From: a virus
Strand: one strand, 5' to 3'
Length of the DNA: 64,000 bases
Virus record (IMG/VR): IMGVR_UViG_3300032093_000049
Span: 36,017-100,016 of that record
Shown: one piece after another, positions 1 to 64,000 of the stretch
Numbering within the stretch: the stretch's first letter is position 1
How the letters are laid out: each line of letters begins with the position of its first letter
The notes under the pieces: generated by a model
Told to the model about the DNA's origin: nothing
Seen by the model: the letters and a program-made list of their open reading frames with translations, nothing else
The model's database searches: none
Translations under genes and position numbers: made by a program

Positions 1-11
1 TGAAAAATAGA

Positions 12-41
12 AAACCCCGGACTCTCTTGTCCAGGGTCTTC
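12..41 (-). terminator. Probable intrinsic terminator after the last late gene in the window
   Basis: Imperfect inverted repeat ccccggac/gtccaggg, followed on the minus strand by a T-rich run. Confidence 0.55.
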
Positions 42-79
42 CGTGTTTGTCACAGAACCAACAAACCTGCAACATATCT

Positions 80-565
80 TTAACCTATGACTATAATTCT
101 TGTTGAACCACCAGCATCTGTTCTTGATACATTTAAACTATTGGCCGTATAACTGTTAACTACATAATCAGTCCCATGAACGAGTAGTGTATTAGATGCA
201 TCATCAATAAGTTGTACAGTCACAAAAGTAGAATTTAGATTATGATTGATAGGTACAACTGCTAGTGTAGCTAATACTAAAGTGTCAGTATACTTAAAAG
301 CATTAGGTACAGGAAGGTTATCAATAACTCCACAGAAGTATGTAACAAGATCTTCTAATGCTAAAGCTACTGATGTATTTTGTGCAATTACAACATCTTG
401 ACCACATTCTAAATCTGGACCTGTATATACAATACACTGTGCATCAAATACCTCTGAGCATGGTTGAGGATCAGGACAGTTCTCAGGAGTTGGGCACGGT
501 GGTGGAGTTGTAAGATAAGTCTCACATCCACACTTTCCTAAATGACCACATGTTTTATTTGCCAT
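80..565 (-). CDS. Cys-rich putative virion protein (161 aa), shares an N-terminal Cys motif with 570..2045
   Basis: PCSEVFDAQCIVYTGPDLEC motif; C-terminal 'INHNLNSTFVTVQLID' resembles small phage structural beta domains. Confidence 0.6.
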   Translation of the reverse strand: MANKTCGHLGKCGCETYLTTPPPCPTPENCPDPQPCSEVFDAQCIVYTGPDLECGQDVVIAQNTSVALALEDLVTYFCGVIDNLPVPNAFKYTDTLVLATLAVVPINHNLNSTFVTVQLIDDASNTLLVHGTDYVVNSYTANSLNVSRTDAGGSTRIIVIG

Positions 566-569
566 GATA

Positions 570-2045
570 TTATCTTATTTCTTCTATGTAAAATTGTGCT
601 TGAAGCAAGTATCCAACTAATGATGGTGGAGTACCTTTGCTTCTAAATTTAAGTTCTACTGACTCTCCATTAGCAAGTGTAACTTTTTTAAAGAAGGATA
701 CATTTCTAGGAAGTCTTGCAGTTAAAAACTGAAATTCAGTATCATTAGTACTAGGAACTGTCTGAAGTGTTTCAGCAGAAGTTAGGTTGACTGGATTACC
801 TCCTGAATCAACCATAGATCCTACTAAACGTGTTTCTCCTGCAGAACTATATAATTGAACCACTCCATTTTTAAATAATCCGCCATCAACAACATTCCTT
901 ATTTCAGCTTCATTTGGAGCAGTAACAAAGAAATCTGAATCATAAGAGACTCTTACAAAAAAGTCTTTTGATACTCCTGAAGTATTTGTATAACTTAATC
1001 CTGTATAACCAGTAGGTTGAAAGTATGTTGAATCTACATATCCAGGGTCACTAGAAAGTTGAATTGGTGTAGTTGCTTCAGCATAATAGTTCAGAATAGG
1101 AGCTCGTCCTACATTATACGTTGTTAGTGCACCGGCTACAGTAGTAGTTACTGTTATATCATTTGATGCAGTTACATTGTATTGCATCAGTTCAATATTC
1201 CTAACATCACACAATGCTACCCAAATGTTTCTAATAGAGTCTGCAAGTGAAGCAGGTGTTGCCACCCATGATCCTGCATACTGAATTGACATAATAGTAG
1301 GACTAGTGTACTGATTTATTAATGCAGTATCTGTACTGAGTACACACTGAGATGCTACAGCTGTTGTTAAATCTCCTGCAGTTCCACCTACTCCTACAAG
1401 TGCAACATTCATTGGGCACCAAACATTATTAATAAACTCTTCAAGAATTTCATTAATAGGGAATGTTGCTGGAGATACAAGCGTACCGATGTCACATTGA
1501 ATTTCAAACTCAGGTGTTGTATAGTTAGTAAGACCTGCTACTGTTGTTTGAAGTGTAGTTACTTGAGTTTGCAAACTAGATATAGAAGCATTAATAACAC
1601 TAATCTCTGTTATTAAATCACAAATCTTATTTGCTATCTGTTGCACATATGTTACAAGACTTACTGTTCCTCCACCAAAACATGGAGCTGCAAGCATTAA
1701 GTAATCTGTAACAAGTGCTGATCTAGTTGTATCTGTAGTAGTAGTTGTAGTAGTAACTGTAGCTGGATCTATATTCTCAAGTGCACAAATTCTATTTATC
1801 AAAAACTGAATAAGTTCTTGAAAGTTATTTGGACCACAACTAGCAAGATTAAAACAACTAAGATCATATCCAGATACTTTTAAGTAATCTAGAATTGTAC
1901 ATAGTTCTGTTGCTAACTTAAAAGTAACATCAGATATAGTATCTCCCTTACATAGATTAATGCAAGGAATATCTTCACCTGCCCAAATTACACAATTGGA
2001 TGCTATTGGTGAACAAGGTGAGTTATCTAAGTTTAAAGGCTTCAT
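570..2045 (-). CDS. Putative tail fibre/virion protein with Cys-rich N-terminus and coiled coil (491 aa)
   Basis: CSPIASNCVIWAGEDIPC motif, heptad-like ISSLQTQVTTLQTTV segment, beta-rich C-terminus, late-module context. Confidence 0.55.
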   Translation of the reverse strand: MKPLNLDNSPCSPIASNCVIWAGEDIPCINLCKGDTISDVTFKLATELCTILDYLKVSGYDLSCFNLASCGPNNFQELIQFLINRICALENIDPATVTTTTTTTDTTRSALVTDYLMLAAPCFGGGTVSLVTYVQQIANKICDLITEISVINASISSLQTQVTTLQTTVAGLTNYTTPEFEIQCDIGTLVSPATFPINEILEEFINNVWCPMNVALVGVGGTAGDLTTAVASQCVLSTDTALINQYTSPTIMSIQYAGSWVATPASLADSIRNIWVALCDVRNIELMQYNVTASNDITVTTTVAGALTTYNVGRAPILNYYAEATTPIQLSSDPGYVDSTYFQPTGYTGLSYTNTSGVSKDFFVRVSYDSDFFVTAPNEAEIRNVVDGGLFKNGVVQLYSSAGETRLVGSMVDSGGNPVNLTSAETLQTVPSTNDTEFQFLTARLPRNVSFFKKVTLANGESVELKFRSKGTPPSLVGYLLQAQFYIEEIR

Positions 2046-2048
2046 ATA

Positions 2049-2081
2049 TATAATATACTAAATTTTACTTACTTATTCAAT
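2049..2081 (-). promoter_or_regulatory. Putative late promoter (ATTG-N20-TATATTATA)
   Basis: Same motif and spacing recur at 6566-6598 and 30083-30114. Confidence 0.5.
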
Positions 2082-4023
2082 TTCCGCAGGTGGTATTTGT
2101 TGTTGTCATACTAATATACCCGCAATCACAAGGTTGTGGACATCCACATGTGTTTGTTGGACTACATTCATAATCTGGATTGACCAATACTTCTAGCATA
2201 AGCATTTCATGTTTAATCAACCATTTTGTAAGTTCTTCAGGACAACAGTTGGTAATACCATATCTCTTAGACAAAGCATCCTTATACATCCACTCTGAGA
2301 AGTTACATTCTACTTTCTCATAATAATCATTTGAACAAGTTGCTGTATTATACCCTGGGGTAACTTTTCTTTTTGGTTGAGGTGGTAATGGACATTCTCC
2401 ATTTACACATTCACCAAATATATTTACAGTAATAACTGCAGTATTGACACCCCAATTTAATGCGCAAATTTTAGGTGTTGTTCCTTTACCATCAATATCT
2501 ACTTTTACAACATTAGCATTAATGTCTGTATAAGTAACTGAGTCACTTGTATTAGAGTTATTAGTAAAGGTTACGCACTGCGGAGTAAATGTTAAAAAAC
2601 ATTCTGGACAACCTTCATACTCAGTATCAAATATTACTTCACCAGTAATAGTTGTAGGATCTGTTACCGCAACTTCCCAGCATACATCAGGACAATATTT
2701 AATCTTAATTACCTTACCTACATAATCAGATAAGTCAGTAATTGTAACAATATCATCTTTAACACCCAAACAATCAGTAAGTATGTAAAAAGTTGCATTA
2801 CAAATTTCACAAGATTCAAATCCTACTGTTACTGTTACTGGTTGTGTAGTAGGTGGAATAATATCTATTGGCTCTACATACCAACATCCAGGGCAATCTA
2901 TATTTATATAAACAAACTCATACTGACTAAGATCAGTTGTAGTATAGATTATCTCTCCTGTAGTACATTCAGTAAGCTTGTATGATTGTCTTTGATTACA
3001 TGCTTGACAATTATAGAATACACCACTCAGAGTTGTAGCTATTGCACACTCACAAGATTCAGCACTGCTAAAAACTCTCCAGCACACATCTGAACCAACA
3101 ATAGTTATTGACTGGTTAGTATCTGCATATGTGCTAAGATTTGGATCAAGAGAGAATATATCATCTGCTATACCTGCACAATCTTCAAGTCTATAACATC
3201 CCGGACAATCAAATTCTCCATTAGATAAAACACAGTTACCAAATTCTTCTACAACCCAATTAGGTGATGGTGGTGTAATTAGTTGTGTAAAACATACTTT
3301 TTCTGTACTTATCCCTCTGATCTTACTTAGTGTAACATCAACTACTTGAGGTTCTGGTTTAGTACAATCATAGAATGATATTGTAATATCTGGACCTATT
3401 TGTGTTTTTTCTACCCACTTAAATCTTACACAAGTACATGGGTCACAATATACTGTACACTCTAGAGACTCACAATCAATTCCAGGATCTTGAGTAAAAT
3501 TAGATGCTTCTACAAGACTTCCAGAAGGAGGTCCTATTATAGGTCCTTGAACTTCAGTAACAGTATAACAACCTTCAGGAATATTTATATATCCTTCATC
3601 ACCATTATAAACATTTACTCCTTCTGTAATTTCATCTACTACAGTATACACTTGTATTACTGATCCTCCACAACAGTTTTGAATCTGATAAACATGATAT
3701 ACAGGATTAGGAGCAGACGTACAAGGACATTCTGCAGTAGGCTCTGAAGAACAGTTTAAATCACCAGTGTAGGTTAAGTTAGCTACAGGTATAGTATCCC
3801 ATGAAGAAACATCATACGGACTGTCTTCAGTATATTCTAATTTATAACATCTTCCTGTTATAAGACAAACTTCTTCAGTTTGTGTAACTGGAAAGCATAC
3901 TGTATCAAGTGGACCTGAATAATTATATACACCATCTACTAAAGGTGACGGTTCACTTCCAGGCTTTAAATAAAGCGGATGTGGTTCATTACAACATGGT
4001 GTTAGTAAATAGTATGCTGCCAT
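2077..4023 (-). CDS. Large Cys-rich repeat protein, putative virion component (648 aa)
   Basis: At least three ~63-aa repeats of the form YxLxxC...DLSxY...CWxV...F/YxxCxxC. Confidence 0.6.
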   Translation of the reverse strand: MAAYYLLTPCCNEPHPLYLKPGSEPSPLVDGVYNYSGPLDTVCFPVTQTEEVCLITGRCYKLEYTEDSPYDVSSWDTIPVANLTYTGDLNCSSEPTAECPCTSAPNPVYHVYQIQNCCGGSVIQVYTVVDEITEGVNVYNGDEGYINIPEGCYTVTEVQGPIIGPPSGSLVEASNFTQDPGIDCESLECTVYCDPCTCVRFKWVEKTQIGPDITISFYDCTKPEPQVVDVTLSKIRGISTEKVCFTQLITPPSPNWVVEEFGNCVLSNGEFDCPGCYRLEDCAGIADDIFSLDPNLSTYADTNQSITIVGSDVCWRVFSSAESCECAIATTLSGVFYNCQACNQRQSYKLTECTTGEIIYTTTDLSQYEFVYINIDCPGCWYVEPIDIIPPTTQPVTVTVGFESCEICNATFYILTDCLGVKDDIVTITDLSDYVGKVIKIKYCPDVCWEVAVTDPTTITGEVIFDTEYEGCPECFLTFTPQCVTFTNNSNTSDSVTYTDINANVVKVDIDGKGTTPKICALNWGVNTAVITVNIFGECVNGECPLPPQPKRKVTPGYNTATCSNDYYEKVECNFSEWMYKDALSKRYGITNCCPEELTKWLIKHEMLMLEVLVNPDYECSPTNTCGCPQPCDCGYISMTTTNTTCGN

Positions 4024-4037
4024 TTGTTTAGGTTTTC

Positions 4038-4193
4038 TTAACTCTTTCTAATTATTGTTGGCTGAGTAGTGTTGGTTTTTTTGCTTAGTTCATATTTACC
4101 AATACAGTTAGCACATACTTGTTTTCCGTCTGATGCTTTTTTCTTTTGACATCCACAAGAAAGTGTCCTTCCGCAATTTGAACATGTTGCCAT
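4038..4193 (-). CDS. 51-aa Cys-rich, putative metal-binding mini-protein (not in ORF track)
   Basis: Hand translation MATCSNCGRTLSCGCQKKKASDGKQVCANCIGKYELSKKTNTTQPTIIRKS; preceded by the aaccaacaaa leader typical of this arm. Confidence 0.75.
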   Translation of the reverse strand: MATCSNCGRTLSCGCQKKKASDGKQVCANCIGKYELSKKTNTTQPTIIRKS

Positions 4194-4214
4194 AATTTGT
4201 TGGTTTTTGTTGGT

Positions 4215-4757
4215 TTAACAATTAATACACTCTAATTTATTTAAAAGTTTGATTGCATAATTATAAAGTGTCATACCTTTCTGAGGTTCATGACAAAATT
4301 CTACTTTAGCTTTTGCCGCATCTAGATACATTCTTATCATCATGAGCTTATCTAGTTTCTCTTTTACTTTTGCCGGTGGATCACATGCAGCAAGATCAAG
4401 GTCACACATAGCCTTGTTGTATCTAGTCAAAGCCTTAGTAATTCTCAAATGATTGTACTCTACATATACTAGATCATTTGGTGACACACTGTACTTTATA
4501 ATATAAATACCGTCTGGTAATTCTGCATACACTTCACCACACTGAGTAGACTGCAACTGAAGATCACATGCAGTTAGTATCAGATTGAATCCTGATTTTA
4601 CATCAATCTGGTTAGAGTAGCCAAATCCAGGAACTGTAACATTAAGAGTCTCACAGGTGATAGGTACAATATCAGAATAAACACTTGTATCATTTATTGA
4701 AAGTATACAAGTATTCATTACCGTAGGTACTTCTAAACTTAAGACATGATTTGCCAT
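4215..4757 (-). CDS. Putative virion protein (180 aa)
   Basis: Intact ORF in the late operon; beta-rich N-terminus, helical C-terminus. Confidence 0.55.
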   Translation of the reverse strand: MANHVLSLEVPTVMNTCILSINDTSVYSDIVPITCETLNVTVPGFGYSNQIDVKSGFNLILTACDLQLQSTQCGEVYAELPDGIYIIKYSVSPNDLVYVEYNHLRITKALTRYNKAMCDLDLAACDPPAKVKEKLDKLMMIRMYLDAAKAKVEFCHEPQKGMTLYNYAIKLLNKLECINC

Positions 4758-4774
4758 GTGTAGATTTTTAAAAA

Positions 4775-4820
4775 AAGAAAAGGAGAGGAGAGATTTAAAC
4801 TCCCACTCTCCCGTTTCTTA
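4775..4820 (-). terminator. Intrinsic terminator after 4838..6529
   Basis: ggagag-gagag/ctccc-actctcc hairpin with a minus-strand T tract. Confidence 0.55.
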
Positions 4821-4837
4821 AGTTTGGTAATTAATTA

Positions 4838-6529
4838 TTAAACCAAGATTGGTTGTACTGGTAGAGGCTCAGACGGGAATCTAATAATAGAATCACAATC
4901 TGTTACACATGTGATAGGTTCAATCTCACATACTCCACAGTTTGCCAACCATCCTCCTACGCCTTCAGTAAATGCAGGTAGAGGATTAGTACCAAAAATT
5001 GGGTTAAGAGCAAATACTTCTAACAAGTACTGATCTGCATCAAATGTTCCAGTAGGGTTGTTGTGACGTGGCACATTGTGCTGTAGATAATATCTCCAGT
5101 AAAGAGCTCCACGGTCAACAGAAGAAATAATCTGGTTACCCTGTGTAATCTCCCTGATACGTAAATCAGTTGCTACAAAGTTCTGACGGTAAGACTCAGA
5201 AAGAATCATGTCACGGAGAACTGTTTCACCAAGTCCATTTACCTGACGGCCAAAACACTCATGAACTACACAGATACCATCAAATGTACATGGGTCTCCG
5301 TTAAGATCCATTTCAGAAACATAAAGTCTCACAGGCTCTTTCTCATAGAAGTCAGAGATTTGGAAAGTACAATCTCCAAAACGTGTATCTACATAAGCAC
5401 CGTTAAGAATCATACCTGCACAAGCTCCTTCAATATATCCTGGAGATACATAGTTATTCCAAGTGTCACCACCTACCTGAGCAAGGAATGCTGCTGAAGT
5501 TCCTGGAGCATACCAAAGTACACCTTCCTGATCTTGAATAACAATCTCTACAAATGGATTAACAATTGGAGATCTCAAGATAAGGTCTGCCCAACCAATC
5601 ATAACCAAAGTAGAATCTACCGGTACTGGTGCAATTTGTGGATCATCTGGGCTATCAGGACAACATCCTGTATAGAAAGATGCAGTATAGTATGCATTGT
5701 GGTTCAAATAACGTAGTGCAGGAGATCCTTTGATATCCAAACGTAGGTTATAAGTCTCACCACAAAGGAAAGGCTTGCAACAAGATTCACCACCTGAACC
5801 TGTAACAGGGTCTGTGTTAGCTTGAGTTACTGTAATATCAATTGTAGCATCACCAGTACCACCATCAATCGTAAGTGGTGATTCCGCAACATCATATCCT
5901 TTACCTGGAGCAATCAATGTTACACCAGTAACAGGACCAGGAGAAACTGCACATGTAACTTGTACAAGAGCACCTGTTCCAGCTACACTGCCTGTAAGAG
6001 GAAGAATATCACCATCAGTGTAGGTTGTTCCTCCAGCATTAACAGCTACAGAATCAATACCACCACCTGCAGTCCAGTATGTAGAACCTACGTGTAGTAC
6101 TTCATTCTGTGGAGCACAAGGTGCAACAGTGTAGAAGCGGGATACATAACGTGGGTTGATTACTTTAGACTTGTTAGTCTCAGTATAACCTCCTGCAAAA
6201 GGACCAATCTTATCTCTACTGTAAATTGCAGAACCTGCAAGATACAAAGGACAACACTCTTGTTCTAGAGCTGCAAGGTCAACAGAAGCGTTAGTTCTAG
6301 GATTAAAGAATCCAATATAACCACTTGTAAGTGGAGAACCAAAGATTCCTGTTTCTACTGCTTGAGAGATGAGGTTAAGTCCGTAAGTAGGAACACCTGC
6401 TGTAAGCAAATAACCACCATCAGTATCAACAGTAACTGCGCTGCCATCCACTAGTGTAATGTCAAAGTCAGAAACTGTGACACCGGTTGCTAGGAATGAC
6501 TTTTTAAATGCATGATTAAAATAAGCCAT
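4838..6529 (-). CDS. Virion structural protein (563 aa) with an inserted Gly-rich beta domain
   Basis: Own promoter-like motif and terminator suggest high expression; insert GGIDSVAVNAGGTTY...PGKGY. Confidence 0.55.
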   Translation of the reverse strand: MAYFNHAFKKSFLATGVTVSDFDITLVDGSAVTVDTDGGYLLTAGVPTYGLNLISQAVETGIFGSPLTSGYIGFFNPRTNASVDLAALEQECCPLYLAGSAIYSRDKIGPFAGGYTETNKSKVINPRYVSRFYTVAPCAPQNEVLHVGSTYWTAGGGIDSVAVNAGGTTYTDGDILPLTGSVAGTGALVQVTCAVSPGPVTGVTLIAPGKGYDVAESPLTIDGGTGDATIDITVTQANTDPVTGSGGESCCKPFLCGETYNLRLDIKGSPALRYLNHNAYYTASFYTGCCPDSPDDPQIAPVPVDSTLVMIGWADLILRSPIVNPFVEIVIQDQEGVLWYAPGTSAAFLAQVGGDTWNNYVSPGYIEGACAGMILNGAYVDTRFGDCTFQISDFYEKEPVRLYVSEMDLNGDPCTFDGICVVHECFGRQVNGLGETVLRDMILSESYRQNFVATDLRIREITQGNQIISSVDRGALYWRYYLQHNVPRHNNPTGTFDADQYLLEVFALNPIFGTNPLPAFTEGVGGWLANCGVCEIEPITCVTDCDSIIRFPSEPLPVQPILV

Positions 6530-6565
6530 TGTTGTTTGTTTTTGTTAATAAATAAAAATATACAG

Positions 6566-6598
6566 TATAATATAATTAAAGTTTTGATAAAAACCAAA
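6566..6598 (-). promoter_or_regulatory. Putative late promoter (TTTG-N20-TATATTATA)
   Basis: Resembles the Bacteroidota -33 TTTG / -7 TAnnTTTG architecture with a variant -7 box. Confidence 0.55.
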
Positions 6599-6613
6599 TC
6601 TTTAGTAAAAATT

Positions 6614-7240
6614 TTATCCTGCTACTTCTGCCATGTCATTATCAAGAAATCTCAATGCTAATGGATCAGTACCAAAAGTTTTAAGTTTATCTAACCATGT
6701 TTGCATCTTATCATGTTCTTCTACTTGTTCTTTTAGATAAGATAGGCAAAGCTCATACAACATGTGATCTTTCATACCAAGGGCATGGTCTGCCATCTTC
6801 TTAATTTGAGTTGATACCTCTATCTCATGTTCATAAGATAGTTGTACAATCTCAGGAAGGCTGCCTGAAAAATCTTGTTGCGGTTGGTCAAGTCTAGGGG
6901 TTAATGGTTGTACACCAAATGCTAATAGATACTTACGTGCTATATCTGCATGTGTAAGTTCTTCATCTGAATACTTTCTCCATAGTGCCGCTGCACCTTT
7001 AAAACCTTTTTCATCCAACCACATGTTCATTGCCATGTAGATTCTAGAAGAGTATTCTTCTTGTTGAATACGGTAGTTAAGATACTCTACACATGATTCT
7101 GTGATGAGTGGATTGATAGTTTTAAAGTCTGGAGTCTCCTTAGTAGTACCTGTGCTTGGTTTATCAATTGCAGGTACACCTGTTGAAGCAGGCATCTTTA
7201 CTACTTCCGGTCTCTTAAGCATTCTTGGTTTTTGTTCCAT
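6614..7240 (-). CDS. ftnA: Ferritin (non-heme, FtnA-like) with ~40-aa N-terminal extension
   Basis: Ferroxidase-centre pattern: QEEYSSRIY, DEELTHA, YEHE, YLKEQVEEH. Confidence 0.88.
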   Translation of the reverse strand: MEQKPRMLKRPEVVKMPASTGVPAIDKPSTGTTKETPDFKTINPLITESCVEYLNYRIQQEEYSSRIYMAMNMWLDEKGFKGAAALWRKYSDEELTHADIARKYLLAFGVQPLTPRLDQPQQDFSGSLPEIVQLSYEHEIEVSTQIKKMADHALGMKDHMLYELCLSYLKEQVEEHDKMQTWLDKLKTFGTDPLALRFLDNDMAEVAG

Positions 7241-7245
7241 TACTA

Positions 7246-7944
7246 TTAGTTGTTACGTTCTGCAGTTTCTGTACCTCTAGAGAATTGATTACCTGATTCA
7301 ATATCTCCTGCTAATATACTAGCTGCTTCATCTATTATTAATTCTATGATATCATCTTTAAACTCACAGAGTACTTCTTGAGTTGACTCTACATTTGTAT
7401 ATGGATCTACACAACCTTGAATCTGAATCTTTCTTGGTTGTCTGTAGTATATAAGTGCTGCGGTATCTATACCAAAGTCATTATTGGTATAGATATTTAC
7501 CCGATTACCTTTAAGAGTAGCAAAAGTCTCTGCCCACTCAAAACTAGGTTGTTTAGCTTTATCTCTCAAAAGTTGATTAAGGTTTCCTTCCTCTGCTAGA
7601 TATACTGTCATACGTCTGTTATCACAGCAATCTTTTTTAGCAAATACATCAACTCTCTTCCACTGCAGATAATCAACAGGAATGGCACCGTCAACGTAAC
7701 CATTACCATCTGATACTAATAAAGCTTCAGTAACTAGAAGAACATGGAGATCATCTTTTCTCCGGGTAGATCCCTCATCTCCTTCTTTAGTAAGATTAAT
7801 ACCATGAAGCTGTCTGCGGGCCCACTCAACCTGTGCCTTATTAAATGCCTCAACTACTTGCCAACATTCAATGTTATCATAGTCTTGAGAGTCTAGTTTG
7901 TTTAGACGTTGCTTAAGCTTTATGGTAATAGTACTATTAAGCAT
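7246..7944 (-). CDS. Putative head-tail connector/neck ring protein (232 aa)
   Basis: LNKLDS...FNKAQ N-terminus and YYRQP motif recall crAss-like ring proteins; position downstream of the capsid gene. Confidence 0.55.
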   Translation of the reverse strand: MLNSTITIKLKQRLNKLDSQDYDNIECWQVVEAFNKAQVEWARRQLHGINLTKEGDEGSTRRKDDLHVLLVTEALLVSDGNGYVDGAIPVDYLQWKRVDVFAKKDCCDNRRMTVYLAEEGNLNQLLRDKAKQPSFEWAETFATLKGNRVNIYTNNDFGIDTAALIYYRQPRKIQIQGCVDPYTNVESTQEVLCEFKDDIIELIIDEAASILAGDIESGNQFSRGTETAERNN

Positions 7945-7947
7945 GGA

Positions 7948-8328
7948 TTATTTCTTTTTCTTTTTTACTACTCCACCTTTTTTTTGTTGTGGAATTTGAT
8001 TCTGCATTTCATCCATATACATGCTTCCCATTCCAGAACCAGGTCCTGACACATTCACTGGTTTATTTCTAACAGTAGAAGGAATAAATATTGGATTTCC
8101 TAAACTATCAGTTGTATACTGTGGATACATTGCGTTTAGTTGCTGTAGTTGTTTTATTCTTTCCTTTGCTGGATCATAGTAATTTACATCATTAACATTT
8201 CCTTGACCTAATTGAGCTTTAGGTAAAGACTTCTTAAATGCTTTCATAGCACCACCAGCTTTCATATAAGCTTTAGCTTTATTATCATTGAAAGTCTTAA
8301 ACGGATTTGATGTAGTTTTCTTTTTCAT
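7948..8328 (-). CDS. Small basic protein with KxGG motifs (126 aa)
   Basis: MKAGG, QKKGG, poly-Lys termini. Confidence 0.65.
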   Translation of the reverse strand: MKKKTTSNPFKTFNDNKAKAYMKAGGAMKAFKKSLPKAQLGQGNVNDVNYYDPAKERIKQLQQLNAMYPQYTTDSLGNPIFIPSTVRNKPVNVSGPGSGMGSMYMDEMQNQIPQQKKGGVVKKKKK

Positions 8329-8330
8329 GA

Positions 8331-8498
8331 TTATTTCTTTTTACGGGCAGCAGCCATTTTCTTAAAAGTCTTAGCAAGAGCTTTTGCTCTACCAGTACAG
8401 CCAGGTTTAGTAATAGGTGTACACTTACCTTCAGTGCCTCTACGTTTAATAGAGGCAGTAGCTTTCTGTATCCACTTCTTATCTTTTTTCTGAGCCAT
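8331..8498 (-). CDS. 55-aa basic protein (not in ORF track)
   Basis: MAQKKDKKWIQKATASIKRRGTEGKCTPITKPGCTGRAKALAKTFKKMAAARKKK; TAATG stop/start overlap with the upstream gene. Confidence 0.8.
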   Translation of the reverse strand: MAQKKDKKWIQKATASIKRRGTEGKCTPITKPGCTGRAKALAKTFKKMAAARKKK

Positions 8499-8761
8499 TA
8501 CTTTTTCTTTTTAGAGGTAGACTTCTTTTTAATAATACCTCTTCCCATTAGGATATCTTTCTTAGTTACTTTACCGTCTCCAGAAATATCAGGAAAAGAT
8601 TTTGCTGAACCACCTTTCTTAAGAATTCTACCATCAGTTCTTGGGTTGTTACCATAACCAGGCATACCTACAATAGTTTTTGTAGCACCACCTGCTTTTT
8701 TTCTAGGGAGTGCTGTTGGTGTTTTTTTTACACCTCCTCCACATGCCATACATCTTGCCAT
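8498..8761 (-). CDS. Small basic protein with KxGG motifs and an EF-hand-like loop (87 aa)
   Basis: KKAGG, LKKGG, FPDISGDGKVTKKDIL. Confidence 0.7.
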   Translation of the reverse strand: MARCMACGGGVKKTPTALPRKKAGGATKTIVGMPGYGNNPRTDGRILKKGGSAKSFPDISGDGKVTKKDILMGRGIIKKKSTSKKKK

Positions 8762-8779
8762 GACTTATATATAATTAAA

Positions 8780-9139
8780 TTAACAATTCCACTTTCTTAA
8801 AGACTTATTAATCCTTGAGTTAGGATCATTAGCTGTCTTAGAGCTTGTTAGTTTTTTCTTCATACCTGACATTCTTTTACAAAATGACTTGCGTCTCTTT
8901 GCTGCTTTGCTGTCAGGATCTAGTTTAGAAGGTTTAGTAGTTACAGCTGTCTTAAGTTTACTACCTGGATTTTCTCTTCTATAAGATGCTACTCCTTTAG
9001 CATTAAGACCACCAGACTCAGATTTACCCTCCTTACGCGTCCATGCAGGTGTAGAGCCACCTTTCTTCATCTTAGGTGTTTTACCAGCTTTCTTCATTGA
9101 GATAGCTATTGCTGCTTGTTGTGCTCTACTCTTTGCCAT
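8780..9139 (-). CDS. Basic protein, DUF6321-like (119 aa)
   Basis: AWTRKEGK..GGLNAKG...RRKSFCKRM...LRKWNC pattern recalled from phage proteins. Confidence 0.7.
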   Translation of the reverse strand: MAKSRAQQAAIAISMKKAGKTPKMKKGGSTPAWTRKEGKSESGGLNAKGVASYRRENPGSKLKTAVTTKPSKLDPDSKAAKRRKSFCKRMSGMKKKLTSSKTANDPNSRINKSLRKWNC

Positions 9140-9141
9140 GG

Positions 9142-9381
9142 TTACTTCATTTTGCCATTAGCCAAGTTGCTAAACATCTTAGCTTGTTCCATTGCCATCT
9201 TCTTTACATCAGACATGAGTTTTGCATCCTTCTGGATCTCAGCAGCTCTCTTTAATGTTGACATAGCAGATTCAACTTCCCACTTTCTCATATCAGCTTT
9301 GTTACCACCCATAATAGAAATACCTAATGAAGAAGATTTCTTAGCTGGAGTTTTCTTTACTGTTGTTTTTTTTATTGCCAT
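9142..9381 (-). CDS. Small basic protein (79 aa)
   Basis: Tightly packed ORF with Lys-rich N-terminus. Confidence 0.65.
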   Translation of the reverse strand: MAIKKTTVKKTPAKKSSSLGISIMGGNKADMRKWEVESAMSTLKRAAEIQKDAKLMSDVKKMAMEQAKMFSNLANGKMK

Positions 9382-9384
9382 AAC

Positions 9385-9723
9385 TTATGCTTTACTCACT
9401 CTTCTACCCATACCTACTCTAGATTTCTCTGCTTTCTTAGCAGCTAGTTTAGAAGGTGTTAGTTCATATTTAGTTTTTGGTGTTTTACTTGAAACCTTTT
9501 TTGTGGGACGGCAGTATTCATTTTTACCACCGGCCCCACAAGGTTTTCCAGATTTAGTGTCTTGCCACTTTTCTTTTTGCCATCTTTTAAGCTCAGTACC
9601 TTCTTTGGTCTTTCTTACTTGACCTTTACCTTTACGGCACTTAGCAATAGCTTGAGAAGCCCTTGCTGAAGGGAACACCGCATACCGGGCTTTTACACTA
9701 TGATAACAAGAATCTTTTGGCAT
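9385..9723 (-). CDS. Basic protein, DUF5872-like (112 aa)
   Basis: LKRWQKEKWQD...PCG...YCRP..KVSSKTPKT pattern. Confidence 0.7.
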   Translation of the reverse strand: MPKDSCYHSVKARYAVFPSARASQAIAKCRKGKGQVRKTKEGTELKRWQKEKWQDTKSGKPCGAGGKNEYCRPTKKVSSKTPKTKYELTPSKLAAKKAEKSRVGMGRRVSKA

Positions 9724-10172
9724 TACTTCTTTTTCTTCATTGTCATACCATACTTGGCTTTAGGTACAGCAGTCTTAGGGGCAGTTGATATACCACCAGT
9801 GCGACCAGTAGCTTTAAGAAGAGCACTTACTTTTTTGTTAGAGTTAGTCATACCTCCTGTTTTGTATGTAGCTCCACCCTTCATTTTATTTTGCCCAGGC
9901 TTAAATGGAGTAAAGTCATCTTCTTTTGCAGCTTTAGGATTCTTAGCATAAAATTCATTAGCCTTTATTTGATCTTTAGTAAGTCCTGGAGTAACAATTC
10001 TTTCTCTCTTCATTCCTGAAGATACGGGATCATCATATTTAATTTTAGTTACAGTACGACCTGTTTTTGTATTTGTTTTAGTTTTAATAACATTACCTTC
10101 TGGGTCAACTACTTTATTTTTGACTACCTTACCATTCTTAGCTTTACTAAGAGTTTTTTTCATATGTTTCAT
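9723..10172 (-). CDS. Basic protein with KxGG motifs (likely start MKHMKK at 10172, 149 aa)
   Basis: MKGG, YKTGG, KAKYG; the longer start in the ORF track overlaps the upstream gene. Confidence 0.65.
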   Translation of the reverse strand: MKHMKKTLSKAKNGKVVKNKVVDPEGNVIKTKTNTKTGRTVTKIKYDDPVSSGMKRERIVTPGLTKDQIKANEFYAKNPKAAKEDDFTPFKPGQNKMKGGATYKTGGMTNSNKKVSALLKATGRTGGISTAPKTAVPKAKYGMTMKKKK

Positions 10173-10182
10173 TTTACATAAA

Positions 10183-11196
10183 TTAAGAGTTCCACAACTT
10201 TTCAATTTTGTTGTTGAGATCCTTAAGTATATCCTCATTAAGTGGATTTCTTAAGTACTCAATAACATCGGAAGTGTTTCTACCCATCATAGTTCCAGAT
10301 TGAGTATGATAGATATGTCCATCTGCCTTATTAACAATATACTTAAAAAATATGGAATCTTTTACAATTGCTTTAATTTTTAATGTTTCCATATCCATTG
10401 CTGCTGCATCTAGGAATCCTTTTGCAGCTCTTTCTTTGTTACCTTCAGTACCTTCACCATTGATATGCCTATCCATATTGTCATAGATAACATCATTAGG
10501 AGTATACTTCTTATATTGTACACTTGCTGTATCTACTGCTTTAGCAATGTAGAACAACTTAGTGCTATTCTTATCAAATAGTTTCTGCAGTTCTGCAAGA
10601 GCTTTGTTTCTGAGTTTCTTGTACTCAGTTCTTGCACCGGCAGTTTCTTGTGCTTTATCTAAATAAAACTTAGGTGGTACTGCTTTAGATCTTGCTTCAT
10701 CATAGCTACGTGCTACAATAGAGAACCCACCTGCTTCAATCGCATAAAGCTTAAGTCTATCAAATGGATCTTTTGGATCTAAGTACAATGGTTCATTACC
10801 ACATGATATAGATATCTTATTCCAGAATTCTGAATTATCAGGACGCAGAAGTTTTACATTGTTCCAAAAGTGTGTATCTTCTACATCTATTACATTAGCA
10901 GCTAATTCTCTTTCTAATTCTGCAACCGCATGTCTAATTTGTAGAATCTTTGCTGCTCTTTCTTCAGGATCTCTAATGAGTCTGATTTCTGGAGCAAACT
11001 CATTGAGTCCAGTTACATATTGAACCACCCCATTCTTTTCTAAGCATGCAAGTTGTTCAGTATGGGTAACCCCATCAAATAAAGAAAGTCCGTAATCTTC
11101 TAGTCCCATGTTTGAAACTGATCTGTCAAAATAAGGTTTAATAGAGATAGCTGTTGCTTTAGTATCTCTTGTTTCTACCATTGTGAAATTTTCCAT
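10183..11196 (-). CDS. Conserved-looking protein immediately downstream of the major capsid gene (337 aa)
   Basis: Long intact ORF; synteny typical of crAss-like head modules. Confidence 0.6.
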   Translation of the reverse strand: MENFTMVETRDTKATAISIKPYFDRSVSNMGLEDYGLSLFDGVTHTEQLACLEKNGVVQYVTGLNEFAPEIRLIRDPEERAAKILQIRHAVAELERELAANVIDVEDTHFWNNVKLLRPDNSEFWNKISISCGNEPLYLDPKDPFDRLKLYAIEAGGFSIVARSYDEARSKAVPPKFYLDKAQETAGARTEYKKLRNKALAELQKLFDKNSTKLFYIAKAVDTASVQYKKYTPNDVIYDNMDRHINGEGTEGNKERAAKGFLDAAAMDMETLKIKAIVKDSIFFKYIVNKADGHIYHTQSGTMMGRNTSDVIEYLRNPLNEDILKDLNNKIEKLWNS

Positions 11197-11230
11197 TGTT
11201 GTTGGTTTTTATTTGTTGGTTAAAAATAGT

Positions 11231-11264
11231 AAAATAGGGAGGAGTATGAACCCCTCCCTATTTT
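11231..11264 (-). terminator. Hairpin terminator after the major capsid gene
   Basis: aaaataggga-ggag/cccc-tccctatttt inverted repeat. Confidence 0.7.
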
Positions 11265-11278
11265 ACCGGTTGTATATA

Positions 11279-12895
11279 TTAGAATGATCCACCAGTGATT
11301 GGGTTTCTCATAACAATCTTAAGGACTTTAGTTGGGTCCTTAACCCAGATAGCAGGCATTGTCTGAGACATCATCACACGGTATCCATTGAATTGTCCAG
11401 AAGACTGGAATCCTTGAGTACGGCCCATGTAGTCCATAGTACCATTCTGATACCACCACTTAAGTTGGTTATCCCAAGACAACTTCAACAAGTAGATATT
11501 GTCGTTAGTGTTGTCAGTGATATCAAAGATGATAAAGCTATAAGAAGACAATGGGAAACCATCAATGATTGGGTTTTCAATGTCATTAGTATGTACGTTG
11601 TCAAATGCTGGATTGAGGACAAACTTAACATTAGCCAAGAATGGAATAACGTAGCTTGTGTATGCAAATCCAAAGTTCAAGTCCATACCCTTACCTGTGA
11701 TTGCACCAATATCAGCAGCCTGGATAAGAAGACCAGAAGAGATTGCTTCTCTCTTGATAGCTTCATTAACCATACGCATACCACCCATACCAGTTTGTAC
11801 TACAAGTGAACGCTTAGGATCTGGACCCTGGAATTCAACCTTACCATTGAAGAAGTTGTAGATTTCTCCACGGAACAAATCAAGTGTAAAGTTATTCTTG
11901 TTGTACACACGCTTGAATGAGTTGTCAAGCTGCTTCCAGAGACCCACAGACAAACGGATATCATCTGGTCCATCCTGCTTAACACGTCCTCCTTGTCCCC
12001 ACATTAGGTAAGTCTCAATGTCAGTAGCAATCTTAGAAAGGTGTGCTGCTTCCATTGTAGTAAGGAATGTACGTGAAAGATCACCATTATCAAAAGCTTT
12101 CTTTACTTTATCCTTACCCATTACCTTAACCATATCTTCCAAAGAAGCAATTGATGGATCAAGACCCTTGTCAAATGTTCTCCAGATCTCAGTTACAGGA
12201 ACTGTACCATCTGCATTCATACCACCCTTGATCATCAAGTCTGCACGTGAAGAAATAGAGTAGTGAACATGTGCTTCTGCTCCTCCTACAAAGTTGTAGA
12301 ATTCACGGAATCCTGCATTAGTAATGATGTCAGAGAAACGTTCTCCATACTCACCACGTGCAGAACCTTTACGGAATACCTTAGTACCATTAGCAAGATA
12401 CTTGTTATCCAGATACTTGTAGTTATCATTGTTAACAAGTTGTACGGTATAGATGAATCCGTCTCCTACAGGAAGAATGTCATCCTGAGTAACGTACATT
12501 TCCACACCATTGTACTTGTCATATGTAAAGATATCTCCGTGACCAAACTCACGTCGGTTAATCTTTACTTTGAATGTAGTACCATCAAGACCTTTGAAAC
12601 CATTTTCTGGTTCAATGTCTTCAATGATGTAAGGAAGATCAATTGACACAGGTGTCTGCCAACGGTATTCACCACGTGCATTGTCAACCATAATTACATT
12701 CTTTCCTCCAAAAGAGGACATCTGATAAAGGGGCATTTCAACCTTCTGAGCCATAGCCCATAGGTCTACTGGACCAAGATCCATTGGTTCTGCATCCTTC
12801 AACATGTTTGTTAGGTGGTATGAATCCACGTGTGATGAAGCTGCATAGGCAGTATCACGCATGAATATACCATTGTTTAAAACTGGAGTTGCCAT
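11279..12895 (-). CDS. Major capsid protein (538 aa)
   Basis: Order terminase-portal-scaffold-this gene; size; C-ending codon bias; ETYLMWGQG and GLWKQL segments recall HK97-fold crAss-like MCPs. Confidence 0.85.
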   Translation of the reverse strand: MATPVLNNGIFMRDTAYAASSHVDSYHLTNMLKDAEPMDLGPVDLWAMAQKVEMPLYQMSSFGGKNVIMVDNARGEYRWQTPVSIDLPYIIEDIEPENGFKGLDGTTFKVKINRREFGHGDIFTYDKYNGVEMYVTQDDILPVGDGFIYTVQLVNNDNYKYLDNKYLANGTKVFRKGSARGEYGERFSDIITNAGFREFYNFVGGAEAHVHYSISSRADLMIKGGMNADGTVPVTEIWRTFDKGLDPSIASLEDMVKVMGKDKVKKAFDNGDLSRTFLTTMEAAHLSKIATDIETYLMWGQGGRVKQDGPDDIRLSVGLWKQLDNSFKRVYNKNNFTLDLFRGEIYNFFNGKVEFQGPDPKRSLVVQTGMGGMRMVNEAIKREAISSGLLIQAADIGAITGKGMDLNFGFAYTSYVIPFLANVKFVLNPAFDNVHTNDIENPIIDGFPLSSYSFIIFDITDNTNDNIYLLKLSWDNQLKWWYQNGTMDYMGRTQGFQSSGQFNGYRVMMSQTMPAIWVKDPTKVLKIVMRNPITGGSF

Positions 12896-12926
12896 TTGTT
12901 TATTTGTTTATTTGTTTGTTACTATA

Positions 12927-14168
12927 TTAAAATCGTCTAAATATATTTCCACTATTTCTTGACAATGTCTTCTGAACTGGTTTCTTTCTGGTTGGTTCTT
13001 CTTCTTGTGCAGATGAAGAAGTAAGTTTCCTTTGTTGTTCAGTCTTTAATTGTCTCACTGTTTTTTCTACAGCTTCTTTGCTACCTTGTTCTCTTACACG
13101 TCCTTTGTATCCATCAGGATCTGCAAGTAACCATAATGCCTCTGCAATCAGATCATGTCTTGGTTCTACAAACTGATACTTTTCAAGCAAGTGACCAAGT
13201 AAGTTTGTTTGTTTACCAGAGATAGAAGGGTAGTTAGGTTGAACCAATCCTGAGTAAAGCAGTGATTGAGTTTTCTTGTCTAACTTAATTCCTCCTACTT
13301 CTCCTGTTACAAGTGTATTATATACATTATCTGTATATGCTTTTGCTGCTTGTTCTTGCTGTTGTTTTTTTAATTCTTGTTCTGCAAGTTGCCTAGCAAC
13401 AATCTCCTCTTGCATTTTGTCCAGCTTTGGTTTAAACTGGTTTGCCTTTTGCTCAAGTTTACCAAGATCTGCCCAATCAGTGATTTCTGCTTCAATCTCT
13501 TCTGGAGTACCAAACTGAGTTGCATATAGATACTGTCTTGCAATCTCTTGTTGATCATACTCATCAGAAGGATCAAGTTGCCGCATTTCTTCAACATGTG
13601 CTAGAGTACGGAATAAACCTTTAAGGTCTTGTCCACCATCTGCAACATACTTGGCAGCAATCTGAAGTTCTTCAGGCAATGCTTGAAAGAATTCCCTTGG
13701 AGTATTCTCTCTTACTTTGTTTTCCCTTTCTTGGAAGTTAGCTTCAAAAAGTTCTCTAAAGTCTTTTGTTGTATATTCCTCTAAAGGCTTATCATCATCA
13801 AAAGGAATTAGAGTACCTTCCTCAATCATTTTAGTTGCTAGTTCAGCAAGACCTGATTTATCAACCTTTGGTCTTCCTTTGTTACCAGCATCTTCTTCCT
13901 GAGCAATAAGACTATCAAGTTCATTAATAGTCTCTTCAACTTCTTTAGGAGTTGCTTTCACTTCTACAGCAGGAGTTTCCTTCTCTGTAGGTTTGTCAAG
14001 GAACGTTGTGTCTACAGTCTCTCTTGTAAATACTGATTTCTTTTCTTCCTCTTCTTCTTTATTGTCTGCAGGGAGCATAACATTCTCTGCACCAGGCATT
14101 CCAAAGAGGTCATCAATATTCACATCCACTTGAGAGACGGATGTTGACTCATTTGTTGGTTCTGTCAT
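12927..14168 (-). CDS. Acidic coiled-coil scaffold-like protein (413 aa)
   Basis: E/D/Q-rich, lies between portal and MCP. Confidence 0.65.
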   Translation of the reverse strand: MTEPTNESTSVSQVDVNIDDLFGMPGAENVMLPADNKEEEEEKKSVFTRETVDTTFLDKPTEKETPAVEVKATPKEVEETINELDSLIAQEEDAGNKGRPKVDKSGLAELATKMIEEGTLIPFDDDKPLEEYTTKDFRELFEANFQERENKVRENTPREFFQALPEELQIAAKYVADGGQDLKGLFRTLAHVEEMRQLDPSDEYDQQEIARQYLYATQFGTPEEIEAEITDWADLGKLEQKANQFKPKLDKMQEEIVARQLAEQELKKQQQEQAAKAYTDNVYNTLVTGEVGGIKLDKKTQSLLYSGLVQPNYPSISGKQTNLLGHLLEKYQFVEPRHDLIAEALWLLADPDGYKGRVREQGSKEAVEKTVRQLKTEQQRKLTSSSAQEEEPTRKKPVQKTLSRNSGNIFRRF

Positions 14169-14276
14169 TGTTGTTGGTTTTATTTATTACTTAATTTAAT
14201 ATAAGAAGAATAAGTGAAATAAACTTCAAAAATTTAAAGTTTCTGAAACGTTTTTTGCACTATATAGCTAAATAGA

Positions 14277-17006
14277 TTATTCTTTATCATATTTATTTTT
14301 GTTCTCCCTAGCAATCTGCAATTGTTTATCAGCTATTTCTTTCTGAGCTTGTATCTTTTCTCTTTCAATTTGATTCTTCTCTGAAGAAAGCATATTTCTA
14401 TTTGTTTCCTTTTGTCTTTCTAAACTTGTCTGTTCTTGATACTGTTCAGTTTGTCTGATTTCTTTCATAGCATCACTATAGTCAGACATCAAGTTTTGAT
14501 TAAGGTCAACCATTGATCCCATACCAGCAGATCTAATTTCTGCAACAAGAATATCACGTTGTCTATTCTTCTCAGCCTCCATTGCTTCATGGTCTCTTCT
14601 AAGTTGTTCTTCTTGAGCTTTAGCCTGAAGCATCTGTTCTTGCATTTGCTGTTGCTGTTGCATTTCTTGCTGCTTCATCTGAGTAGACTTATCTTCTGCC
14701 GTTTTAAGTACTGTATTAAGCTCTGCAATAGAATCAGACTGTACTACTCTACCTAAGTCATATATAGAAGCACCGGTAGTGTTATTCTGTAGAGCCATTG
14801 CTTTTAACTGTTCTAGTATAGCCCTATGATTTGCAGTAGTAGTACAGAATATATTAAGATCTCTAAGAAGTAAATCAGTACCGTTGATTTCAAAGTTTAC
14901 TTTTTCATCTGCTCCAGTAATATATGACAATCTTACTGAAGGTTTATTAGAGTGGTAGTACTGAGCTAAGTCTGTACGCATTTGATGCACCCTTGGCATT
15001 AGATAATCACAGTGCTGGATAAAGTACATCTCTGTTTGTGCATAAGATGCATTTACTGCTTGTTCTACACCGGTAGCAGTTTGCTGTGATAACTGTTGAC
15101 CCATCCTTTGGGGGTTAACACCAATTACTTCATATGCTTGTTGCTTAAAGTAATTAGCTAGGTTAACCCTGGAAAGCAAACGGTTTGTTTGTTCTAGGTC
15201 AAGTTTTTGGAAGTGCTGGAAATTTAATGCATTCTCTGTATTTGTAATAGAAGTGTCCAGTGGTAACATCTGGAAGTTCTTCATTGCCACATAAGCTTTT
15301 GCTAAGTTATTCTTACCCCAGTCTTCATTCATGGAGTGTCTAGGAAGTGCATTCTGATCTAAAAGAATAACTGTACCTAGTTCATCAACAAGGATATCTG
15401 CAATCTGGTTATTAACAATATTATATCCAATCTGGTATGGCTTCATTAAGTCAATAAGAGCAGTAGACTTAGTGTTCCTATCTGAGAATACAGAACCTTC
15501 TACTGGTAGTTTACATCCATATAGAGTTGCATCACCCTTAAACTGAAACTTAATAGGACCTATTTTGTTTTTATCTACACCTATGTAAATTGGAGTAAAT
15601 CCACCTGGGTTATTCATACCCCAGAATGATGGAATGTTTGGTCCAATCTTTACACCACCCCATACCTCATTGATCCAAATCCAATCTATATGTTCACCAT
15701 ACACCAGATTATCTTTAGTTCTGTTCTTAAAGAGTCTAGTATCATAGATAGGTTTGTCTGTAACTTTATAATCTTCTGTTACAATCTCAGTAACAACTTC
15801 ACCATTGTCTGCTACTTTAGTAAGATGTCCTACTTTACGCTGTGACTTCCAGTAGCATGTTGTTACTCTTAGTAAGTATGCAGTACCTGCAGTATCATAA
15901 TCTTCACCTTCAGAAAGAATTTGTGTTACTACATCACCTCCCTGTAGTACAGATCCTGCCATCATAGATGTGTATTGACGGTATGCAAGTGAAGGCATGT
16001 TTACGTTCCACTCATGAGTTCTTGTAGCATCATAATAAGAACCATCATTTTGGAGACCACCAATATTATAACCCGCAGATCTAATAGGATATATTGCTTC
16101 TAGTGCTTCTAATTGATCTTCAGTCATTAAGTATCCATACCTGTCAATTACATCAGCAACAGTATACATATCTGTTTTCCCTACCCAGTTAGCTTGAGAT
16201 ATATATCTTGCATCTGGTGACTTATGATAGAATGTAAGAACAGGATTCCATAGTTCTACTTCATAGTCATCTTCCATCATACGGAAATGCCAGAACTCTC
16301 TATCTGTAATAAGCATGTCACGGAAACCTCTTTCTTCAAGCTCATCCATCTTGAATCTTTCTACATCAATCTTATGTTGATGTGAAGCCCACTGTTCTAC
16401 CATAGATTTGTAGTCTTTCTTAAAGAACTGTTCTATCTCTGGTAATGACTTTAGATTCTGTGGGTTTAATTGTTGTTGTGCTTCTTCTGATTGTGGATCT
16501 AGACCTTGCTCCATTAATGCGGCAACAATTTTCATTTGAGCATCTGCCATTAATACTTCTTCTACAGCAGCTCTTTTTTGTTCCAACATCTCATTATATG
16601 AGAACTCATCTATTGCACGGTAAGTAAGTTTAGTGGATCTCTTTGCAAACTCTGCTACTAAAACATTAATAACATTAGGGATAATAGGGTAGAACTTTAA
16701 TTCTAGTGCAGTAGCATCTTCTTTTGTAAGAGTTTCAATAATATCTACATACTCATTGTCTTCCTCTACAATGTAGTCTGTTCTGTCTATAATACCCTTT
16801 GCAAGCTTGTAGTTCTTCATTAACCTACGTGCATTCCTGCGTAGTTGCTTAAGTCCATTCCACTCTAGCCAGTCTAAGTTCCATGCTGCCCACTCTTCAT
16901 CTTTATCTTTTTTTGGTATAAACTGAAGTGGCTGAGTAATACTACCCATCCTATTGTGTTGAACTTTTGCTCCCTTCTTGAGCTGTAAGGCGTTATATAC
17001 CTGCAT
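14277..17006 (-). CDS. Portal protein (909 aa)
   Basis: Follows terminase; YPIIPNVINVLVAE and WINEVWGGVKIG segments; Gln-rich coiled-coil C-terminus. Confidence 0.85.
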   Translation of the reverse strand: MQVYNALQLKKGAKVQHNRMGSITQPLQFIPKKDKDEEWAAWNLDWLEWNGLKQLRRNARRLMKNYKLAKGIIDRTDYIVEEDNEYVDIIETLTKEDATALELKFYPIIPNVINVLVAEFAKRSTKLTYRAIDEFSYNEMLEQKRAAVEEVLMADAQMKIVAALMEQGLDPQSEEAQQQLNPQNLKSLPEIEQFFKKDYKSMVEQWASHQHKIDVERFKMDELEERGFRDMLITDREFWHFRMMEDDYEVELWNPVLTFYHKSPDARYISQANWVGKTDMYTVADVIDRYGYLMTEDQLEALEAIYPIRSAGYNIGGLQNDGSYYDATRTHEWNVNMPSLAYRQYTSMMAGSVLQGGDVVTQILSEGEDYDTAGTAYLLRVTTCYWKSQRKVGHLTKVADNGEVVTEIVTEDYKVTDKPIYDTRLFKNRTKDNLVYGEHIDWIWINEVWGGVKIGPNIPSFWGMNNPGGFTPIYIGVDKNKIGPIKFQFKGDATLYGCKLPVEGSVFSDRNTKSTALIDLMKPYQIGYNIVNNQIADILVDELGTVILLDQNALPRHSMNEDWGKNNLAKAYVAMKNFQMLPLDTSITNTENALNFQHFQKLDLEQTNRLLSRVNLANYFKQQAYEVIGVNPQRMGQQLSQQTATGVEQAVNASYAQTEMYFIQHCDYLMPRVHQMRTDLAQYYHSNKPSVRLSYITGADEKVNFEINGTDLLLRDLNIFCTTTANHRAILEQLKAMALQNNTTGASIYDLGRVVQSDSIAELNTVLKTAEDKSTQMKQQEMQQQQQMQEQMLQAKAQEEQLRRDHEAMEAEKNRQRDILVAEIRSAGMGSMVDLNQNLMSDYSDAMKEIRQTEQYQEQTSLERQKETNRNMLSSEKNQIEREKIQAQKEIADKQLQIARENKNKYDKE

Positions 17007-17011
17007 AGCTT

Positions 17012-19216
17012 TTATTTAAAATGTTTAAACGGTGAACGTTTATATTGTTGTCCATTAGCAAGTTTACCCTTTCCCATATGCCGGAAAGGGCTATTAGATA
17101 ATTTAAACAAATTATCTGACTTTTGCAACTTTTTAGCTGCATCATCCATTATAGTTCTTTTTATATAACCTCTATTAGATTCTTGAATTTTCATAAATGC
17201 AACTAGTGCACAGAAAGAAACTAACCGGTCAACGTTGAGTCCTTCCACATACTCCTTCATTTCTTTGATGAGCATTGGATCTTTTATTCTCTCTATTCCA
17301 TATATAGTTTTTAGTATGGAGCCATCCTCTGTTGTTATTACATCAAGTTCCTCCCGGATGTATTCTATAGCATAACTAATTAGATGTGACCTAAAGAGTG
17401 TACCAGTGTTCTTCCACCCATATTCTTGGAATACATTAGCATTAGCCTGAAGATCTTTAAGAAACATTATCTGAGTTCTTGGTACTAGATACTTTTGTTT
17501 CTTACGGGATATCATGTACTGAATAAAAAGAGATATGTTATTTTCTATTACAGTCCAGGCATTATACCATTCTATAATAAGTTCTAATCTCTCATGTGTT
17601 TTCTTTATATCATCAAACCTGCCACACCATGCTGCTACCATTTGACTTTGTTCTATAAAGTTCTCTGTTTCAACACCATTAACTTTAGTTACTTCAACCG
17701 GTGCTTTCATTACATATATAGAACACAGTGATTCTGAGGTAGTTGTCTTACCTTCAGATACGGGGTCAATAGATGCATAATACATTCCAAAGGTTGGATC
17801 CTTTACCGGTCTTTCCCATACTACAAGAGTTCCTGTTTTATCTTCAGTCTTTTTAGATATTGGGAATTCAGATATAGGAAGTTTGTTTGTTGCTTTTACT
17901 GCAGGTTTACCATTATCATCAGCATAGATATCTAAGAACTCATATGCATATTCTTTGTCTTCAATTCTCCTTTGTTGAGCACCAAGAAGATGTGGTGGAA
18001 ATATAGATGCTTTTCTATATGCAAATGCTTCTTCAATGTTTCTAGGTCTCTGTGATACTTCAAGCTGGTAATCTTCTGGAGTCATTTCCCTCTTACACTT
18101 ATCAAAGTACTCATCAAGAGCTTTGAGTGCTTCTTCTACTTGGGAGTTACCATAATTATCTATAAAAGGAGGCATTGACCACTGCTCAGGAATAAATAGT
18201 CCTGTTCTTCCTATAGTACCTTCTGAATCTATTAGATTAGTATCTACTGCATATATCTGATTAACCTCTGGTTTAAGAACCATATTCTTTAGTGGAACAC
18301 ACTGATCCAAGTCACCCACAGATCCTGCTGCTATAAACATACCTGTGGTAATCATACCTGATTTAAGTGCAGGTTTAATATATCCATATGTTTGATCCAT
18401 CTTAGGTGCAATACCTGCTTCTTCATGAAAGAAGTACTTTACTGGTCCACCGACACCATTAGTAGGATCCTTTTCAAAAGACATACCTTGTATTACACCT
18501 TTGAGACCTACTTCTGTTTTACGGTTACCTTTTCTTACTTCAATCTTCTGCTGCCACATCATTACTTTGTCTGGTGACATTGGACGGTACCATGCAGTAT
18601 GTTCATTTAAGAATGCGGCATATTCATTTAAAAATTTCCAAGAACCTTTCTCATTGATATAATCTTTGAGTGATGCACCCATCTTAAGAGTAACCCCTTC
18701 TTCAAACCATATCTGGTTGATGAATTTACCCATGTGAAAATATGATGATGCTATCTGACGTTTCTTAAGAATAGCAGCATGCATATAGTATAGTTCTGCT
18801 AAACATTCATATAGGGCCATATGATACTGTGCATCCCTGATTTTGGCAAAACCAAATGCTTGTATCTCTTTATCAAAGATTGGTAAGAAGTTTAACCACA
18901 TATAGTAGTCTCTGGTAAGATACCATATTTCCTTACCTGACTTAACTAATATACCTTGTCTGCATTTCTTCTTTTGATCATCCCAGTAAGCTATAAAATC
19001 TTTGGACTTAAAGGGTGCAGTACAGTAAACCTTTTCCTTAGCAAATATTTGAGCTTGCTCATTAAATACTTTGGATGTATCTGAGTTAAAGTTATATTGA
19101 CCTGGTTCTTTAAAAATAGAAAACACAAAAGTTCTAAAGTCTTCTTTAGAATCAAAACTTGTAGTAGTCCAAGTACCGTTATCCCAGGTTGGTATGTCTA
19201 TCCAAATATTATCCAT
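17012..19216 (-). CDS. terL: Terminase large subunit (734 aa)
   Basis: Walker A-like LKKRQIASS, Walker B FFHEEAG, nuclease-domain SIDPV, IENN and DRLV motifs. Confidence 0.9.
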   Translation of the reverse strand: MDNIWIDIPTWDNGTWTTTSFDSKEDFRTFVFSIFKEPGQYNFNSDTSKVFNEQAQIFAKEKVYCTAPFKSKDFIAYWDDQKKKCRQGILVKSGKEIWYLTRDYYMWLNFLPIFDKEIQAFGFAKIRDAQYHMALYECLAELYYMHAAILKKRQIASSYFHMGKFINQIWFEEGVTLKMGASLKDYINEKGSWKFLNEYAAFLNEHTAWYRPMSPDKVMMWQQKIEVRKGNRKTEVGLKGVIQGMSFEKDPTNGVGGPVKYFFHEEAGIAPKMDQTYGYIKPALKSGMITTGMFIAAGSVGDLDQCVPLKNMVLKPEVNQIYAVDTNLIDSEGTIGRTGLFIPEQWSMPPFIDNYGNSQVEEALKALDEYFDKCKREMTPEDYQLEVSQRPRNIEEAFAYRKASIFPPHLLGAQQRRIEDKEYAYEFLDIYADDNGKPAVKATNKLPISEFPISKKTEDKTGTLVVWERPVKDPTFGMYYASIDPVSEGKTTTSESLCSIYVMKAPVEVTKVNGVETENFIEQSQMVAAWCGRFDDIKKTHERLELIIEWYNAWTVIENNISLFIQYMISRKKQKYLVPRTQIMFLKDLQANANVFQEYGWKNTGTLFRSHLISYAIEYIREELDVITTEDGSILKTIYGIERIKDPMLIKEMKEYVEGLNVDRLVSFCALVAFMKIQESNRGYIKRTIMDDAAKKLQKSDNLFKLSNSPFRHMGKGKLANGQQYKRSPFKHFK

Positions 19217-19731
19217 TACATATCATATGCAAGACCCTGACCACCTCTTACTCTACTTTGTTGTTCTTCCTGTAGATCTTTATACACACCCTTGAAGGAT
19301 TGTCTAATACTGTCAAAGTCTTTAGCAATTGCTCTAATCTGTGCTATATTACCATCTTTACCATCAGTGATTTGTGTGGTAGCAAGATATCTTGAGATTC
19401 TGTCTAGTGCTTTCTGCATGCCCTCATACGCGCGTGAGGTAGGTGTTTCATACATTCTCTCACAGAACTTAAGTGCTGTTGATATATCATCATCTTCAGT
19501 AGAGAACTCTGCTTCTATTTCATCTAGTATAAGCTCCTCTTTGTCCATGTGCGGCACATTGAAAAAAGGATTCATATCTGGATTCGGACAAGTCATGTAG
19601 AAAAGGTACTGATATATTTTCAAATAATCATCAGGATAATTATCCATTATATCTTTTAGTGATTTTAGTGTATAACAGTGTTCTGTAGGAATCACTTTAC
19701 CGTTTTGAACATCAAATAGTCTTGCTATCAT
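19216..19731 (-). CDS. Helical protein coupled to terL; candidate small terminase (171 aa)
   Basis: Stop/start overlap with terL; C-terminal RVRGG. Confidence 0.5.
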   Translation of the reverse strand: MIARLFDVQNGKVIPTEHCYTLKSLKDIMDNYPDDYLKIYQYLFYMTCPNPDMNPFFNVPHMDKEELILDEIEAEFSTEDDDISTALKFCERMYETPTSRAYEGMQKALDRISRYLATTQITDGKDGNIAQIRAIAKDFDSIRQSFKGVYKDLQEEQQSRVRGGQGLAYDM

Positions 19732-20561
19732 TTCTTAGTTATTTTGTCTCGGTTATCATGTAACCAGTTAATTATTGATATAACTTCATCTTTAAGATAA
19801 GGTACTTTAAGAGGTATAACTTCTTTTACAATAGGATCTCCTTCAATAGAGTACTTTGTAATAGGATAGCCATACTCATCTTTACCTTCTTCTTCAAAGA
19901 CTATGTGGTGTATGTATATATCTCCTGGTTTTAATTTAGGATTGTGCTTTAGTATAATATACATATAAATACTAAGCTGTAGAGAATAATGATTAAAGTT
20001 ACAGTCATCTAAGTTATTTACCGGGTGTAACATCTTCTTAGATATACCTTCCCAGTCTTTGAAAGATTCTGTCTTTATCTCTTTGTTTGTTTTGTAATCT
20101 ATGATATGTACTCTACCATTAACTACTTCAACTAAATCAGATTGACCGCATATACCTGCAGACTTAAGATATACCATATGTTCAGGATATATACCATCGG
20201 TAAGTCTTTGTGGGGGTGCAGTCTTAACATTATTCTCTTGTATAGGTGTATACACAGGAATTGGTATACCTTCCTTTTCTATTGACGATAAAGAACAAAT
20301 ATCAGATTCTCTTTGGTTATGATAAAAGGTACCCAGTGCAATAGCTCTGTCTGATTCAGCTTGCCATAACTCAAGTATCTTATCTGGTGGTACACCATAC
20401 CACTTAGATCTTTTAGACTTTGTTATTTTAGCCGCAATACCTTTTGCATCAAAAGGTTCTTTTAAGCTGGAAACAAGTGATGTAACACTTATCCAATTTA
20501 TGTCTTCTGCATTATCAATGCTTTTATAGCTATGATCTGCAGCATTAAATACTATACTCAT
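19728..20561 (-). CDS. PD-(D/E)XK nuclease (277 aa)
   Basis: SVTS, GTFYH, GQSD, IIDYKTNK and YSLQLSIY motifs. Confidence 0.85.
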   Translation of the reverse strand: MSIVFNAADHSYKSIDNAEDINWISVTSLVSSLKEPFDAKGIAAKITKSKRSKWYGVPPDKILELWQAESDRAIALGTFYHNQRESDICSLSSIEKEGIPIPVYTPIQENNVKTAPPQRLTDGIYPEHMVYLKSAGICGQSDLVEVVNGRVHIIDYKTNKEIKTESFKDWEGISKKMLHPVNNLDDCNFNHYSLQLSIYMYIILKHNPKLKPGDIYIHHIVFEEEGKDEYGYPITKYSIEGDPIVKEVIPLKVPYLKDEVISIINWLHDNRDKITKK

Positions 20562-20905
20562 GCATTTTCAATTATAGAATCAGCTAGTGTAATTGATGCT
20601 TCATCATTTGACATTAGCATCTTTCTTATGTTTATAATCTCGTCTTGTGTAAACTTGCCTTCCATAGAAAGCATCTTTAGTCTTAATAGTTTGTTATCTA
20701 GTTCTAGTTTCTTTACTCTTTCTTCAAGTAATACTACCGGACTTTTATAAGTATTTTCAACAACACTTCTTTTCCACTTATCAGGATCTATTGATGTAGT
20801 TGTTGATGTTATTGTTTGATGCTTATCTACTGGGTTACCCATACTACTCCAAGTTTCTAAAAACTTTTCAGGATCCCAATTCTCTGGTGTACTGTTTGAA
20901 TACAT
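20558..20905 (-). CDS. Hypothetical protein with ML-x-S-x-D helical motif (115 aa)
   Basis: Overlap-coupled ORF. Confidence 0.6.
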   Translation of the reverse strand: MYSNSTPENWDPEKFLETWSSMGNPVDKHQTITSTTTSIDPDKWKRSVVENTYKSPVVLLEERVKKLELDNKLLRLKMLSMEGKFTQDEIINIRKMLMSNDEASITLADSIIENA

Positions 20906-20906
20906 A

Positions 20907-21203
20907 TTAATTTAGATTATCAAGTTTCTCTTCTTCCTCCTCTGTCATTAGAGCTTTCCACTTACCTAGAGGACATTCAGTAGATAGAGCTCTTGTCTTA
21001 AATCCAAGTGAGCAACCGCATTCATTGCAACATGGAGCAGTACCTTTTACTACACACTTATTACCTTTACTGGGACATGCATCACAAACTTCTAGTCTTA
21101 CTCTGGATACTGCTTCTACATACTCATCTCTGAGTAAAGCATTAGTTATTCCCTCCAGAATCTGTTTTCGGTTCTTCCAAATGTCCTTCAGTTTGTTTGC
21201 CAT
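20907..21203 (-). CDS. Small Zn-binding protein (98 aa)
   Basis: RLEVCDACP, CNECGC, CPLGKW. Confidence 0.7.
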   Translation of the reverse strand: MANKLKDIWKNRKQILEGITNALLRDEYVEAVSRVRLEVCDACPSKGNKCVVKGTAPCCNECGCSLGFKTRALSTECPLGKWKALMTEEEEEKLDNLN

Positions 21204-21558
21204 ATCTTAAGTCTTTAAATTTTTTCTTAACCTCCATAAACTCTTTTATTTTTTCATTGATTGCGTAGAGTTTATCTAAACGTGCTTCAATAAGTTTTCT
21301 ATTATGATAATTTGAAAATGTTGCATCTCCCATTCCAGATCTCATGGACTCATATTTCTTTATAGTCTTTGCTACACCTGTGTTGCGTATTAAAAAATGC
21401 CCAAGTCCAGGATTACTAAATTTGAGATCTTCAAGATTTGATAACTTCTTTCTTAGCGTCTTATAGTAGAATGTAATCACGTCATCTACCATACTTTGAG
21501 GAACATCAAGTTCTTCTGCTACTTGCTTAATTATTTCCTTGGGTTTCTTGGGTATCAT
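21142..21558 (-). CDS. HU/IHF-like DNA-binding protein (138 aa)
   Basis: EIIKQVAEELDVPQSMVDDVI...PGLGHF matches the HU N-terminal pattern. Confidence 0.7.
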   Translation of the reverse strand: MIPKKPKEIIKQVAEELDVPQSMVDDVITFYYKTLRKKLSNLEDLKFSNPGLGHFLIRNTGVAKTIKKYESMRSGMGDATFSNYHNRKLIEARLDKLYAINEKIKEFMEVKKKFKDLRYGKQTEGHLEEPKTDSGGNN

Positions 21559-21916
21559 ATCCTAAGAATTTAAAATCAAGAAGTAAAGTTCCCTCAGTTT
21601 GTATTTTTAAATCTGGGTTGAGACTAATAAGTTTTTTATTCTTCTTGTCTTTAAGAACTAACTTATTTTTCTCAGCTTTATTAATACAGTTTCTTACTGT
21701 TTGTGGAGATTTAAAAATCCAAGATTCTTCTGAAGATGCATCATAACAAAAATCATTCAACCCAATAGGTTGATTAAAGCTAAGTAATGTTAGACAGTTT
21801 AAGTCAGATTCACTCACTGCTATACGATTAATATAACAGTGAGTTAGTATCTGAAACTTTACAGCATCCCATTTACTCATTTTTACACGTTTCTCTACTT
21901 GAGTAACAAGTGCCAT
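21527..21916 (-). CDS. Putative winged-helix DNA-binding protein (129 aa)
   Basis: SPQTVRNCINKAEKNKLV helix followed by a wing-like hairpin. Confidence 0.55.
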   Translation of the reverse strand: MALVTQVEKRVKMSKWDAVKFQILTHCYINRIAVSESDLNCLTLLSFNQPIGLNDFCYDASSEESWIFKSPQTVRNCINKAEKNKLVLKDKKNKKLISLNPDLKIQTEGTLLLDFKFLGYDTQETQGNN

Positions 21917-21918
21917 GA

Positions 21919-22230
21919 TTATGATTTCTTAAGTTTTCTTTTACTTGAATCTTCAGTTTGTTGCATTACAGTTCTAAACTCTTCACCAGTATTTTGATCT
22001 GGTTCATCATTTTCCTCTTCTTCAGGACCTGGTCCCTGCATCATCATTGCAAACTGCATTTGAATACTTGTTCTTTTGAATCTTACTTCATCTAGTTTCA
22101 TAAGCATTTCTTCATACTTAAACTGTGCTTCTAGATAAGGTAGTGAGTCTGTGTAGAACTTAAGCATTTCCTCTTTTCTAGTTGCTAGTTCTTCTGGACT
22201 AAGATCCATTTCTTGTTGTTGGTTTTGCAT
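21919..22230 (-). CDS. Hypothetical coiled-coil protein (likely start MQNQQ at 22230)
   Basis: The upstream extension in the ORF track crosses a terminator and a promoter-like box. Confidence 0.6.
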   Translation of the reverse strand: MQNQQQEMDLSPEELATRKEEMLKFYTDSLPYLEAQFKYEEMLMKLDEVRFKRTSIQMQFAMMMQGPGPEEEENDEPDQNTGEEFRTVMQQTEDSSKRKLKKS

Positions 22231-22253
22231 ACTACTGTATTTTAAGTTTATAA

Positions 22254-22261
22254 CAAATATA
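22254..22261 (-). promoter_or_regulatory. Bacteroidota-type -7 promoter box TATATTTG
   Basis: Matches TAnnTTTG; lies just downstream of a terminator and upstream of a start codon. Confidence 0.5.
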
Positions 22262-22294
22262 CAAATAAAGTTTAAACTTGAAATATTTAGAAAC

Positions 22295-22323
22295 AAAAAA
22301 CCCAGGTACAGTATACCTGGGTT
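22295..22323 (-). terminator. Intrinsic terminator after the lysis cassette
   Basis: aacccaggta/tacctgggtt perfect stem plus T tract. Confidence 0.75.
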
Positions 22324-22341
22324 GATCAAGCTGTTTTTAAA

Positions 22342-22527
22342 TTATAGACATCCTTTGTAAGTACACTTACCAGGATTAGCTATCCTTCTTTTTTTAGGTA
22401 ACTTTTTTCTTTTTGGTCTTCCTGGCCATTCCATCATAGATGTATCTGCCTGAGATGACTGCATAAAATCTTCAGTATTTACCATAGCTCCTTGAGCATA
22501 CTTTTGCAAACCTTTAAAATTCTTCAT
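22342..22527 (-). CDS. Small basic protein (61 aa)
   Basis: KYAQG motif, basic C-terminus. Confidence 0.55.
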   Translation of the reverse strand: MKNFKGLQKYAQGAMVNTEDFMQSSQADTSMMEWPGRPKRKKLPKKRRIANPGKCTYKGCL

Positions 22528-22529
22528 GA

Positions 22530-22688
22530 TTATCTGTTTTTAATGCTAAAGTTTAATAGAGTCAACATATAGAACTCTCTAGATACATCTATATCAATAG
22601 ATACAAAATCAATCCTTCCAATTCTAATTCTTATTTGGAACTTATCCCACTGCTTATTCTTTACTTTCCAGTTATTTCTAAGTTTCAT
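22530..22688 (-). CDS. 52-aa protein (not in ORF track)
   Basis: MKLRNNWKVKNKQWDKFQIRIRIGRIDFVSIDIDVSREFYMLTLLNFSIKNR fills the gap exactly. Confidence 0.65.
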   Translation of the reverse strand: MKLRNNWKVKNKQWDKFQIRIRIGRIDFVSIDIDVSREFYMLTLLNFSIKNR

Positions 22689-22690
22689 AA

Positions 22691-23206
22691 TCAAGCTTCA
22701 TTAGTTGTTATTGTTCCTTTTGCTTCAAGGAATACCTTTCTCACATTTGCCGGTTGAGCTACTTTCCATTTTGTTCTACGTGCTTTAAACAATCTAGATT
22801 TAGCTATCCGTGCAACATTAACTGAATTGTTCTGGTTTCCACCTAGAACATGATAGTATTTAGGATCTTCTCCTACATATATACCTACATGACCTCCACC
22901 ATCTCTTTTGAATGTAAGGATATCACCAAGCATAGGTTCATCTACTGCAGTTCCATATTCTGCCCAAGACAAAGCACGGAGAGGAGCTTTAACAACCTCA
23001 AGACCTGATGCCTTTGCACAATAAGCAATATAAAGACCACACCAAGGTATCTCATCATTAGTGTACCAAGATACACCAACAACATCTGCCCAACGCATAA
23101 TCTCAGGATTGTGTTCTTTTCCTACAATCTCTTTTACTCCAATATGCTTTACAGCTTCTACTAAAATCTTTGGAGCCTTCTCTGCTTTTAACCATTCATA
23201 ACCCAT
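22691..23206 (-). CDS. Endolysin, TIGR02594/NlpC-P60-CHAP-like peptidase (171 aa)
   Basis: DEIPWCG catalytic Cys, GGHVG His, VLGGNQ. Confidence 0.85.
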   Translation of the reverse strand: MGYEWLKAEKAPKILVEAVKHIGVKEIVGKEHNPEIMRWADVVGVSWYTNDEIPWCGLYIAYCAKASGLEVVKAPLRALSWAEYGTAVDEPMLGDILTFKRDGGGHVGIYVGEDPKYYHVLGGNQNNSVNVARIAKSRLFKARRTKWKVAQPANVRKVFLEAKGTITTNEA

Positions 23207-23729
23207 AATGCTTCAATATGCTTCTTAGTAATATTAGTATTGCAAATATAAACCCGGCTAGTACTACCCAAGCCCAAGGTTGTCTATTTTCTACACGTGT
23301 AATAACTCTATCAGTTCTATTGTCTTGTCTGTTAGTCTTGATAAGAGCCCTGAGTTGTTTAGCTAGTGAATCATTCTGTAGCTTCATCATCTTCTCTAGA
23401 TGCTTGTAGTAAGATTCTAATGCTATTCTTTCTTGACGTGACATTCCAGGAGCTATAGTATTATTTATAGTTTGGAAGCTGCTATCTTTCTTGAGTATCT
23501 CCCTGTAAGTATTGGTTACTGTATCATACACAACTTCTTTTGTGTAATGATACTGCCATACTGTGTCAGGTTTAATTACTGCTCCCTTGCGTATTGCAAT
23601 GTCAGTATGTTTTCTTGCTTTAGCTAAGTGATGCTCTACTGAGCAGGAATTAAGAAGAGCAATTAAGATAGTTACTCCCAGTGCCCAGGTTATTAATAGC
23701 AATATAAATTGTGGCCAGTTAAACTTCAT
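23196..23729 (-). CDS. Putative unimolecular spanin (177 aa)
   Basis: Signal peptide with lipobox LLNSC plus C-terminal TM helix; lies between holin and endolysin. Confidence 0.65.
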   Translation of the reverse strand: MKFNWPQFILLLITWALGVTILIALLNSCSVEHHLAKARKHTDIAIRKGAVIKPDTVWQYHYTKEVVYDTVTNTYREILKKDSSFQTINNTIAPGMSRQERIALESYYKHLEKMMKLQNDSLAKQLRALIKTNRQDNRTDRVITRVENRQPWAWVVLAGFIFAILILLRSILKHYGL

Positions 23730-24163
23730 GGTTGCATGTCATCCTTTACTTTCTTGATATTCCTTAGATTGTTATAAAGTTTAGCAATGAAAGAATAACC
23801 TTTTACTTTCTCAAAAGACTCATCCATTGACTTAACTTCAATAACAATCAGGCCTAAAGATACAAGTTTTGTTGATACAAAGTCAATATCTATAAAAAGC
23901 TTAGTAAGTTCATTTACTATATAGAAGTCAGCTACAAATAAAAGAAGTACAATTCCTACATATGATCTTATCTTTGGTATCAAACCTTTACGGCACTTTT
24001 TGGAATCACAGTGTTCCCCTAGTGACTTAGCTTTCCATATACCAAAACAAGTATCTACAAGAGTAGCCAAACCTACTAAAAAAACCATAACATAGATGGG
24101 TGCAAAGAATACTATTATTGGTAAGATTAGTGAGCTGTATACTTTAATAAGAGTTGCTTTCAT
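23726..24163 (-). CDS. Holin (145 aa)
   Basis: Three hydrophobic segments; VDTCFGIWKA and EVKSMDES motifs typical of Phage_holin_4_1-like proteins. Confidence 0.8.
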   Translation of the reverse strand: MKATLIKVYSSLILPIIVFFAPIYVMVFLVGLATLVDTCFGIWKAKSLGEHCDSKKCRKGLIPKIRSYVGIVLLLFVADFYIVNELTKLFIDIDFVSTKLVSLGLIVIEVKSMDESFEKVKGYSFIAKLYNNLRNIKKVKDDMQP

Positions 24164-24217
24164 TTCTATTAATTATAAAAAATAAGTATATATACTTAAT
24201 ATACAAAAAAAAGCTGA

Positions 24218-25999
24218 TTAATCTATTCTTTTATATCTTAAAATTGAACCCTTCCAAGTTCTTGACGTTCGTCCTGCTGCTGCTGCTGCATTAGAGAAAC
24301 GGTAGTTGAGAGTAGCATTTGCTGATGCTGTGAAATTAAACCAAATCTGTAAAAATTGCAATTGGTCTAAATCAGCTAAATTAACACCCACAAATGGAGT
24401 ATTTGTGACCGCTGAGCTATTAGCTGTAAAAGAACCGTTAGTAATAGTACCTGCCGAAGAATAAGCATAAATAGTACCTTGCCCTTTCATATTTCCTGAA
24501 GTAACTCGTAATTCAAAGGCATAGTCTCCTGTAGTGTTATTCCCTGAGTAACATACATCCATTTGTAACATATAATGACCACCTGCCACAACGGAAAATT
24601 GCAAGTCTGTATCTATTTGTGGAGTTGCATTATTTGTCACATCTTGGTTTGCACTCTTTACTATTGTAGTCCATCCTGCAGGATCTGGTGCTGTTACTGT
24701 AAATGTTCTATTAGCAGATAGATCTTGTGTGGTACCATTAATAGTTAAGGTTCTGGTAAGAGGTACATATGTAGAAGCTGCTGTAGCAGAAGTAAGATAT
24801 GGTGATAAAGCTGCAGATGTAATATACCCAGCTGGGTTAGTAGAGTTATATGGAGTAAATCCAAGTGCAGTAGTTACATCTAGAGATGTGATGCCTGTGA
24901 TATATCCTGCAGGGTTTGTTGCATTATAAGGTGTATATCCTAGAGCTGTGGTAACATCTAGAGAAGTTATTCCTGATATATATCCTGATGGGTTTGTAAG
25001 AGGGTAATAGGTTGCCGCAGCTGTTGCTGAAGTTAGATATGATCCTAAACTTGCTACTGTAGCTATGACAGATGTATCTACTGAAAGTACATTAGGAGTA
25101 AGCTCTTGTAATCCAAAACCAGCAGTAACAACTTGGGCTGCATTAAACTGAACATAGTTTATAGCAGTAACTCCTACAGTAATTGTACCTGTGGTATTCA
25201 AGATAAATCCAAAACCACCATAAGTTGCACCTACTTGAATAAAAGTAAAGTCTCCGTTCTGAAGTTCTCCTGCGGGTGAGTTATCTGCATCTGTTGCTCT
25301 AGTTAGTATCCATGGTGTAGTAGGAGATCCTGCATCAGTAACACTATATATACCATTCTCAAGCCCCGCAGACTGTTGCCACACAAGCACTCTATCATTA
25401 ACTGCTAAAGTATGTGTATCAATAACTAGTGCTGCATTTACTGTAGAAGTAAGTGTAGCACCTACTCCTGACACACCATTAAGATATGTAGCAGATAAGT
25501 TACCTGTTGTAGCTACGTGACATGGTGCATGGAAATTAATACCACCTGAAAGGTTATCTACATACTGCTTAGTAGCTGCGTGTAGGGCTGATGTTGGGTC
25601 TGCATTTAGAGTTAGGAAACCTAACATAGTATCTCCCGCTTTATTTACAGGGGTATAACCTAGTGCTGTTGTAACATCAAGTGATGTAATACCTGATATA
25701 TAACCGGCCGGGTTAGCTGCTGAATAAGGTGTGTATCCTAATGCTGTTGTTATTTGAGTACTTGTGATACCCGTTAAGTATCCTGCTGGGTTAGATGATA
25801 ATGGATAATAAGATAAGTTATAAGTAGGTAAACCATTAGGCCAGTTAACTCCTGGATTAGGATAGAAACCTGTTAGATCTCCACCTGCGGGGCCTGTAGG
25901 AGAACCACCTCCACTAGTAGTTTTAGGTTTACCATCAGGACCTATTACTTGTATAGGAAGTCTACCAAATACATTACCGTTACCATCTACTACTTCCAT
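24218..25999 (-). CDS. Tail fibre protein with internal repeats (593 aa)
   Basis: AATKQYVD, DRVLV..Q....ENGIY and LTRATDAD fibre motifs; repeated GITSLDVTTALGYTPY..NP. Confidence 0.8.
   Translation of the reverse strand: MEVVDGNGNVFGRLPIQVIGPDGKPKTTSGGGSPTGPAGGDLTGFYPNPGVNWPNGLPTYNLSYYPLSSNPAGYLTGITSTQITTALGYTPYSAANPAGYISGITSLDVTTALGYTPVNKAGDTMLGFLTLNADPTSALHAATKQYVDNLSGGINFHAPCHVATTGNLSATYLNGVSGVGATLTSTVNAALVIDTHTLAVNDRVLVWQQSAGLENGIYSVTDAGSPTTPWILTRATDADNSPAGELQNGDFTFIQVGATYGGFGFILNTTGTITVGVTAINYVQFNAAQVVTAGFGLQELTPNVLSVDTSVIATVASLGSYLTSATAAATYYPLTNPSGYISGITSLDVTTALGYTPYNATNPAGYITGITSLDVTTALGFTPYNSTNPAGYITSAALSPYLTSATAASTYVPLTRTLTINGTTQDLSANRTFTVTAPDPAGWTTIVKSANQDVTNNATPQIDTDLQFSVVAGGHYMLQMDVCYSGNNTTGDYAFELRVTSGNMKGQGTIYAYSSAGTITNGSFTANSSAVTNTPFVGVNLADLDQLQFLQIWFNFTASANATLNYRFSNAAAAAGRTSRTWKGSILRYKRID
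24820..25015 (-). repeat. Tandem ~78-bp coding repeats in the tail fibre (further copies at ~25650-25810)
   Basis: NP(S/A)GYI(S/T)GITSLDVTTALG(Y/F)TPY repeats. Confidence 0.8.
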
Positions 26000-26298
26000 T
26001 ACTCAACAGTAAAATAAGCTGTATAGTTAGTTCCCGGGATTGAAGATGTGAGAATTAGTTTATCTCCCTCTTCAAGAAAATAACCAGTTTGATCAATAAC
26101 ACTATCTCCTGCATTGAGTGTATAGCTAAAGATTGTAACTGTGTTGTTTAGTGATTTATCAAATCTTGATAGAGTCAATACATAGGCTGCCGGGTTTGTT
26201 GCTGTAATAGTTACAAACCTAGCTTTCTTTGTAGAAGGTACAGTATATAGAGTAGTACCTGTTACACTTACTATGCCTTGTATCGGTATATTAACCAT
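25999..26298 (-). CDS. Small beta-sandwich tail-associated protein (99 aa)
   Basis: TTLYTVP...FLEEGDKL pattern. Confidence 0.6.
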   Translation of the reverse strand: MVNIPIQGIVSVTGTTLYTVPSTKKARFVTITATNPAAYVLTLSRFDKSLNNTVTIFSYTLNAGDSVIDQTGYFLEEGDKLILTSSIPGTNYTAYFTVE

Positions 26299-26308
26299 AT
26301 CAGAAGTA

Positions 26309-26854
26309 TTACTTTATTTTTTCAAGAATAAATGTCCAAGAACCTATTTTATTTGTACCCAGTGCAGACCCAAAACTAGCAGCTAAAGCAAATGTATAAG
26401 GAACTGTTACATCAATTATTACTGCAGAAGAATATGCACTTGTTGTATTTGGTACTACAGGAACGGCATTATCTCCACATGTAAATAAAACTGAAGTAAG
26501 AACAGAACCCGAATTAGTTATAGTAAATTCACCTTCAATTTTAAAATAGCCATTGTTAAGAGGAGGCATTGAATACTGTAAAGTTGTAGGGCCCGTTAAA
26601 GAAACTGGGATGAAATTATCTAAACCAATTGCAAATTTTACTACTTCACCGGATACATTATCATTGTCAAGTATACCTCCCATAGAATATCTATATGTGG
26701 TGCCTTCTACTAGAGTATTAGCAGGAATTACCAAAGATCCTATTCCTGATGCTATTAAGGATATAGGACTGTTTCCAGTAATTACTGCAGAACCTGTGGT
26801 TTGTAGATATACAACATTGGATTTTGCTTCACTAATAGTTATTTGTGTACTCAT
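26309..26854 (-). CDS. Putative tail fibre/receptor-binding domain protein (181 aa)
   Basis: IPANTL..G..YR pattern, beta-rich. Confidence 0.55.
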   Translation of the reverse strand: MSTQITISEAKSNVVYLQTTGSAVITGNSPISLIASGIGSLVIPANTLVEGTTYRYSMGGILDNDNVSGEVVKFAIGLDNFIPVSLTGPTTLQYSMPPLNNGYFKIEGEFTITNSGSVLTSVLFTCGDNAVPVVPNTTSAYSSAVIIDVTVPYTFALAASFGSALGTNKIGSWTFILEKIK

Positions 26855-26865
26855 TATCTTTAGTT

Positions 26866-28116
26866 TTATCTACTTATTTCTTCCCAGTCTGCTGATGCAT
26901 ACATACCTAATGTACCTCCTATAGCATCTATTGCTGCTTCTACAATAAGTTCTGTTGCTACACCGGTAAAACTATTTCTTTCAAGCTGAGTTGAGAACAA
27001 AGCTTCTTTCAATATATTGATACTTGGAGAACCTTGGTTAGATGAATTTACATACCCTTGTGCAAGTATTCTTCCGCCAGCAACTGATGTGCCTGTAAGA
27101 TTGTATTCTACTGCCGAATCAGCACCAACTGGTACCCAAGCACCTCCTGTGACTGTTCCACCTTGAACTATTCTCCAAGCATAGTTTTTACCATTACCTA
27201 ATCCAAGTATAGATATAGCAGTTAATATAACTATAGCATCTAGTTTGGTTGCTGTAAGTTTTACACCTACAAGGGGATAATATGTTGCAGGAGCTGCAAA
27301 AGATATAGGTGCGTTTATAGGAGTACCAATAGCTTGTTGTGCTCCTCTTAATTCATATCCACCTTCAGATATTACAGTAGAACAAACTTGTTTTAAAGTA
27401 CTTGCAGTTGCTGTTCCTGTATTAGTTATCTCATACCTTAGCGGTAATGAAGCCGTGGTAATATAAGTAGATGGAATTAAGTTAGCATGATTAAATCTAT
27501 GACATACTATAAAATTACCATCTATTACAAACCCTAATCTTACTGTTCCTTCCCCTAACCACTCAATATCCATAAACATGATTTGAGCCTTGGTTATGTC
27601 TAAGATTACTCCTGAAGCTCCGTTACCATCTAATGTATCTGCATTCCAAGCAGCTTGATCAACAATAGTCTCAGTTACCAAACCTGTAACTGAACTTCTT
27701 TCTACAAAACTTAAAGTGCTGTCTTTTAACTGAATGTAGATACCATTCTCTGTTCCAAAATAACCTACTTTTTGTACTAAATCGTTTTGTGCAGGAGCCA
27801 TTACAAATGTATTGAATACAAGTAGTGACTTACCAGGTTGATAAGAGAATACTTTTGTAGTTTCTCTTAGTACTTCAGATCCATTTGTACCAGTTACATT
27901 TAAGTTTACTAATCCCTCATTTGCACTAAATACAGCAGTTCCACCATTAGCAGTATCAGTATTCCATAGACCATTATCCCTGTATCTATGAGATGAATCA
28001 AACAGTGTAAGTGGATTAGATACTCTCAATCTTCCAAATGCATCTGCTAGCATAGGAAGATTAGTAAGAATATTACCACTATTTGATGAACCAGAAGTAG
28101 ATATTATAGTACCCAT
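26866..28116 (-). CDS. Putative virion protein (416 aa)
   Basis: DAFGRLRVSNP and YQPGKS motifs recalled from phage structural proteins. Confidence 0.65.
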   Translation of the reverse strand: MGTIISTSGSSNSGNILTNLPMLADAFGRLRVSNPLTLFDSSHRYRDNGLWNTDTANGGTAVFSANEGLVNLNVTGTNGSEVLRETTKVFSYQPGKSLLVFNTFVMAPAQNDLVQKVGYFGTENGIYIQLKDSTLSFVERSSVTGLVTETIVDQAAWNADTLDGNGASGVILDITKAQIMFMDIEWLGEGTVRLGFVIDGNFIVCHRFNHANLIPSTYITTASLPLRYEITNTGTATASTLKQVCSTVISEGGYELRGAQQAIGTPINAPISFAAPATYYPLVGVKLTATKLDAIVILTAISILGLGNGKNYAWRIVQGGTVTGGAWVPVGADSAVEYNLTGTSVAGGRILAQGYVNSSNQGSPSINILKEALFSTQLERNSFTGVATELIVEAAIDAIGGTLGMYASADWEEISR

Positions 28117-28469
28117 TACGCAGTGATCCAGGTAATTAGTAATTCTGTACCAGTTCCATTTGCTATAATATCTCCAGTTCCAAAATAGTTATTTATACCA
28201 TTAGCATCATAATTAACTATTTCACCTGGTTTTATTGTAACTCCAAGTACAGTACCATTTGCAGCTCCTACATTAGCTACAGAAAAGCTAAATACATTTG
28301 CAGGATTTGTCCATGGTCCTGTGACTCTTTGTACTTTAGCAGCTCTTGAGCTTCCAATTATATTTCCAGTAAGAGCATCTACAATTGCTTGTAGACCACG
28401 TAACATTTTTAACTGCCAAGGAAAGTTATTACCCTTGTCACCTTCTGATTTTAAATTACCTATTGACAT
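28116..28469 (-). CDS. Putative virion protein (117 aa)
   Basis: Stop/start overlap; late-module context. Confidence 0.55.
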   Translation of the reverse strand: MSIGNLKSEGDKGNNFPWQLKMLRGLQAIVDALTGNIIGSSRAAKVQRVTGPWTNPANVFSFSVANVGAANGTVLGVTIKPGEIVNYDANGINNYFGTGDIIANGTGTELLITWITA

Positions 28470-28474
28470 GACTA

Positions 28475-28600
28475 TTAATTTTTAGGCATACTAGCCATTA
28501 TTATTTCGTATACTGTATTGGCTGTAGCATTATTATCATTTAGATATGCATACTTTGTAATTAAACTTGCAAGTAATGCTTCTGGTGTAAATGTATTCAT
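28475..28600 (-). CDS. 41-aa hypothetical protein (not in ORF track)
   Basis: MNTFTPEALLASLITKYAYLNDNNATANTVYEIIMASMPKN fills the intergenic gap. Confidence 0.5.
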   Translation of the reverse strand: MNTFTPEALLASLITKYAYLNDNNATANTVYEIIMASMPKN

Positions 28601-28611
28601 GACAGTATTTA

Positions 28612-29133
28612 TTAATTATAAATTCTTACTTCAATTATGCAAGGTACTATTGCTTGACCAAGAATATCATCATTATAAGTAGCAGTAAGCAAATCAAAAC
28701 TTTCTATGGTAATTACATTAAAAAAACTAATTCCATATCCAATTCTATACCCATTTCCACTTGGTACATCATAATCATACAATTGTGATATTGTTACAAA
28801 AGCTGATGTAGGAGATGTAAAGACCGGCTCACTAAATAACATAATGTATTGACCTGCAACAACACGTTGAAATGTTACATTAACACCTAATGAATTTTCT
28901 AACACAAATGGCGTAGGAGCATTTGTACCTGACTGTATCAAATGAGCTACATAACTTTTATAAGGTACACCTACTTGTGTTTGTAAATCTTCATACTTAA
29001 TAGCAGAAGGTTGGTATTTACCATCAAATCTATCATCCCTTACCCCAATAGCAATAAGATCTGAATTAGCCAGAGTTTTCTTGATCTTCCTTCCCCTTAT
29101 CAGGTTAAAGAAGTTAGTAAGATTATTTAACAT
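28612..29133 (-). CDS. Putative fibre/decoration protein (173 aa), N-terminus paralogous to 29247..30059
   Basis: IKKTL...DLIAIG...DGKY...AIKYEDL; YKSYVAHLIQSGTNAP. Confidence 0.6.
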   Translation of the reverse strand: MLNNLTNFFNLIRGRKIKKTLANSDLIAIGVRDDRFDGKYQPSAIKYEDLQTQVGVPYKSYVAHLIQSGTNAPTPFVLENSLGVNVTFQRVVAGQYIMLFSEPVFTSPTSAFVTISQLYDYDVPSGNGYRIGYGISFFNVITIESFDLLTATYNDDILGQAIVPCIIEVRIYN

Positions 29134-29136
29134 TAC

Positions 29137-29241
29137 TTATTTCTTTACAGTGTTTCTCTCACGTACTTTTTCACTCCATGTTGGAGTTGTTCTTACCACA
29201 ACAACTTGTGGCTGCTCCTCAACTTTCTTTTTCTTTGCCAT
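29137..29241 (-). CDS. 34-aa basic peptide (not in ORF track)
   Basis: MAKKKKVEEQPQVVVVRTTPTWSEKVRERNTVKK fills the gap. Confidence 0.5.
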   Translation of the reverse strand: MAKKKKVEEQPQVVVVRTTPTWSEKVRERNTVKK

Positions 29242-29246
29242 GACAA

Positions 29247-30059
29247 TTAGAAATTATATAGTTCGTAGTATAGATAGAATTTTCCAGTAAATATGTTTTC
29301 ATTGTCTACTGCAGTAACATTAAGTGTAACATCATCTGCAGGTGAAGCACCCCCAACGTAATTACCAGGAATATCTAATGTATCTGAAACAACATATTCT
29401 CTACCTGTATTTGCAACAATAATATTAGATATTGCTCCAGCACCATCACGTTCAAGTGTAACCACAGCTCCTGATCCAGGACCGGTAGTAGTAGTAGGCA
29501 AGTAAGTATAAATCTTATTTGCTTCAGCAAGTATAGTCGTAGATGTTCCAAGAGCTAATGAAGCTACTCCTCCTATTTCTACAGAACTTGCATTGAAGAT
29601 TTCAAGATTTAATCCAGGAAGTGCACCAACTGCAAGAACATACGGGATAAAAGTATCACCTAATTGATCTGGATTATAATATGGAGTTGCTTGATAGTAC
29701 ACTTTATCAAGATCTGAAAAATCCATATCTGGGTTATTAATGGTAAGTCCTACTGATGTTGCAAAGTTTGCAGCTGGGTCAATAGCATTAGTAAAATCCA
29801 TAGTGATCTCAATAACTCCTTTAGGTGTAGTTACGTTTACTGTACTAGTAGTATTAAGATCTACTGTATAATATCCCGTATTAGCTACATCACCTGCTAA
29901 AGACAGATCTTTAATAGGCATTGCATAAGTCTTGTACTTATCATCCCTTTTAAGGAAAGATACATCTGCACCAATTGCTACTAGATCTGTATTTGCATTA
30001 TTTGCTGTTTTCTTAATGAGACGCTCTTTACGTAAATAGAGCCAGTTTAAAATATCCAT
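29247..30059 (-). CDS. Putative fibre/decoration protein (270 aa) with a Gly-rich beta insert
   Basis: First gene after the promoter-like motif; GSGAVV...ANTGREY insert. Confidence 0.6.
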   Translation of the reverse strand: MDILNWLYLRKERLIKKTANNANTDLVAIGADVSFLKRDDKYKTYAMPIKDLSLAGDVANTGYYTVDLNTTSTVNVTTPKGVIEITMDFTNAIDPAANFATSVGLTINNPDMDFSDLDKVYYQATPYYNPDQLGDTFIPYVLAVGALPGLNLEIFNASSVEIGGVASLALGTSTTILAEANKIYTYLPTTTTGPGSGAVVTLERDGAGAISNIIVANTGREYVVSDTLDIPGNYVGGASPADDVTLNVTAVDNENIFTGKFYLYYELYNF

Positions 30060-30082
30060 GGTATATAAAAATTATGTTACAC

Positions 30083-30114
30083 TATAATATACTGAAAACT
30101 TTTTAAATAACAAA
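30083..30114 (-). promoter_or_regulatory. Putative late promoter (TTTG-N19-TATATTATA)
   Basis: Directly follows a terminator; same motif as 2049 and 6566. Confidence 0.55.
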
Positions 30115-30140
30115 ATCCCCAAGAAAATTCCTGGGGACTT
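30111..30140 (-). terminator. Intrinsic terminator
   Basis: tccccaagaa/ttcctgggga stem plus T tract. Confidence 0.65.
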
Positions 30141-30190
30141 TACCTAAATTAACTACTATTCACTGAAAAAGAGATACTAATATATAAATA

Positions 30191-30457
30191 TTATTCATTA
30201 GTAACTGACTCATAAGTTTTTTCAAACACATCTGGTTTACATGCGTAGAACTCACCATTAACTCCCTTGATAACAAAGTCATTTACTGTAGCTTGCATAT
30301 CACCTTCAAGTGTTCTAATTACTAGTTTTGGCTTTACTGTTTCAAAGTCTACATTAAAATAACAGTCTTTGCAAAACTCAAATACCTTATCTCTGTTATC
30401 ACCCGTCCACTGAAGAGCCTGAATTACTACAGGCTTCTTTCTATAAAACTTTACCAT
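30191..30457 (-). CDS. Widespread small phage protein (PGDYG-like; 88 aa)
   Basis: YRKKPVVIQALQW...TLEGDM...IKGVNGEFYACKPDVFEKTYE. Confidence 0.75.
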   Translation of the reverse strand: MVKFYRKKPVVIQALQWTGDNRDKVFEFCKDCYFNVDFETVKPKLVIRTLEGDMQATVNDFVIKGVNGEFYACKPDVFEKTYESVTNE

Positions 30458-30726
30458 ACTATTGCAACATCACCTTCGCTCAACATGAGCTTAACATCAC
30501 CTTCTATTTCTACCTTCTCTGCATTCTGGAGTGAACCAGTAGTTACATATACTTTATCCCCCGGTGATACTTTCTCTACTGTATCCCCCGTAGCATAAAC
30601 ATTAAGCTTAGTCCAAAGCTTCATAGCTTCTTGCATTACTGCTTCCTCATCTTTTGCTGTAAGCTCAATTACTGATTCCTTCTTCTTAGGAATATCAATC
30701 AGGATTCTTCTCCCCATCAACTTCAT
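30451..30726 (-). CDS. GroES-like co-chaperonin (91 aa)
   Basis: MKLMGRRILI, VYATG...VSPGDKVY, LSEGDVA match the Cpn10 pattern. Confidence 0.75.
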   Translation of the reverse strand: MKLMGRRILIDIPKKKESVIELTAKDEEAVMQEAMKLWTKLNVYATGDTVEKVSPGDKVYVTTGSLQNAEKVEIEGDVKLMLSEGDVAIVW

Positions 30727-30976
30727 CTGTGTAATGTTTAAGTGTTATTAATTTTACTACTGCCATTTGTGCATTAACTATCTCCCCCACGGCATGATCA
30801 AACAGGAGACTCTTAAGCGGGTGTCTATTATTCTCTGTGTAATCCTTCTTCATTATCTCTGCTATCTCAGCAAACATAGACTTAATTTTAACTACAGTGT
30901 CTTCTGATTCTGGATTATAAGTAATTCCAATAAGCTGTTCACCAAAGCTTGGAATCTTTGTTTCTTTAATTTCCAT
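30695..30976 (-). CDS. Acb2/Tad1-like helical hairpin protein, candidate immune-signal sponge (93 aa)
   Basis: FGEQLIGITYNP...KIKSMFAEI...AVGEIVNAQMAVVKLIT resembles the A.T....AQMWAVKA.T hallmark. Confidence 0.6.
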   Translation of the reverse strand: MEIKETKIPSFGEQLIGITYNPESEDTVVKIKSMFAEIAEIMKKDYTENNRHPLKSLLFDHAVGEIVNAQMAVVKLITLKHYTDEVDGEKNPD

Positions 30977-31164
30977 TACGCATCATATGATTGGTTAGAC
31001 TTAGATACTTTCTCTACACGAAGGTTTTCAAAGATACTATGCTTAACTTGTTCTAGTATTCCTACTAGAGTTGCTGGGCTAATACTACCAGATGCATCAC
31101 CCATTTGAACTACTATTTGGTCATCCTTATCTATGATGACTTCAAGTACTACTCTATCTTCCAT
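30976..31164 (-). CDS. Hypothetical protein (62 aa)
   Basis: Stop/start overlap; LVGILEQVK. Confidence 0.6.
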   Translation of the reverse strand: MEDRVVLEVIIDKDDQIVVQMGDASGSISPATLVGILEQVKHSIFENLRVEKVSKSNQSYDA

Positions 31165-31186
31165 ATTTAAACTTTGTTGGTTTAAA

Positions 31187-31194
31187 CAAAGATA
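31187..31194 (-). promoter_or_regulatory. Bacteroidota-type -7 box TATCTTTG
   Basis: TAnnTTTG between a terminator and the 31164 start. Confidence 0.5.
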
Positions 31195-31198
31195 GTAT

Positions 31199-31234
31199 AA
31201 AAAAAATAAGCTCCAAGTTTCCTAGGAGCTTATT
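31199..31234 (-). terminator. Intrinsic terminator
   Basis: ataagctcc/ggagcttat stem plus long T tract. Confidence 0.75.
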
Positions 31235-31293
31235 ATTCGTCATTTATCCATTAATCACTATGCCAAGCAGGGCTCTACAAATGTAGAACTATT

Positions 31294-31452
31294 TTATTTA
31301 ATTACAATATATGATGAATATTTTTTTTGTAACTCTAAATCATTCTTATGTATATCATATTCTTCTACTGATCCATAAGCATCACACTTGTGTGAGGTAG
31401 ACTTACATGATGCCAACATAATCAAACCGGTAACTACTAATAACTTTTTCAT
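31294..31452 (-). CDS. 52-aa lipoprotein (not in ORF track)
   Basis: MKKLLVVTGLIMLASCKSTSHKCDAYG...; lipobox LASC; ATGA overlap with the upstream ORF. Confidence 0.7.
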   Translation of the reverse strand: MKKLLVVTGLIMLASCKSTSHKCDAYGSVEEYDIHKNDLELQKKYSSYIVIK

Positions 31453-31589
31453 CTTCCCTGTCCCCTATATAATTTCTTGTAATTCCTAGACTTCTTTGAA
31501 ACAGATGTTTTAGTCTTTGCATGTACGCCTGGGCGTGACACCTTGTTCTTTGCATATGCTCTTACAGCTGCATCTTTAACCTTTGCCAT
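31449..31589 (-). CDS. 46-aa basic protein ending YRGQGR (not in ORF track)
   Basis: MAKVKDAAVRAYAKNKVSRPGVHAKTKTSVSKKSRNYKKLYRGQGR; TATATTATA box upstream at 31604-31612. Confidence 0.7.
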   Translation of the reverse strand: MAKVKDAAVRAYAKNKVSRPGVHAKTKTSVSKKSRNYKKLYRGQGR

Positions 31590-31619
31590 AGTATATCCTT
31601 TTTTATAATATACTAATTA

Positions 31620-31844
31620 TTATTTTCCAATAAGAGGATCTATTGCTTTTTTCATATTTCTACGAAACGTAATATTACTTTTAGCTTTTATATCTCTATG
31701 AGTAAACTGCCAAAATTCTCCTGTACTATTTATAATCACAGTATAAATAGTGTCTGTCTCATGACCATAGTCTGTTATCATCCATATGAAGCCTGAGCCT
31801 TTTGGTGTATCTACTTCTACTCTATTTTTAGGTTCATACATCAT
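31620..31844 (-). CDS. Small hypothetical beta protein (likely start MMYEP)
   Basis: VDTPKGSG...DYG.E......GEFW pattern. Confidence 0.6.
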   Translation of the reverse strand: MMYEPKNRVEVDTPKGSGFIWMITDYGHETDTIYTVIINSTGEFWQFTHRDIKAKSNITFRRNMKKAIDPLIGK

Positions 31845-32508
31845 ATTCAATAATTTTAATTCTTTCATCTCTTCCTACTAGTTGCTTGTATAAGTCTACA
31901 TCACTAGACCATTCTTGACCGGTCCAAAACTCAAACCCGGGATAGTTAGCTTTATACTCACAACATTTTTCATACCCACCTAAGAGATAAACATATTCAC
32001 AATCAAGTAGCTTAGCAGTCTCACATTCATAGTACTGAGCAACTGTACCTAGGGATAATTTAGGGTCTGCATAATCCCATATAAACTGATATGCTACAAA
32101 CTGTGTTTCAAACTGTTTATATAAACTAATCCCTACTAGGTAATCTGTCCAGTATTCTATAACCTGACAATCTTTAAAAGACTCTAACTTAATATCTCTT
32201 TTAAACCCATGATAAGAACAGTACTTTTCATAAAGCTCTTCATACATCTCTTTATGAGCTAATACATCTCCTACAGCAACATTAACTTTCTTAGATAATT
32301 TTTTTGTAGTCTTTGTGGGTTGATAAATACTCAGATCTAATCTAGTGCTACGCTCATTATACCATCTGCCCTCCCATGGTATCCATCCTTGCTTTAGTGC
32401 ATCTATACAAGATTCATTTGGTTCTAATATACCATAGGCACAGTTAATGATAAGCTCTAGATCACTGACTTTACCAAAGCCTTTGATATGGTCAAAGTAT
32501 ACTTTCAC
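31834..32508 (-). CDS. ATE1/Bpt-like aminoacyl-tRNA--protein transferase (224 aa)
   Basis: LYEKY...H, WDYADPKLSLGT, YVYL.GY...C.YK..Y matches ATE_C; STRLDL...PTKTTKK matches the ATE_N tail. Confidence 0.78.
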   Translation of the reverse strand: MKVYFDHIKGFGKVSDLELIINCAYGILEPNESCIDALKQGWIPWEGRWYNERSTRLDLSIYQPTKTTKKLSKKVNVAVGDVLAHKEMYEELYEKYCSYHGFKRDIKLESFKDCQVIEYWTDYLVGISLYKQFETQFVAYQFIWDYADPKLSLGTVAQYYECETAKLLDCEYVYLLGGYEKCCEYKANYPGFEFWTGQEWSSDVDLYKQLVGRDERIKIIEYDV

Positions 32509-32918
32509 TTAGTAAATTTATCTAGCTTAAGCATCTTCACTATCCTATTAGTAATATCTTCTGCTTCAGATATTGTCTCTTCTTCCTTATCCCGGATATC
32601 CCAGTTATTAAGCAAAATAACTATATGCATAGCCTCATGATTAACAAGGGTAATATCAGTAAACTTTCCAGTAAAGTGTTTTTTGTTCAGAAAGAGAAAA
32701 GGTTTATACGGGGCTTTTGCTGTAAGCTTCTTGTCCCGGGGATCATAATTAGTCCAACCATATATATAAACACCATTACCTGTAGTCTTATCAACTTCTT
32801 CTGCCTGGGCATCTTTACGGTTCAACCCGTGCATCTCTTTGACACCATAGTAATCAAAGATCTCAGTAGCATCATCTCCTATAAGAAGAACAAACTTCCC
32901 CATATCAATCTTCTTCAT
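32505..32918 (-). CDS. HExxH zinc-metallopeptidase-like protein (likely start MKKIDM, 137 aa)
   Basis: LVNHEAMHI with downstream EE; ATGA overlap with the transferase gene. Confidence 0.6.
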   Translation of the reverse strand: MKKIDMGKFVLLIGDDATEIFDYYGVKEMHGLNRKDAQAEEVDKTTGNGVYIYGWTNYDPRDKKLTAKAPYKPFLFLNKKHFTGKFTDITLVNHEAMHIVILLNNWDIRDKEEETISEAEDITNRIVKMLKLDKFTK

Positions 32919-32995
32919 AAGGTAAAGATAAAACAAAATACTATAAGGGTAAAATTTTAATACTATAGTAGAGCATGTGATGGGTCCTATATCAC

Positions 32996-33056
32996 AAGCC
33001 CCCCGGCTGCCGCGCAAGGGTGGGGACCCCCCTTGACTTGCACCACGTGGGAGCAA
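32996..33056. other. GC-rich island at the divergent strand switch
   Basis: gccccccggctgccgcgcaagggtggggaccccccttgac in an otherwise AT-rich genome; coding strand flips here. Confidence 0.6.
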
Positions 33057-33122
33057 TCTTGCAGCAAAGCATGCAACTTTTTTCCCTTGTCAAAAAGTTT
33101 TTGCTTATGCTGGATTGCATGC

Positions 33123-33144
33123 TTGTTCAGACAACCCTTTACTC
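33123..33144 (+). promoter_or_regulatory. Early promoter-like repeat, copy 1 (core GACAACCCT)
   Basis: ttgttcagacaacccttTactc; similar copies at 33580 and 34792. Confidence 0.6.
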
Positions 33145-33169
33145 ATTTTGTAACATAAACTTATACAAA

Positions 33170-33493
33170 ATGAAAAAACAATTTTCTTGCACAGCTTTGT
33201 TCCAGTACAATGCCAAGGATGGCAATTGGGACCAAATCATCATTAAAGCCTCTGATGTGGCAATGCCACCAGAGACTTATGAAGGTGTCACTCGGCCAAA
33301 AACATATTGGCCAGTTCACACCAATTATGCTCAGGCATGCAAACTTGTCAGCGGTATGACATACCTTGCCACGTTTACACTCACACCTGAGCCGGGCCAA
33401 CCTCATGACAAACTCAGTTTGTCTGATATTGACCCAATCAAGAGCAAGATTGAGCAAAGACAGCTTGCTGCCGAGCTCAAATCTGCTCAATGA
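33170..33493 (+). CDS. Early hypothetical protein (likely start MKKQF, 107 aa)
   Basis: A-rich leader, follows the repeat motif, ends before a terminator. Confidence 0.65.
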   Translation: MKKQFSCTALFQYNAKDGNWDQIIIKASDVAMPPETYEGVTRPKTYWPVHTNYAQACKLVSGMTYLATFTLTPEPGQPHDKLSLSDIDPIKSKIEQRQLAAELKSAQ

Positions 33494-33499
33494 TTGCAC

Positions 33500-33527
33500 A
33501 GAGTAACAGAAATGTTACTCTTTTTTT
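33500..33527 (+). terminator. Intrinsic terminator
   Basis: agagtaaca-gaaa-tgttactct followed by a T tract. Confidence 0.85.
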
Positions 33528-33579
33528 CTTCACATTTTTTCACAACAACTTCTCTTTCTTACGCAGACTATGCACATCC

Positions 33580-33600
33580 TTGTTTGGACAACCCTTAACT
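33580..33600 (+). promoter_or_regulatory. Early promoter-like repeat, copy 2
   Basis: ttgtttggacaacccttaact downstream of a terminator. Confidence 0.6.
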
Positions 33601-33680
33601 TAACATGGACACAAGCAGAAATGCACATGTGTTCACAGGTAATTCACTTTATTTATTCACATCTTAAAAACTTACACAAG

Positions 33681-34220
33681 ATGGCACTTAAAGCAACATG
33701 GTCTTTCTCAAGAAAAGACACAACAGGCAAAGCAGACGAATTATTGGCACGTGGTGACAAAGGAGTTTGCCCAGAAGGACACAGACATTTCTATACTGTC
33801 TCAGGTCCTAAAGAAGAACTGCAGTTGTACATTGACACTGTCAAAACAGCAACATTCAATCCGGTCAGTGATGATGGATCAGTTATCTTCTCAACTCTTT
33901 ATCCAAGCATTACAGATGAGTGCACACTCTACAGATCACGCAAAGTGAATCCAAAGACTGGCACTTATAACTACGGTTTGGATGAATCAGGCTTTACACG
34001 TCTTACTGGTCAGTTAGACAGAGTTAAGAATGAGAAGATCCAAGACATTCTCATCAATGCAAAGGCTTACAGTGTTATGGGGCTCAAGCCAAGTGCAACT
34101 GCTGTACAGGCAATGAACAGCATTGACATTGATTCTGTAGATGATGACACTGATCAGGACACAGAGGCTCCAAAGCCTAAAGCAAAAGCCAAAGTAAATC
34201 CAGAGAGTGAAGCAGAGTAA
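33681..34220 (+). CDS. Early hypothetical protein with acidic tail (likely start MALKAT, 179 aa)
   Basis: A-rich leader; the upstream extension overlaps the repeat motif. Confidence 0.65.
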   Translation: MALKATWSFSRKDTTGKADELLARGDKGVCPEGHRHFYTVSGPKEELQLYIDTVKTATFNPVSDDGSVIFSTLYPSITDECTLYRSRKVNPKTGTYNYGLDESGFTRLTGQLDRVKNEKIQDILINAKAYSVMGLKPSATAVQAMNSIDIDSVDDDTDQDTEAPKPKAKAKVNPESEAE

Positions 34221-34242
34221 CTCAAGGATTTCACATGATCAC

Positions 34243-34273
34243 ACAGGGTGGGCACATGCCTGCCCTGTTCTTT
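34243..34273 (+). terminator. Intrinsic terminator
   Basis: acagggtgggca/tgcctgccctgt stem plus tcttt. Confidence 0.65.
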
Positions 34274-34302
34274 AACAATTCAATCACTTAACCTTACACA
34301 GC

Positions 34303-34491
34303 ATGAATCCATTGTACTCAATTTACAACACTATCTTCACATATACTAAAGATGGTATTGAACACATCACAAGTAATCCTTACTTAGCATTAAAAAGAAA
34401 GGCACAAGGTCTTCAGGTTAAACGTTACATTATAACAGAAGAAGGCACTTATTCATGGTCATGGGAATACAGTTATCCACCTACAATATAA
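34303..34491 (+). CDS. Hypothetical protein (62 aa)
   Basis: ORF; weakly similar to 35622..35750. Confidence 0.55.
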   Translation: MNPLYSIYNTIFTYTKDGIEHITSNPYLALKRKAQGLQVKRYIITEEGTYSWSWEYSYPPTI

Positions 34492-34506
34492 CAAACATTA
34501 CACATT

Positions 34507-34722
34507 ATGAAACCATTTGTTACAAAAGGAAAATTAGTTCTATTCATTACTGAACAAGACTACACAAACATTGAACAAGCATTTGTACATGCAGTCAAAT
34601 TAGGATACAGGCTAGAATCAGAAACTAGCAATCCTATCATAGGCAAGACACTTATAATGGTACAAGACTACACAGGTCTTTCACCATACAATAATAAACA
34701 ATCCCCAATTACTATAGAGTAA
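34507..34722 (+). CDS. Hypothetical protein (71 aa)
   Basis: ORF with A-rich leader. Confidence 0.55.
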   Translation: MKPFVTKGKLVLFITEQDYTNIEQAFVHAVKLGYRLESETSNPIIGKTLIMVQDYTGLSPYNNKQSPITIE

Positions 34723-34748
34723 TCTACAGTTTATGTTACACAAGACAT

Positions 34749-34777
34749 GAGCAGGGCTACACAAGCCTTGCTCTTTT
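34749..34777 (+). terminator. Intrinsic terminator
   Basis: gagcagggct/agccttgctc plus tttt. Confidence 0.65.
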
Positions 34778-34791
34778 GTCTTTCTCATATC

Positions 34792-34813
34792 CTATTTGGA
34801 CAACCCTCTACTC
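34792..34813 (+). promoter_or_regulatory. Early promoter-like repeat, copy 3
   Basis: ctatttggacaaccctctactc downstream of a terminator. Confidence 0.55.
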
Positions 34814-34937
34814 AAACTGATACAGGATATGCAGATATATGTACATTGAATACTGTTAATTGTATATTCTCCCTGGTCACTGAAACTGTATCAGCGTATG
34901 CACATGTGTATTAAGTATTAACTATTCACAATATACT

Positions 34938-35025
34938 ATTCTTGGATTCCTAAAGGTAAACAAGTCTTGGAAATTACGGGGTGAGTATCCAGTAAACACT
35001 GGAAAACATTCTTGGATTCCTAAAG
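34938..35025. repeat. Perfect 18-bp direct repeat pair, 70-bp period
   Basis: attcttggattcctaaag at 34938-34955 and 35008-35025. Confidence 0.85.
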
Positions 35026-35194
35026 TTGAGTATAAATAATACATAATTACTTTAAGTAAGAGGGGCTAAGTAGTTGAGAATCAATCATACCTTATACTCA
35101 TACTACTTAACCAAAGCTCAAAATACACACATAAGTAGCCACTCTTCACTGAGTATATGGCTATAAAACACTGCAATCAATTAAAACTATACAT

Positions 35195-35467
35195 ATGAAA
35201 AGAGAGTATATGATTACAACTGTATTTGTTCTACTATCTATTGTATTCTTTACTATAGGATTCTCTATAGGAGACATTAATAGAAGAGCAACAGAGTCTC
35301 CCGCGGATATATCTCAGGACTGGTCTGATGTTGGTGGTAACATTGACATAGAATACTACTTAGAAGTATCTGAAGATAGTATCTGGATAGAAAACTACAA
35401 TACCCACAAAGTATATGGTGGTAAGTATTCAGATCTTGACAGTCTAATACTAATAGACAATCTTTAA
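35195..35467 (+). CDS. Membrane-anchored hypothetical protein (90 aa)
   Basis: N-terminal TM segment, acidic remainder. Confidence 0.65.
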   Translation: MKREYMITTVFVLLSIVFFTIGFSIGDINRRATESPADISQDWSDVGGNIDIEYYLEVSEDSIWIENYNTHKVYGGKYSDLDSLILIDNL

Positions 35468-35560
35468 TTAATACGTAACCCTTTTATCTGATTACATATA
35501 TGTATGATTACTCTTTGTATGAGTATTACTTTATTAAGTAGTCTCATAGCCACCCGAGAT

Positions 35561-35588
35561 TATCCTGAGTATGATATAAAACTACTCA
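35561..35588 (+). promoter_or_regulatory. Putative H-type RNA pseudoknot, copy 1
   Basis: tatc[ctgagtat]gata...tactca; loop TGAGTA pairs with downstream TACTCA. Confidence 0.55.
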
Positions 35589-35621
35589 TTCATTAGTATA
35601 TTCACCCTCAAAATAAATTAC

Positions 35622-35750
35622 ATGGAGGATAACAAAGTAATACTCTTTGAGTATACAAGAAATGGTGTTACTTATTACACCCCAAATGAAATCATTGCCA
35701 GCATGCGCAGTGAAGACGGTAAGTACTATAGCATAGAGTACACACTGTAA
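35622..35750 (+). CDS. 42-aa protein (not in ORF track)
   Basis: MEDNKVILFEYTRNGVTYYTPNEIIASMRSEDGKYYSIEYTL. Confidence 0.6.
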   Translation: MEDNKVILFEYTRNGVTYYTPNEIIASMRSEDGKYYSIEYTL

Positions 35751-35766
35751 ATTAATTACCAATATT

Positions 35767-35861
35767 ACTCTCATCCAATTGCAGGATAACATACTACCAA
35801 TTGGCTTATGATGCCTCGGTGTTGGATGTATGTCAAGGGTTGCAACCTTGTGAGAGTACCA
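35767..35861 (+). ncRNA. tRNA-shaped RNA with encoded ACCA end and non-canonical loops (95 nt)
   Basis: actctca/tgagagt 7-bp stem plus ACCA; caagg-gttgcaa-ccttg 5-bp/7-nt arm; tcc-aattgca-gga arm; acatac/gtatgt long arm. Confidence 0.5.
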
Positions 35862-35864
35862 TAT

Positions 35865-35943
35865 AACAAAGAGAACAACTCGTACCATGGGGTTGCCTGT
35901 TAGATCAACAATGGTTAGGTCGTGGGCTTTAGTTCTCTTTGTT
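35865..35943 (+). ncRNA. Long stem-loop element
   Basis: aacaaagagaac/gttctctttgtt 12-bp closing stem. Confidence 0.4.
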
Positions 35944-35950
35944 TTATTAA

Positions 35951-36105
35951 TGCACCATTCCTGATTCCCAAGGTCAGGCAGTTGTAAGTATCATCTTAAG
36001 TTCCAAGAGAGTACTTGTGCATCACGAGTGGAATGTAGACTGTGAAACCGTAACGGGTGGAGTTTATGTACTTGCACAGTGATCTTACAACTGAGTGCAG
36101 AGGGG
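35951..36105 (+). ncRNA. Structured RNA, scaffold family copy A
   Basis: tgcac...cctga/tcagg hairpin, cagttgtaag/cttacaactg stem, gtgca-gagggg. Confidence 0.6.
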
Positions 36106-36144
36106 TATAAACAATAGATTAATAAAACTTAAAACTCAACTCAA

Positions 36145-36339
36145 ATGAACTATCTTATCAAAACCCAATCAGGTAACATGTACTCTTACTATACTACTAA
36201 AGACCTATCTAAATATATAGGGAGTAGTACACATATCTCCATTGGAGATGAATCATTCACGATACTACAAGTGTTAGAAGAGTATACTCCCTCAAAACGA
36301 TATATAGGTAATGAACCTTATGTTGTAACAGAACCTTAA
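36145..36339 (+). CDS. Hypothetical protein (64 aa)
   Basis: AACTCAAATG leader. Confidence 0.6.
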   Translation: MNYLIKTQSGNMYSYYTTKDLSKYIGSSTHISIGDESFTILQVLEEYTPSKRYIGNEPYVVTEP

Positions 36340-36352
36340 TTTAAAACTTAAA

Positions 36353-36574
36353 ATGAAAACAATTAAATCAATAACTGAAGAAAACTTTTTAGAGTATGTT
36401 ATACTTACAAGAAAGTTGAGAAAACATATAATGGTGATGGAATCATTGATGATTTTTAATAAAAGAAAGGGTAACAAAACAGGTTATTTCAAGAATCAAA
36501 TTGAGATAGCAGAAAAAAACTTCTTGAAATACAATAGACAGGTGCAAAGCCTGTATCCTAATGCACTAATCTGA
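36353..36574 (+). CDS. Hypothetical protein (73 aa)
   Basis: aaaacttaaaatg leader; 3' end overlaps RNA copy B. Confidence 0.55.
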   Translation: MKTIKSITEENFLEYVILTRKLRKHIMVMESLMIFNKRKGNKTGYFKNQIEIAEKNFLKYNRQVQSLYPNALI

Positions 36575-36666
36575 CCTTGGTCAGGCAGTTGTGATACTAA
36601 CATGTAGTTAGCCTGTGAGTATACGGGATGCTGGAATACCAGTTATCACAACTAAGTGCAGAGGGG
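36562..36666 (+). ncRNA. Structured RNA, scaffold family copy B
   Basis: tgcac...ctgac/gtcag hairpin, agttgtgata/tatcacaact stem enclosing three hairpins, gtgca-gagggg. Confidence 0.6.
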
Positions 36667-36763
36667 TCAAATAATAGGTTAGTAAAAATAGTTTAGAGCG
36701 GAACGGTTCCACTAACCTATGCTACATTGGTGGATAACCTCTGTAGCACTAATCTATCTTTGA

Positions 36764-36848
36764 TGCACTGACACAACTAATGAACAGAGGCCGTCATCAC
36801 AGGATTTATTCTGTCTATCTGCCTAGTAGTTAGTTGTGTCTCAGTGCA
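36764..36848 (+). ncRNA. Structured RNA related to copies A/B (element C)
   Basis: tgcactga/tcagtgca and cacaactaa/ttagttgtg stems. Confidence 0.45.
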
Positions 36849-36885
36849 AAAAAGTATTAATCAGTAACCAATTAAACACACATAT

Positions 36886-37047
36886 ATGATTTCAAATTTG
36901 ATTTTGGAAATTGCTGTATTAGTAACAGCAGTAAATGGTTCTTGTCCTAAAGAGTACAAAGAATCATTAAGTAAATTACAGAAGAGTGATTTGCTTATGC
37001 TCAAAGAATCTTATGAGCAAGAACTCTCTATTGTTACAAAAAATTGA
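36886..37047 (+). CDS. 53-aa protein (not in ORF track)
   Basis: MISNLILEIAVLVTAVNGSCPKEYKESLSKLQKSDLLMLKESYEQELSIVTKN. Confidence 0.5.
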   Translation: MISNLILEIAVLVTAVNGSCPKEYKESLSKLQKSDLLMLKESYEQELSIVTKN

Positions 37048-37212
37048 TGCATCTTTAGGATGCAGGTGGTTGGGAAGCATACCTTATGAACTTTCAAAAG
37101 TGCAGCCGTGCTGTTACACATTTATGTGGCTATACAGATAACGCGGTCAGTAGAAGCACCAGAAGAGCTAATAACTTTAGGCTCTTATTTATCAACTCAA
37201 AAATCAACTCAA

Positions 37213-38070
37213 ATGAAAATTCACTTAAAATCTAGACAAGGATTATTTACTGTAGTTACCTATGGTAGAAACTCAATAACACTGTGCACTAAGCATGAAA
37301 CATTTAGTGTACCATCTGAAGACTTCAAATGTTTTGCAGGTGGTGGATGGGCAGAGTCTACAGCTGAAGAACAAAGACTGTTTATGTCAGTAGTAGCTCC
37401 TCTTGCTCTTCAAAAAACAATGGAGATAGAAGCAAAGATAACTGCAATGGCAAGTTTAATTGATATCAGAGACAAAGCAAAGAATCTTGCTTCTGAGTAT
37501 ATATCTGCTATTGCTGCACAAGAAGGAGAAGACTATGAAAATACAGTTCTCAATACTGATGATCTTGAAGATTCTTATGAAGCTGAAATGAGAAGACAAG
37601 ATCTTGCAAGAACTCCTGAACAATGGTATGCTAAAATTCAAGAGAAGCAAGATGAAACTGAGAGATTAAGAAAGAAACTTGTAAATATTGCTTCTAAAGT
37701 CTATAAGTCACCAGTTGATTTATCAGACTTTCAGAATAGCAATGGTATCAAGTTTATTATACAAGTTGCCCATGATGATGAAACAGATTGCAGAATGTGT
37801 TTTGATCCATATCAATTTGTAGAGAACTTTCATAGCTCTATCAGTGAAGTATACCGTAACAGCAAATATTTTACTGCTAATGGTGGATGGTTGAAAGTAA
37901 TAGGTAATGATGTTATCCTTTACTATAAATCAGGAGACTATGGTGTGTATAATGATACTGTTGCTATAGAGTGTGCAAAGAGACTGTTCCCAAATAAAGA
38001 AATTCATTCTTATGCGGGAAGACAATGGGATTCAGAATTAGATAATCTATTTACAGAATTACCATTTTAA
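37213..38070 (+). CDS. Hypothetical protein ending ELPF (likely start MKIHLK, 285 aa)
   Basis: AACTCAAATG leader; H...GGW...SGDYG C-terminal domain. Confidence 0.7.
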   Translation: MKIHLKSRQGLFTVVTYGRNSITLCTKHETFSVPSEDFKCFAGGGWAESTAEEQRLFMSVVAPLALQKTMEIEAKITAMASLIDIRDKAKNLASEYISAIAAQEGEDYENTVLNTDDLEDSYEAEMRRQDLARTPEQWYAKIQEKQDETERLRKKLVNIASKVYKSPVDLSDFQNSNGIKFIIQVAHDDETDCRMCFDPYQFVENFHSSISEVYRNSKYFTANGGWLKVIGNDVILYYKSGDYGVYNDTVAIECAKRLFPNKEIHSYAGRQWDSELDNLFTELPF

Positions 38071-38075
38071 CCTGC

Positions 38076-38104
38076 TGTCCTGAGTATGACGTTTAAAGTG
38101 CTCA
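38076..38104 (+). promoter_or_regulatory. Putative H-type RNA pseudoknot, copy 2
   Basis: tgtc[ctgagtat]gacg...gtgctca; compensatory changes relative to copy 1. Confidence 0.55.
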
Positions 38105-38126
38105 TTTAACTTAAAAATTAACTCAA

Positions 38127-38294
38127 ATGAAAACTTACATTGACTTTTATAACTTCTTTAAGAAGTTCTCTATTCAGTCTCTTGAAGAGATTAGAAAAGA
38201 GATTTGCCTAGATGGTAAGAGTAAAATCAATTCTCTTAAACTAAGAGTAATTGATGATCTATGCTATCTTAAACAATATGATATTCAACTTTAA
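38127..38294 (+). CDS. 55-aa protein (not in ORF track)
   Basis: MKTYIDFYNFFKKFSIQSLEEIRKEICLDGK...; AACTCAAATG leader. Confidence 0.6.
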   Translation: MKTYIDFYNFFKKFSIQSLEEIRKEICLDGKSKINSLKLRVIDDLCYLKQYDIQL

Positions 38295-38305
38295 AACCAA
38301 CTCAA

Positions 38306-38524
38306 ATGAGAAAAGCAGAAGCACTTCAGAAAACAAGAGAAAGATTTACTAATCTGTTAGATGGTAAAATTCTTCCAAGGTACAGTGTCACAGATATTAT
38401 TGTATATTATGAGACACTCATTGCTAAAAATGCAGCACCGGTAATTAACCGTGGCAGTGGTATTGTAGATAACTTTATAGAGGAACAAGTTAGAGACTAT
38501 GAAGAAGATGATGACTACTGTTGA
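38306..38524 (+). CDS. Hypothetical protein (72 aa)
   Basis: AACTCAAATG leader. Confidence 0.6.
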   Translation: MRKAEALQKTRERFTNLLDGKILPRYSVTDIIVYYETLIAKNAAPVINRGSGIVDNFIEEQVRDYEEDDDYC

Positions 38525-38613
38525 ATTAACTATGCAGGAGATATGGCAGGCCACACGGCCTGTCATACAGAAGAATAAGAAAAAGTATACACGTAAAACC
38601 AAACACAAGAAAG

Positions 38614-38838
38614 ATGAGTAAACTTAAATTAAACTTTGCTACTCGTGTAGCAAGTATGGCAATGGCTAAGAGTGAAAGCTCTAATGCTTACAATGTTGAG
38701 AGAACAAAGATACAGTCTGCAATCAATGCTAATCCAGTTCTTATTGACAGGTCTGTGTTCAAGAAAACAGAGATAGAAAGATTAGAACTTTCTAATGCTA
38801 AAAGCAAATGGAAGAGAGCACAGAAGAATCAAGGGTAA
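38614..38838 (+). CDS. Hypothetical protein (74 aa)
   Basis: ORF in operon. Confidence 0.55.
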   Translation: MSKLKLNFATRVASMAMAKSESSNAYNVERTKIQSAINANPVLIDRSVFKKTEIERLELSNAKSKWKRAQKNQG

Positions 38839-39584
38839 TTATCTTAGCTCATCAGAATAGTTTTGATAGAAGCAGAGAGTTTCTACAGAAATCAGTTGAT
38901 GAGCAAAGATTCTTATTCTATGAGAACAGAATTACTGACTTTCATTTGTATAAAGTAATAGAGACTGATACTCACATCTATTGGAGTGAAGATAAGTTTA
39001 AACCCAAGTTTAACAAGAGTTTATTTTATATCACTACAGGTGTCTCAGGTATTAGTTTTGACAAGAAGACCAGAGACCTGAAATTTTGGTTTGGCAAAAC
39101 ACCACATCCATTCATTATAGAATCCTTTTTAGGACGTATGAATACAGGTTGGTGGTGTGAGCTACCAAGATCATTTCAGGAGTATTTTACTCTCTCTTTG
39201 GCTAAGGCAGTTGCAAAAAACAAAATAAACACAATAGAAGATTATGCTACGCACTTGTGTAAGCGGTCATTGATATTTAAGAATGTAGATCCAAAGTCTT
39301 TGTGTAAAATGATATATGTACTGAAAGCTCAAACTGATATATTTCATGTGAGCTTAAGCTATATCGGTAGTGCATTGTCTGTTGCAAAAGATAAAGATGA
39401 CTGTATAGAGTATTTAATTAGCAAGAGTCATTATTATCATACTGAGGATGCTATTAGATATGCACAGGCTCTTAACTTAAAGATTGACTTTACAAATCTT
39501 GATGATGAAGCTGAAAGACTTAGAAAAATCTACTATGTTACAAAACAGCTGTATTGTCCTGATGATGCAGTATTACCATTTTAA
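38808..39584 (+). CDS. Hypothetical protein ending DDAVLPF (258 aa)
   Basis: Long ORF. Confidence 0.65.
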   Translation: MEESTEESRVIILAHQNSFDRSREFLQKSVDEQRFLFYENRITDFHLYKVIETDTHIYWSEDKFKPKFNKSLFYITTGVSGISFDKKTRDLKFWFGKTPHPFIIESFLGRMNTGWWCELPRSFQEYFTLSLAKAVAKNKINTIEDYATHLCKRSLIFKNVDPKSLCKMIYVLKAQTDIFHVSLSYIGSALSVAKDKDDCIEYLISKSHYYHTEDAIRYAQALNLKIDFTNLDDEAERLRKIYYVTKQLYCPDDAVLPF

Positions 39585-39595
39585 AACAACTGATT

Positions 39596-39946
39596 ATGAA
39601 AAGTATGATTTTATTAATCCAGCTACTTGCTGGAAAGCCTGATTATGAACCAATGGAGTTAGTTATTGATATACAAACTCCAATTGAACAATGTGAATGG
39701 TACTACATTGAAAATGACAAACTGTATGACCTGGGAGTACCTGAGTATCAAGGGTCTAAGTTAGTTCTCTATGTACAACAGTACCGTGACTATGAGATAG
39801 TAATAAATAATCATACTATAATCTCAATTACTCCTATGAGTGATGATATTATAGATGAGAGAGATTTATCTATCTCAGCACACACTAACTACGAGTTTAG
39901 ACATGGAGTATTAGTATTTGAACCTTTAGAACTCACATCCAAATGA
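39596..39946 (+). CDS. Hypothetical protein (116 aa)
   Basis: ORF with short hydrophobic N-terminus. Confidence 0.55.
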   Translation: MKSMILLIQLLAGKPDYEPMELVIDIQTPIEQCEWYYIENDKLYDLGVPEYQGSKLVLYVQQYRDYEIVINNHTIISITPMSDDIIDERDLSISAHTNYEFRHGVLVFEPLELTSK

Positions 39947-40012
39947 AAACATTAATCGTAGTATTTACAGCACTGGCAGTAGTTTTTGCCGGTGTTGTTC
40001 TTGTAGTAAGAC

Positions 40013-40459
40013 TTGCTAACTATTTTGAGAAAGATGATACAAATAAGTCTTAATGAGTCTGATCTATACAATGTAATTAAGAAACATGTAAAGAATGAGG
40101 ATATTGCACGTTTACTGTGTGATACTCTTGGTTCATCACATCCTGGTACAGAGTGGCTATTTAAAATTCATTTAGGTGCTAAGTATCCTGAAGTACCAGC
40201 AATAGGTGCACATGGATACATATCTATTGAGAATTATAAAGGCTGGTCTGGTGATAAGGATAAGTACAAAGACTCCATGTTTAATCAACAAGGGTATATT
40301 CCTGTTACTGTAAAAAGTTTTCAGGGGTTACACAACTATTATCCACTAAGAGTACTTGCCCCAGGAGCAATTGATGAACAGACAGGGGAAGCATGGAATA
40401 ATGAATTTGCTGTTGATGTAAAGGATTTTATACCCACTGATGAGTTTGATTTGTACTAG
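40013..40459 (+). CDS. Hypothetical protein (true start probably MIQISL)
   Basis: ORF. Confidence 0.6.
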   Translation: MLTILRKMIQISLNESDLYNVIKKHVKNEDIARLLCDTLGSSHPGTEWLFKIHLGAKYPEVPAIGAHGYISIENYKGWSGDKDKYKDSMFNQQGYIPVTVKSFQGLHNYYPLRVLAPGAIDEQTGEAWNNEFAVDVKDFIPTDEFDLY

Positions 40460-40470
40460 TTAGCTATATA

Positions 40471-40809
40471 GTGCAATCAAAGATGTGCTGTAATTTACAC
40501 TTAAGTTTAAATAGCATATATTTACTCTTATTTGTAAAATTGTACTATCAATTACCGAATGGCAAGACTGTCTACTTAACAGTAGAAGAATATCTAGATC
40601 TCACTGATGCAGATATACAGTACTTGATGTCTCTAGACTACGGTGAATCAGTGCTTAATCCCTTCTATGGCTCTTGTGTGGATAAAAAAGAGTCTGAAAA
40701 AGTCTATGACTTTGAGTGTTTACCAGAGTCAGATGATGAAATTGTGAATATGCCTTCAGATGATATACCATTTGATGACATTATAGATTTATCGGATCCA
40801 CTTGAATAA
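40471..40809 (+). CDS. Acidic hypothetical protein (true start probably near LYYQLPNGK)
   Basis: YQLPNGKTVYLTVEEYL; DDIPF near the C-terminus. Confidence 0.6.
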   Translation: MQSKMCCNLHLSLNSIYLLLFVKLYYQLPNGKTVYLTVEEYLDLTDADIQYLMSLDYGESVLNPFYGSCVDKKESEKVYDFECLPESDDEIVNMPSDDIPFDDIIDLSDPLE

Positions 40810-40844
40810 TAGTATTGTTACTCGCGATATACAATACTACCACT

Positions 40845-40890
40845 TATCAAACAACTTGAGTAATTGTTGATATAGTAATTTCCTACTCAA
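40845..40890 (+). promoter_or_regulatory. Putative H-type RNA pseudoknot, copy 3
   Basis: tatcaaacaa[cttgagtaa]ttgttgata...tactcaa. Confidence 0.45.
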
Positions 40891-40929
40891 AAAGTCAATT
40901 CATTTATTTATTAATCAAAATTTAGAGCT

Positions 40930-41403
40930 ATGAACTCTTCAGTTAAAGTAGTAGCAGATGCTACATCAGGTGCAGTTGTTAATGTTTCAGAAAACAACCC
41001 AATTTACGGTTACATTCGTTTAGAGCAAACACGTGTAATGATTGATGACAATGGTTTTGTTAAACCTAAAACAATTTCTACACTATTGCAAGGTGAAGTT
41101 GAAACACTTCAGTCTCTTGGATTCTACAATGGTCAGGAACTTCCAGGTAAAATTTCTATTATTGAGTCTCTTGAAGCATTTAATAAGAAGAATCCTGAGC
41201 GTGACCTGAAAATTGCAGGTGAAACAGGTATTGTTTGTACTGTAGCAGGTGCTCCAATTTACCGCAAAACTGTATACTCAGCATCAGTAAATGCAGAAGA
41301 TACATTGATCAAGCATGACAATGTAGATCAGCTGAGAGCTGCTTATGCAAATAAGTCTGCTGCTATCAAAGCAAATACAAACTTTGATGAATTAGGTAAT
41401 TAA
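40930..41403 (+). CDS. Probably highly expressed protein, possibly ssDNA-binding (157 aa)
   Basis: Beta-rich, followed by its own terminator; function is a guess. Confidence 0.55.
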   Translation: MNSSVKVVADATSGAVVNVSENNPIYGYIRLEQTRVMIDDNGFVKPKTISTLLQGEVETLQSLGFYNGQELPGKISIIESLEAFNKKNPERDLKIAGETGIVCTVAGAPIYRKTVYSASVNAEDTLIKHDNVDQLRAAYANKSAAIKANTNFDELGN

Positions 41404-41419
41404 TACCTGATTAGGTAGA

Positions 41420-41455
41420 AGAGAGAGTGGACTTCGTCCACTTTCTCTTTTTTTT
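41420..41455 (+). terminator. Intrinsic terminator with cUUCGg-like loop
   Basis: agagagagtggac-ttcg-tccactttctct plus T tract. Confidence 0.85.
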
Positions 41456-41469
41456 ATTGTAATTATTAA

Positions 41470-42009
41470 ATGTATATCAATATGGAAAAGTTAAACAAAA
41501 GAAAAGACAGATTTGAGTACACAGGTAAACTTGAAGAGTATCAGTTAATGCCTAAGAAACTCACAATGGAGTATGAAATTGATAAATATACTTCGTATCA
41601 AAACTATCTATACAAAAGAGCTTTGTATGGACTTAATGCCCTCACACAACAAGAGCTTACTACTATGTGTAGTAAAAAGAAGAAGAGGATTGAAAGAGTA
41701 TATCTAAGAGGACAACAGGTAATTAACCTCCACAAACAGAAATTGACAAATCAAATCACAAATCTGTTGTTCAATAGATTATTTCCAGAGTCTCCAATTG
41801 CTCAGTTCTTTACTAACAATAGTGAGACTGATGATAAGTTCAAGAATACCCTAAACTTTAAAGATTTAAACATCACAAAAGATGATATTATTTGTATCTT
41901 TATTCAAGAAGGTGTTCTACCAAAGAACTTTATGGAGATCTCTACAGATCCTAATCAATTGCCAAGATTAAGAAATGCAAGCAAAGAAAAAGCTGTGCTC
42001 GGGATGTAA
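41470..42009 (+). CDS. Hypothetical protein (179 aa)
   Basis: ORF. Confidence 0.65.
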   Translation: MYINMEKLNKRKDRFEYTGKLEEYQLMPKKLTMEYEIDKYTSYQNYLYKRALYGLNALTQQELTTMCSKKKKRIERVYLRGQQVINLHKQKLTNQITNLLFNRLFPESPIAQFFTNNSETDDKFKNTLNFKDLNITKDDIICIFIQEGVLPKNFMEISTDPNQLPRLRNASKEKAVLGM

Positions 42010-42373
42010 TACTGAGCAATATATTTGGAAGAGACACCTTGGGGAACCTTACTGTAAGACATGCTGGAGTTGCCACAAAAGCAAAGACCCTTCACAGAAA
42101 CCAACACTTATCCCCAAGGTCTCTTCTAAACGTAAAAAACTAGATGATGAATATCTCAAACTAAGAGAGAGATTCATGACTGAACATACTTTGTGTGAGG
42201 TGAAGGTAACCGGTTGTATGATGCATGCCACAGACGTGCATCATACATATGCCGGTGCCAACAGAAATGTGTATTACCTTATACAAAGTACGTGGTTAGC
42301 AGTCTGTAGGAATTGTCACAATTGGGTGCATGAACATCCAGAACAGGCTAGAGAATTAGGTTATTTAAAATGA
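41975..42373 (+). CDS. HNH-like Zn-binding nuclease (132 aa)
   Basis: CxxC...CxxC N-terminus; C....GC...ATDVHH...CRNCHNWVH. Confidence 0.75.
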   Translation: MQAKKKLCSGCNTEQYIWKRHLGEPYCKTCWSCHKSKDPSQKPTLIPKVSSKRKKLDDEYLKLRERFMTEHTLCEVKVTGCMMHATDVHHTYAGANRNVYYLIQSTWLAVCRNCHNWVHEHPEQARELGYLK

Positions 42374-43128
42374 TGTATATGATTAAAAAAATAGTAAGGA
42401 ATCACACAAACTGTAAAAAGTGCGGTGTAGAACTAATTGAGAGAAATAGTAGGTTATCTACATATGATAAAGATACTGGAGTTTACTTTCTTAAAAGTAC
42501 ATGTAACCACTGTTCAAGAAAAGCTAAGTTCTGTGTTTATACGTATGCAACTCCAGAGTTAGAAAAGTTTGCTGCTAAACAAGCTAAAATGCTACATGGT
42601 AAAAGTTACTATAAAAGAATTATTAAGCCTAAAAAAGAAGCTGTCAAGATTCCTTATGTGGAACCAAAAGAATGTAAACAATGTGGTGTTAAACTTTGTG
42701 ATAAAAATGAACTGTATATAGTTTCAGCAGTTAATCACAAGAGTGCAAAGTGTAAGACTTGTACATATGGATATAAAAGTTGTAAAGTGGTTTATCCTAC
42801 TGAAGAACTTCAAATTTTATCTAAGAAAAACAATATAAGGTTAAATCTTAAAATAGATAAAGTTAGAAATCCCGAAGTGTACAAAGCAGCACTTAAGGTA
42901 ACCCTTGAGAAATACAAAGACAAATACACAGTTAATCAAAAGGTTTACTCCAAAAAACAAAGAACTGCACTTGGTGATGTTTATATAAAACAACGTATTG
43001 CTGGGAATCACAAGTTAAATGTTCAACAAATAACCCCTGAGTTAATTGAAGTTAAGAGAAAACAGTTAGAGTTAATAAGAACAATTAAACAAATAGAGTA
43101 TGAGCAAAGTAAACACAAAACAGATTAA
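42370..43128 (+). CDS. Basic protein with duplicated Zn-ribbon (252 aa)
   Basis: CKKCGVEL...CNHC and CKQCGVKL...CKTC; LGDVYIKQ...ITPELIE.KR C-terminus. Confidence 0.65.
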   Translation: MMYMIKKIVRNHTNCKKCGVELIERNSRLSTYDKDTGVYFLKSTCNHCSRKAKFCVYTYATPELEKFAAKQAKMLHGKSYYKRIIKPKKEAVKIPYVEPKECKQCGVKLCDKNELYIVSAVNHKSAKCKTCTYGYKSCKVVYPTEELQILSKKNNIRLNLKIDKVRNPEVYKAALKVTLEKYKDKYTVNQKVYSKKQRTALGDVYIKQRIAGNHKLNVQQITPELIEVKRKQLELIRTIKQIEYEQSKHKTD

Positions 43129-43279
43129 GGATGTTGCTGATAAGTCAGAACAAATTGGCAACAAGGCATATGACACATTCAATAAGAGTGGTAAAATTGA
43201 AGCTGGGAAGCTTGCTATTGCTGCATTTAAGAACACACTGTATGCAAACAGTCTATTGATTAAGAATGAGAAAATCTAA
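43100..43279 (+). CDS. 59-aa protein (not in ORF track)
   Basis: MSKVNTKQIKDVADKSEQIGNKAYDTFNKSGKIEAGKLAIAAFKNTLYANSLLIKNEKI. Confidence 0.6.
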   Translation: MSKVNTKQIKDVADKSEQIGNKAYDTFNKSGKIEAGKLAIAAFKNTLYANSLLIKNEKI

Positions 43280-44036
43280 CAACTTAAAAATTATGATTAT
43301 GGAAATGATTGGAAAAGAACTTAAAATTAAGTATGCAAATGATTACTCAAAGTTTGCTGTATTGCCAATGAATAGAGCAATAGATAGTAAACATGTACAG
43401 AAAATGATTGCAAGTATGAGGAAAATTGGAGTAGTTAGAACTGTTATTACTACTACTACAAATCTAATAGAGGGTACAATGAAGACTTATATTATTGATG
43501 GTCAACACTTAGCTACTGCTCTTGAAAGAGAGGGTTTACCTATTCCTTATATTGAAAGATCTGTTCAGTCTGAAGAAGAATTAATTGAGATTATGGCCTA
43601 TATGAATAATTCAAGTAAGTCATGGGACATGATGGATTTTATCAATGCATGGAAAATGATTCGTCCTGATTACATGAAGTTATTTAAGTGGAAGAATATG
43701 TATGATATTGAAGTTACTATGCTTGCAATGATAGCTATCAATAACATTGCAATTAGACATAATACATCCATCATTAAAACAGGTAACTTTATTATTACTA
43801 ATCCACAAGCTGAGCAAATGTGTAAAGCATTTAATGAGATCTTTATAAAGATTGGTAATGTAGACAGACCTGTTAAATTTCAGTTTCTTCATGCTTTTTT
43901 ACAAGCTTACAGTACATACAGTCATCAAAAAGTAATGGCAAATCTTGATAAGCACATCAAAACTGTAAAGCTTATTGCTAATTCAGAAGAAAGTGGAGCT
44001 TATATAAGAAAAAGAATTTTCAATTTACCAAAATGA
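43266..44036 (+). CDS. ParB/Srx-like domain protein
   Basis: NRAID..HV.KM..SM and IIDGQH motifs (canonical GQHR Arg replaced by Leu). Confidence 0.75.
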   Translation: MRKSNNLKIMIMEMIGKELKIKYANDYSKFAVLPMNRAIDSKHVQKMIASMRKIGVVRTVITTTTNLIEGTMKTYIIDGQHLATALEREGLPIPYIERSVQSEEELIEIMAYMNNSSKSWDMMDFINAWKMIRPDYMKLFKWKNMYDIEVTMLAMIAINNIAIRHNTSIIKTGNFIITNPQAEQMCKAFNEIFIKIGNVDRPVKFQFLHAFLQAYSTYSHQKVMANLDKHIKTVKLIANSEESGAYIRKRIFNLPK

Positions 44037-45127
44037 CAAGAGACGAGATACAAGAACAAGCATTGAAAGCTACTGAAGGTAGACATAGATGTGGTTTGGG
44101 TTTGGGCACAGGGGTCGGTAAGACCCTTGTTGGCCTAAAACATATTGAACAACATTGTACACCTCTTAAAAATGTTCTTGTAGTTGGTCCAACCAGAAGT
44201 ATTCTATCTGAATGGCAAGTGCAAGCACATAAGTTTAAGAAAGACAGGCTGTTAAGCCAGGTTACTTTTACCACTTATTTAAGTCTAAATAAACATGATC
44301 CTGCAGATTATGATTTACTCTATCTTGATGAGTGTCATAGTCTATTGGATTCTCATAGAGAGTTCTTAGAGAACTATAGTGGTAAGATATTAGGTTTGTC
44401 AGGTACTCCTCCAAAGAGAAGCCATTCTGAGAAAGGTGTAATGGTCAATGAGTTTTGTCCTATTGTCTACAATTACTTTATTGATGATGCAATTGAGGAT
44501 AATATCTTAAATGACTATAAGATCATTGTACACCAGCTCAAATTAGGTACAGCAAAAGATGTTAAGGTAGATACCAAATCAGGTGGTTTTATGACTACAG
44601 AACAGGCTAACTATTCTTATTGGTCTAATAGGATATCCGGTGCTAGTGGCAAAGGACTGCAGATAGCAAGAATTATGCGTATGAAAGCTCTTATGGCTTA
44701 TCCAAGCAAAGAGAAGTATGCAAAGCTTCTTTCTGACAGTATTAAAACCAAGTGTATTATCTTTGCTAATACTCAGGAGCAAGCAGATAGACTCTGTGAA
44801 CATAGTTATCATAGTAATAACTCTAAGTCTTTAGAAAACTTAAATAAGTTTAAGAGAGGTGAGATACTTAAGTTGGCTGCAGTAATGCAGTTGAATGAGG
44901 GTGTTAACATCCCAGAACTAAAGCAAGGTATTATCATGCATGCCTATGGTAATGAGAGAAAGTCTGCCCAGAGAATTGGTAGATTGTTGAGACTTAATCC
45001 TAATGACACAGCAGTAGTTCATATACTATGTTACATGGATACTGTAGATGAAGCATGGGTTAAGGAAGCTCTTGAAGGGTATGATCAAAACAAAGTCACC
45101 TGGAAAGATTTTAACATCAAACTTTGA
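44033..45127 (+). CDS. Superfamily 2 DExH helicase (364 aa)
   Basis: GTGVGKT, DECH, SGT, EGVNIP, QRIGRLLR. Confidence 0.9.
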   Translation: MTRDEIQEQALKATEGRHRCGLGLGTGVGKTLVGLKHIEQHCTPLKNVLVVGPTRSILSEWQVQAHKFKKDRLLSQVTFTTYLSLNKHDPADYDLLYLDECHSLLDSHREFLENYSGKILGLSGTPPKRSHSEKGVMVNEFCPIVYNYFIDDAIEDNILNDYKIIVHQLKLGTAKDVKVDTKSGGFMTTEQANYSYWSNRISGASGKGLQIARIMRMKALMAYPSKEKYAKLLSDSIKTKCIIFANTQEQADRLCEHSYHSNNSKSLENLNKFKRGEILKLAAVMQLNEGVNIPELKQGIIMHAYGNERKSAQRIGRLLRLNPNDTAVVHILCYMDTVDEAWVKEALEGYDQNKVTWKDFNIKL

Positions 45128-45162
45128 GGTACATGATTTTTTATTAATTTAACTGAAACAAT

Positions 45163-45417
45163 ATGGTTTTGGAAAAGACACATCAGCTGGTTTTATACAA
45201 TGACTCAGAGAATGATTTTCTCTATGTCATGGCCTTGCTTATAAGGTATTGTAACCATGAAAGAGACCAGGCTGAACAGTGTGCATTGATAGCACACAAT
45301 GTAGGTAAATGTAATATCAAGTCAGGCAATATAGTAGACATACTTGAAATGCATGCTAATCTTAGTCAATTAGAACTTAAAGTAGAAATTGAAGAGTATG
45401 CAGGTGATATGTATTGA
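45163..45417 (+). CDS. clpS: ClpS N-degron adaptor, Bacteroidota type (84 aa)
   Basis: LVLYNDSENDF...CNH...QAEQCALIAHNVGKC.IKSG. Confidence 0.82.
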   Translation: MVLEKTHQLVLYNDSENDFLYVMALLIRYCNHERDQAEQCALIAHNVGKCNIKSGNIVDILEMHANLSQLELKVEIEEYAGDMY

Positions 45418-45658
45418 TGACTCAAGAAAACCAAAACAGATTCCTCAAGAGAAGTGGATAAGAAAAGGTCAAATCTATACAGTAATAGGTGCGTCCCATT
45501 TAAGTATTCAGAAGAACAAGATTGGTCTAAAACTAAAAGAAATAGAATTAGACCAGTCTTGCTTTCCATATGAGTACTTTGATGCTAATAGATTTAAACC
45601 AACTGAATTAGCTGAAGCTTTATCTAAGGAAGAAGTGTTTGAAATGGAACAAGTTTAA
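45389..45658 (+). CDS. Small SH3-like hypothetical protein
   Basis: VICIDD...KGQIYTV...YFDANRF. Confidence 0.6.
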   Translation: MKSMQVICIDDSRKPKQIPQEKWIRKGQIYTVIGASHLSIQKNKIGLKLKEIELDQSCFPYEYFDANRFKPTELAEALSKEEVFEMEQV

Positions 45659-45676
45659 ACCTTTAAAATTTAATGT

Positions 45677-45883
45677 ATGAAAACATCAATGCCAGCATGG
45701 ATTGGATTTGCTATCTGGGTACTTTGTATCTACGGATGGTTTGCCAACCTGTATAAGTTTAGTCAATGTGATTTTGATGTACCCCTGAAAACAGAAGTAA
45801 TACGCGGAGTAGGTATTGCAATATTTCCGTTGGGTATTGTAATTGGATATATGGACATTGAAGATGCCAAAAGTAAAAACTAA
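45677..45883 (+). CDS. Small membrane protein (68 aa)
   Basis: Two hydrophobic segments; GWFANLYK and IRGVGI..FPLG. Confidence 0.65.
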   Translation: MKTSMPAWIGFAIWVLCIYGWFANLYKFSQCDFDVPLKTEVIRGVGIAIFPLGIVIGYMDIEDAKSKN

Positions 45884-46208
45884 GTATGGTAAGGGTTATA
45901 TTACAAGAGTATTAAACTCTATACCAGAATCTAAACTAGAAAGAATAAAGTGTTGTGTTAGGATTGGGTATAAGCCAGCAACAATTGTCAGAGAGTTTAA
46001 TATACCGCATAATTGGGCAGAGATACTGCATGATAAGTATTGTTTACCTGACTATTCACCTCCTGCTGTAATAGGTCATAAGAATGAAGCTTATTATAGT
46101 GATGAAAAATTATCTATGCCGGTGTATAAACTTGAAGATTTGACTGGAGAAGAAAAGCTTATTGCAAAGAAGGACACATCAACAAAACTTTGGACATGGG
46201 AAGAATGA
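45843..46208 (+). CDS. Hypothetical protein, possible HTH
   Basis: ORF. Confidence 0.5.
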   Translation: MDIWTLKMPKVKTKYGKGYITRVLNSIPESKLERIKCCVRIGYKPATIVREFNIPHNWAEILHDKYCLPDYSPPAVIGHKNEAYYSDEKLSMPVYKLEDLTGEEKLIAKKDTSTKLWTWEE

Positions 46209-46405
46209 AAGATATTTACATGGAAGTAGTTCAAGAGAATGGGCTACTTCCAGAAAACTTTAGTTTAACTGAATACTTACGCAAAAAGGAAATAGAAAAT
46301 GCTGAATGGCAAGAACATCAAAAAAATCTGCAGTCCCAGAAGGAGAACAGTGTTGGAGAACCTGATCAGAATGGAGATTGTAAGCAAAGCAATGGTGAGA
46401 ACTAA
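46190..46405 (+). CDS. Hypothetical protein (start probably MGRMKD)
   Basis: ORF. Confidence 0.55.
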   Translation: MDMGRMKDIYMEVVQENGLLPENFSLTEYLRKKEIENAEWQEHQKNLQSQKENSVGEPDQNGDCKQSNGEN

Positions 46406-46431
46406 AGCAATTTGTATACAGAGAGTGAATA

Positions 46432-46629
46432 ATGAAAGAGGTGATTAACTTTTTCAAATACTTAGTGGTGTGGATAAGTCAAAACTTGTCCATACCATTT
46501 TGGATGGTGGGTCATATTCATTTATCCACTAATATCTATGAAGATATTTATGAAATCTTAGCTTCAATTGGAATGAATCTAATTGTTGCTGTAGGGTTTA
46601 TTATAGATTACTTAGATTCAAGAAAATAA
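46432..46629 (+). CDS. Small membrane protein (65 aa)
   Basis: Two hydrophobic segments. Confidence 0.6.
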   Translation: MKEVINFFKYLVVWISQNLSIPFWMVGHIHLSTNIYEDIYEILASIGMNLIVAVGFIIDYLDSRK

Positions 46630-46637
46630 AAACTTAA

Positions 46638-46785
46638 GCCTCCATAGCTGTTAGGGTCGCAACTGAAGCAGTGAGTGGTTCAGATAGAAATATGTAACAA
46701 GCATACTCTATGACGGTAGAGATTTGAAAAAAGATGCTGTAACCTAGAGTAATCTGATAGGTGGGTTCAATTCCCACTGGAGGCA
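46638..46785 (+). ncRNA. Oversized tRNA-like RNA (148 nt) with canonical acceptor stem and T-arm
   Basis: gcctcca/tggaggc 7-bp stem, TAGCT after it, gtggg-ttcaatt-cccac T-arm; central part ~70 nt longer than a tRNA. Confidence 0.7.
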
Positions 46786-46807
46786 CAAACTTTTAAAATC
46801 AAAGAAA

Positions 46808-46978
46808 ATGATTGTATTTCACATAATTGCAGTATTATCAGTAGTAATACTATTTATTTCATGTATAGTAATTGCATTTACTGAAAAGTATATACCAATA
46901 TGGATAAGAATTATTCTGCCATTGCTTACATTTCCTTTGGTTCTTGCAGTATTAGATTCAATTTATAGAAACCTTTAA
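46808..46978 (+). CDS. 56-aa two-TM protein, paralog 1 (not in ORF track)
   Basis: ...KYIPIWIRIILPLLTFPLVLAVLDSIYRNL. Confidence 0.7.
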   Translation: MIVFHIIAVLSVVILFISCIVIAFTEKYIPIWIRIILPLLTFPLVLAVLDSIYRNL

Positions 46979-46989
46979 ATTAGAGTAAG

Positions 46990-47523
46990 ATGAAAGCAAA
47001 ACTGATTAAAGAAAAAGACTACTATGACTTGTATAAAATTGATGAAGATGGTAAGAGAGTAACCTTTGCATCTACTGAAGATTACAAACAGAAACTATCC
47101 AAACAAAACTGTGATGAGATATTTGGAGTAGTTGATGTTGAGAAGTTGGCAGATTCAATTTTTGAAAAAGAATCTTCCAATATGCTTCACCCTCAACATC
47201 AAATGAGAAATACTTTCATATTAGGATTCAACAAAGCAATGGAGTTGAATAAAGACAAGGTGTTTAGTAAAGGAGATATGGCTTATATTATGAACATAAT
47301 GTCAATATATGAGCTTTCTTTTGAAGATGCTATTATCAAATTTCAATCCCTACAACAACCAACAGAAATTGAAGTTGAGATTGAGATGAAAAAAGTTGTT
47401 GATAAAACAAAAGTGATTGGTGCAGTAAAGGGAGTTAAGGGTAGTGGAGATAAGATTACAACTTATAAATCAGTGCCAAAACTTGACTCAGAAGGATGCC
47501 TTATATTAACTAAAAAGATTTGA
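46990..47523 (+). CDS. Hypothetical protein (177 aa)
   Basis: KLSKQNCDEIFGVVDVEKLA...PKLDSEGCLIL. Confidence 0.7.
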   Translation: MKAKLIKEKDYYDLYKIDEDGKRVTFASTEDYKQKLSKQNCDEIFGVVDVEKLADSIFEKESSNMLHPQHQMRNTFILGFNKAMELNKDKVFSKGDMAYIMNIMSIYELSFEDAIIKFQSLQQPTEIEVEIEMKKVVDKTKVIGAVKGVKGSGDKITTYKSVPKLDSEGCLILTKKI

Positions 47524-47524
47524 T

Positions 47525-47815
47525 ATGAAACAAGAAGAACATAAACAAGAGTTTGATAGGTCTAAATACATAGCTGGTATTGACCCTATTGTTGAAGAAA
47601 CACTTGAAGAAGGATATGAAAGAGTATATGACTCAATTGATTATACTGAATTTGATTTCACTTCTTTTAAATTAGGTGCTAAACGGCAAGCTGAAAGGAT
47701 GTACACTTATGATGAGATAAGAACTATTGCATACAATGCTTACTGTAAAGGTCAGTTAGATAATCCTACAGAAGGTGAGTTTAATCTTTGGATACAACAA
47801 TTTAAAAAGAAGTAG
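47525..47815 (+). CDS. Hypothetical protein (96 aa)
   Basis: ETLEE...GAKRQAERMY...QFKKK. Confidence 0.65.
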   Translation: MKQEEHKQEFDRSKYIAGIDPIVEETLEEGYERVYDSIDYTEFDFTSFKLGAKRQAERMYTYDEIRTIAYNAYCKGQLDNPTEGEFNLWIQQFKKK

Positions 47816-47957
47816 TATGGGATTTATATTAGGATTTGCAATAGGTGGATTTGTCATGTGGATTGGGTTTAAACAAAATTTAATTCAATGGAAAAAAGAC
47901 CTTGAAAAACTAAAAGACTTTGATACATGGAAAGAATGGAAAAACAGACAGCAGTAG
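47775..47957 (+). CDS. Small membrane protein (start probably MGFILG)
   Basis: TM segment plus DFDTWKEWKN. Confidence 0.55.
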   Translation: MSLIFGYNNLKRSSMGFILGFAIGGFVMWIGFKQNLIQWKKDLEKLKDFDTWKEWKNRQQ

Positions 47958-48133
47958 AATGGCTGGTTGAGCAATGTGGATTAAAACCTGACGGTAAATT
48001 AGTCATACAAGCCAAAGCAATGGAGAAAGAGCAGATGTTAGATTTTGGTGACTTTATTATTGATGAATTAGAACCTATGGCTCAGAATAGAGAATGGGTT
48101 GAGGAAAGATATAATTACTTTAAATCAGAATAA
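47927..48133 (+). CDS. Hypothetical protein ending FKSE
   Basis: KQTAVEWL...QAKAMEKEQ. Confidence 0.65.
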   Translation: MERMEKQTAVEWLVEQCGLKPDGKLVIQAKAMEKEQMLDFGDFIIDELEPMAQNREWVEERYNYFKSE

Positions 48134-48429
48134 GATGATTCACAAGAACAGCAATCGGGTGTTAGGCTATACTGATGATGCCACACAGTGTTTACACAAG
48201 GATCCTAATCAGGTGAGTGATTCATTTTTTTAAATCAGAATAAGATGTCAATAGTAATCATTAATGCCACATGCATATTTATTGCATTTATGGCCGCAGT
48301 AGTAATTGGTATAACTCAAAAGGATATACCATTGTGGATAAGGATAGCATTGCCTGTGTTTACATTTCCTCTTGTGTTAGCAGCAATAGATTTGATTATA
48401 CGTAATTACTTTTAAATCAGAATAAGATG
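48119..48429 (+). repeat. Three copies of junction repeat TTTAAATCAGAATAAGATG
   Basis: At 48119-48137, 48229-48247 and 48411-48429; each ends in the ATG of the next ORF. Confidence 0.9.
48245..48415 (+). CDS. 56-aa two-TM protein, paralog 2 (not in ORF track)
   Basis: ...KDIPLWIRIALPVFTFPLVLAAIDLIIRNYF. Confidence 0.7.
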   Translation: MSIVIINATCIFIAFMAAVVIGITQKDIPLWIRIALPVFTFPLVLAAIDLIIRNYF

Positions 48430-48594
48430 CCAGATATAAGTAAATGTGAAAATGAGGAATGTCCTCTAAAAGAAAAGTGTTATAGATACACAGCTACACC
48501 TTCTCCAGGATTACAATCCTATAGTTACTTTAAACCTGATGAGGAAGGTAAGTGTGATGCGTTTTGGGATAATAAAATGTATAAAGATGAATGA
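48427..48594 (+). CDS. 55-aa four-Cys protein (not in ORF track)
   Basis: MPDISKCENEECPLKEKCYRY...KCDAFW. Confidence 0.7.
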   Translation: MPDISKCENEECPLKEKCYRYTATPSPGLQSYSYFKPDEEGKCDAFWDNKMYKDE

Positions 48595-48682
48595 TTTTAA
48601 TGAGAAATGGTACACAATTGGTACTGTAGTAGGCATATTCGCGGGAATTGCAATTGGTTTTTTAATGTTTAATTGATTAGTT

Positions 48683-49099
48683 ATGAAAAAGTTAGTATTT
48701 GTTTTATTGACATTGGTTACATTTAATGTAACTGCACAGTTGGTTGTAAAAGAAGCAGCTAAAGACACTGTTATTTGGCAACTTAGTAAGTTAAACCCAG
48801 TACCTAAACTTGTAAGGTTTAAACTTGAAGATGTAGAAAGCTACACAATTTATTACAAGAATGCTCAGTATACAGCAATTACTGATATTGATTACATCAG
48901 CATCGGTGATTCAACAACTACTAGGCAGTTCTTTGAACTTTGCAAACAAGTAATAGCAGAAGATAAAGAGTATAATGTTGAATTAGACAATAAAGATATT
49001 AGTCTAAGAAAGACATTAGGAACTGTAATGATTTACACCAGTGGATCATACTTTTATTTGTCAGATAAGAACTTAACAGCAATACTTGAAAGACTATGA
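48683..49099 (+). CDS. Secreted protein with Sec signal peptide (138 aa)
   Basis: MKKLVFVLLTLVTFNVTA|Q, Bacteroidota-style cleavage before Gln. Confidence 0.7.
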   Translation: MKKLVFVLLTLVTFNVTAQLVVKEAAKDTVIWQLSKLNPVPKLVRFKLEDVESYTIYYKNAQYTAITDIDYISIGDSTTTRQFFELCKQVIAEDKEYNVELDNKDISLRKTLGTVMIYTSGSYFYLSDKNLTAILERL

Positions 49100-49302
49100 G
49101 AGTAGAGATTTTAATGAATGGTACAGTTAAGATTGTGCTTATTCCAGAGAATGATATTGAGACAGCTATTGTAAAGCAGGTTGCTGCCGGTGGTGTAGAT
49201 GCTACTATTATTACGCAACACACACAGATCTTGGATAAGGTTATACAAGATGGATTAGTTATATCACCTCAGAAGGGAGATGGCAGTAGTTTCAAAGGTT
49301 AA
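49096..49302 (+). CDS. Hypothetical protein (68 aa)
   Basis: ATGA overlap. Confidence 0.55.
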   Translation: MRVEILMNGTVKIVLIPENDIETAIVKQVAAGGVDATIITQHTQILDKVIQDGLVISPQKGDGSSFKG

Positions 49303-50149
49303 GAGAAAGTCAATGGTTATAAGACCCAGTGGCCGTAGTACGGACTTTATTAGTCCAAGCTTTGGCCACGGGTGTCTTTATAACTGTACTTATTGTTACA
49401 TGAAGAGACACAAACCGGAAGGATTAAGCATAGCAACTAATACTATGGATATCCTGACGGAGATTAATTCACATGCATACTTTGCAGATGTAGAGAAACC
49501 AAATCAGACGGGAGAGTATGTAACTTATGATATTTCTTGTAATGAAGACTTTGCTCTGCATGCTAAATATCATGAATGGGAAAAGATCTTTGCATTCTTT
49601 AGAGATCATCCACTTGCTATGGGTTCATTTGCTACTAAGTATGTAAATAAGGATTTACTTAAGTTTAATCCTGAAGGTAAAATCAGAATTAGATTTAGTC
49701 TTATGCCTGAACATTATAGAAGAATACTTGAACCAAATACTTCTTCTACGTTTGAAAGAATTGAAGCCCTTGATATGTTTATTGATGCTGGCTATGAAGT
49801 TCATCTTAATTTTAGTCCTGTCATTGTAAAAGCTTTTTGGTTAGAAAGTTACAGGGATTTGTTTGATGCAGTTAGTGCAAGAGCAAATGTTTTTGCCTGG
49901 GATACTAATGATGTCAAAGCTGAAGTAATCTTCTTAACACACAATGAACAGAAACATTTGTACAATCTAGAGCATAATCTACCAGGTGAGGAGCTATTAT
50001 GGAAACCAGAAATACAAGAGAGTAAAATATCTGAGTATGGTGGTAAGAATATCAGGTATAAACATGATCTAAAAGCTGAGTATATTAAACAGTTTACTGA
50101 GCTACATGACCAGATTATACCTTGGAACACAATAAGATATATTTTCTGA
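49280..50149 (+). CDS. Spore photoproduct lyase-like radical SAM protein (289 aa)
   Basis: GCLYNCTYCY CxxxCxxC motif, FATK, RIRFSL, VHLNFSPVI. Confidence 0.82.
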   Translation: MAVVSKVKRKSMVIRPSGRSTDFISPSFGHGCLYNCTYCYMKRHKPEGLSIATNTMDILTEINSHAYFADVEKPNQTGEYVTYDISCNEDFALHAKYHEWEKIFAFFRDHPLAMGSFATKYVNKDLLKFNPEGKIRIRFSLMPEHYRRILEPNTSSTFERIEALDMFIDAGYEVHLNFSPVIVKAFWLESYRDLFDAVSARANVFAWDTNDVKAEVIFLTHNEQKHLYNLEHNLPGEELLWKPEIQESKISEYGGKNIRYKHDLKAEYIKQFTELHDQIIPWNTIRYIF

Positions 50150-50150
50150 T

Positions 50151-50612
50151 ATGGCAATTAGTATAGGTGGTGATTGGGATATTGATAAAAAAATATCCAA
50201 AGCAACTCTAAGTAAAAGAAAGAGTTTGGTAAAGAAAATTATAGAAGAACACTTTGAAATGACCTTAGTTGATACAACCCCTGTTGGTAAGAATCTAAAT
50301 TACTTATGGTGGATGTATAGAAAAGGTACAAAGCAAGATCAATTTAAACCCTTCATTCTAATCTTTGAGATCAATTTATTAGTATCTTTAAATATACTCA
50401 AGGAAGATGAAGGGAAGAATATTGAATCTATGCTTGAGTCTCAGGATGAGGATAACTACTACATGGCTCTTCTTGTCATTGACAAACAACGTGAAGAAAG
50501 AATTAAACTTCACGGTAAATGGAATAAGACAGATGTATCAAAAGAGTTTGTAGATTTGGTAATGAATTATTCTGATAAAGTAGTAAAGAATTACCCAATT
50601 AATAAAAGATAA
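50151..50612 (+). CDS. Hypothetical protein with ML-x-S-x-D helical motif (153 aa)
   Basis: MLESQDEDNYYMAL. Confidence 0.6.
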   Translation: MAISIGGDWDIDKKISKATLSKRKSLVKKIIEEHFEMTLVDTTPVGKNLNYLWWMYRKGTKQDQFKPFILIFEINLLVSLNILKEDEGKNIESMLESQDEDNYYMALLVIDKQREERIKLHGKWNKTDVSKEFVDLVMNYSDKVVKNYPINKR

Positions 50613-50615
50613 ATC

Positions 50616-50873
50616 ATGAGAGAAGAAGAACTTATAGAAGAAGGATTTGAGAGAGTTGATGTTCTTGTAGAAGAGAGTGGTGATCAAAGTGATTACTATT
50701 ACTATACACTTAATCTTGAACCTGCTCTTGATTTGACATCTAATGCTAGTGATGAAGCCGGTGAAAAGAATTGGGTAGTTTACTGCTATGACTTGGAGAT
50801 ATGTATTAGAGATATAGAAGATATACAAACTCTAATTCTACTCTATAAGAAGTGGGCTAAGAATAAAATGTAA
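50616..50873 (+). CDS. Acidic hypothetical protein (85 aa)
   Basis: ELIEEGFE...YYYY. Confidence 0.6.
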   Translation: MREEELIEEGFERVDVLVEESGDQSDYYYYTLNLEPALDLTSNASDEAGEKNWVVYCYDLEICIRDIEDIQTLILLYKKWAKNKM

Positions 50874-50878
50874 TCCTT

Positions 50879-51265
50879 ATGTTTTCAGGAACTTTAGTGA
50901 AGAAAAACTCCAAGCTGGGTTATTCTAATAAGAAAGATATGCTCTTGTATAATCTCTTCTTAGAAAAGATACAGGAAGGAGAAGAAGTAGAAATATTTAT
51001 TTGTAAAAAAGGTAAGAAGGGTAGTGCTGCCCAGATTGCTAAGATACATGCAAGTATCAGAGAGCTTGCAGGTGAATTAGGTTTTAGCTTTGATGATATG
51101 AAACTTATTATCAAAGAGAAAGCCGGGCTTTGTTATGAGATATATGATGATGGCACAAAGAAAGCTATGTGCAAATCCTTTGGTGATTGTAGTACTATGG
51201 AGCTTACTCTTGCTATAGAAGCATTAAATGAGTTAGCTAGTAAGTACAATATTATTCTTGGGTAG
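50879..51265 (+). CDS. NinB/Orf-like recombination accessory protein (128 aa)
   Basis: SAAQ.AKIHA.IRELA.ELG...MK...K and KSFGDCS..EL pattern. Confidence 0.5.
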   Translation: MFSGTLVKKNSKLGYSNKKDMLLYNLFLEKIQEGEEVEIFICKKGKKGSAAQIAKIHASIRELAGELGFSFDDMKLIIKEKAGLCYEIYDDGTKKAMCKSFGDCSTMELTLAIEALNELASKYNIILG

Positions 51266-51566
51266 GTGCTACATAACCTTCATCACCAGGTTCAAGAATT
51301 TCTTTTTCATCATAAAGATTATTTTGCTGAGCTTGTCTCTCTATTTCTGCTAGTAAAAGTGTTGTAGTATAGAATGATCTTTCAAAGTCATTCATATCCT
51401 CATACTTACCAGTCATAATTTTCTTTAGAGATTCTTCTCTTTCAGAATCATCTTTGATTGTTTGAAAGAGATGGTAAGACAAAGCTTTTACCATTAAATA
51501 AAAGCTCTTGTTGACTTTAACTTCAACAAGTGCATCATTCTTAAGTTCTTTTACTTTAATTGCCAT
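51252..51566 (-). CDS. Counter-oriented hypothetical protein (likely start MAIKVK, 104 aa)
   Basis: Only ORF filling the gap; TATATTTG box at 51571-51578. Confidence 0.65.
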   Translation of the reverse strand: MAIKVKELKNDALVEVKVNKSFYLMVKALSYHLFQTIKDDSEREESLKKIMTGKYEDMNDFERSFYTTTLLLAEIERQAQQNNLYDEKEILEPGDEGYVAPTQE

Positions 51567-51584
51567 AACACAAATATAAAAATT

Positions 51585-52298
51585 ATGAGTTACAAACTTG
51601 ATATTGAAGAAATAAAAGACAAAATACATGCTAAGCTAGAACCATCAGGATGGGGAAGAGTACTAAGAACATTTATCTACAGTAAAGAATTTGAGACTAT
51701 TGTTAGTCAGTTAGTAAAGCAAACCCAAGATGGTAAAAGATTTACTCCTACTATGAAGAACTGGTTTAGAGCATTTGAAGAGTGTCCCTATGATCAGTTA
51801 AAAGTAGTTGTAGTAGGTCAGGATCCATACCCAGGGTTAGGTCATGCTGATGGGATAGCATTTAGTCTTAAAGACACTGATGATATGCAACCAAGTTTAG
51901 AGTATATGTTTGATGCAATAAACAGAACTGTTTACAACGGTGTAACTGCATGCAGAGATAAAAATCTAACAAGATGGGCTAACCAAGGTGTGTTGTTACT
52001 TAATACTGCTTTGACAACTAATGTAGGTAAGGTAGGTCAACATTATCTTATATGGAGACCTTTCTTAGCCTATGTGTTTGATTGGTTATCTTGGAATAAC
52101 CCAGGCCTTGTGTATATCTATATGGGTAAAAAAGCAGAAGAGTGGTCAGACTGTGTTAATGATAACAACTATAAGTTCAATGTAACACACCCTGCTTCAG
52201 CAAGTTACAACAACTTAAAAGAATGGGATTGTAAAAATGTTTTTCAACAGACATCTGAGATAGTAAAGAGAAACTATAAATTTGACATAGAATGGTAG
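51585..52298 (+). CDS. ung: Uracil-DNA glycosylase, family 1 (237 aa)
   Basis: KVVVVGQDPYP, GIAFS, QGVLLLN, HPAS. Confidence 0.93.
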   Translation: MSYKLDIEEIKDKIHAKLEPSGWGRVLRTFIYSKEFETIVSQLVKQTQDGKRFTPTMKNWFRAFEECPYDQLKVVVVGQDPYPGLGHADGIAFSLKDTDDMQPSLEYMFDAINRTVYNGVTACRDKNLTRWANQGVLLLNTALTTNVGKVGQHYLIWRPFLAYVFDWLSWNNPGLVYIYMGKKAEEWSDCVNDNNYKFNVTHPASASYNNLKEWDCKNVFQQTSEIVKRNYKFDIEW

Positions 52299-52885
52299 AT
52301 ATCTTTAACAAACTGCTTAAGAATGATCTTACTCCTAATCAACTTTATTTGTTGTGGTGTAAGAAGCATAACATGTGTCCTTTGTTTAATCTTAACCTGA
52401 CCGTAGAATATATGCGGTTAACTAATGATGGATGGTTGCTAGAAGATGGTAAATTATCTGGTAGAGCATTTGTCTTAGTACAGGAGTTAGAATCATTCTT
52501 CAAAAACAGTAAGAAGAAAACATCTTCTGCTATTATGGGTGAAGATTTTGACAAAAGAATTGATGAATATTTAGAAATTTTTCCTAAATTTAAACTTCCA
52601 TCTGGTAAATATGCTAGGACTGACAAGAAGAATTTAGAGAATAATTTTAGGTGGTTCTTTGAGAATCACAATTATGATTGGGAGACGGTGATTAATGCAA
52701 CAAAAATGTATGTAGATGAATATGAAAGGCAGGGATATAAGTACATGAGGACATCACAGTACTTTATCAGAAAACAAAACTCCGCAGAAAAATCATTTGA
52801 ATCTGAACTAGCAAACTATTGTGAAGTATATCAGAATGGTGGCGGGGATTACACAGAAACACATTTTAGTGAGAGAGTAGTATGA
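52292..52885 (+). CDS. Putative replication initiator/helicase-associated protein (197 aa)
   Basis: Upstream of the DnaB-like gene; IFP..KLPSGKYAR and YMRTSQYFI. Confidence 0.45.
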   Translation: MVDIFNKLLKNDLTPNQLYLLWCKKHNMCPLFNLNLTVEYMRLTNDGWLLEDGKLSGRAFVLVQELESFFKNSKKKTSSAIMGEDFDKRIDEYLEIFPKFKLPSGKYARTDKKNLENNFRWFFENHNYDWETVINATKMYVDEYERQGYKYMRTSQYFIRKQNSAEKSFESELANYCEVYQNGGGDYTETHFSERVV

Positions 52886-53067
52886 GAAGTTTTAGACTTC
52901 TCAGTATTGCTGTAATAGGAACAATCATTGGTTATACAGTTATTAACCTTGTTATTGTACCCCTGTCTATCTGGCAATATCTGGGAATAGAATTAGTAAT
53001 TACAGTGTTACATCTTCTCTATAACTACGCAAAGAGAGAAGAACAAACACAAGTAATAGATGAGTAA
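52882..53067 (+). CDS. Small membrane protein (61 aa)
   Basis: Two TM segments; overlap-coupled. Confidence 0.6.
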   Translation: MRSFRLLSIAVIGTIIGYTVINLVIVPLSIWQYLGIELVITVLHLLYNYAKREEQTQVIDE

Positions 53068-54067
53068 TGTAAACAAGACTCCAAAGAAAAGATGGAGTAG
53101 TCAGAGGGAGGGTTTTCAAGAGTCACTTAGATATCTGCAAGGTAGAATGCAGGGTAATATCAGAAGCCTCAAGACACCTTGGCCAAAGTTTAATGATGCT
53201 ATGACAGATGGTATTGAATGGAATACTATTACTGTTATTGGAGGAAGACCTGCAAGTGGTAAGACATTGATTGCTGAGCAAATTGTAAGGGAATCATTTG
53301 TTCTGAATCCAGGGGAAAATTTCAGAGTCTTGCAGTTTCAGTTTGAGATGCTTGCAAGAAGTTCTGCAATCAGGGAATACTCCAGTGTCATAGGTAGGTC
53401 ATATAAGTACTTATGTAGTGCTGATGGTAAGCTAAGTGATACTGATTTACAAAGATGTTATGATTATGCAAAGTCCAAAGTTAAATATCCCATAGATATA
53501 GTAGAGACACCTTGTACAATAGCTGAATTCAAGGAGATTATAGGGGAGTATATGATGGAACACGCAACGTATGATTCTACAGGCAATATGATTTTTCCAA
53601 AAGTGTTGATTACTATAGATCACTCTTTATTGTTTAAGAAAGCACCTTATGAGAAAGATAAGCATGATATGCTTAACAATCTTGGTGAGATGCTTACACA
53701 CCTCAAAAGAGTTTATCCTATAGCTTTTGTTGTGCTGAGTCAGCTCAATAGAAATATAGATAACCCTGAGAGAAATGAAGAGGGTAAATATGGTAATTAC
53801 ATACTTGAATCTGATTTATTTGGGGCAGATGCTCTGTTACAGCATGCTGATACTGTTATAGGTATCAATAGACCTGCTAAACAGAAGATTAGGTTTTATG
53901 GCCCTGATAGGTATGTGATTGAGGATGACCGGGTTTTAGTATTACACTTTCTAAAATGTAGAAATGGTGATACAAGACTAAGTTTCTTTAAAGCTGAATT
54001 TGAGAAAATGAAAATTGTAGAGATGATTACACCTCCTCAACAGGAGAAAAGACTAACAACTAAATAA
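53060..54067 (+). CDS. dnaB: DnaB-like replicative helicase (335 aa)
   Basis: GGRPASGKT, FEM, IDH, LSQLNR, QHAD, KCRNG. Confidence 0.9.
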   Translation: MSNVNKTPKKRWSSQREGFQESLRYLQGRMQGNIRSLKTPWPKFNDAMTDGIEWNTITVIGGRPASGKTLIAEQIVRESFVLNPGENFRVLQFQFEMLARSSAIREYSSVIGRSYKYLCSADGKLSDTDLQRCYDYAKSKVKYPIDIVETPCTIAEFKEIIGEYMMEHATYDSTGNMIFPKVLITIDHSLLFKKAPYEKDKHDMLNNLGEMLTHLKRVYPIAFVVLSQLNRNIDNPERNEEGKYGNYILESDLFGADALLQHADTVIGINRPAKQKIRFYGPDRYVIEDDRVLVLHFLKCRNGDTRLSFFKAEFEKMKIVEMITPPQQEKRLTTK

Positions 54068-54075
54068 TGTAAATT

Positions 54076-54606
54076 ATGAGTTTATCAACTAAAAGTACAA
54101 TCAACAGGTATGAGAAAACTGAAGAGCTGATTAAACACCATGAGTGGAAGTTTAATCTCATTCAGGAAGACAGTCCTTTGTTTATTCCCAAGTGTGCTTA
54201 TGTTCCTAAAGGAAAGAGTGAACAACATATTGGTTTCTTTCCAAGTGAGATCAAGAAAGGTAAGGACATTTACACGGAGTTTACAAGTATTGAACTTGAA
54301 CCTGAAGACCCAAACAGAACTCTTTACAAGTGGAGGCATAATCCTCACTATGAAGAAGAGTATGACAAAACTGAAGTGACCGCAACAGGTCAATTTAGGT
54401 ATTTGATTCCTGTATCAGAACTTGTTAAGATTGAGTTTGAACCACAGGATGCTACAGAGACAGGTGTGTTTCCTGACTTTGAAGAGATAATGGATCCAGA
54501 TTCTGATTCTCCTATCAGTCAATTGACTATTAGAGATCTTGCTGCAATCTTGTTAAAGAAACCAGTGAGTCAGAAAGCATGGTTAAATGAAATTATCAAA
54601 TCTTAA
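54076..54606 (+). CDS. Hypothetical replication-module protein (176 aa)
   Basis: ORF; TIRDLAAI. Confidence 0.65.
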   Translation: MSLSTKSTINRYEKTEELIKHHEWKFNLIQEDSPLFIPKCAYVPKGKSEQHIGFFPSEIKKGKDIYTEFTSIELEPEDPNRTLYKWRHNPHYEEEYDKTEVTATGQFRYLIPVSELVKIEFEPQDATETGVFPDFEEIMDPDSDSPISQLTIRDLAAILLKKPVSQKAWLNEIIKS

Positions 54607-54609
54607 GTT

Positions 54610-55359
54610 ATGGGAATAGTATTGCCAACAACAAAGCAAGCTCCTACTCATAAGAGCCCTAAGAATCTAATTATCTTTTCTAAGCCTAAAATAGGTAAGA
54701 CAAGTTTGTTGAGCACTCTTGACAACTGTCTAATCTTAGACTTAGAAGGAGGTACTAAGTATCTTAACTCTATGAAGGTAGAGGCCAGTAGCTTTGAAGA
54801 AATCAGAGAAATTGGAAAAGCTATCAAAGAAGCAGGCAATCCATACAAGTACATTGCAGTAGATACAATCACTGCATTGGAAGAGATGGTAGTACCTTAT
54901 GCTGAAGTGCTTTATTCTAAGAGTCCAATGGGTAAGAACTGGTTTAATCCAGGTGGTGGTAAAGAAAAGTATGGAACTATTCTTGGCCTACCTGAAGGTG
55001 CTGGTTATTATTGGACAAGACAAGCCTTCACTAAGGTGATTGATTACATTCTAACTTGGGCTCCTTATGTGATCTTTGTTGGTCACGTAAAAGACACTCA
55101 GTTAGAAAAGGCAGGTGGTACATTTAATGCACTTGACCTAGATCTGACAGGTAAGTTAAAGAGAATAACAACTTCTAACTCTGATGCTATTGGTTACTTG
55201 TATAGAAAGGGAGATAAGAATATCCTTAGTTTCAAGACTAATGATGATATCTCTTGTGGTGCAAGACCAGAGCATTTGAGAAATCAAGAAATTGTGGTTT
55301 CTGAAATTGATGAGACCGGTGAGTATAAGACTTACTGGGACAAAGTATTCGTAGATTAA
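54610..55359 (+). CDS. Sak4-like (AAA_24) ATPase/recombinase (249 aa)
   Basis: SKPKIGKT, LDLEGG, AVDT, VGH, DAIGY. Confidence 0.8.
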   Translation: MGIVLPTTKQAPTHKSPKNLIIFSKPKIGKTSLLSTLDNCLILDLEGGTKYLNSMKVEASSFEEIREIGKAIKEAGNPYKYIAVDTITALEEMVVPYAEVLYSKSPMGKNWFNPGGGKEKYGTILGLPEGAGYYWTRQAFTKVIDYILTWAPYVIFVGHVKDTQLEKAGGTFNALDLDLTGKLKRITTSNSDAIGYLYRKGDKNILSFKTNDDISCGARPEHLRNQEIVVSEIDETGEYKTYWDKVFVD

Positions 55360-55377
55360 TAATTAAAAACAAACAAG

Positions 55378-56055
55378 ATGGCTTTAAGCACAACAGACCT
55401 AGTAAAGGAAGGTGGCGGTGGACTACCTAAGACAATTGCACCAGGAAATCATACACTAAAGATTAATAGTGTAGCACTTGAGGAATTCAAATTCATTGCA
55501 AATGCATATCATGTGATGATTAATGTAGAAACTGAACCTATTGATGGTTTTGAAGGTTTCATGATTGACAAAGATGATGAAAGCAAGGGTCACTATGCAG
55601 GTCAAATAGGTAGGGTGAAAGCATCTCAGTATGCATATGCTGACGGTGAAACTAAATCCGGTATTAAGATTCAAAGAGATAGGTCTATCCTAATCTTCTT
55701 ACAGAACTTGTGTAAGTCTTTGGATATTAATGACTGGTTCTTGAGCCAAGATAACAAGCATGACTCTATTGAAGAGTTTGTTGCAGCGTTTAATAGTACT
55801 GCACCATTTAAGGATAAGTATCTGGAGATGTGTGTAGCAGGTAAAGAGTATGAAGGCAAAGGTGGCTACACAAATTACGATATGTGGTTACCAAAAGGGT
55901 CCAAAGATGGATATGCCTTTGCTCCTAAAGGTGGTAAAGTTCTTCAATATGATGAGACTGAACACCTTAAGAAAATGGAAGTACGTCCTGTAGAATCATT
56001 TGGTGATGATATGGATGTACCACCTAGAGTTGCCTCTGACTTCTCTCTTGACTAA
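55378..56055 (+). CDS. Putative single-stranded DNA-binding protein (225 aa)
   Basis: Follows Sak4-like gene; IAPGNHTLKI N-terminus; acidic tail. Confidence 0.55.
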   Translation: MALSTTDLVKEGGGGLPKTIAPGNHTLKINSVALEEFKFIANAYHVMINVETEPIDGFEGFMIDKDDESKGHYAGQIGRVKASQYAYADGETKSGIKIQRDRSILIFLQNLCKSLDINDWFLSQDNKHDSIEEFVAAFNSTAPFKDKYLEMCVAGKEYEGKGGYTNYDMWLPKGSKDGYAFAPKGGKVLQYDETEHLKKMEVRPVESFGDDMDVPPRVASDFSLD

Positions 56056-56060
56056 TAGTT

Positions 56061-56089
56061 GAGGGGGAGTTAGAAATAGCTCCCCCTTT
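56061..56089 (+). terminator. Intrinsic terminator
   Basis: agggggagtta/tagctccccct plus T residues. Confidence 0.7.
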
Positions 56090-56107
56090 ATTATTAAACT
56101 TGCTGTT

Positions 56108-57088
56108 ATGATTTCTACAAAAAATATTATTGGGAGTATTAATGATGTCCCAGCAGAATGGGTATTTGAATATTATCTTTCATTAAGTGAGAAACTGACA
56201 GGTCAAGATGTAAAGATTCACTCTGTATTTAAGACAGAGAAAACACCATCAATGTTTGTTTACTTTAAAGCCGAAAATAATGAGTATAAGTTCAAAGACT
56301 TCTCATCAGGCAAACAAGGTAACAAGGTAACACTAGTCAGTGAACTCTTTAATATAACTTATGCTACGGCAATCAACAAGATATGTTCTGATTATGAAAG
56401 GTTTCTGAAGGACAATAACTATTGTTCTGTGAATGAATACAAGATTCAATCAAAGTATAGGGTAAGTGATTATGAAATGAGACACTGGACAAATGTTGAC
56501 GGTAAGTTTTGGATGAAGTTTAAACTTAATTCTGATTTACTTGAGAAATATAATGTCTCCGGGCTTTCATATTTTACAATGCAGAAAGAAGAAGATGGTA
56601 AAGTATCTGAGATAACATTTAGAGGTAATCATATCTATGGTTACTTTAGAAATGATGGTACTCTATACAAGATCTATCTTCCTAACAATCCAAACAAGAA
56701 ATTTATCAAAGTACAAAACTATATCCAGGGTCTGGATCAGTTGACGTATGAGAAAGAGTTCTTGATTATTACATCCTCACTAAAAGATTTAATGGCCTTT
56801 GCTAAACTTGGATACAAAAATGCAGAGTCTGTTGCACCAGACAGTGAGAATACTATGATTCCAGAACAGTATATTAAGTCTTTTAAGAAGAAGTATGGTG
56901 GAGTATGTGTCCTGTTTGATAATGATGAAGCCGGTATTGCTGCTGCTCAAAAGTATCAGGAGAGATATGGACTTAGCTATATAGTGCTGGATATGTCCAA
57001 GGACTTATCTGACTCTGTAAAAGATTTTGGTATACAAAAGGTAAAAGAAAAACTACATGGATTATTAACTAATGCACTTAAGAAATGA
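56108..57088 (+). CDS. DNA primase (Toprim), crAss-like type (326 aa)
   Basis: EKTPSM, FKDFSSG, ITSSLKD, FDNDEAG, KDLSD. Confidence 0.85.
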   Translation: MISTKNIIGSINDVPAEWVFEYYLSLSEKLTGQDVKIHSVFKTEKTPSMFVYFKAENNEYKFKDFSSGKQGNKVTLVSELFNITYATAINKICSDYERFLKDNNYCSVNEYKIQSKYRVSDYEMRHWTNVDGKFWMKFKLNSDLLEKYNVSGLSYFTMQKEEDGKVSEITFRGNHIYGYFRNDGTLYKIYLPNNPNKKFIKVQNYIQGLDQLTYEKEFLIITSSLKDLMAFAKLGYKNAESVAPDSENTMIPEQYIKSFKKKYGGVCVLFDNDEAGIAAAQKYQERYGLSYIVLDMSKDLSDSVKDFGIQKVKEKLHGLLTNALKK

Positions 57089-57510
57089 GTTGGATATTTG
57101 AAGGTAAAGAGTTTACAATACAGGATATTCCTGAAGGAGCAGTAGGGTTTATTTATATTATGACAGCCATAATAGATAAGAAATCTGTTGCTTACATAGG
57201 AAAGAAAAACTTCTTTGCTAATATCAAGAAGCCGTTGGGTAAAAAAGCTCTGGCTATGGTTACTGATAAGAGACTCAAGAAGTATAGGCATGAATTAAAG
57301 CCTGACTTTATAAATTACTATAGCAGTAACAAGACTCTTAAAGAATTTGCAAAGTCTGGAGGAGTAGTTAAAAGAGAGATTCTCCGTATATGTAACTCAA
57401 AAACTGAGCTAACATATCAAGAGACTAAGTATCAATTTATGTATGAGGTTCTTGAGAAGGATGAATACTTGAATAGTAACATCTTAGGTAGGTTTTACAA
57501 AACAAAGTAA
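57085..57510 (+). CDS. GIY-YIG-like endonuclease (141 aa)
   Basis: GFIYIM...YIGKK, YYSS, REIL, E..YQ, YLNSNI. Confidence 0.75.
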   Translation: MSWIFEGKEFTIQDIPEGAVGFIYIMTAIIDKKSVAYIGKKNFFANIKKPLGKKALAMVTDKRLKKYRHELKPDFINYYSSNKTLKEFAKSGGVVKREILRICNSKTELTYQETKYQFMYEVLEKDEYLNSNILGRFYKTK

Positions 57511-57512
57511 TT

Positions 57513-57920
57513 ATGACAGAAATAGAAGTAACAGGCCTCTTAGTTGAGTTGGCCAATAAGGGTATTGGTGGAATATTTATATCATATGATGGCGGAGGAG
57601 ACTCTGGGCAAATAGAACAAATTACATATACAGAAAAAATGATTGATGATCTTGATACATTAGAAGAGATGTACGATCATGGTATTGATTACAATAATGA
57701 TTTACAAAAACTTGATTCATCTTTATATGCACAGTTAGAGAATTATGCATATAGAACTTTGTTAGATAATATAGAAGACTGGTGGAATGAAGAAGGTGGT
57801 TTTGGTTATGTAGTAATACATATTCCCTCTGGTGACTATAGAATAAACAATAGTATACGAGTAAATAATGTTATTGATCATATTCATGAAGGTAAACTAA
57901 CAGAAAAAACTAATGGATGA
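57513..57920 (+). CDS. DUF6878-like protein (135 aa)
   Basis: YDGGGDSGQIE and DWWNEEGGFG. Confidence 0.65.
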   Translation: MTEIEVTGLLVELANKGIGGIFISYDGGGDSGQIEQITYTEKMIDDLDTLEEMYDHGIDYNNDLQKLDSSLYAQLENYAYRTLLDNIEDWWNEEGGFGYVVIHIPSGDYRINNSIRVNNVIDHIHEGKLTEKTNG

Positions 57921-58077
57921 TTTTAGATTTTGGTTAGAGAATTTGGATACTCAAACTCTGACAGATGAATTAAAGCAAGAGATAATTGAATATGCTGAAG
58001 ACTTAATAGAGGATGCACATGCTGAAGGTTATCAACAGGCAAAAGAAGACGCACTTGAAAAAATAAGTTCTTTATAA
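57913..58077 (+). CDS. 54-aa acidic protein (not in ORF track)
   Basis: MDDFRFWLENLDTQTLTDELKQEII...; overlap-coupled at both ends. Confidence 0.65.
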   Translation: MDDFRFWLENLDTQTLTDELKQEIIEYAEDLIEDAHAEGYQQAKEDALEKISSL

Positions 58078-58418
58078 TGGCACATCCGTATGAACATGCT
58101 AAATCTAGTGCCCGGAAATGGGGTGGAGAACCTGAAGAGTATTTAAAGTATCATGAATGGTTTGATGCTACTAAAGCTTGGTTAGGAAATAGCATGCATA
58201 GAATGTTTAGGCATCACAGTGAAGGTATATTTGAATTGGAAAGACTTTTTGGAGTTAGCTTTATTAACTCTATAGGTAAAACAGTATATACCAGATACAT
58301 AGGTGAACAACATGTAAAGGAGGATTGCTTTGGATATATTCCTAGTGCAAAAGAATGGATTGATAACATTAACAGTCCAAAGGAGTGGATGATTAGAACA
58401 ATTAAAATTGAAGACTGA
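58077..58418 (+). CDS. DUF6915-like His-rich protein (113 aa)
   Basis: HPYEHAKSSARKWGG, HEWFD, HRMFRHH, EQHVKED. Confidence 0.7.
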   Translation: MAHPYEHAKSSARKWGGEPEEYLKYHEWFDATKAWLGNSMHRMFRHHSEGIFELERLFGVSFINSIGKTVYTRYIGEQHVKEDCFGYIPSAKEWIDNINSPKEWMIRTIKIED

Positions 58419-58813
58419 TGAAAATAAGCAAAGAAGAAGCTGAGAATGTAATGACTATGTTGCTGTCTACAGATCAGGAGAATGCAACAATAGGTTTTGC
58501 TGCAATTGAGGCTTTTAAATTTAGTAGTGACAATGTTGGATATCTGATTTACTTCTATAAGTTTTCTAAGTATACTATTGACCAGTGGAAGACAAATGCT
58601 CCCAAGGCAACTGCTGTACTTAAGAAGCATATAAATATTGAGAGACCCTTAACTTATGCAAGAGCAATTCAAATTATGATAGATTTGAAAACTAGTAAGG
58701 ATGCAATTGAGCTAACTCTAAACAGACATGTTGGAGAACTTACAAGAATGCTTGAGAGTATGGGTTACCCTACAGACAAAATGGTTATTGATATTAAACT
58801 CAAAGAACAATGA
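58418..58813 (+). CDS. Hypothetical protein with ML-x-S-x-D helical motif (131 aa)
   Basis: MLLSTDQENATIG. Confidence 0.6.
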   Translation: MKISKEEAENVMTMLLSTDQENATIGFAAIEAFKFSSDNVGYLIYFYKFSKYTIDQWKTNAPKATAVLKKHINIERPLTYARAIQIMIDLKTSKDAIELTLNRHVGELTRMLESMGYPTDKMVIDIKLKEQ

Positions 58814-60039
58814 GTAAAGCAGCAACACTTGCAAAGGCAAGTAAAGACTTGATGTGGAAAGAGCCATTCTATGGGTTCTTTCTTATTATGCTAAATAAGG
58901 TGTGGGATAAAAGAGTTCCCACAGCCGGTGTTAGTAAGAATGGTATCAACTATCAGCTTACTATTAATGAAGACTTTTGGACAGATCTTTCTGATAATCA
59001 CAGACTGGGTCTTCTGAAACATGAGTTATTGCATATTGCATATTTTCATTTGAGTAAATTCTTTGAGTTTCAGGATAAGAGAATGGCAAACATTGCAATG
59101 GATATGGAGATCAATCAATATATTGATGACGAGTTTCTTCCTGAAGGTGGTATTAATATAGATGATTATCCTGATTTGAATTTACAGAGAAAAGCAGGTA
59201 CTAGGTATTATTATGATGAGCTGAAGAAAGCTCAACAGCAAAAGCAACAGAACGGTAGCTCAGGTGACTCTAACTTTGATAAGTTATGTGATGCTATGGA
59301 AGCTGGTGCAATTACTGTTGTAATATCTGGAGGGCCTATGGGTGATAAGGAAGTAAACATGCCTAATCATGGTACTTGGGAGGAGTTTGAAAACTTACCA
59401 GAAGCAGAGCAAAAGCTTATTGAAAAGCAGTTAGCTACTCTACTTAATGAAGTTGCAGAACAAACTGCTAAGAAAAGGGGTAATGTACCTGGTCATATTG
59501 AAGACTTTCTAATTAAAGCAAATCAAATAATTCCACCTAAGTTTGACTGGCGTGGATATATTAGAAGGTTTACTGGAAATAGCACAAAGGTGTTTACTAA
59601 GAAGATACGCAGAAAGGAGAACAGGAGATATTCTGATAATCCAGGTCTTAAGATTAAGATGAAACAGCATATGCTTCTTGGTATAGATACTTCTGGGTCA
59701 GTGAGTAATGATGAACTTCAAGAGTTTATGAATGAGATGCAACACATCCATAAGACCGGAGTTGATATTACTATTATCCAATGTGATACTGTTATTAGAT
59801 CTATAGAACCATACAATGGTAAAGATGAGATAAAAGTACATGGTCGTGGTGGTACTGAGTTTGACCCAGTATTAGAGTATTATAATGCAAATCTTAGAAA
59901 GTATACAAGCCTTATTTATTTTACTGATGGTGAATGTGGTGCTAGTGTAAAACCAAAGAATCCAGTGTTATGGGTTCTGTCTGAAAGATCAAGTATGAAT
60001 AATAGCCTTCCTGGCAAAGTAATTAAGTTAGAACTTTAA
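58810..60039 (+). CDS. Metallopeptidase-vWA protein (DUF2201-like, 409 aa)
   Basis: HELLH, NIAMD.EIN, MIDAS DTSGS, GRGGT, FTDG. Confidence 0.85.
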   Translation: MSKAATLAKASKDLMWKEPFYGFFLIMLNKVWDKRVPTAGVSKNGINYQLTINEDFWTDLSDNHRLGLLKHELLHIAYFHLSKFFEFQDKRMANIAMDMEINQYIDDEFLPEGGINIDDYPDLNLQRKAGTRYYYDELKKAQQQKQQNGSSGDSNFDKLCDAMEAGAITVVISGGPMGDKEVNMPNHGTWEEFENLPEAEQKLIEKQLATLLNEVAEQTAKKRGNVPGHIEDFLIKANQIIPPKFDWRGYIRRFTGNSTKVFTKKIRRKENRRYSDNPGLKIKMKQHMLLGIDTSGSVSNDELQEFMNEMQHIHKTGVDITIIQCDTVIRSIEPYNGKDEIKVHGRGGTEFDPVLEYYNANLRKYTSLIYFTDGECGASVKPKNPVLWVLSERSSMNNSLPGKVIKLEL

Positions 60040-60050
60040 AAACAAACAAA

Positions 60051-61226
60051 ATGGCTCAAGTAAAATTAAACATTGATGAACTGAAAAATTTTATAAATCA
60101 CATGGTTGTTAACAACCAGTTTATTCAAGCTCAGGGTAAAGTTCCTGTAGCTGTTAATATTGAGGGTGAGGCAGGTCTTGGTAAGACTTCTTCTATCCTG
60201 CAACTTGCAAAAGAGCTTGACATGGCTGTAATTAAACTTAATCTAAGTCAGATTGAGGAGTTAGGTGATTTGGTTGGTTTTCCGTTCAAAGAGTTTGAGG
60301 TTGAGAACAAAGATGGAGCTAAGAAATGGATACAAGAGAGTTTGCTTGATACTTATATCAAAGGTGGATTTAGACCTACAAGTCAAAGCAGAATGTCTCA
60401 TGCTTCTCCTGAGTGGATTCAGGGACAGGGTGAAGGTGGCTTCTTGATTCTTGATGACTATACTCGTGCAGATCATAGATTTATGCAAGCTACTATGGAA
60501 TTAATTGACAGACAAGAGTATATCTCTTGGAAGTTACCAAAGAACTGGCATATTGTTCTGACTACCAATCCAGACAATGGTGACTATAATGTTACTAGTC
60601 TTGACGTAGCTCAGAAGACCAGATTTATTTCTGTTGAGGTAGACTTTGATGTAAACGTATGGGCTAAGTGGGCAGAATCTGCAGGCATAGATGGTAGATG
60701 TATCAACTTTATGTTGATGAATCCAGAGGTTATTGGTAAGTCTGTTAACCCAAGATCAATTACTACTTTCTTTAACTCAATTAGTTCTATTCAAAAGTTT
60801 GAAGAAAGCTTGCCGTTGATTCAAATGATTGGTGAGGGTTCTGTTGGTGATGAGGTAGCTAGTCTATTCACTATGTTTATTAATAACAAGTTGGATAAGA
60901 TTATACCACCACAGGAGATCATGAATAATCCTAATGAGCAGTATGTAATTGGTGCTTTGACAAGTGCAGTTGGTAAGGGAGATGACTTCCGGGCAGATTT
61001 GTCTAGTGTGATTACTACTCGTGTTATCAACTATTGTCTACATCATGCAGAAAACAATAGTGTGCCAGATGCAATGATTAAGAGATTGGTAAAACTGACT
61101 ACAGACTGTGACTCATTTACTGATGACCTTAGATATTATATGGTCAAAGAGATAGTCAATGGTAACAAAGTTAAGTTTAGTAAGCTCATGATGGACAACG
61201 CGGTAGTCAAGATGGCAGTCAGGTAA
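60051..61226 (+). CDS. MoxR-like AAA+ ATPase (391 aa)
   Basis: GEAGLGKT, LILDD, TTNP, AQKTRF, NPRS. Confidence 0.85.
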   Translation: MAQVKLNIDELKNFINHMVVNNQFIQAQGKVPVAVNIEGEAGLGKTSSILQLAKELDMAVIKLNLSQIEELGDLVGFPFKEFEVENKDGAKKWIQESLLDTYIKGGFRPTSQSRMSHASPEWIQGQGEGGFLILDDYTRADHRFMQATMELIDRQEYISWKLPKNWHIVLTTNPDNGDYNVTSLDVAQKTRFISVEVDFDVNVWAKWAESAGIDGRCINFMLMNPEVIGKSVNPRSITTFFNSISSIQKFEESLPLIQMIGEGSVGDEVASLFTMFINNKLDKIIPPQEIMNNPNEQYVIGALTSAVGKGDDFRADLSSVITTRVINYCLHHAENNSVPDAMIKRLVKLTTDCDSFTDDLRYYMVKEIVNGNKVKFSKLMMDNAVVKMAVR

Positions 61227-61284
61227 ATCAGGATTACATCAGTTCCCCCCTTAACGGAACACCTACCTATATTTAAACAATAAT

Positions 61285-61308
61285 AGGGCAGTGATATAGC
61301 TGCCCTTA
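61285..61308 (+). terminator. Intrinsic terminator
   Basis: agggcagt/gctgccct stem, T-rich downstream. Confidence 0.55.
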
Positions 61309-61320
61309 ATTTCCTTTATT

Positions 61321-62379
61321 ATGAAAAGATATCTTCATATAAATTTTAATAATTACAGTCCGCTGGAAATTAAAGACTTATCCTTTGTATTAGGATATAT
61401 GGATGATCACAATGAAAAAGATTTGTCTGAATTTATTACTGTACACAAAGATATTAGTATTGGACAGAATGAGAAGTTTTATTTTCTGCCTGGAGTAACT
61501 ATTCCAAGAATAAAACTAAAAGATCTCTATGCTAGTACTAAATCTAAAACAGTACGTGACATATCTGATGCAACTAAGATTATTACAGGCATCAAAACTA
61601 TAAATGCACTGTCTGATAGAAGATGGTATCATTATGCTAAAACTGAAATAGTAAAAGATCTGATTGAACAAAGAAGTGTAGATATAGGAGAGTCTAGATA
61701 CAAGGAGATTATGGAAATTCTAAATAACTATAAAGAAGATATAGTTATTGGTGGTTCTGATCTTCATAACATACTAAAGCATTATCATTATGATACTGAA
61801 AATTATTCTAGATATTCTGTAGGCTTTACTTATATAAATAAAGACTATGAAGACTTGTATGAGCATATTGCAAAAAATGATATTTATGATGAGGCATCTT
61901 TAATCAGTATTGTAAACGGAGAAGACTCTACTACTATTGATGAAGCAATGTACCAGACTCTTACTGAAATGTTTACAAGTTCAGATAAAGATAACTGGAC
62001 TCTTGCAATGGAGATCATGGCTAACTGTAACTATAATGAGAGTTTACTGTATCTATCTTTTCTATTTGAGAAATATTCTAATAGAATATCAGATCAGAAA
62101 ACAAGAAATCATGTAAACTTTAAGTCTTTGTGTTCTTATATGGGATTCACTAGTACTACATATTGTAGTATGAGGATAGATGATGTAATTCAAATTCAGT
62201 TAGATAAGGATGTTTTTACTAAAGAAGCAGGTCGCAGAATTCTTGAACAGTACAAATCAGACATTGAGTATGGAGGAAACACAAAATTCCTTAAGGTTGC
62301 TAAGATCACCTTTGATGAGTCAGTAATGGAATATTTAAAACAAAAGGAGGCAAAAAATGAGCCTGAGCATATTGAATGA
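61321..62379 (+). CDS. Hypothetical protein, possible BRCT-like N-terminal domain (352 aa)
   Basis: FYFLPG..IPR.KLK...KTVRDISDATKII; MFTSSDKDNWTLA motif. Confidence 0.55.
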   Translation: MKRYLHINFNNYSPLEIKDLSFVLGYMDDHNEKDLSEFITVHKDISIGQNEKFYFLPGVTIPRIKLKDLYASTKSKTVRDISDATKIITGIKTINALSDRRWYHYAKTEIVKDLIEQRSVDIGESRYKEIMEILNNYKEDIVIGGSDLHNILKHYHYDTENYSRYSVGFTYINKDYEDLYEHIAKNDIYDEASLISIVNGEDSTTIDEAMYQTLTEMFTSSDKDNWTLAMEIMANCNYNESLLYLSFLFEKYSNRISDQKTRNHVNFKSLCSYMGFTSTTYCSMRIDDVIQIQLDKDVFTKEAGRRILEQYKSDIEYGGNTKFLKVAKITFDESVMEYLKQKEAKNEPEHIE

Positions 62380-63370
62380 GGAATTAGAAAGATTCTATTC
62401 TGAGAAATTTTATTTCAGTTATAGTAGCATAAACAAGCTTATGTATTCACCACAAGCTTTTTATAGTCACTATATACTGAAACAGAAAGAAGATAAGACA
62501 GATGCCCACCTGATTGCGGGTAGGGCACTGCACTGTCTTCTGTTTGAACCAAATAAGTTTGATGATTACTTTGTAATGTTACCGGGTAAGATTCCAACAG
62601 AAAGTAACAAGGTGATTATTGATCATATTTTTAATAATCATTATGTTCCAATGAATAATAATTCATTATCTTTGGAAGACTTCCCGCAAGAGATACTCAA
62701 TCAGCTACTCACAAATAATCTTTATCAATCACTCAAGACTGATGCTCAAAGAGTAGAGAAGATTCTCACTGACAACAACAAAGAATATTTTGATTTCTTA
62801 AAGATCAGAGATACTAAAACTGTAATTGACCCTGCAGTAAAACAACAGGCAGAAACATCAGTTGAGGTTCTCAGAAACAATGACAAGGTTAAAGCTTTAC
62901 TTCAATTGGATCATGATAACTCTCAGAATGTCACAGTGTTCAAGGAGTTACCATTGATGTCTGATTCTGACAAATATGATTTTGGTTACAAGGGTATCCT
63001 TGACAATGTTGTTGTAGATGAAAACATCAAAACTTTATTTATTAATGACTTAAAGACAACTAACAAAGCAATTCAGGATTTCCCAAACTCAGTTGATTAT
63101 TATCGTTATGATATTCAAGCAGTGATCTATTCAATTTTAGCTTATAATGAATTCATAAAAAACAAAACAGACTCTGAAGAATGGAAGATTGTAATTACGT
63201 TTATTGTTATTGATAAGTATAACCAAGTCTATCCTTTCCAAGTGTCTGAAGAAACACTGGCTAAGTGGTATGATAATTTCTATGATATTCTTACACAGTT
63301 AGAGTATCATTACAAGAGTAGAGATTACACCTTGCCCTATGAGCTAGCAGTAGGTAATGTAAAACTCTAA
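62357..63370 (+). CDS. PD-(D/E)XK exonuclease, RecE-like (337 aa)
   Basis: SYSSI, GRALH, KGILD, INDLKTT, YRYDIQAVIY. Confidence 0.85.
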   Translation: MSLSILNEELERFYSEKFYFSYSSINKLMYSPQAFYSHYILKQKEDKTDAHLIAGRALHCLLFEPNKFDDYFVMLPGKIPTESNKVIIDHIFNNHYVPMNNNSLSLEDFPQEILNQLLTNNLYQSLKTDAQRVEKILTDNNKEYFDFLKIRDTKTVIDPAVKQQAETSVEVLRNNDKVKALLQLDHDNSQNVTVFKELPLMSDSDKYDFGYKGILDNVVVDENIKTLFINDLKTTNKAIQDFPNSVDYYRYDIQAVIYSILAYNEFIKNKTDSEEWKIVITFIVIDKYNQVYPFQVSEETLAKWYDNFYDILTQLEYHYKSRDYTLPYELAVGNVKL

Positions 63371-63375
63371 ATTTT

Positions 63376-63942
63376 ATGGCAATAGATGCGCTTTATAAAG
63401 ATTATTTTCAAAAGTCCAAGGTGTTCTTATATCCGCTCCTTGGTTTAAAAAGAGGTAGTGCAGCAGCTCCAAAACAGTGTTATCTGAGTTGGAATAATGC
63501 TATCACTCCCGAGGATATGAAATTAATATGTGTTTACACAAAAAGATCTGATTCAGAATACAAGCAGTTTGAAGCAAAGTTTCTAATTAATCATAAGAGA
63601 TTATCTGATTATATAGAATTACAAGACAATGAACTGCTACTAGCATTTGATTTTTCTGACATAGAATCTGATTGGAAGTATTTTATTAATGGTAAATACA
63701 GCAAAATGGACAGTGATTTAAGGCGCAGAATCTTAAACCATTTTGATAAGCATAGCGGAAGCTATCCTTATTTGGAAAGTTTCCTCTTTCCAAATAAGTA
63801 CTTCAGCCTTTATTCAACACTACTAGCTGTTGATGAACAAATTTTAAGAGATGTTGGAGAATTATGTACTCCTCCAGACCTAGAAAAAGAAAACTTAGTC
63901 GCACAAGTATTAGATTTGGAAAACAAAAAAATTCTAGGTTAA
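63376..63942 (+). CDS. Hypothetical protein (188 aa)
   Basis: FLYPLLG and FINGKYSKM. Confidence 0.65.
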   Translation: MAIDALYKDYFQKSKVFLYPLLGLKRGSAAAPKQCYLSWNNAITPEDMKLICVYTKRSDSEYKQFEAKFLINHKRLSDYIELQDNELLLAFDFSDIESDWKYFINGKYSKMDSDLRRRILNHFDKHSGSYPYLESFLFPNKYFSLYSTLLAVDEQILRDVGELCTPPDLEKENLVAQVLDLENKKILG

Positions 63943-64000
63943 TTTGTCAAACAATTAAAAACCAACAAAAATGAATCCAATTGGAGGTAACATGCTTCTT

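Follow-up and report, generated by a model that had tools for sequence, protein, structure and literature searches.

An ATE-like transferase cassette and a ClpS without N-terminal extension in one phage window: probably two separate modules

Does a phage that carries both a Bpt/ATE-like transferase gene and a clpS gene encode one N-degron toolkit, in which the first protein tags host proteins and the second reads the tag? The question is raised by a stretch of 64,000 nucleotides (the window) that was taken from a single 100,016-bp contig and whose phage nature follows from genes for portal, large terminase and major head protein on the minus arm. The first-pass annotation had proposed such a writer and reader, and it correctly noted that the two genes lie on opposite arms, with some 13 kb between them. 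As background, bacterial Bpt is an Asp/Glu leucyltransferase, and under the N-degron rules Arg is not directly recognised by ClpS. The analysis described here led us to a different reading, which we put at roughly 55%: the window would contain two separate modules and not one toolkit, namely a mobile ATE-like cassette and a lineage-core ClpS without N-terminal extension, with functional roles that we infer for each. The genes concerned are the following:

31623..31841, minus strand: conserved small partner ORF that overlaps the transferase stop (core of ~65 aa, 73 aa here)
31834..32508, minus strand: predicted ATE/Bpt-like aminoacyl-tRNA-dependent transferase (224 aa, GTG start, ATE_C domain, no recognisable ATE_N)
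32505..32918, minus strand: ORF with an HExxH motif, its stop overlapping the transferase start; a neighbour, not a constant partner
45163..45417, plus strand: ClpS core domain without N-terminal extension, a lineage-core gene (84 aa, Pfam ClpS)

The host of this crAss-like phage is probably a member of the Bacteroidota, as judged from TerL relatives, one MAG bin and the similarity of ClpS. Such hosts have a pathway of their own: ClpS was found in 60 of 61 Bacteroidota genomes, and the MAGs searched also encode Clp_N unfoldases, ATE_C proteins and Aat. Around the genes of interest, most right-arm ORFs were without a PHROGs family, neither the 89-aa ORF after clpS nor five neighbouring ORFs had a Pfam match, and megablast with the 17-kb region gave no match among 50,697 phage records. 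ARAGORN found no phage tRNA in the window that could hint at a donor, and Rfam none at 46500-46900.

Both family assignments held. The motifs that had been quoted for ATE_C (WDYADPKLSLGT, YVYLLGGY and CEYKANY) all lie in ORF 31834..32508 (-), which is matched by Pfam ATE_C over residues 88-193 with 28.8 bits (cut-off 25, E 2e-6), and those quoted for ClpS (YND, QAEQC and H..GKC) lie in ORF 45163..45417 (+), matched by Pfam ClpS with 42.6 bits (cut-off 23, E 5e-11). Both matches are far beyond chance, and purifying selection on both genes is strong. The search with ATE_N, suggested together with these two profiles, gave 0 matches in the transferase and its 61 relatives.

The partner ORF comes directly after the transferase in each of the 41 loci that encode a close one, and in three further loci (L040-L042) a weak, divergent homologue of the partner adjoins the transferase. 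Transferase and ~65-residue partner form a mobile two-gene accessory cassette, located where the minus arm begins. Across 10 sequences the partner has 35 invariant columns; it has no Pfam match, was linked by the ESM Atlas to viral hypothetical clusters only (plus a weak lead to DUF3104, at 0.77), and gave an unreliable AF2 model (pLDDT 52) that was too poor for a fold search. The HExxH ORF on the other side, without Pfam or PHROG match, was considered as the transferase's partner and rejected: among 80 anchor-selected loci it occurred in 27, of which 9 had the transferase and 18 did not, and four transferase loci were without it.

The transferase family is small and almost virus-only. At least 176 homologues (52-84% identity) were recovered, the family made up 336 clusters among 1.84 billion representatives, and only seven transferase loci were present in 185,579 species genomes, every one of them in MAGs; the contexts of distant relatives were taken from MAG loci L056, L058 and L061. 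There was no tblastn match in 50,697 phage records and no family in PHROGs, and the literature search turned up no publication about an ATE/Bpt-like enzyme from a phage. Recent capture of the gene from a host was rejected, as BLAST similarity to the ATE_C protein of a Chitinophagaceae MAG was absent.

We then compared the distribution of the two genes over 14 related phage records that were picked blind to both, with a positive control: all 14 contained ClpS and none contained the transferase. The cassette was present in the ClpS-less phages G006 and G009; transferase and partner were found, at 74% identity, in a complete and unrelated 124-kb phage with a TerL identity of only 25% and no ClpS. 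Two ClpS-bearing huge phages of 635 kb had no transferase. ClpS and transferase are inherited independently, the one as a core gene and the other as a mobile one, which leaves a coupled tag-and-destroy toolkit without support: the two family assignments hold, the functional pairing proposed with them is not backed by the distribution, and independent distribution, named beforehand as a refuting outcome, is what was found. All seven transferase-positive members of the lineage (the window and six records) do have ClpS, at a conserved distance of 10-14.5 kb, so that the two proteins may still cooperate in those phages; a link of the transferase through the host's own ClpS pathway is possible too.

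The ClpS gene lies behind a helicase gene in the replication arm and has 97 homologues, nearly all of 82-88 aa. A PDB search with the single sequence gave nothing at E 0.1; the family profile matched ClpS of E. coli, Caulobacter and Plasmodium and the ClpS-like domain of UBR1, with positions 6-53 aligned to residues 27-75 of E. coli ClpS. E. coli ClpS holds the alpha-amino group of the N-degron with N34, D35 and H66. Their phage counterparts are N13 and D14, both invariant, and H45, which the window shares with 49 of 56 unique relatives. The phage protein shares 36% identity and the motif HER.QAEQCA with ClpS of a Chitinophagaceae MAG and, by its sequence, appears to derive from a Bacteroidota-type ClpS. 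In the column equivalent to E. coli E79 an acidic residue is common, and the equivalent of K84 is not basic, both according to our own mapping in an alignment that is unreliable beyond residue 53.

What is absent is the disordered N-terminal extension (NTE), which reaches into the ClpA pore for substrate hand-off. Of 63 phage copies, 53 have their start Met 12 aa ahead of ND, which leaves some 4-5 residues before the core, whereas 27 Bacteroidota ClpS proteins had no fewer than 26 residues before ND (median 33); before the core, at least 18 residues were present in all Bacteroidota ClpS proteins sampled and in those of huge phages. With 12 residues before ND against at least 26, the phage protein is therefore without the extension on which the hand-off from E. 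coli ClpS to ClpA depends, a requirement that is known for E. coli ClpS-ClpA and not for Bacteroidota Clp unfoldases. In E. coli, the NTE functions in substrate delivery (PMC9663308, PMC8138137). Since the residues that hold the amino group are kept but the NTE is lost, the phage ClpS is most likely a binder and competitor: it would bind Leu/Phe/Tyr/Trp N-termini and perhaps the N-domain of host Clp, in competition with host ClpS, with the effect of shielding such proteins or re-tuning host Clp, and not of delivering substrates.

The strongest alternative is that the phage ClpS works as an adaptor without the transferase and redirects host ClpA/C-ClpP to natural or cleavage-generated N-degrons, the role that Iyer et al. 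proposed for jumbo-phage ClpS (PMC7824862). The conserved binding triad and the Clp_N unfoldases encoded by the hosts fit this, and most of the E. coli NTE tolerates sequence change (PMC9663308), but ClpS-assisted degradation is inhibited when entry of the NTE into ClpA is blocked (PMC9663308) and the phage protein retains just those few residues ahead of its core; moreover, the host has a ClpS already, so that a plain duplicate adaptor would be of little benefit. We consider this alternative unlikely as a full account, although a ClpS with a short NTE might still deliver, or use another partner; weighed by itself, a role as blocker appears at least as likely as one as adaptor.

For the transferase, the AF2 model (pLDDT 84.6) gave human, K. 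lactis and yeast ATE1 as the best Foldseek matches. In VIA-align, ATE1 chains reached Z 12-14, were the only ones to align over the full length (residues 1-216, 206-211 aligned) and had the highest identity (16-18%). ATE1 (E 2e-10 for the profile against PDB) and Bacteroidota ATE_C proteins (hhalign probability 98.9%) were also the best sequence-profile matches. MprF, FemX, aminoacyl-tRNA-dependent peptide synthases and GNAT acetyltransferases scored Z 11-14, and the GNAT acetyltransferase VipF 14.4, as high as ATE1; since ordinary GNATs score as high in fold as ATE1, the assignment of the enzyme chemistry rests on the sequence motifs.

In klAte1, Arg80 (in GFRRSG) binds the N-terminal Asp/Glu, E277 is part of the pocket for the donor Arg, and helix alpha-3 binds the tRNA (PMC9351520). 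The phage protein was mapped onto klAte1 by sequence and profile alignment and the columns were counted over 61 family members. The residues of the donor and tRNA site were kept: W144 (W260 in klAte1, conserved), E161 (E277; Glu in 51/61), Y185-K186 (Y303-K304; Lys in 60/61) and the conserved basic helix K66-K74 (helix alpha-3). R53 and R56 are invariant in the family. On the acceptor side, the N-terminal 80 residues contain no CxxC or CC motif, and the profile alignment, which is not a residue-level superposition, places GW-I43-P44 opposite GF-RR of ATE1 and GW-YR of the Bacteroidota proteins, with Leu/Ile and then Pro or a hydrophobic residue in columns 43/44 of the family. In this alignment the transferase appears to be without a counterpart of Arg80, the binder of acidic N-termini; its N-lobe still aligns structurally with ATE1. 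Most likely the enzyme would use a charged tRNA as its amino-acid source and modify the amino group of an acceptor, which is probably the N-terminus of a protein. The Glu that binds arginine in ATE1 is kept in the donor pocket of the phage enzyme, and this retained Glu161 suggests Arg as the donor. With the zinc cysteines missing and the Arg80 counterpart apparently missing too, recognition of the acceptor probably does not go through the canonical pocket for acidic residues.

The absence of the zinc site and, apparently, of the acceptor-binding Arg, the Z scores of 11-14 for other enzymes and the match of Acetyltransf_6 to 7/61 family members (ATE_C matches 45/61) would also agree with a protein that acts away from protein N-termini, either by aminoacylating a lipid, a cell-wall precursor or a small molecule, like MprF, FemX or Sbb17, or as an acyl-CoA GNAT. 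We hold this to be quite improbable, given that ATE1 chains alone align over the full length and at the highest identity, that the ATE-specific YK motif, Trp and Glu are conserved, and that the best profile matches are to ATE1 and Bacteroidota ATE_C proteins.

The coupled writer and reader, in which selected host proteins would receive a destabilising residue from the transferase and be handed by the phage ClpS to the host Clp protease, is very doubtful: the presence of both homologues under strong selection, their conserved spacing in 7/7 transferase-positive lineage members and the kept Asn, Asp and His would suit it, but ClpS occurs irrespective of the transferase and the cassette without ClpS, the simple tag-and-deliver scheme finds neither the ATE_N cysteines (nor, apparently, the Arg80 counterpart) in the transferase nor the hand-off extension in ClpS, and the Arg donor that Glu161 suggests would add a residue that ClpS presumably would not read directly. 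An equally long shot is that in this crAss-like lineage the ClpS without delivery arm caps N-degron termini and puts the host ClpS-Clp route out of action, and that, where the ATE-like cassette is present, newly aminoacylated N-termini would be captured or protected (tag-and-hold).

An active transferase would represent a minimal form of aminoacyl-tRNA transferase, almost confined to viruses, that follows a new acceptor logic and depends on a small partner, and it would carry ATE/Bpt biology beyond cells. The negative result matters as well: a writer-plus-reader story should not be spread from the co-presence of two genes in one genome.

Among known systems, eukaryotic ATE1 (klAte1 7WFX/7WG1, yeast 7TIF/8E3S, human 8TZV) is the best match to the transferase in whole-protein fold and profile and has conserved counterparts there for W260, E277, Y303-K304 and the basic tRNA-binding helix. 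The phage protein differs in being less than half the size of ATE1, in having no Cys4 zinc finger and no ATE_N Pfam match, in the apparent replacement of Arg80 by Pro or a hydrophobic residue, in a C-terminal GFE[WF]WTGxxW motif of its own, and in being nearly virus-only and always paired with the ~65-aa ORF. Bpt and the Bacteroidota ATE_C proteins are of similar length (~240-255 aa against 224 aa) and show homology across the stretch between the GW and YK motifs, and two pocket residues are Ala/Ala in the window's subfamily as in Bpt; however, the NCBIfam Bpt models score the transferase at 14-26 bits against cut-offs of 170-358, a Glu stands where Bpt carries Gln, and the Chitinophagaceae-MAG ATE_C protein shows no pairwise BLAST similarity.

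With ClpS of E. coli and Caulobacter (1MBU, 3O2B, 3DNJ) the phage ClpS has the core domain and the counterparts of N34, D35 and H66 in common. Its first residue corresponds to E. coli residue ~22, which means that the ~25-residue NTE is absent; it has Ala at the counterparts of M62 and V65, and belongs to a family with conserved Cys at 30, 40 and 50 and usually also at 25. Phage-encoded ClpS has already been interpreted as hijacking host ClpAP in jumbo and huge phages (PMC7824862; Atu_ph07, PMC6102473), and our literature search returned no paper on crAss-like phages together with ClpS. The jumbo- and huge-phage proteins (including those of LR745206 and LR756504) are 36-40% identical to that of the window; the two copies from huge phages that were examined have lengths of 93-94 aa and 26-28 residues before ND, whereas the ClpS of the window is truncated and core to a crAss-like lineage of ~100-120 kb.

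The single viral contig of 100,016 bp, of which the window forms the right 64 kb, carries both ORFs as they were described in the first-pass annotation, an ATE/Bpt-like transferase and a ClpS, including the motifs quoted for them. The features relevant to their context are (window positions):

11279-12895, minus arm, major head protein
14277-17006, minus arm, portal
17012-19216, minus arm, large terminase
31623-31841, partner ORF, overlapping the transferase stop
31834-32508, minus strand, transferase (224 aa)
32505-32918, minus strand, HEAMH-motif (HExxH) ORF of 137 aa that opens the minus arm, its stop overlapping the transferase start
43266-44036, plus arm, ParB-like protein
44033-45127, plus arm, helicase, directly upstream of the ClpS ORF
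45163-45417, plus strand, ClpS (84 aa)

The minus arm (up to ~33 kb) encodes further virion proteins besides the portal, large terminase and major head protein. Among named sequences the terminase is closest, at ~25% identity, to those of crAss-like phages infecting Bacteroides and Flavobacterium, and a related contig of 117.8 kb sits in the bin of a Chitinophagaceae MAG, which makes a Bacteroidota host probable. ARAGORN found no tRNA in the whole window. A candidate 148-nt tRNA-like RNA in 46500-46900 gave only a sub-threshold Rfam match (22.6 bits, Plastid-ycf2, minus strand), which falls around the T-arm-like GGGAAUUGAACCC.

The transferase matched Pfam ATE_C with 28.8 bits (threshold 25) and the 84-aa ORF matched Pfam ClpS with 42.6 bits (threshold 23). 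The NCBIfam equivalog models for Bpt and ClpS matched the two ORFs only far under their cut-offs, and both proteins are thus divergent members of their families. With the confident AlphaFold model of the transferase (pLDDT 84.6, pTM 0.84), Foldseek ranked human, K. lactis and yeast ATE1 on top (E 2e-8 to 1e-6), followed by L/F-transferase, FemX and MprF. VIA-align yielded a full-length match (residues 1-216) only with ATE1 chains (Z 12-14, with 16-18% identity over 206-211 aligned residues), the coverage for MprF, FemX and GNAT proteins being ~130-170 residues. Ordinary GNAT acetyltransferases reached Z values similar to those of ATE1, so that the chemistry of the enzyme does not follow from its fold alone. 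A profile of 61 transferase sequences retrieved ATE1 from the PDB at E 2e-10, and in an hhalign comparison the profile matched ATE_C proteins from two Chitinophagales MAGs (probability 98.9%); 63 columns were invariant in an alignment of 20 sequences.

The same annotation had taken the two genes for a functional writer-reader pair, and this is where the distribution of the genes speaks against it. We sampled the lineage of related crAss-like phages blind to both genes, using the conserved gene between them (40930-41403) as anchor, with 10-kb flanks (80 loci). ClpS was found in 63 of the 80 loci, which is essentially all of those with enough downstream sequence, and the transferase in 13. ClpS accompanied the transferase in all nine transferase-positive loci with enough downstream sequence, and it was also present in 17 loci that have their upstream flank in full but no transferase. 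Searches of whole records recovered ClpS in 14/14 related records, including 9/9 that are at least 90% complete, versus the transferase in 0/14; the transferase profile recovered 5/5 known positives in a control. Conversely, G006, a genome of 124 kb that is complete, has terminal repeats and shares just 25% identity in TerL, contains the partner and a 74% identical transferase but no ClpS. The transferase is likewise present, and ClpS not found, in a 187-kb contig that is only 64% complete (G009), and two 635-kb phages with ClpS lack the transferase. On the basis of these loci, records and genomes, ClpS belongs to the core genes of the lineage, and the transferase and its partner form an accessory cassette that is horizontally mobile. 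The two genes are thus distributed largely independently, the pattern that the annotation itself had named as counting against the pair, and their co-presence in this genome carries zero statistical weight. The interpretation that had been proposed is partly supported: the ATE_C and ClpS family memberships stood, the functional link between the two genes was not supported by their distribution, and rather than a demonstrated N-degron toolkit we find a minimal viral ATE-like enzyme with its partner and an extension-less viral ClpS. The cassette may feed the N-degron route of the host, or act together with the phage ClpS in those phages that have both.

The family to which the transferase belongs is small, and nearly all of it is viral: a search of 1.84 billion representatives recovered 336 clusters (E<=1e-3), and only 7 loci were found in 185,579 species (one genome each), all in MAGs and one of them the 117.8-kb phage contig binned with the Chitinophagaceae MAG. 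A recent capture from the host is ruled out, since BLAST detected no similarity between the transferase and the 253-aa ATE_C protein of that MAG. A Magasanikiibacteriota (CPR) contig of 149 kb encodes a 217-aa relative with ~22% identity and a GFEWWDG motif (L061:9899-10549, plus strand), with a murB-like gene ~4 kb away; this relative may represent a branch of the family in cells. Short marine contigs from the bins of Betaproteobacteria TMED41 and Neomarinimicrobiota encode, next to phage-like ORFs, ATE-like proteins with 28-30% identity and a length of 257-270 aa (L056:375-1145 and L058:2969-3778); the 65-aa partner was not detectable there. The transferase match in a complete relative of 122.8 kb (G003:C1:115518-116198) was reported with one in-frame TGA, which may only reflect a match overrunning the stop.

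The partner, of ~65 residues, immediately follows the transferase and overlaps its stop in 41/41 loci with a close transferase homologue; in three more distant loci (L040-L042) a weak partner homologue is placed divergently beside it. An alignment of 10 partner sequences shows 35 invariant columns; the partner has no Pfam matches, only unnamed viral clusters as matches in Atlas, and a poor AF2 model. The HEAMH-motif ORF, without a match in Pfam or PHROG, was rejected as a constant transferase partner, as it was found in 27/80 related loci, mostly without transferase.

Residues of K. lactis ATE1 (klAte1; PMC9351520) were transferred to the enzyme through the profile alignment, with column counts over 61 family members. 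Y185-K186 correspond to klAte1 Y303-K304 (Lys in 60/61), W144 to W260, and the basic helix K66-K74 to helix alpha-3, which binds tRNA. In the donor pocket, the four residues A139, A157, E161 and V173 (A, A, E, V) differ from S, S, E, Y in ATE1 and from A, A, Q, L in Bpt; the wider family mostly has S, S, E, L, with the Glu in 51/61. In ATE1 this Glu binds arginine (PMC9351520), and its retention hints at a basic donor. On the acceptor side, the profile alignment places Pro44, and family-wide Pro or a hydrophobic residue, opposite klAte1 Arg80, which is essential for binding N-terminal Asp/Glu (PMC9351520); an ATE_N match was found in 0/61 relatives and the zinc cysteines are missing. Given these differences, the acceptor may not be that of ATE1/Bpt.

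The binding site of ClpS is well conserved. In related phages, which gave 56 unique copies, N13, D14 and the QAEQC motif never vary and H45 occurs in 49; N13, D14 and H45 correspond to N34, D35 and H66 of E. coli ClpS, which hold the substrate alpha-amino group. In a profile of ten phage copies, positions 6-53 align to E. coli residues 27-75, so that the phage protein starts at approximately E. coli residue 22. The start Met lies 12 residues ahead of the ND motif in 53/63 phage copies; 27 ClpS encoded by Bacteroidota cells have their first ATG at least 26 residues ahead of it (median 33). The phage protein has 36% identity and a common HER.QAEQCA motif with the ClpS of the Chitinophagaceae MAG and is therefore a ClpS core of Bacteroidota type from which the N-terminal extension has been lost. 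The extension of E. coli ClpS enters the ClpA channel, and blocked entry inhibits ClpS-assisted degradation (PMC9663308, PMC8138137). The phage encodes no Clp_N protein; the MAGs searched encode two ~870-aa Clp_N unfoldases each and ATE_C proteins, with Aat in one MAG, and ClpS is present in 60/61 sampled Bacteroidota genomes. For a truncated ClpS beside the full host ClpS, a role as competitor or shield would fit at least as well as one as adaptor.

Cys occupies columns 25, 30, 40 and 50 in 54, 56, 56 and 51 of the 56 phage copies, only two of the four being common to cellular Bacteroidota ClpS, and may form a metal or disulphide site; the window ClpS has Leu at position 25. An 89-aa ORF (45389-45658, plus strand) without Pfam or PHROG match overlaps the ClpS 3' end by 29 nt, has a counterpart after ClpS in the Chitinophagaceae-MAG phage contig (L064:1715-1984) and could be a ClpS-linked partner.

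The literature search found no paper mentioning crAss-like phages together with ClpS, nor any that deals with an ATE/Bpt-like enzyme from a phage; the automatic JGI annotation already names both proteins. ClpS of jumbo phages has been noted before and was taken to act as adaptor to the ClpAP of the host (PMC7824862, PMC6102473). Two huge-phage copies that we examined keep 26-28 residues before the ND motif, whereas the window ClpS has only 12. To this our analysis adds that ClpS is core in the lineage, that the loss of its extension is lineage-specific and that the donor and acceptor pockets of the transferase can be mapped onto klAte1.

Follow-up and report, generated by a model that had tools for sequence, protein, structure and literature searches.

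Organization of the early region

The window analyzed in this work is the right 64 kb of a 100-kb phage record from IMG/VR. Structural genes are located leftward up to ~33 kb, and rightward from there the genome contains small early genes and a replication module; the latter was all that Pfam recognized among 20 neighboring proteins. The portal protein is 22–33% identical to the portals of crAss-like phages (Bacteroides, Flavobacterium, Cellulophaga), and therefore a Bacteroidota host is probable. We take the phage to be an environmental (lake) crAss-like phage.

Two related elements, A and B, are located in a gene-poor, hairpin-rich part of the rightward early region. The initial annotation described them, together with a third element (C), as a repeated family of structured RNAs in which a new type of conserved scaffold holds variable multi-hairpin cargo. 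The presence of such a family on the + strand of the early region was borne out by our analysis; the scaffold, however, does not appear to be new, as it maps onto the twister ribozyme. The features revealed in this part of the window are as follows:

35865..35943, + strand: 12-bp hairpin AACAAAGAGAAC/GUUCUCUUUGUU (predicted fold), which abuts and partly overlaps P1 of A and has the position of a twister P0
35940..36112, + strand: element A, a putative complete twister-type ribozyme (type P1 with P5); covariance model R1, 91.6 bits, E 5.5e-23
36106..36147, + strand: leader between A and the next gene (ATG 36145), with the recurrent start context AACTYAAAA..AACTCAAATG (direct-repeat family D1)
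36353..36574, + strand: 73-aa ORF from the ORF list, whose last 8 codons and stop overlap B
36551..36673, + strand: element B, a putative degenerate twister-derived copy; covariance model, 59.8 bits
36674..36747, + strand: two stable hairpins after B, 36674–36720 (10-bp stem) and 36721–36747
36764..36848, + strand: element C, an independent long hairpin (z -5.5) followed by no U-run on either strand

A conserved module at 35766–35862 precedes the 12-bp hairpin and A. Element A lies 39 nt before the ATG at 36145, which opens a 64-aa gene, and upstream of the recurrent start context. The blocks said to be shared by A (35951–36105) and B (36562–36666) are indeed shared: GGTCAGGCAGTTGT has exactly two occurrences, and the 19-mer ACAACTRAGTGCAGAGGGG was found two times versus 0.00 expected by chance (shuffles give none). 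The extent of the elements had to be revised, since the real unit adds UAA and a short P1 on both sides (35940–36112 and 36551–36673). This true outer stem and two pseudoknots were missing from the earlier description of A and B.

Distribution of the family

Among the matches listed, the 19-mer was present in >116 IMG/VR viral contigs, and a pattern for the 5' part matched 36 contigs. In the copies extracted the frame hardly varies, and the interior enclosed by it ranges from 17 to ~230 nt. A covariance model (R1) was built from 56 copies; in the 100-kb genome, A (91.6 bits) and B (59.8 bits) were its only matches apart from a doubtful one of 15 bits at 34921–35047. A search of phage metagenome contigs with such a model had been proposed earlier as a check; it gave ~170 matches distributed over 141 loci, and single contigs contained as many as four copies (four in locus L091, three in L039). 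In total, the family comprises ~150 distinct copies from >130 contigs.

Neither the island nor the 47-nt 5' scaffold had a DNA match in GenBank phages (50,697 records). In prokaryote genomes the strict pattern gave no matches, and the 19-mer was revealed in five short MAG contigs of mixed taxonomy, which point to no firm host.

The other check proposed, a comparison with Rfam, revealed no known family in the region, either at the gathering score or at E<=10. Nothing relevant was found at the gathering threshold in the whole window, and no twister match (RF03160, RF02684, RF03154) was found at E<=10 either in the region 35700–37300 or in six loci with short-P5 copies. Model RF03160 (gathering score 67.2 bits) had no match in the whole genome.

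Predicted structure of element A

Every part of a twister was found in A, which was scored by the covariance model R1 of the family. Element A folds into P1, P2, P4 and P5, both twister pseudoknots are possible, and the catalytic A and G are kept. The order is P1, UAA, UGCA, CC + AUU, CCUGA, UUCCCAAGG, UCAGG, P5 + AG, UGCA, GAGGG, P1, and the parts are located as follows:

35944..35947, + strand: 5' strand of P1, pairing with 36105–36108 (U.G, A-U, U-A and a U-U mismatch)
35948..35950, + strand: 5' strand of L1, UAA, with the predicted scissile bond U35948^A35949
35951..35954, + strand: 5' strand of P2, UGCA, pairing with 36096–36099
35955..35956, + strand: 5' strand of pseudoknot 1, CC, pairing with G35973 and G35972 at the end of L4
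35960..35978, + strand: P4 hairpin CCUGA/UCAGG with loop L4, UUCCCAAGG, at 35965–35973
35979..36093, + strand: P5, with a 10-bp base CAGUUGUAAG/CUUACAACUG around a 95-nt variable insert (predicted fold; the base covaries distally)
36094..36104, + strand: 3' core, composed of J5/2 AG, the 3' strand of P2 (UGCA), G36100, A36101 and the GGG of pseudoknot 2

Additional P1 pairs can be formed by 35941–35943 with 36109–36112, and in pseudoknot 2 C35967–C35969 pair with G36104–G36102. A35949 is the predicted general acid of A and G36100 its predicted general base. C35955 has an alternative partner, G36095, with which it would form a fifth P2 pair. The TGCAC/GTGCA stem that was originally taken for the outer one corresponds to P2; its fifth pair may be real, since it covaries (C-G/U-A), but the stem is not the outermost because P1 lies outside it.

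Conservation and covariation

The pairings of A are conserved and covary in ~150 relatives. Covariation was scored on the alignment made by the model, to which both pseudoknots were added by hand. The fraction of paired cells was 93.8% versus 85.0% after shuffling, and the covariation score was 0.239, a value reached by 0/500 shuffles, versus 0.106 after shuffling; controls with slid partners scored at most 0.048.

Covariation is strong in P1 and P4 and sparser in P2 and P5. P4 is 92.6% paired, and all five of its pairs are changed on both sides; the same holds for three of the four P1 pairs, with the alternations AU/GC/UA and UA/AU/GC/CG. In-register pairing of P1 (0.84/0.76/0.76 versus 0.83/0.52/0.45 with permuted partners) suggests that this stem directly adjoins the predicted cut site, in register. 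As noted in the initial annotation, A and B show covariation in the stem immediately within the conserved block, and this covariation extends across the family.

The 5' strand of L1 is well kept (U in 94/102, A in 93/102 and A in 92/102 members). The general-base G and the next A, both within GAGGGG, are kept in 100/102 members each; it should be mentioned that most relatives were fetched by the fixed 19-mer containing half of P5, P2' and GAGGGG, and therefore the invariance of the P5 base, P2' and GAGGGG is inflated. In P2, 98% of cells are paired and a compensatory variant UGCG/CGCA exists, but P2, pseudoknot 1 and the P5 base offer little covariation because of their near-invariance, which partly results from fetching with the 19-mer. 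Copies found only by the model carry other P5 bases (CAAGAUU, CAAUUAU, CUAUAAG).

Pseudoknot 1 is always possible and shows almost no variation: CC/GG is present in 89 of the 94 parsed members, UC/GG in four and CU/GG in one. Comparison of position 35955 with 36095 revealed C-G in 90 cases, U-A in three and U.G in one; hence the nucleotide that follows P2 covaries with the one preceding P2', and competition between pseudoknot 1 and a fifth P2 pair is possible. Pseudoknot 2 was absent from the model used for the alignment and is nevertheless 98% paired. Its variant CAC/GUG was found in three elements from three contigs (L039:617, L087:6322 and L058:5124), and CCA/UGG in one element (L039:2532).

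In 60 distinct rows P1 starts with a U.G pair, which would read C.A in the opposite strand; therefore the RNA strand is the + strand. These data bear on a function at the DNA level, namely a recombination site, a single-strand hairpin promoter or origin, or a miniature mobile element ended by the conserved blocks. We consider it very improbable: pseudoknot covariation would be meaningless for duplex DNA, and it is only on the + strand that G.U pairs are common (60 rows with U.G at P1, several such pairs in P4). Moreover, 11 of the 12 model matches on the opposite strand are partial matches to the near-palindromic P5 stem, antisense inside forward-strand copies, and in ~40% of distinct copies an ORF (>=40 aa) starts on the same strand 29–62 nt after GAGGG. 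What a DNA element would account for is the location of copies at differing intergenic positions (directly before the MKIH gene in L070 and L078, 1.1 kb earlier in the window) and the similarity of A and B for ~25 nt beyond GAGGGG, which suggests duplication.

Comparison with twister ribozymes

The twister consensus used here is that of PMC6154101, PMC8501958 and PMC11662667; the published parse is P1, UAA, P2, NC, .., P4, (G)UCCCAAGC, P4, .., P2, GAGGG, P1. The family resembles twister (PMC6154101; RF03160, RF02684, RF03154) in the order and identity of the core parts, the shared order being P1, U^AA, 4-bp P2, 2-nt 'NC', P4, L4 CCC-AA-G(N), P2', G-A-GGG, P1'. It further shares with twister the location of P5 between P4 and P2', the catalytic A and G, and the possibility of both pseudoknots. 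Loop L4 of A, UUCCCAAGG, matches the twister L4 of S. mansoni, GUCCCAAGC, and of rice, TCCCAAGC; the P4/L4 of the rice twister is CCGGTCCCAAGCCCGG, and the S. mansoni twisters have an optional P3 between GC and P4. McKinley et al. (PMC11662667) use as criteria an NA cut site, A as the general acid, G as the general base, 'NC' for pseudoknot 1 and a strand complementary to L4 for pseudoknot 2, and all of these hold for the sequence of A and its family; for pseudoknot 1, pairing is possible in all parsed members, with hardly any variation.

On the basis of sequence, we consider it likely that A is a twister-class self-cleaving ribozyme, of type P1 with the optional P5, in the + strand early operon. 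The family would then belong to a known class of ribozymes, of which it forms a divergent and uncatalogued branch, and would not be a new kind of scaffold. Among the functions suggested originally, a processing signal or ribozyme is consistent with the twister parse, and the other options (scaffold, decoy) are disfavored.

Several features distinguish the family from known twisters. Pseudoknot 1 is CC/GG, whereas the usual twister pair is GC/GC. P5, with 17 to ~230 nt, is present in every model-found copy, in contrast to 1% of annotated twisters, and the 3' strand of L2 is P5 + AG where published examples have AUAAA/GUAAA. P1 has only 3–4 bp and starts with U.G; twister P1 is reported to be dispensable. 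The possible fifth P2 pair competing with pseudoknot 1 and the short-loop, probably not pseudoknot-forming B-type are likewise peculiar to the family, which occurs in early operons of uncultured crAss-like phages and is missed by the Rfam twister models.

Other identities were considered and rejected. The junction nucleotides do not fit a hammerhead, HDV-like or pistol ribozyme, an integron attC site, a Y RNA, a riboswitch or an N4-type hairpin promoter, and Rfam was silent on them. Genes for RtcB and Ro60/TROVE, looked for because 2',3'-cyclic phosphate ends were expected, are absent from the 100-kb record; a Y RNA/YrlA acting with Ro60 was discarded, as there is no Rfam match in the window and no TROVE in the record.

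The variable interior and the upstream hairpin

P5 is a known optional stem of twisters, found in 1% of those annotated. Its influence on cleavage is small, and L2 accommodates insertions (PMC11662667). The 'variable cargo' described earlier can therefore be identified with P5. The interiors of A and B differ in length and lack detectable similarity, as had been stated, and neither P5 insert resembles those of other loci. When the inserts of 88 copies were compared with dinucleotide shuffles, the mean z in the family was -0.88, with 17% of copies below -2. The claim that both interiors fold is weak: B is modestly more stable than shuffles (z -2.2), and A is not more stable (z -0.44). Since the inserts are unrelated and barely more stable than shuffles, P5 looks like a drifting peripheral arm rather than selected cargo; its interior appears to be free to drift in length and sequence.

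The ends of P5 were also the basis for the proposal of a CRISPR-repeat mimic (RNA anti-CRISPR) or another decoy directed against Bacteroidota Cas9/Cas13b. CRISPR repeats of type II-C/VI-B are 36–47 nt long. The P5 arms are 60–230 nt apart with unrelated interiors, a spacing unfit for such a repeat, and the P5 base differs in the relatives found by the model. What is conserved lies outside P5 and corresponds to twister. Mimicry is favored only by the GTTGT...ACAAC termini of P5 and by the probable Bacteroidota host, and we assign it an almost negligible probability.

A twister with regulated (aptazyme-like) cleavage is conceivable, in which P5, the upstream hairpin or the fifth P2 pair would gate the reaction and time processing during infection. 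P0 sits immediately upstream of twisters and lowered cleavage in those tested (PMC11662667), and the P0-like hairpin 35865–35943 overlaps P1 of A; the alternative pair C35955-G36095 covaries and competes with pseudoknot 1. However, nothing that might act as a sensor is conserved in the sequence or structure of P5, and relatives do not keep the upstream hairpin: the ribozyme of L047 and L070 directly follows the conserved module. Such regulation seems to us quite unlikely, and we favor a twister with P5 as a peripheral arm.

Element B and B-type copies

Element B keeps the blocks UAA, P2, P4, the P5 base and GAGGGG. Its parts are U36559-A36560-A36561 with the predicted cut U36559^A36560, P2 (36562–65/36657–60), P4 (36570–74/36581–85) with the loop CCUUGG (36575–80), P5 (36586–36654) and G36661. 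In the alignment to the model, B has v marks in P1 and gaps in L4; P1 is reduced to 1–2 pairs. In the minimum-energy fold P4 is extended to a 6-bp stem with a CUUG tetraloop. The loop leaves at most two pairs for each pseudoknot (for pseudoknot 2, at most 2/3) and departs from the L4 consensus. The L4 adenines, a sensitive position in tested twisters (PMC11662667), are replaced. The similarity of A and B extends ~25 nt past GAGGGG, which suggests duplication. Probably, B arose by duplication, had its pseudoknot-forming P4 loop exchanged for a short one, and is weak or inactive.

The cloverleaf-like appearance attributed to B does not make it tRNA-like. ARAGORN and Rfam revealed no tRNA within the 64-kb window, and the three inner hairpins of B have loops of 4–5 nt; a tRNA or tRNA-like identity was rejected.

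The predicted cut site of B is located 13 nt before the stop codon of the 73-aa ORF. Efficient cleavage of B would therefore convert the message of this ORF into a non-stop one. A homologue of residues 14–59 of the ORF product was revealed by tblastn in L017, where it precedes the twister.

A similar short-loop form, with an AUAA loop, was found in L037, L075 and L129 (in L037 a tRNA-Leu is located 8 nt upstream), and B-type copies are thus kept in at least two phage lineages. Copies that retain UAA and GAGGGG with a loop barely capable of the pseudoknots hint that there may also be selection for something beyond catalysis. They also fit the view that the whole family is a non-catalytic structured scaffold whose junction is a binding site for a phage or host protein or presents the interior as cargo (sRNA, decoy), its likeness to twister being convergent or vestigial: B and the copies in L037/L075/L129 keep UAA, P2, the P5 base and GAGGGG despite differing P4 loops of 4–6 nt. 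In the P5 base CAGUUGU/ACAACUG, both the pairing and the sequence itself are conserved, and the Rfam twister models do not score the family. We regard this as unlikely, since conservation of all catalytic and tertiary features of twister, with a covarying pseudoknot 2, is hard to explain without the twister fold. The P5 inserts, unrelated and barely structured (mean z -0.88; A -0.44), are unlike selected cargo, and conservation of the P5 base is inflated by fetching with the 19-mer; model-only copies differ in it.

If A is a twister, the always-present P5 and the B-type copies could still indicate that its scaffold has an additional, non-catalytic function. This might be a protein-recognized handle that marks or stabilizes the 5' ends of early RNA, or the twister and a small gene might form shuffling cassettes, in which dead copies would spare the overlapping ORF (and, if active, would un-stop it). 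We put forward this idea as a speculation with little chance of being correct.

Element C and neighboring hairpins

According to the initial annotation, C reuses the outer stem of A and B. The family covariance model gave no match to C even at E<=10, no homologue was present in 140 related loci, and the likeness of C to A and B is restricted to short words (ATGCACT, CACAACTAA); membership of C in the family was therefore ruled out. An intrinsic terminator was likewise ruled out, as C has no U-run and is absent from the terminator-like list. C is an unrelated stable hairpin within the same RNA-rich island. The two hairpins between B and C also lack homologues in related loci. The fold of 36667–36885 has an energy of -65.9 kcal/mol (z -6.4).

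Possible role of the ribozyme

During transcription, the RNA of A would cut itself between U35948 and A35949. The upstream RNA, containing the conserved module and the hairpin, would be left with a 2',3'-cyclic phosphate, and the downstream mRNA (the 64-aa gene at 36145 onward) would begin with a 5'-OH and the compactly folded ribozyme. As cleavage by a twister takes place at the 5' edge of the ribozyme itself, the folded RNA would remain attached to the downstream product as a leader with a 5'-OH. The downstream cistron would be uncoupled from the upstream RNA, with separate stability and translation, like a natural 'insulator'. In L063 and L088 tRNAs are located 4–5 nt downstream of the copies, and in such sister phages the ribozyme might trim transcripts adjoining tRNAs.

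Thus, the likely role of the predicted ribozyme is co-transcriptional separation of cistrons and non-coding RNAs in an early polycistronic RNA, just upstream of genes or tRNAs; a benefit for insulation and stability is what we infer from this arrangement. Processing of polycistronic mRNA has been suggested, though not proven, for bacterial twisters and hammerheads (PMC6765202, PMC10085705).

The natural role of twisters has been open since their discovery, and reviews give only an unexplained association with phage genes. The family described here provides a defined setting in which the processing/insulation hypothesis is directly testable, and its natural variants offer ready compensatory pseudoknot mutants together with a probable dead copy for comparison. 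If our assignment is correct, the curated Rfam models miss a large phage branch of the twister class, and part of an otherwise mysterious 'non-coding island' is explained.

The family resembles the clusters of bacterial twisters and hammerheads (PMC6765202, PMC10085705) in its association with phage genes, its clustering with structured RNAs or ribozymes and the presence of tandem copies. Those ribozymes are found mainly in bacterial genomes or prophages and are most strongly associated with genes of Mu-like phages (PMC6765202, PMC10085705), whereas our family occurs in lytic-type crAss-like contigs from environmental metagenomes. The nearest phage precedent is the theta ribozymes, minimal HDV-like ribozymes of gut phages (PMC10879173). 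They are also small, encoded by tailed phages, located between genes or beside tRNAs, and proposed to process transcripts, but as HDV-like double pseudoknots they belong to a different class. Theta ribozymes stand directly downstream of tRNAs and trim 3' trailers, whereas most copies of our family stand upstream of protein genes and few beside tRNAs.

Predicted ribozyme copies and their relatives

The similarity between the two putative twister-type ribozyme copies of the window, A (35940–36112, + strand) and B (36551–36673, + strand), extends about 25 nt beyond the GAGGGG motif (AAYAATAGRTTARTAAAA; 36105–36135 versus 36666–36695), and the related viral locus L106 shares this leader. This likeness at the sequence level suggests that B is the product of a duplicated ribozyme-plus-leader unit. 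Because a 73-aa ORF (36353–36574) extends into B, the predicted cut of B (36559/36560) falls inside this ORF, 13 nt upstream of its stop. In the related locus L017 the homologue of the ORF stops 53 nt upstream of the twister.

The region 34921–35047, which weakly matches the twister covariance model (15.2 bits, E 0.087), may be a decayed twister copy. It carries UAUA/UAUA at P2, lacks GAGGG and falls within a 280-nt stretch without genes, in which ATTCTTGGATTCCTAAAG occurs as a direct repeat (34938 and 35008).

Some relatives contain tandem twister arrays, with four copies in L091 (7083–8632) and three in L039 (419–2606). Among the relatives there is also a second form, whose 5' half is UUAAUCA..CUCCCAAGG and whose usual position is devoid of the UGCA-CC block. 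Tandem arrays and the second form are assigned to loci L091, L039, L008, L010, L012, L043, L053 and L088. In L008, UGCA followed by a hairpin is located further upstream than usual, an arrangement resembling a twister that carries the optional P3.

Twister-type elements end 4–5 nt upstream of tRNA-Gln or tRNA-Trp in the sister phages L063 (~1925) and L088 (~2345), while in L037 (13074–13081) a B-type element, with a short P4 loop, begins 8 nt downstream of tRNA-Leu. This spacing suggests that the elements are linked to tRNA precursor processing.

Across the family, covariation is seen between position 35955, which follows the 5' strand of P2, and position 36095, which precedes the 3' strand of P2: C-G 90, U-A 3, U.G 1. 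The two positions would form a fifth P2 pair competing with pseudoknot 1, so that a conformational switch is possible.

Neighboring RNA-like elements and leaders

Two further stretches were revealed near the putative ribozymes:
35766–35862, second conserved RNA-like module, located upstream of the twister at a distance of about 100 nt
37048–37212, gene-free stretch upstream of a conserved 285-aa gene

The upstream module is present in at least nine phage contigs (the window, L038, L069, L117, L049, L131, L068, L047 and L040). Its 8-bp closing stem (UACUCUCA/UGAGAGUA) is invariant, as is the hairpin CAAGG-GUUGCAA-CCUUG, while the centre is variable; it had no Rfam match. Since ribozymes tend to cluster, this module may also be an RNA that acts in processing or regulation.

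The true start of the 285-aa gene is the ATG at 37213. In the gene-free stretch, the hairpins GCAUC/GAUGC and AAGAGC/GCUCUU precede a U-rich run. The place of this stretch is taken by a twister in L070, L078, L085 and L040. A start context that recurs at 36126, 37194, 38108 and 38287, AACTYAAAA(N)YYAACTCAAATGA, lies upstream of four early genes; this conserved leader has no Shine-Dalgarno sequence, which is what one would expect with a Bacteroidota host.

What the first reader, a model, noticed from the sequence alone, without database searches (positions are those of the whole stretch)
46638..46785. 148-nt tRNA-like RNA with perfect acceptor stem and T-arm but an expanded core
Seen: GCCTCCA-TAGCT at the 5' end and GTGGG-TTCAATT-CCCAC-TGGAGGC-A at the 3' end are textbook tRNA parts. 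The ~115 nt between them give no normal D or anticodon arm but nested stems (tcagat/atctga, agcat/atgct, ctcta/tagag). It is too short for a typical tmRNA or a group I intron-containing tRNA. Inference: a tRNA mimic that could decoy anticodon nucleases or synthetases, or serve as a dedicated aminoacyl donor for the phage transferase (speculative).
Basis: partly seen in the sequence, partly recalled or inferred. Interest (0 to 1): 0.75.

Follow-up and report, generated by a model that had tools for sequence, protein, structure and literature searches.

The report
Orphan oversized tRNA-like phage gene
A crAss-like phage carries one 148-base gene that keeps a flawless upper half of a tRNA (acceptor stem and T arm) but cannot decode; no related phage has it, so it is either a tRNA-shaped RNA cut out of the message or a tRNA gene broken by an insertion.

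Summary
The tRNA-like ends are real. A 7-bp all-Watson-Crick acceptor stem, U8 and a canonical T arm exactly fill the gap between two small + strand genes, far beyond chance.

The middle is not shown to be a designed core. Composition is bipartite:
- nt 1-46 and 124-148 are 54-56% GC.
- nt 47-123 are 32.5% GC, like the genome.

So it reads as a tRNA 5' part and T arm/acceptor separated by a 77-nt AT-rich insert at the variable-loop site.

tRNA and tmRNA models match only the T arm. ARAGORN's "tRNA-Phe plus intron" call is an artefact, because shuffled interiors give it too.

No homolog was found in 96 related viral records. The three closest complete relatives have another gene at the site. 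Forty-six phage contigs keep the ATE-like transferase without this RNA, so the "dedicated donor" idea has no support.

Best reading: a lineage-specific, non-decoding tRNA-shaped RNA excised by RNase P and RNase Z, in the style of T4 species 1 RNA. A recently disrupted tRNA pseudogene is a close rival. This scan has noted this kind of RNA before on other DNA.

In passing: a large family of phage tRNA-like genes shares one acceptor/T-arm shell around hypervariable interiors.

The parts
46638..46644 (+). Acceptor stem, 5' strand (GCCTCCA), nt 1-7
   Evidence: Pairs 7/7 Watson-Crick with 46778-46784; pair probability 0.998-1.0.
46645..46646 (+). U8-A9 connector
   Evidence: Read from the sequence; standard tRNA positions 8-9.
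46647..46683 (+). GC-rich lower-half remnant (nt 10-46): a weak D-like arm (nt 10-26, GCTG/CAAC with a C.A mismatch, loop containing GGG) and a hairpin (nt 26-46, CTGAA/TTCAG)
   Evidence: nt 10-27 are 55.6% GC and nt 28-46 are 52.6% GC, against 34% for the genome. Hairpin pair probability 0.90. ARAGORN draws it as D arm plus anticodon arm 'Ser(tga)' once the insert is removed: 20 of 20 constructs at the default threshold, but so do 12.5% of shuffles, and none at 105%. No U33, no A14.
46684..46760 (+). 77-nt AT-rich insert at the variable-loop position (nt 47-123)
   Evidence: 32.5% GC, the genome background. The variable-arm stretch nt 45-118 folds with z -1.70, 10 of 200 shuffles as good. 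No homolog anywhere searched. Its last 24 nt resemble the local gene-junction repeat only weakly (18 of 24; position-weight-matrix rank 107 of 200,000).
46761..46777 (+). T arm (GTGGG / TTCAATT / CCCAC), nt 124-140
   Evidence: 5/5 Watson-Crick pairs and a consensus T loop. It is the only part matched by Rfam tRNA (12.9 bits) and tmRNA (12.4 bits).
46778..46785 (+). Acceptor stem, 3' strand (TGGAGGC), plus discriminator A; no encoded CCA
46786..46789 (+). Trailer CAAA
   Evidence: Discriminator followed by CAAA is the commonest trailer of ordinary tRNA genes in the related phage contigs (94 of about 350 ARAGORN tRNAs, allowing for ARAGORN's one-base offset seen).
46432..46629 (+). Upstream 65-aa ORF; its stop lies 8 nt before the element
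   Evidence: Conserved at 72-77% aa identity in relatives G091, G096 and G061, where a different ORF follows it directly.
46808..46978 (+). Downstream 56-aa hydrophobic ORF; its start lies 22 nt after the element. Absent from relatives at this site.
   Evidence: A paralogous copy lies at 48245-48415 (73% nt identity over 98 nt).

Best explanation
This is a lineage-specific, tRNA-derived gene for a non-decoding, tRNA-shaped RNA.

Shown:
- The upper half of a tRNA (acceptor stem stacked on the T arm, U8, G-G in the D-like loop) is intact.
- The lower half is degenerate.
- A 77-nt AT-rich segment sits where the variable loop should be.

Inferred mechanism:
- The gene has no promoter or terminator of its own, so it is transcribed inside the + strand operon of small genes.
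- Host RNase P cuts before G1 and RNase Z cuts after A73, and the CCA-adding enzyme completes the 3' end.
- This releases a stable RNA of about 151 nt and, in the same act, severs the message between the 65-aa and 56-aa genes.
- The RNA does not read codons. Whether it is aminoacylated, and what it does afterwards, is unknown.

Its design (acceptor stem, two extended arms, T arm) is that of phage T4 species 1 RNA.
For: - Shell: flawless and far beyond chance.
- Placement: it fills the intergenic gap exactly, on the same strand as all its neighbours. No promoter-like or terminator-like site flanks it.
- Trailer: CAAA, as in ordinary tRNA genes of related phages.
- Where the defects are: all lie in the lower half. 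On the ARAGORN cloverleaf, 2 of 9 pairs are broken and A14, R15, A21 and U33 are missing, against 0 of 12 pairs and no T-loop defect in the upper half. One-sided Fisher p is about 0.005 (my count). That suggests selection on the half that RNase P, RNase Z and the CCA enzyme read (established knowledge of tRNA processing).
- Precedent: T4 rnaC folds with the same layout, and no Rfam family covers it either.
- Relatives: oversized tRNA-like genes of 118-155 nt are common in relatives of this phage.
Against: - No homolog was found in 96 related viral records or by any pattern scan, so there is no covariation and no evidence of conservation.
- The three closest complete relatives lack it at the syntenic site.
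- The interior is not more structured than shuffles, and the insert has plain genome composition, as random inserted DNA would.
- The upper-versus-lower defect count depends on a cloverleaf assignment that is only weakly better than chance.
- No expression data could be obtained.
Confidence: 0.45

Rival explanations
1. It is a recently disrupted tRNA gene, that is, a pseudogene. A tRNA (perhaps tRNA-Thr-like) acquired by this lineage was split by about 77 nt of phage-like AT-rich DNA inserted at the variable loop, and it is now decaying. RNase P and RNase Z may still cut it, but the RNA has no role.
For: - Composition is bipartite, and the insert matches the genome background.
- With the insert removed, ARAGORN calls a normal-length tRNA at the default threshold.
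- The D arm and anticodon arm carry mismatches and lack A14 and U33.
- There is no homolog and it is absent from all relatives.
- The site is a variable hot spot of small cassette-like genes with junction repeats.
- The 5' 11 nt and the T arm resemble ordinary phage tRNA-Thr(UGU) genes.
Against: Twelve of 12 upper-half pairs and the T loop are untouched, while the lower half has about six defects. Neutral decay should hit both halves. The spliced form is only marginally tRNA-like (12.5% of shuffles pass, none of the real constructs at 105%).
Confidence: 0.33
2. It is a working decoding tRNA whose extra sequence is removed as an intron or tolerated as a giant variable arm, like the 'enigmatic introns' of Lak megaphage tRNAs.
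For: - ARAGORN at a relaxed threshold calls tRNA-Phe(GAA) with a 57-nt intron.
- Relatives carry tRNA genes that score 37-54 bits on Rfam tRNA with 51-68 nt in place of the anticodon loop or arm.
- Lak phage tRNAs with introns are reported in 10.1101/356790.
Against: - The ARAGORN call is an artefact: 50-98% of shuffled interiors are 'detected' at that threshold, and the real sequence fails at the default.
- Rfam tRNA matches only the T arm.
- No candidate loop has U33.
- No RtcB or RNA ligase gene was found in the genome.
- In the large shell family the predicted anticodons scatter over 40 types, as for shuffles.
Confidence: 0.07
3. It is a dedicated aminoacyl carrier for the phage ATE/Bpt-like transferase (31834-32508), charged through acceptor-stem marks and used off the ribosome.
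For: The acceptor/T minihelix with A73 is intact. Transferases of this type use aminoacyl-tRNA and read mainly the acceptor end (established knowledge). Both genes are in one genome.
Against: - The transferase is conserved in 46 other viral contigs, six of them 90-100% complete, and none has a relative of this RNA.
- The two genes lie 14 kb apart on opposite strands.
- No acceptor-stem identity mark that works without an anticodon is present (no G3.U70).
Confidence: 0.05
4. It is a miniature tmRNA-like RNA, or a phage attachment site copied from a host tRNA.
For: A weak tmRNA hit covers the T arm. A short frame GCA...TGA lies in the insert. Phage attachment sites often copy tRNA 3' ends (established knowledge).
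Against: - ARAGORN finds no tmRNA even at 60% threshold.
- There is no G3.U70, and the Rfam tmRNA score is 12.4 against the 47 bits needed.
- No integrase gene was found.
- The 3' 23-mer occurs in none of 185,579 species genomes.
Confidence: 0.03

Closest known systems
Phage T4 species 1 RNA (rnaC, 139 nt; NC_000866 70908-71046)
   Same: Phage-encoded and about 140-150 nt. A tRNA-type T arm and terminal stem enclose two extended arms in place of the D and anticodon arms. Not a decoder. No curated Rfam family covers it. Function unknown (my knowledge of the T4 literature).
   Different: T4 rnaC lies in a tRNA gene cluster and is conserved among T-even phages. The window element is the only tRNA-like gene in its 100-kb record, has no relatives, and its interior is not significantly structured. 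No sequence similarity was sought or seen.
Lak megaphage tRNAs with 'enigmatic introns' (Devoto et al., bioRxiv 10.1101/356790)
   Same: Oversized tRNA genes in phages, missed by bacterial tRNA finders, with short inserts far too small for group I introns.
   Different: In Lak the host tRNA is recognisable, intron-less alleles exist and the inserts are highly conserved. Here the tRNA model fails, no allele without the insert is known and nothing is conserved.
Oversized tRNA genes of related phages (for example L020:2812-2929, L009:5995-6117)
   Same: Same phage group, same genomic neighbourhood (within 2 kb of the homolog of the 177-aa gene), same N73-CAA trailer, and 118-155 nt long.
   Different: Those score 37-54 bits on Rfam tRNA, with normal D arms and the extra sequence in place of the anticodon loop or arm. 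The window element scores only on its T arm, and its extra sequence sits at the variable-loop site.
tRNA-like domain of tmRNA
   Same: Acceptor stem and T arm without an anticodon arm; a long helix enters just before the T arm.
   Different: No G3.U70, no tag frame with a resume codon found by ARAGORN, no pseudoknots, 148 nt rather than about 350 nt, and Rfam 12.4 bits against the 47 needed.
Giant-variable-arm tRNA-like RNAs of Bacteroidota and their phages
   Same: About 147 nt, with a domain of about 78 nt at the variable-loop site. Missed by tRNA finders, and occurs in phages of Bacteroidota.
   Different: That family is described with a class II (Leu-like) D arm and an Asp-type anticodon loop, and is strongly conserved. 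The window element has neither mark, and a look-up by sequence found no look-alike. I hold no sequence of that family, so homology was not tested.

Membership tests
tRNA (Rfam RF00005) | Full cloverleaf scoring at or above the 29-bit gathering score | tested here: not met
   Only the T arm matches: model positions 47-63, 12.9 bits, E 0.6. No hit in the gathering scan or the E<=10 scan.
tRNA (Rfam RF00005) | 7-bp acceptor stem, U8, and a 5-bp T stem with a TTCRA loop | tested here: met
   Read from the sequence; pair probabilities about 1.0.
tRNA (Rfam RF00005) | 7-nt anticodon loop with U33 on a 5-bp stem | tested here: not met
   The best candidate, nt 28-44, has a G.G mismatch and the loop AGUGAGU with G at position 33. 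The alternative perfect stem 26-30/42-46 has an 11-nt loop.
Intron-containing tRNA | A canonical cloverleaf appears when one segment is removed from the anticodon loop | tested here: not met
   ARAGORN -i finds nothing at the default threshold. The Phe(GAA) call at 90% threshold is matched by 50-98% of shuffled interiors.
Intron-containing tRNA | Splicing and ligation enzymes, or a self-splicing intron fold | tested here: not met
   No RtcB and no RNA_ligase family gene in the genome. No Rfam intron or ribozyme family in the region.
tmRNA (RF00023) | G3.U70, a tag reading frame, pseudoknots, and a score of at least 47 bits | tested here: not met
   C3-G70 in the sequence. Rfam gives 12.4 bits on the T arm only. 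ARAGORN -m finds none even at 60% threshold.
T4 species 1 RNA type (phage oversized tRNA-like stable RNA) | Terminal acceptor-like stem plus T arm enclosing two extended arms; about 120-170 nt; phage-encoded | tested here: met
   The minimum-free-energy fold of the element has arms 10-65 and 67-113 between the acceptor stem and the T arm. T4 rnaC folds likewise.
T4 species 1 RNA type (phage oversized tRNA-like stable RNA) | Conserved among related phages, and located in a tRNA gene cluster | tested here: not met
   No relative in 96 related records. No other tRNA gene in the 100-kb record.
T4 species 1 RNA type (phage oversized tRNA-like stable RNA) | Accumulates as a stable, RNase P-processed RNA | not testable with these tools
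YrlA / Y RNA (tRNA-like, Ro-binding) | Match to the Rfam Y-RNA-like models; the termini form the Ro-binding stem | tested here: not met
   No such family among hits at E<=10. Here the termini form the acceptor stem itself.
Giant-variable-arm tRNA-like RNA of Bacteroidota (earlier scan notes) | Class II D arm and Asp-type anticodon loop | tested here: not met
   The D region is GCTG/TTAGGGTCG/CAAC, not the Leu-type GCGGAATTGGTAGACGC. There is no GUC loop.
Giant-variable-arm tRNA-like RNA of Bacteroidota (earlier scan notes) | Sequence or model homology to family members | not testable with these tools
   No member sequence was available. The look-up by sequence found none.

The most novel reading that the evidence does not exclude
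The element may be one instance of a broad, uncatalogued design in phages: a constant tRNA upper half (acceptor stem plus T arm) used as a processing and stabilising scaffold that displays a variable 'cargo' RNA in place of the decoding half.

The strongest sign that such a design exists is the AGTCAGG-shell family seen in passing. It has at least 166 distinct oversized members with one shell and hypervariable, structured interiors, and up to 12 copies in one phage. If the window RNA works this way, its 77-nt insert is the functional part.
Probability: 0.15. Interest if true: 0.75.

Novelty: new member of a known kind. Interest (0 to 1): 0.33.

Why it matters
On its own this is a small matter: one orphan RNA gene whose function cannot be inferred, and which may be a broken tRNA.

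It matters as one more data point that phages often carry tRNA-shaped genes that standard finders miss and that cannot decode. T4 species 1 RNA has posed that puzzle for 50 years.

It also gives a practical warning. ARAGORN's intron mode 'finds' intron-bearing tRNAs in most random sequences that are framed by a good acceptor stem and T arm. Reports of short tRNA introns in phages therefore need shuffle controls.

The shell family noticed in passing is the more promising lead for working out what such RNAs do.

Tried and rejected
Homolog searches that found nothing:
- blastn against 50,697 phage records.
- nhmmer against 67 syntenic loci.
- Exact or degenerate patterns in viral contigs (the two hits are adjacent ordinary tRNAs), metagenome contigs and 185,579 species genomes.
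- Covariance model R1 of the element against the whole records behind 50 + 46 related loci. The best hits were 12-15 bits, in coding DNA.

Readings rejected:
- Intron reading: rejected by shuffle controls.
- Archaeal-type bulge-helix-bulge intron and archaeal host: rejected. The portal's relatives are crAss-like phages of Bacteroidota and a Leptolyngbya phage.
- Attachment site: rejected.

Other tests:
- Antisense or repeat targets of the interior within the genome: only one 16-of-17 direct match at window 54767-54783, E 0.17, taken as chance.
- Origin of the insert from the local gene-junction repeat: weak, about 0.07 expected per element.
- Conserved protein neighbour of the AGTCAGG-shell RNAs: none; the best cluster occurs in 10 of 120 loci.
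- The 50-aa minus-strand ORF 46634-46786 that overlaps the element was not pursued. Every neighbouring gene is on the + strand, and the frame is simply the reverse complement of the RNA.

Full report
THE OBSERVATION

At window 46638-46785 (+) the sequence begins GCCTCCA-TA-GCT and ends GTGGG-TTCAATT-CCCAC-TGGAGGC-A.
- The two 7-mers pair perfectly, and the T arm is canonical.
- All 12 pairs are Watson-Crick and nine are G-C, in a genome of 34% GC.
- The element exactly occupies the 178-nt gap between two + strand ORFs, 46432-46629 and 46808-46978: 8 nt after a stop codon and 22 nt before a start codon.

My own loose scanner (G-U allowed, spacing 40-260) finds 1.3 such motifs per random genome, so the bare motif is not rare. 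Restricting to Watson-Crick pairs and to this G-C content lowers the expectation to roughly 1e-5 or less (my scaling from base composition). The shell is real.

However:
- They have low ensemble probability, 0.01-0.18.
- They compete with several other folds within 2-4 kcal/mol.
- The interior alone is not more stable than shuffles (z -1.42). The variable-arm stretch nt 45-118, which spans the insert, has z -1.70.
- The z of -3.16 for the whole element is carried by the shell.

WHAT THE STANDARD MODELS SAY

- ARAGORN finds no tRNA or tmRNA in the window or in the whole 100-kb virus record, with or without introns.
- Rfam at gathering thresholds finds nothing in the window.
- At E<=10 only the T arm matches tmRNA (12.4 bits). 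Rfam tRNA scores 12.9 bits on the T arm alone.
- At 90% of its thresholds ARAGORN proposes tRNA-Phe(GAA) with a 57-nt intron and a 21-nt variable arm.

I tested that last call with shuffles. With the shell kept and the interior shuffled, 50-98% of sequences are 'detected' at that threshold and 6-31% at the default, where the real sequence fails. The call therefore carries no information.

ANATOMY

Composition splits the element cleanly:
- nt 1-46: 54% GC.
- nt 47-123: 32.5% GC (genome 34%).
- nt 124-148: 56% GC.

Forty-six plus 25 nt is the size of a tRNA without its variable loop. With nt 47 to about 118 removed, ARAGORN at its default threshold draws a normal-length cloverleaf in 20 of 20 constructs. 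It has a D arm at nt 10-26 and an anticodon arm at nt 28-44, labelled 'Ser(tga)'. This is weak evidence, because 12.5% of shuffles of nt 10-46 also pass and nothing passes at 105%.

That lower half has a C.A and a G.G mismatch and lacks A14, R15, A21 and U33. The upper half has no defect at all.

So the element reads as a tRNA 5' part and a T arm/acceptor separated by 77 nt of genome-like DNA at the variable-loop site. It cannot decode.

CONTEXT

- The record is an IMG/VR virus contig of 100,016 bp, estimated 84% complete.
- Its portal is distantly related to those of crAss-like phages of Bacteroides, Flavobacterium and Cellulophaga. The best hit by score is Leptolyngbya phage Lbo-JY46 at 33% identity.
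- No sigma-70-like or Bacteroidota-type promoter motif and no terminator flanks the element. It should therefore be co-transcribed with the surrounding small genes.
- The discriminator is followed by CAAA, the commonest trailer of ordinary tRNA genes in related phage contigs.
- The genome encodes no integrase, RtcB, RNA ligase or CCA-adding enzyme that I could detect.

RELATIVES

No relative of the element exists in any data I could reach.
- Pattern scans of viral, metagenome and genome collections gave nothing.
- A covariance model of the element found nothing in the full records behind 50 loci that share the downstream 177-aa gene, nor behind 46 loci that share the ATE-like transferase.
- The three closest complete genomes have helicase identity of 63-68% and upstream 65-aa ORF identity of 72-77%. 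They keep the gene order up to that ORF and then continue directly with a different gene. L007 joins the 65-aa ORF straight to the 177-aa gene.

The element together with the 56-aa ORF is thus a lineage-specific insertion in a variable stretch of cassette-like mini-genes with repeated junctions. Without homologs, covariation cannot be assessed.

THE KIND OF THING

Oversized tRNA-like genes are nevertheless common in this phage group.
- Within 2 kb of the 177-aa gene homolog, relatives carry genes of 118-155 nt with perfect shells.
- Several score 37-54 bits on Rfam tRNA with 51-68 nt in place of the anticodon loop or arm.
- One 139-nt gene (L051:3496-3634), like the window element, matches only by its T arm.
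- Lak megaphages were reported to have tRNAs with 'enigmatic introns' (10.1101/356790).
- T4 species 1 RNA (rnaC) folds with the same layout: terminal stem, two long arms, T arm. It has no Rfam family.
- Earlier notes of this scan record many such RNAs in other phages. I treat those notes as leads only.

HOW IT MOST LIKELY WORKS

An intact acceptor/T minihelix is what RNase P, RNase Z and the CCA-adding enzyme recognise (established knowledge). Embedded in an operon transcript, the element should be cut out at both ends. That yields a tRNA-shaped RNA of about 151 nt and separates the upstream and downstream cistrons. This step is inferred, not shown.

Whether the released RNA has a role is open, and two readings compete.
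- Selected RNA (0.45). The defects are confined to the lower half: about 6 of 16 features against 0 of 19, one-sided Fisher p about 0.005 (my count, and dependent on the cloverleaf assignment). That argues the upper half is under selection.
- Recently disrupted tRNA gene (0.33). This is supported by the absence of any relative, the unstructured genome-like insert and the hot-spot location.

A decoding tRNA with an intron or a giant arm is unlikely (0.07).

The transferase-donor idea fails the co-occurrence test (0.05). The transferase is kept at 58-84% identity (mostly 72-84%) in 46 contigs, six of them 90-100% complete genomes, and none has this RNA.

The tmRNA-like and attachment-site readings are effectively excluded.

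NOTICED IN PASSING

One acceptor/T-arm shell, AGTCAGG ...
- A few are ordinary decoders, for example a clean tRNA-Lys(UUU).
- 166 distinct members of 95 nt or more have interiors so diverse that 101 are singletons by sequence.
- They show no anticodon hairpin or closing stem at the canonical position beyond chance, no shared motif and no conserved neighbouring protein.
- Small sub-families do show compensatory changes in interior helices: 6 of 28 pairs in a five-member set.
- One contig carries 12 copies in 5 kb, next to a normal tRNA array.

This looks like a tRNA upper half used as a constant frame for variable RNAs and deserves its own study. The window element has a different shell and is not a member.

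VERDICT

This is a real but orphan tRNA-derived gene with a perfect upper half and a non-decoding, probably insertion-disrupted, lower half. It is a new member of a known but unexplained kind. Interest is modest.

Noticed in passing
There are 166 distinct members of 95 nt or more, 101 of them with unique interiors. They have no canonical anticodon hairpin, no shared motif and no conserved neighbouring protein. It looks like a constant tRNA upper half framing variable RNAs.
   Followed up: partly
L161:7183-12207 (+): Twelve shell-type genes (70-142 nt) lie in 5 kb. Most are preceded by an A/T-rich run ending in AAAT (often ...ATAAAAT) and most are followed by CAAA. They sit next to an array of 13 ordinary tRNA genes.
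   Followed up: partly
L091:316-427, L113:7439-7547, L146:4146-4254(-), L150:2636-2743(-), L155:3975-4086: A five-member sub-family of the shell RNAs. The consensus fold has an 8-bp helix at the anticodon-stem position enclosing a small hairpin. Six of 28 pairs show compensatory changes, so the interiors are structured and selected.
   Followed up: yes
L020:2812-2929, L009:5995-6117, L009:5597-5727, L046:2955-3080: Relatives of this phage carry tRNA genes that pass the Rfam tRNA threshold (37-54 bits) with 51-68 nt in place of the anticodon loop or arm. The insert of L009:5995-6117 itself contains a T-arm-like hairpin, as reported for a Lak phage tRNA-Thr intron.
   Followed up: partly
L051:3496-3634: A 139-nt tRNA-like gene inside a tRNA cluster. 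It has the same T arm as the window element (GTGGG TTCGATT CCCAC), is not matched by Rfam tRNA, and has a weak tmRNA hit (16.7 bits) through a 9-bp helix that abuts the T arm. Homology to the window element could not be shown.
   Followed up: partly
method (ARAGORN -i): ARAGORN's intron mode reports an intron-containing tRNA in 72.5% of sequences with a good shell and a shuffled interior (real sequences: 78%). Its predicted anticodons for the shell family scatter over 40 types. Calls of short tRNA introns in phages need such controls.
   Followed up: yes
window 46808-46978 and 48245-48415; junctions at 46969-46992, 48114-48137, 48224-48247, 48406-48429: The 56-aa hydrophobic ORF next to the element has a paralog 1.4 kb downstream (73% nt identity over 98 nt). 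Four gene junctions share a 24-nt stop/ribosome-site/start repeat (TTTAAATCAGAATAAGATG), so this stretch looks like an array of mini-gene cassettes.
   Followed up: partly
window 54767-54783: A 16-of-17 direct copy of the hairpin ACTCTATGACGGTAGAG (element nt 68-84) lies inside the ORF 54610-55359. E is 0.17, so it is probably chance.
   Followed up: no
window 14277-17006 (-): The portal's best-scoring relative is in Leptolyngbya phage Lbo-JY46 (33% identity, E 1e-107), ahead of the crAss-like phages of Bacteroidota (22-28%). The host phylum of this phage is therefore not settled.
   Followed up: no
tRNA genes of L002-L197: The commonest 3' trailer of ordinary tRNA genes in these phage contigs is discriminator + CAAA (94 of about 350). 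No CCA is encoded. The window element shares this trailer.
   Followed up: partly
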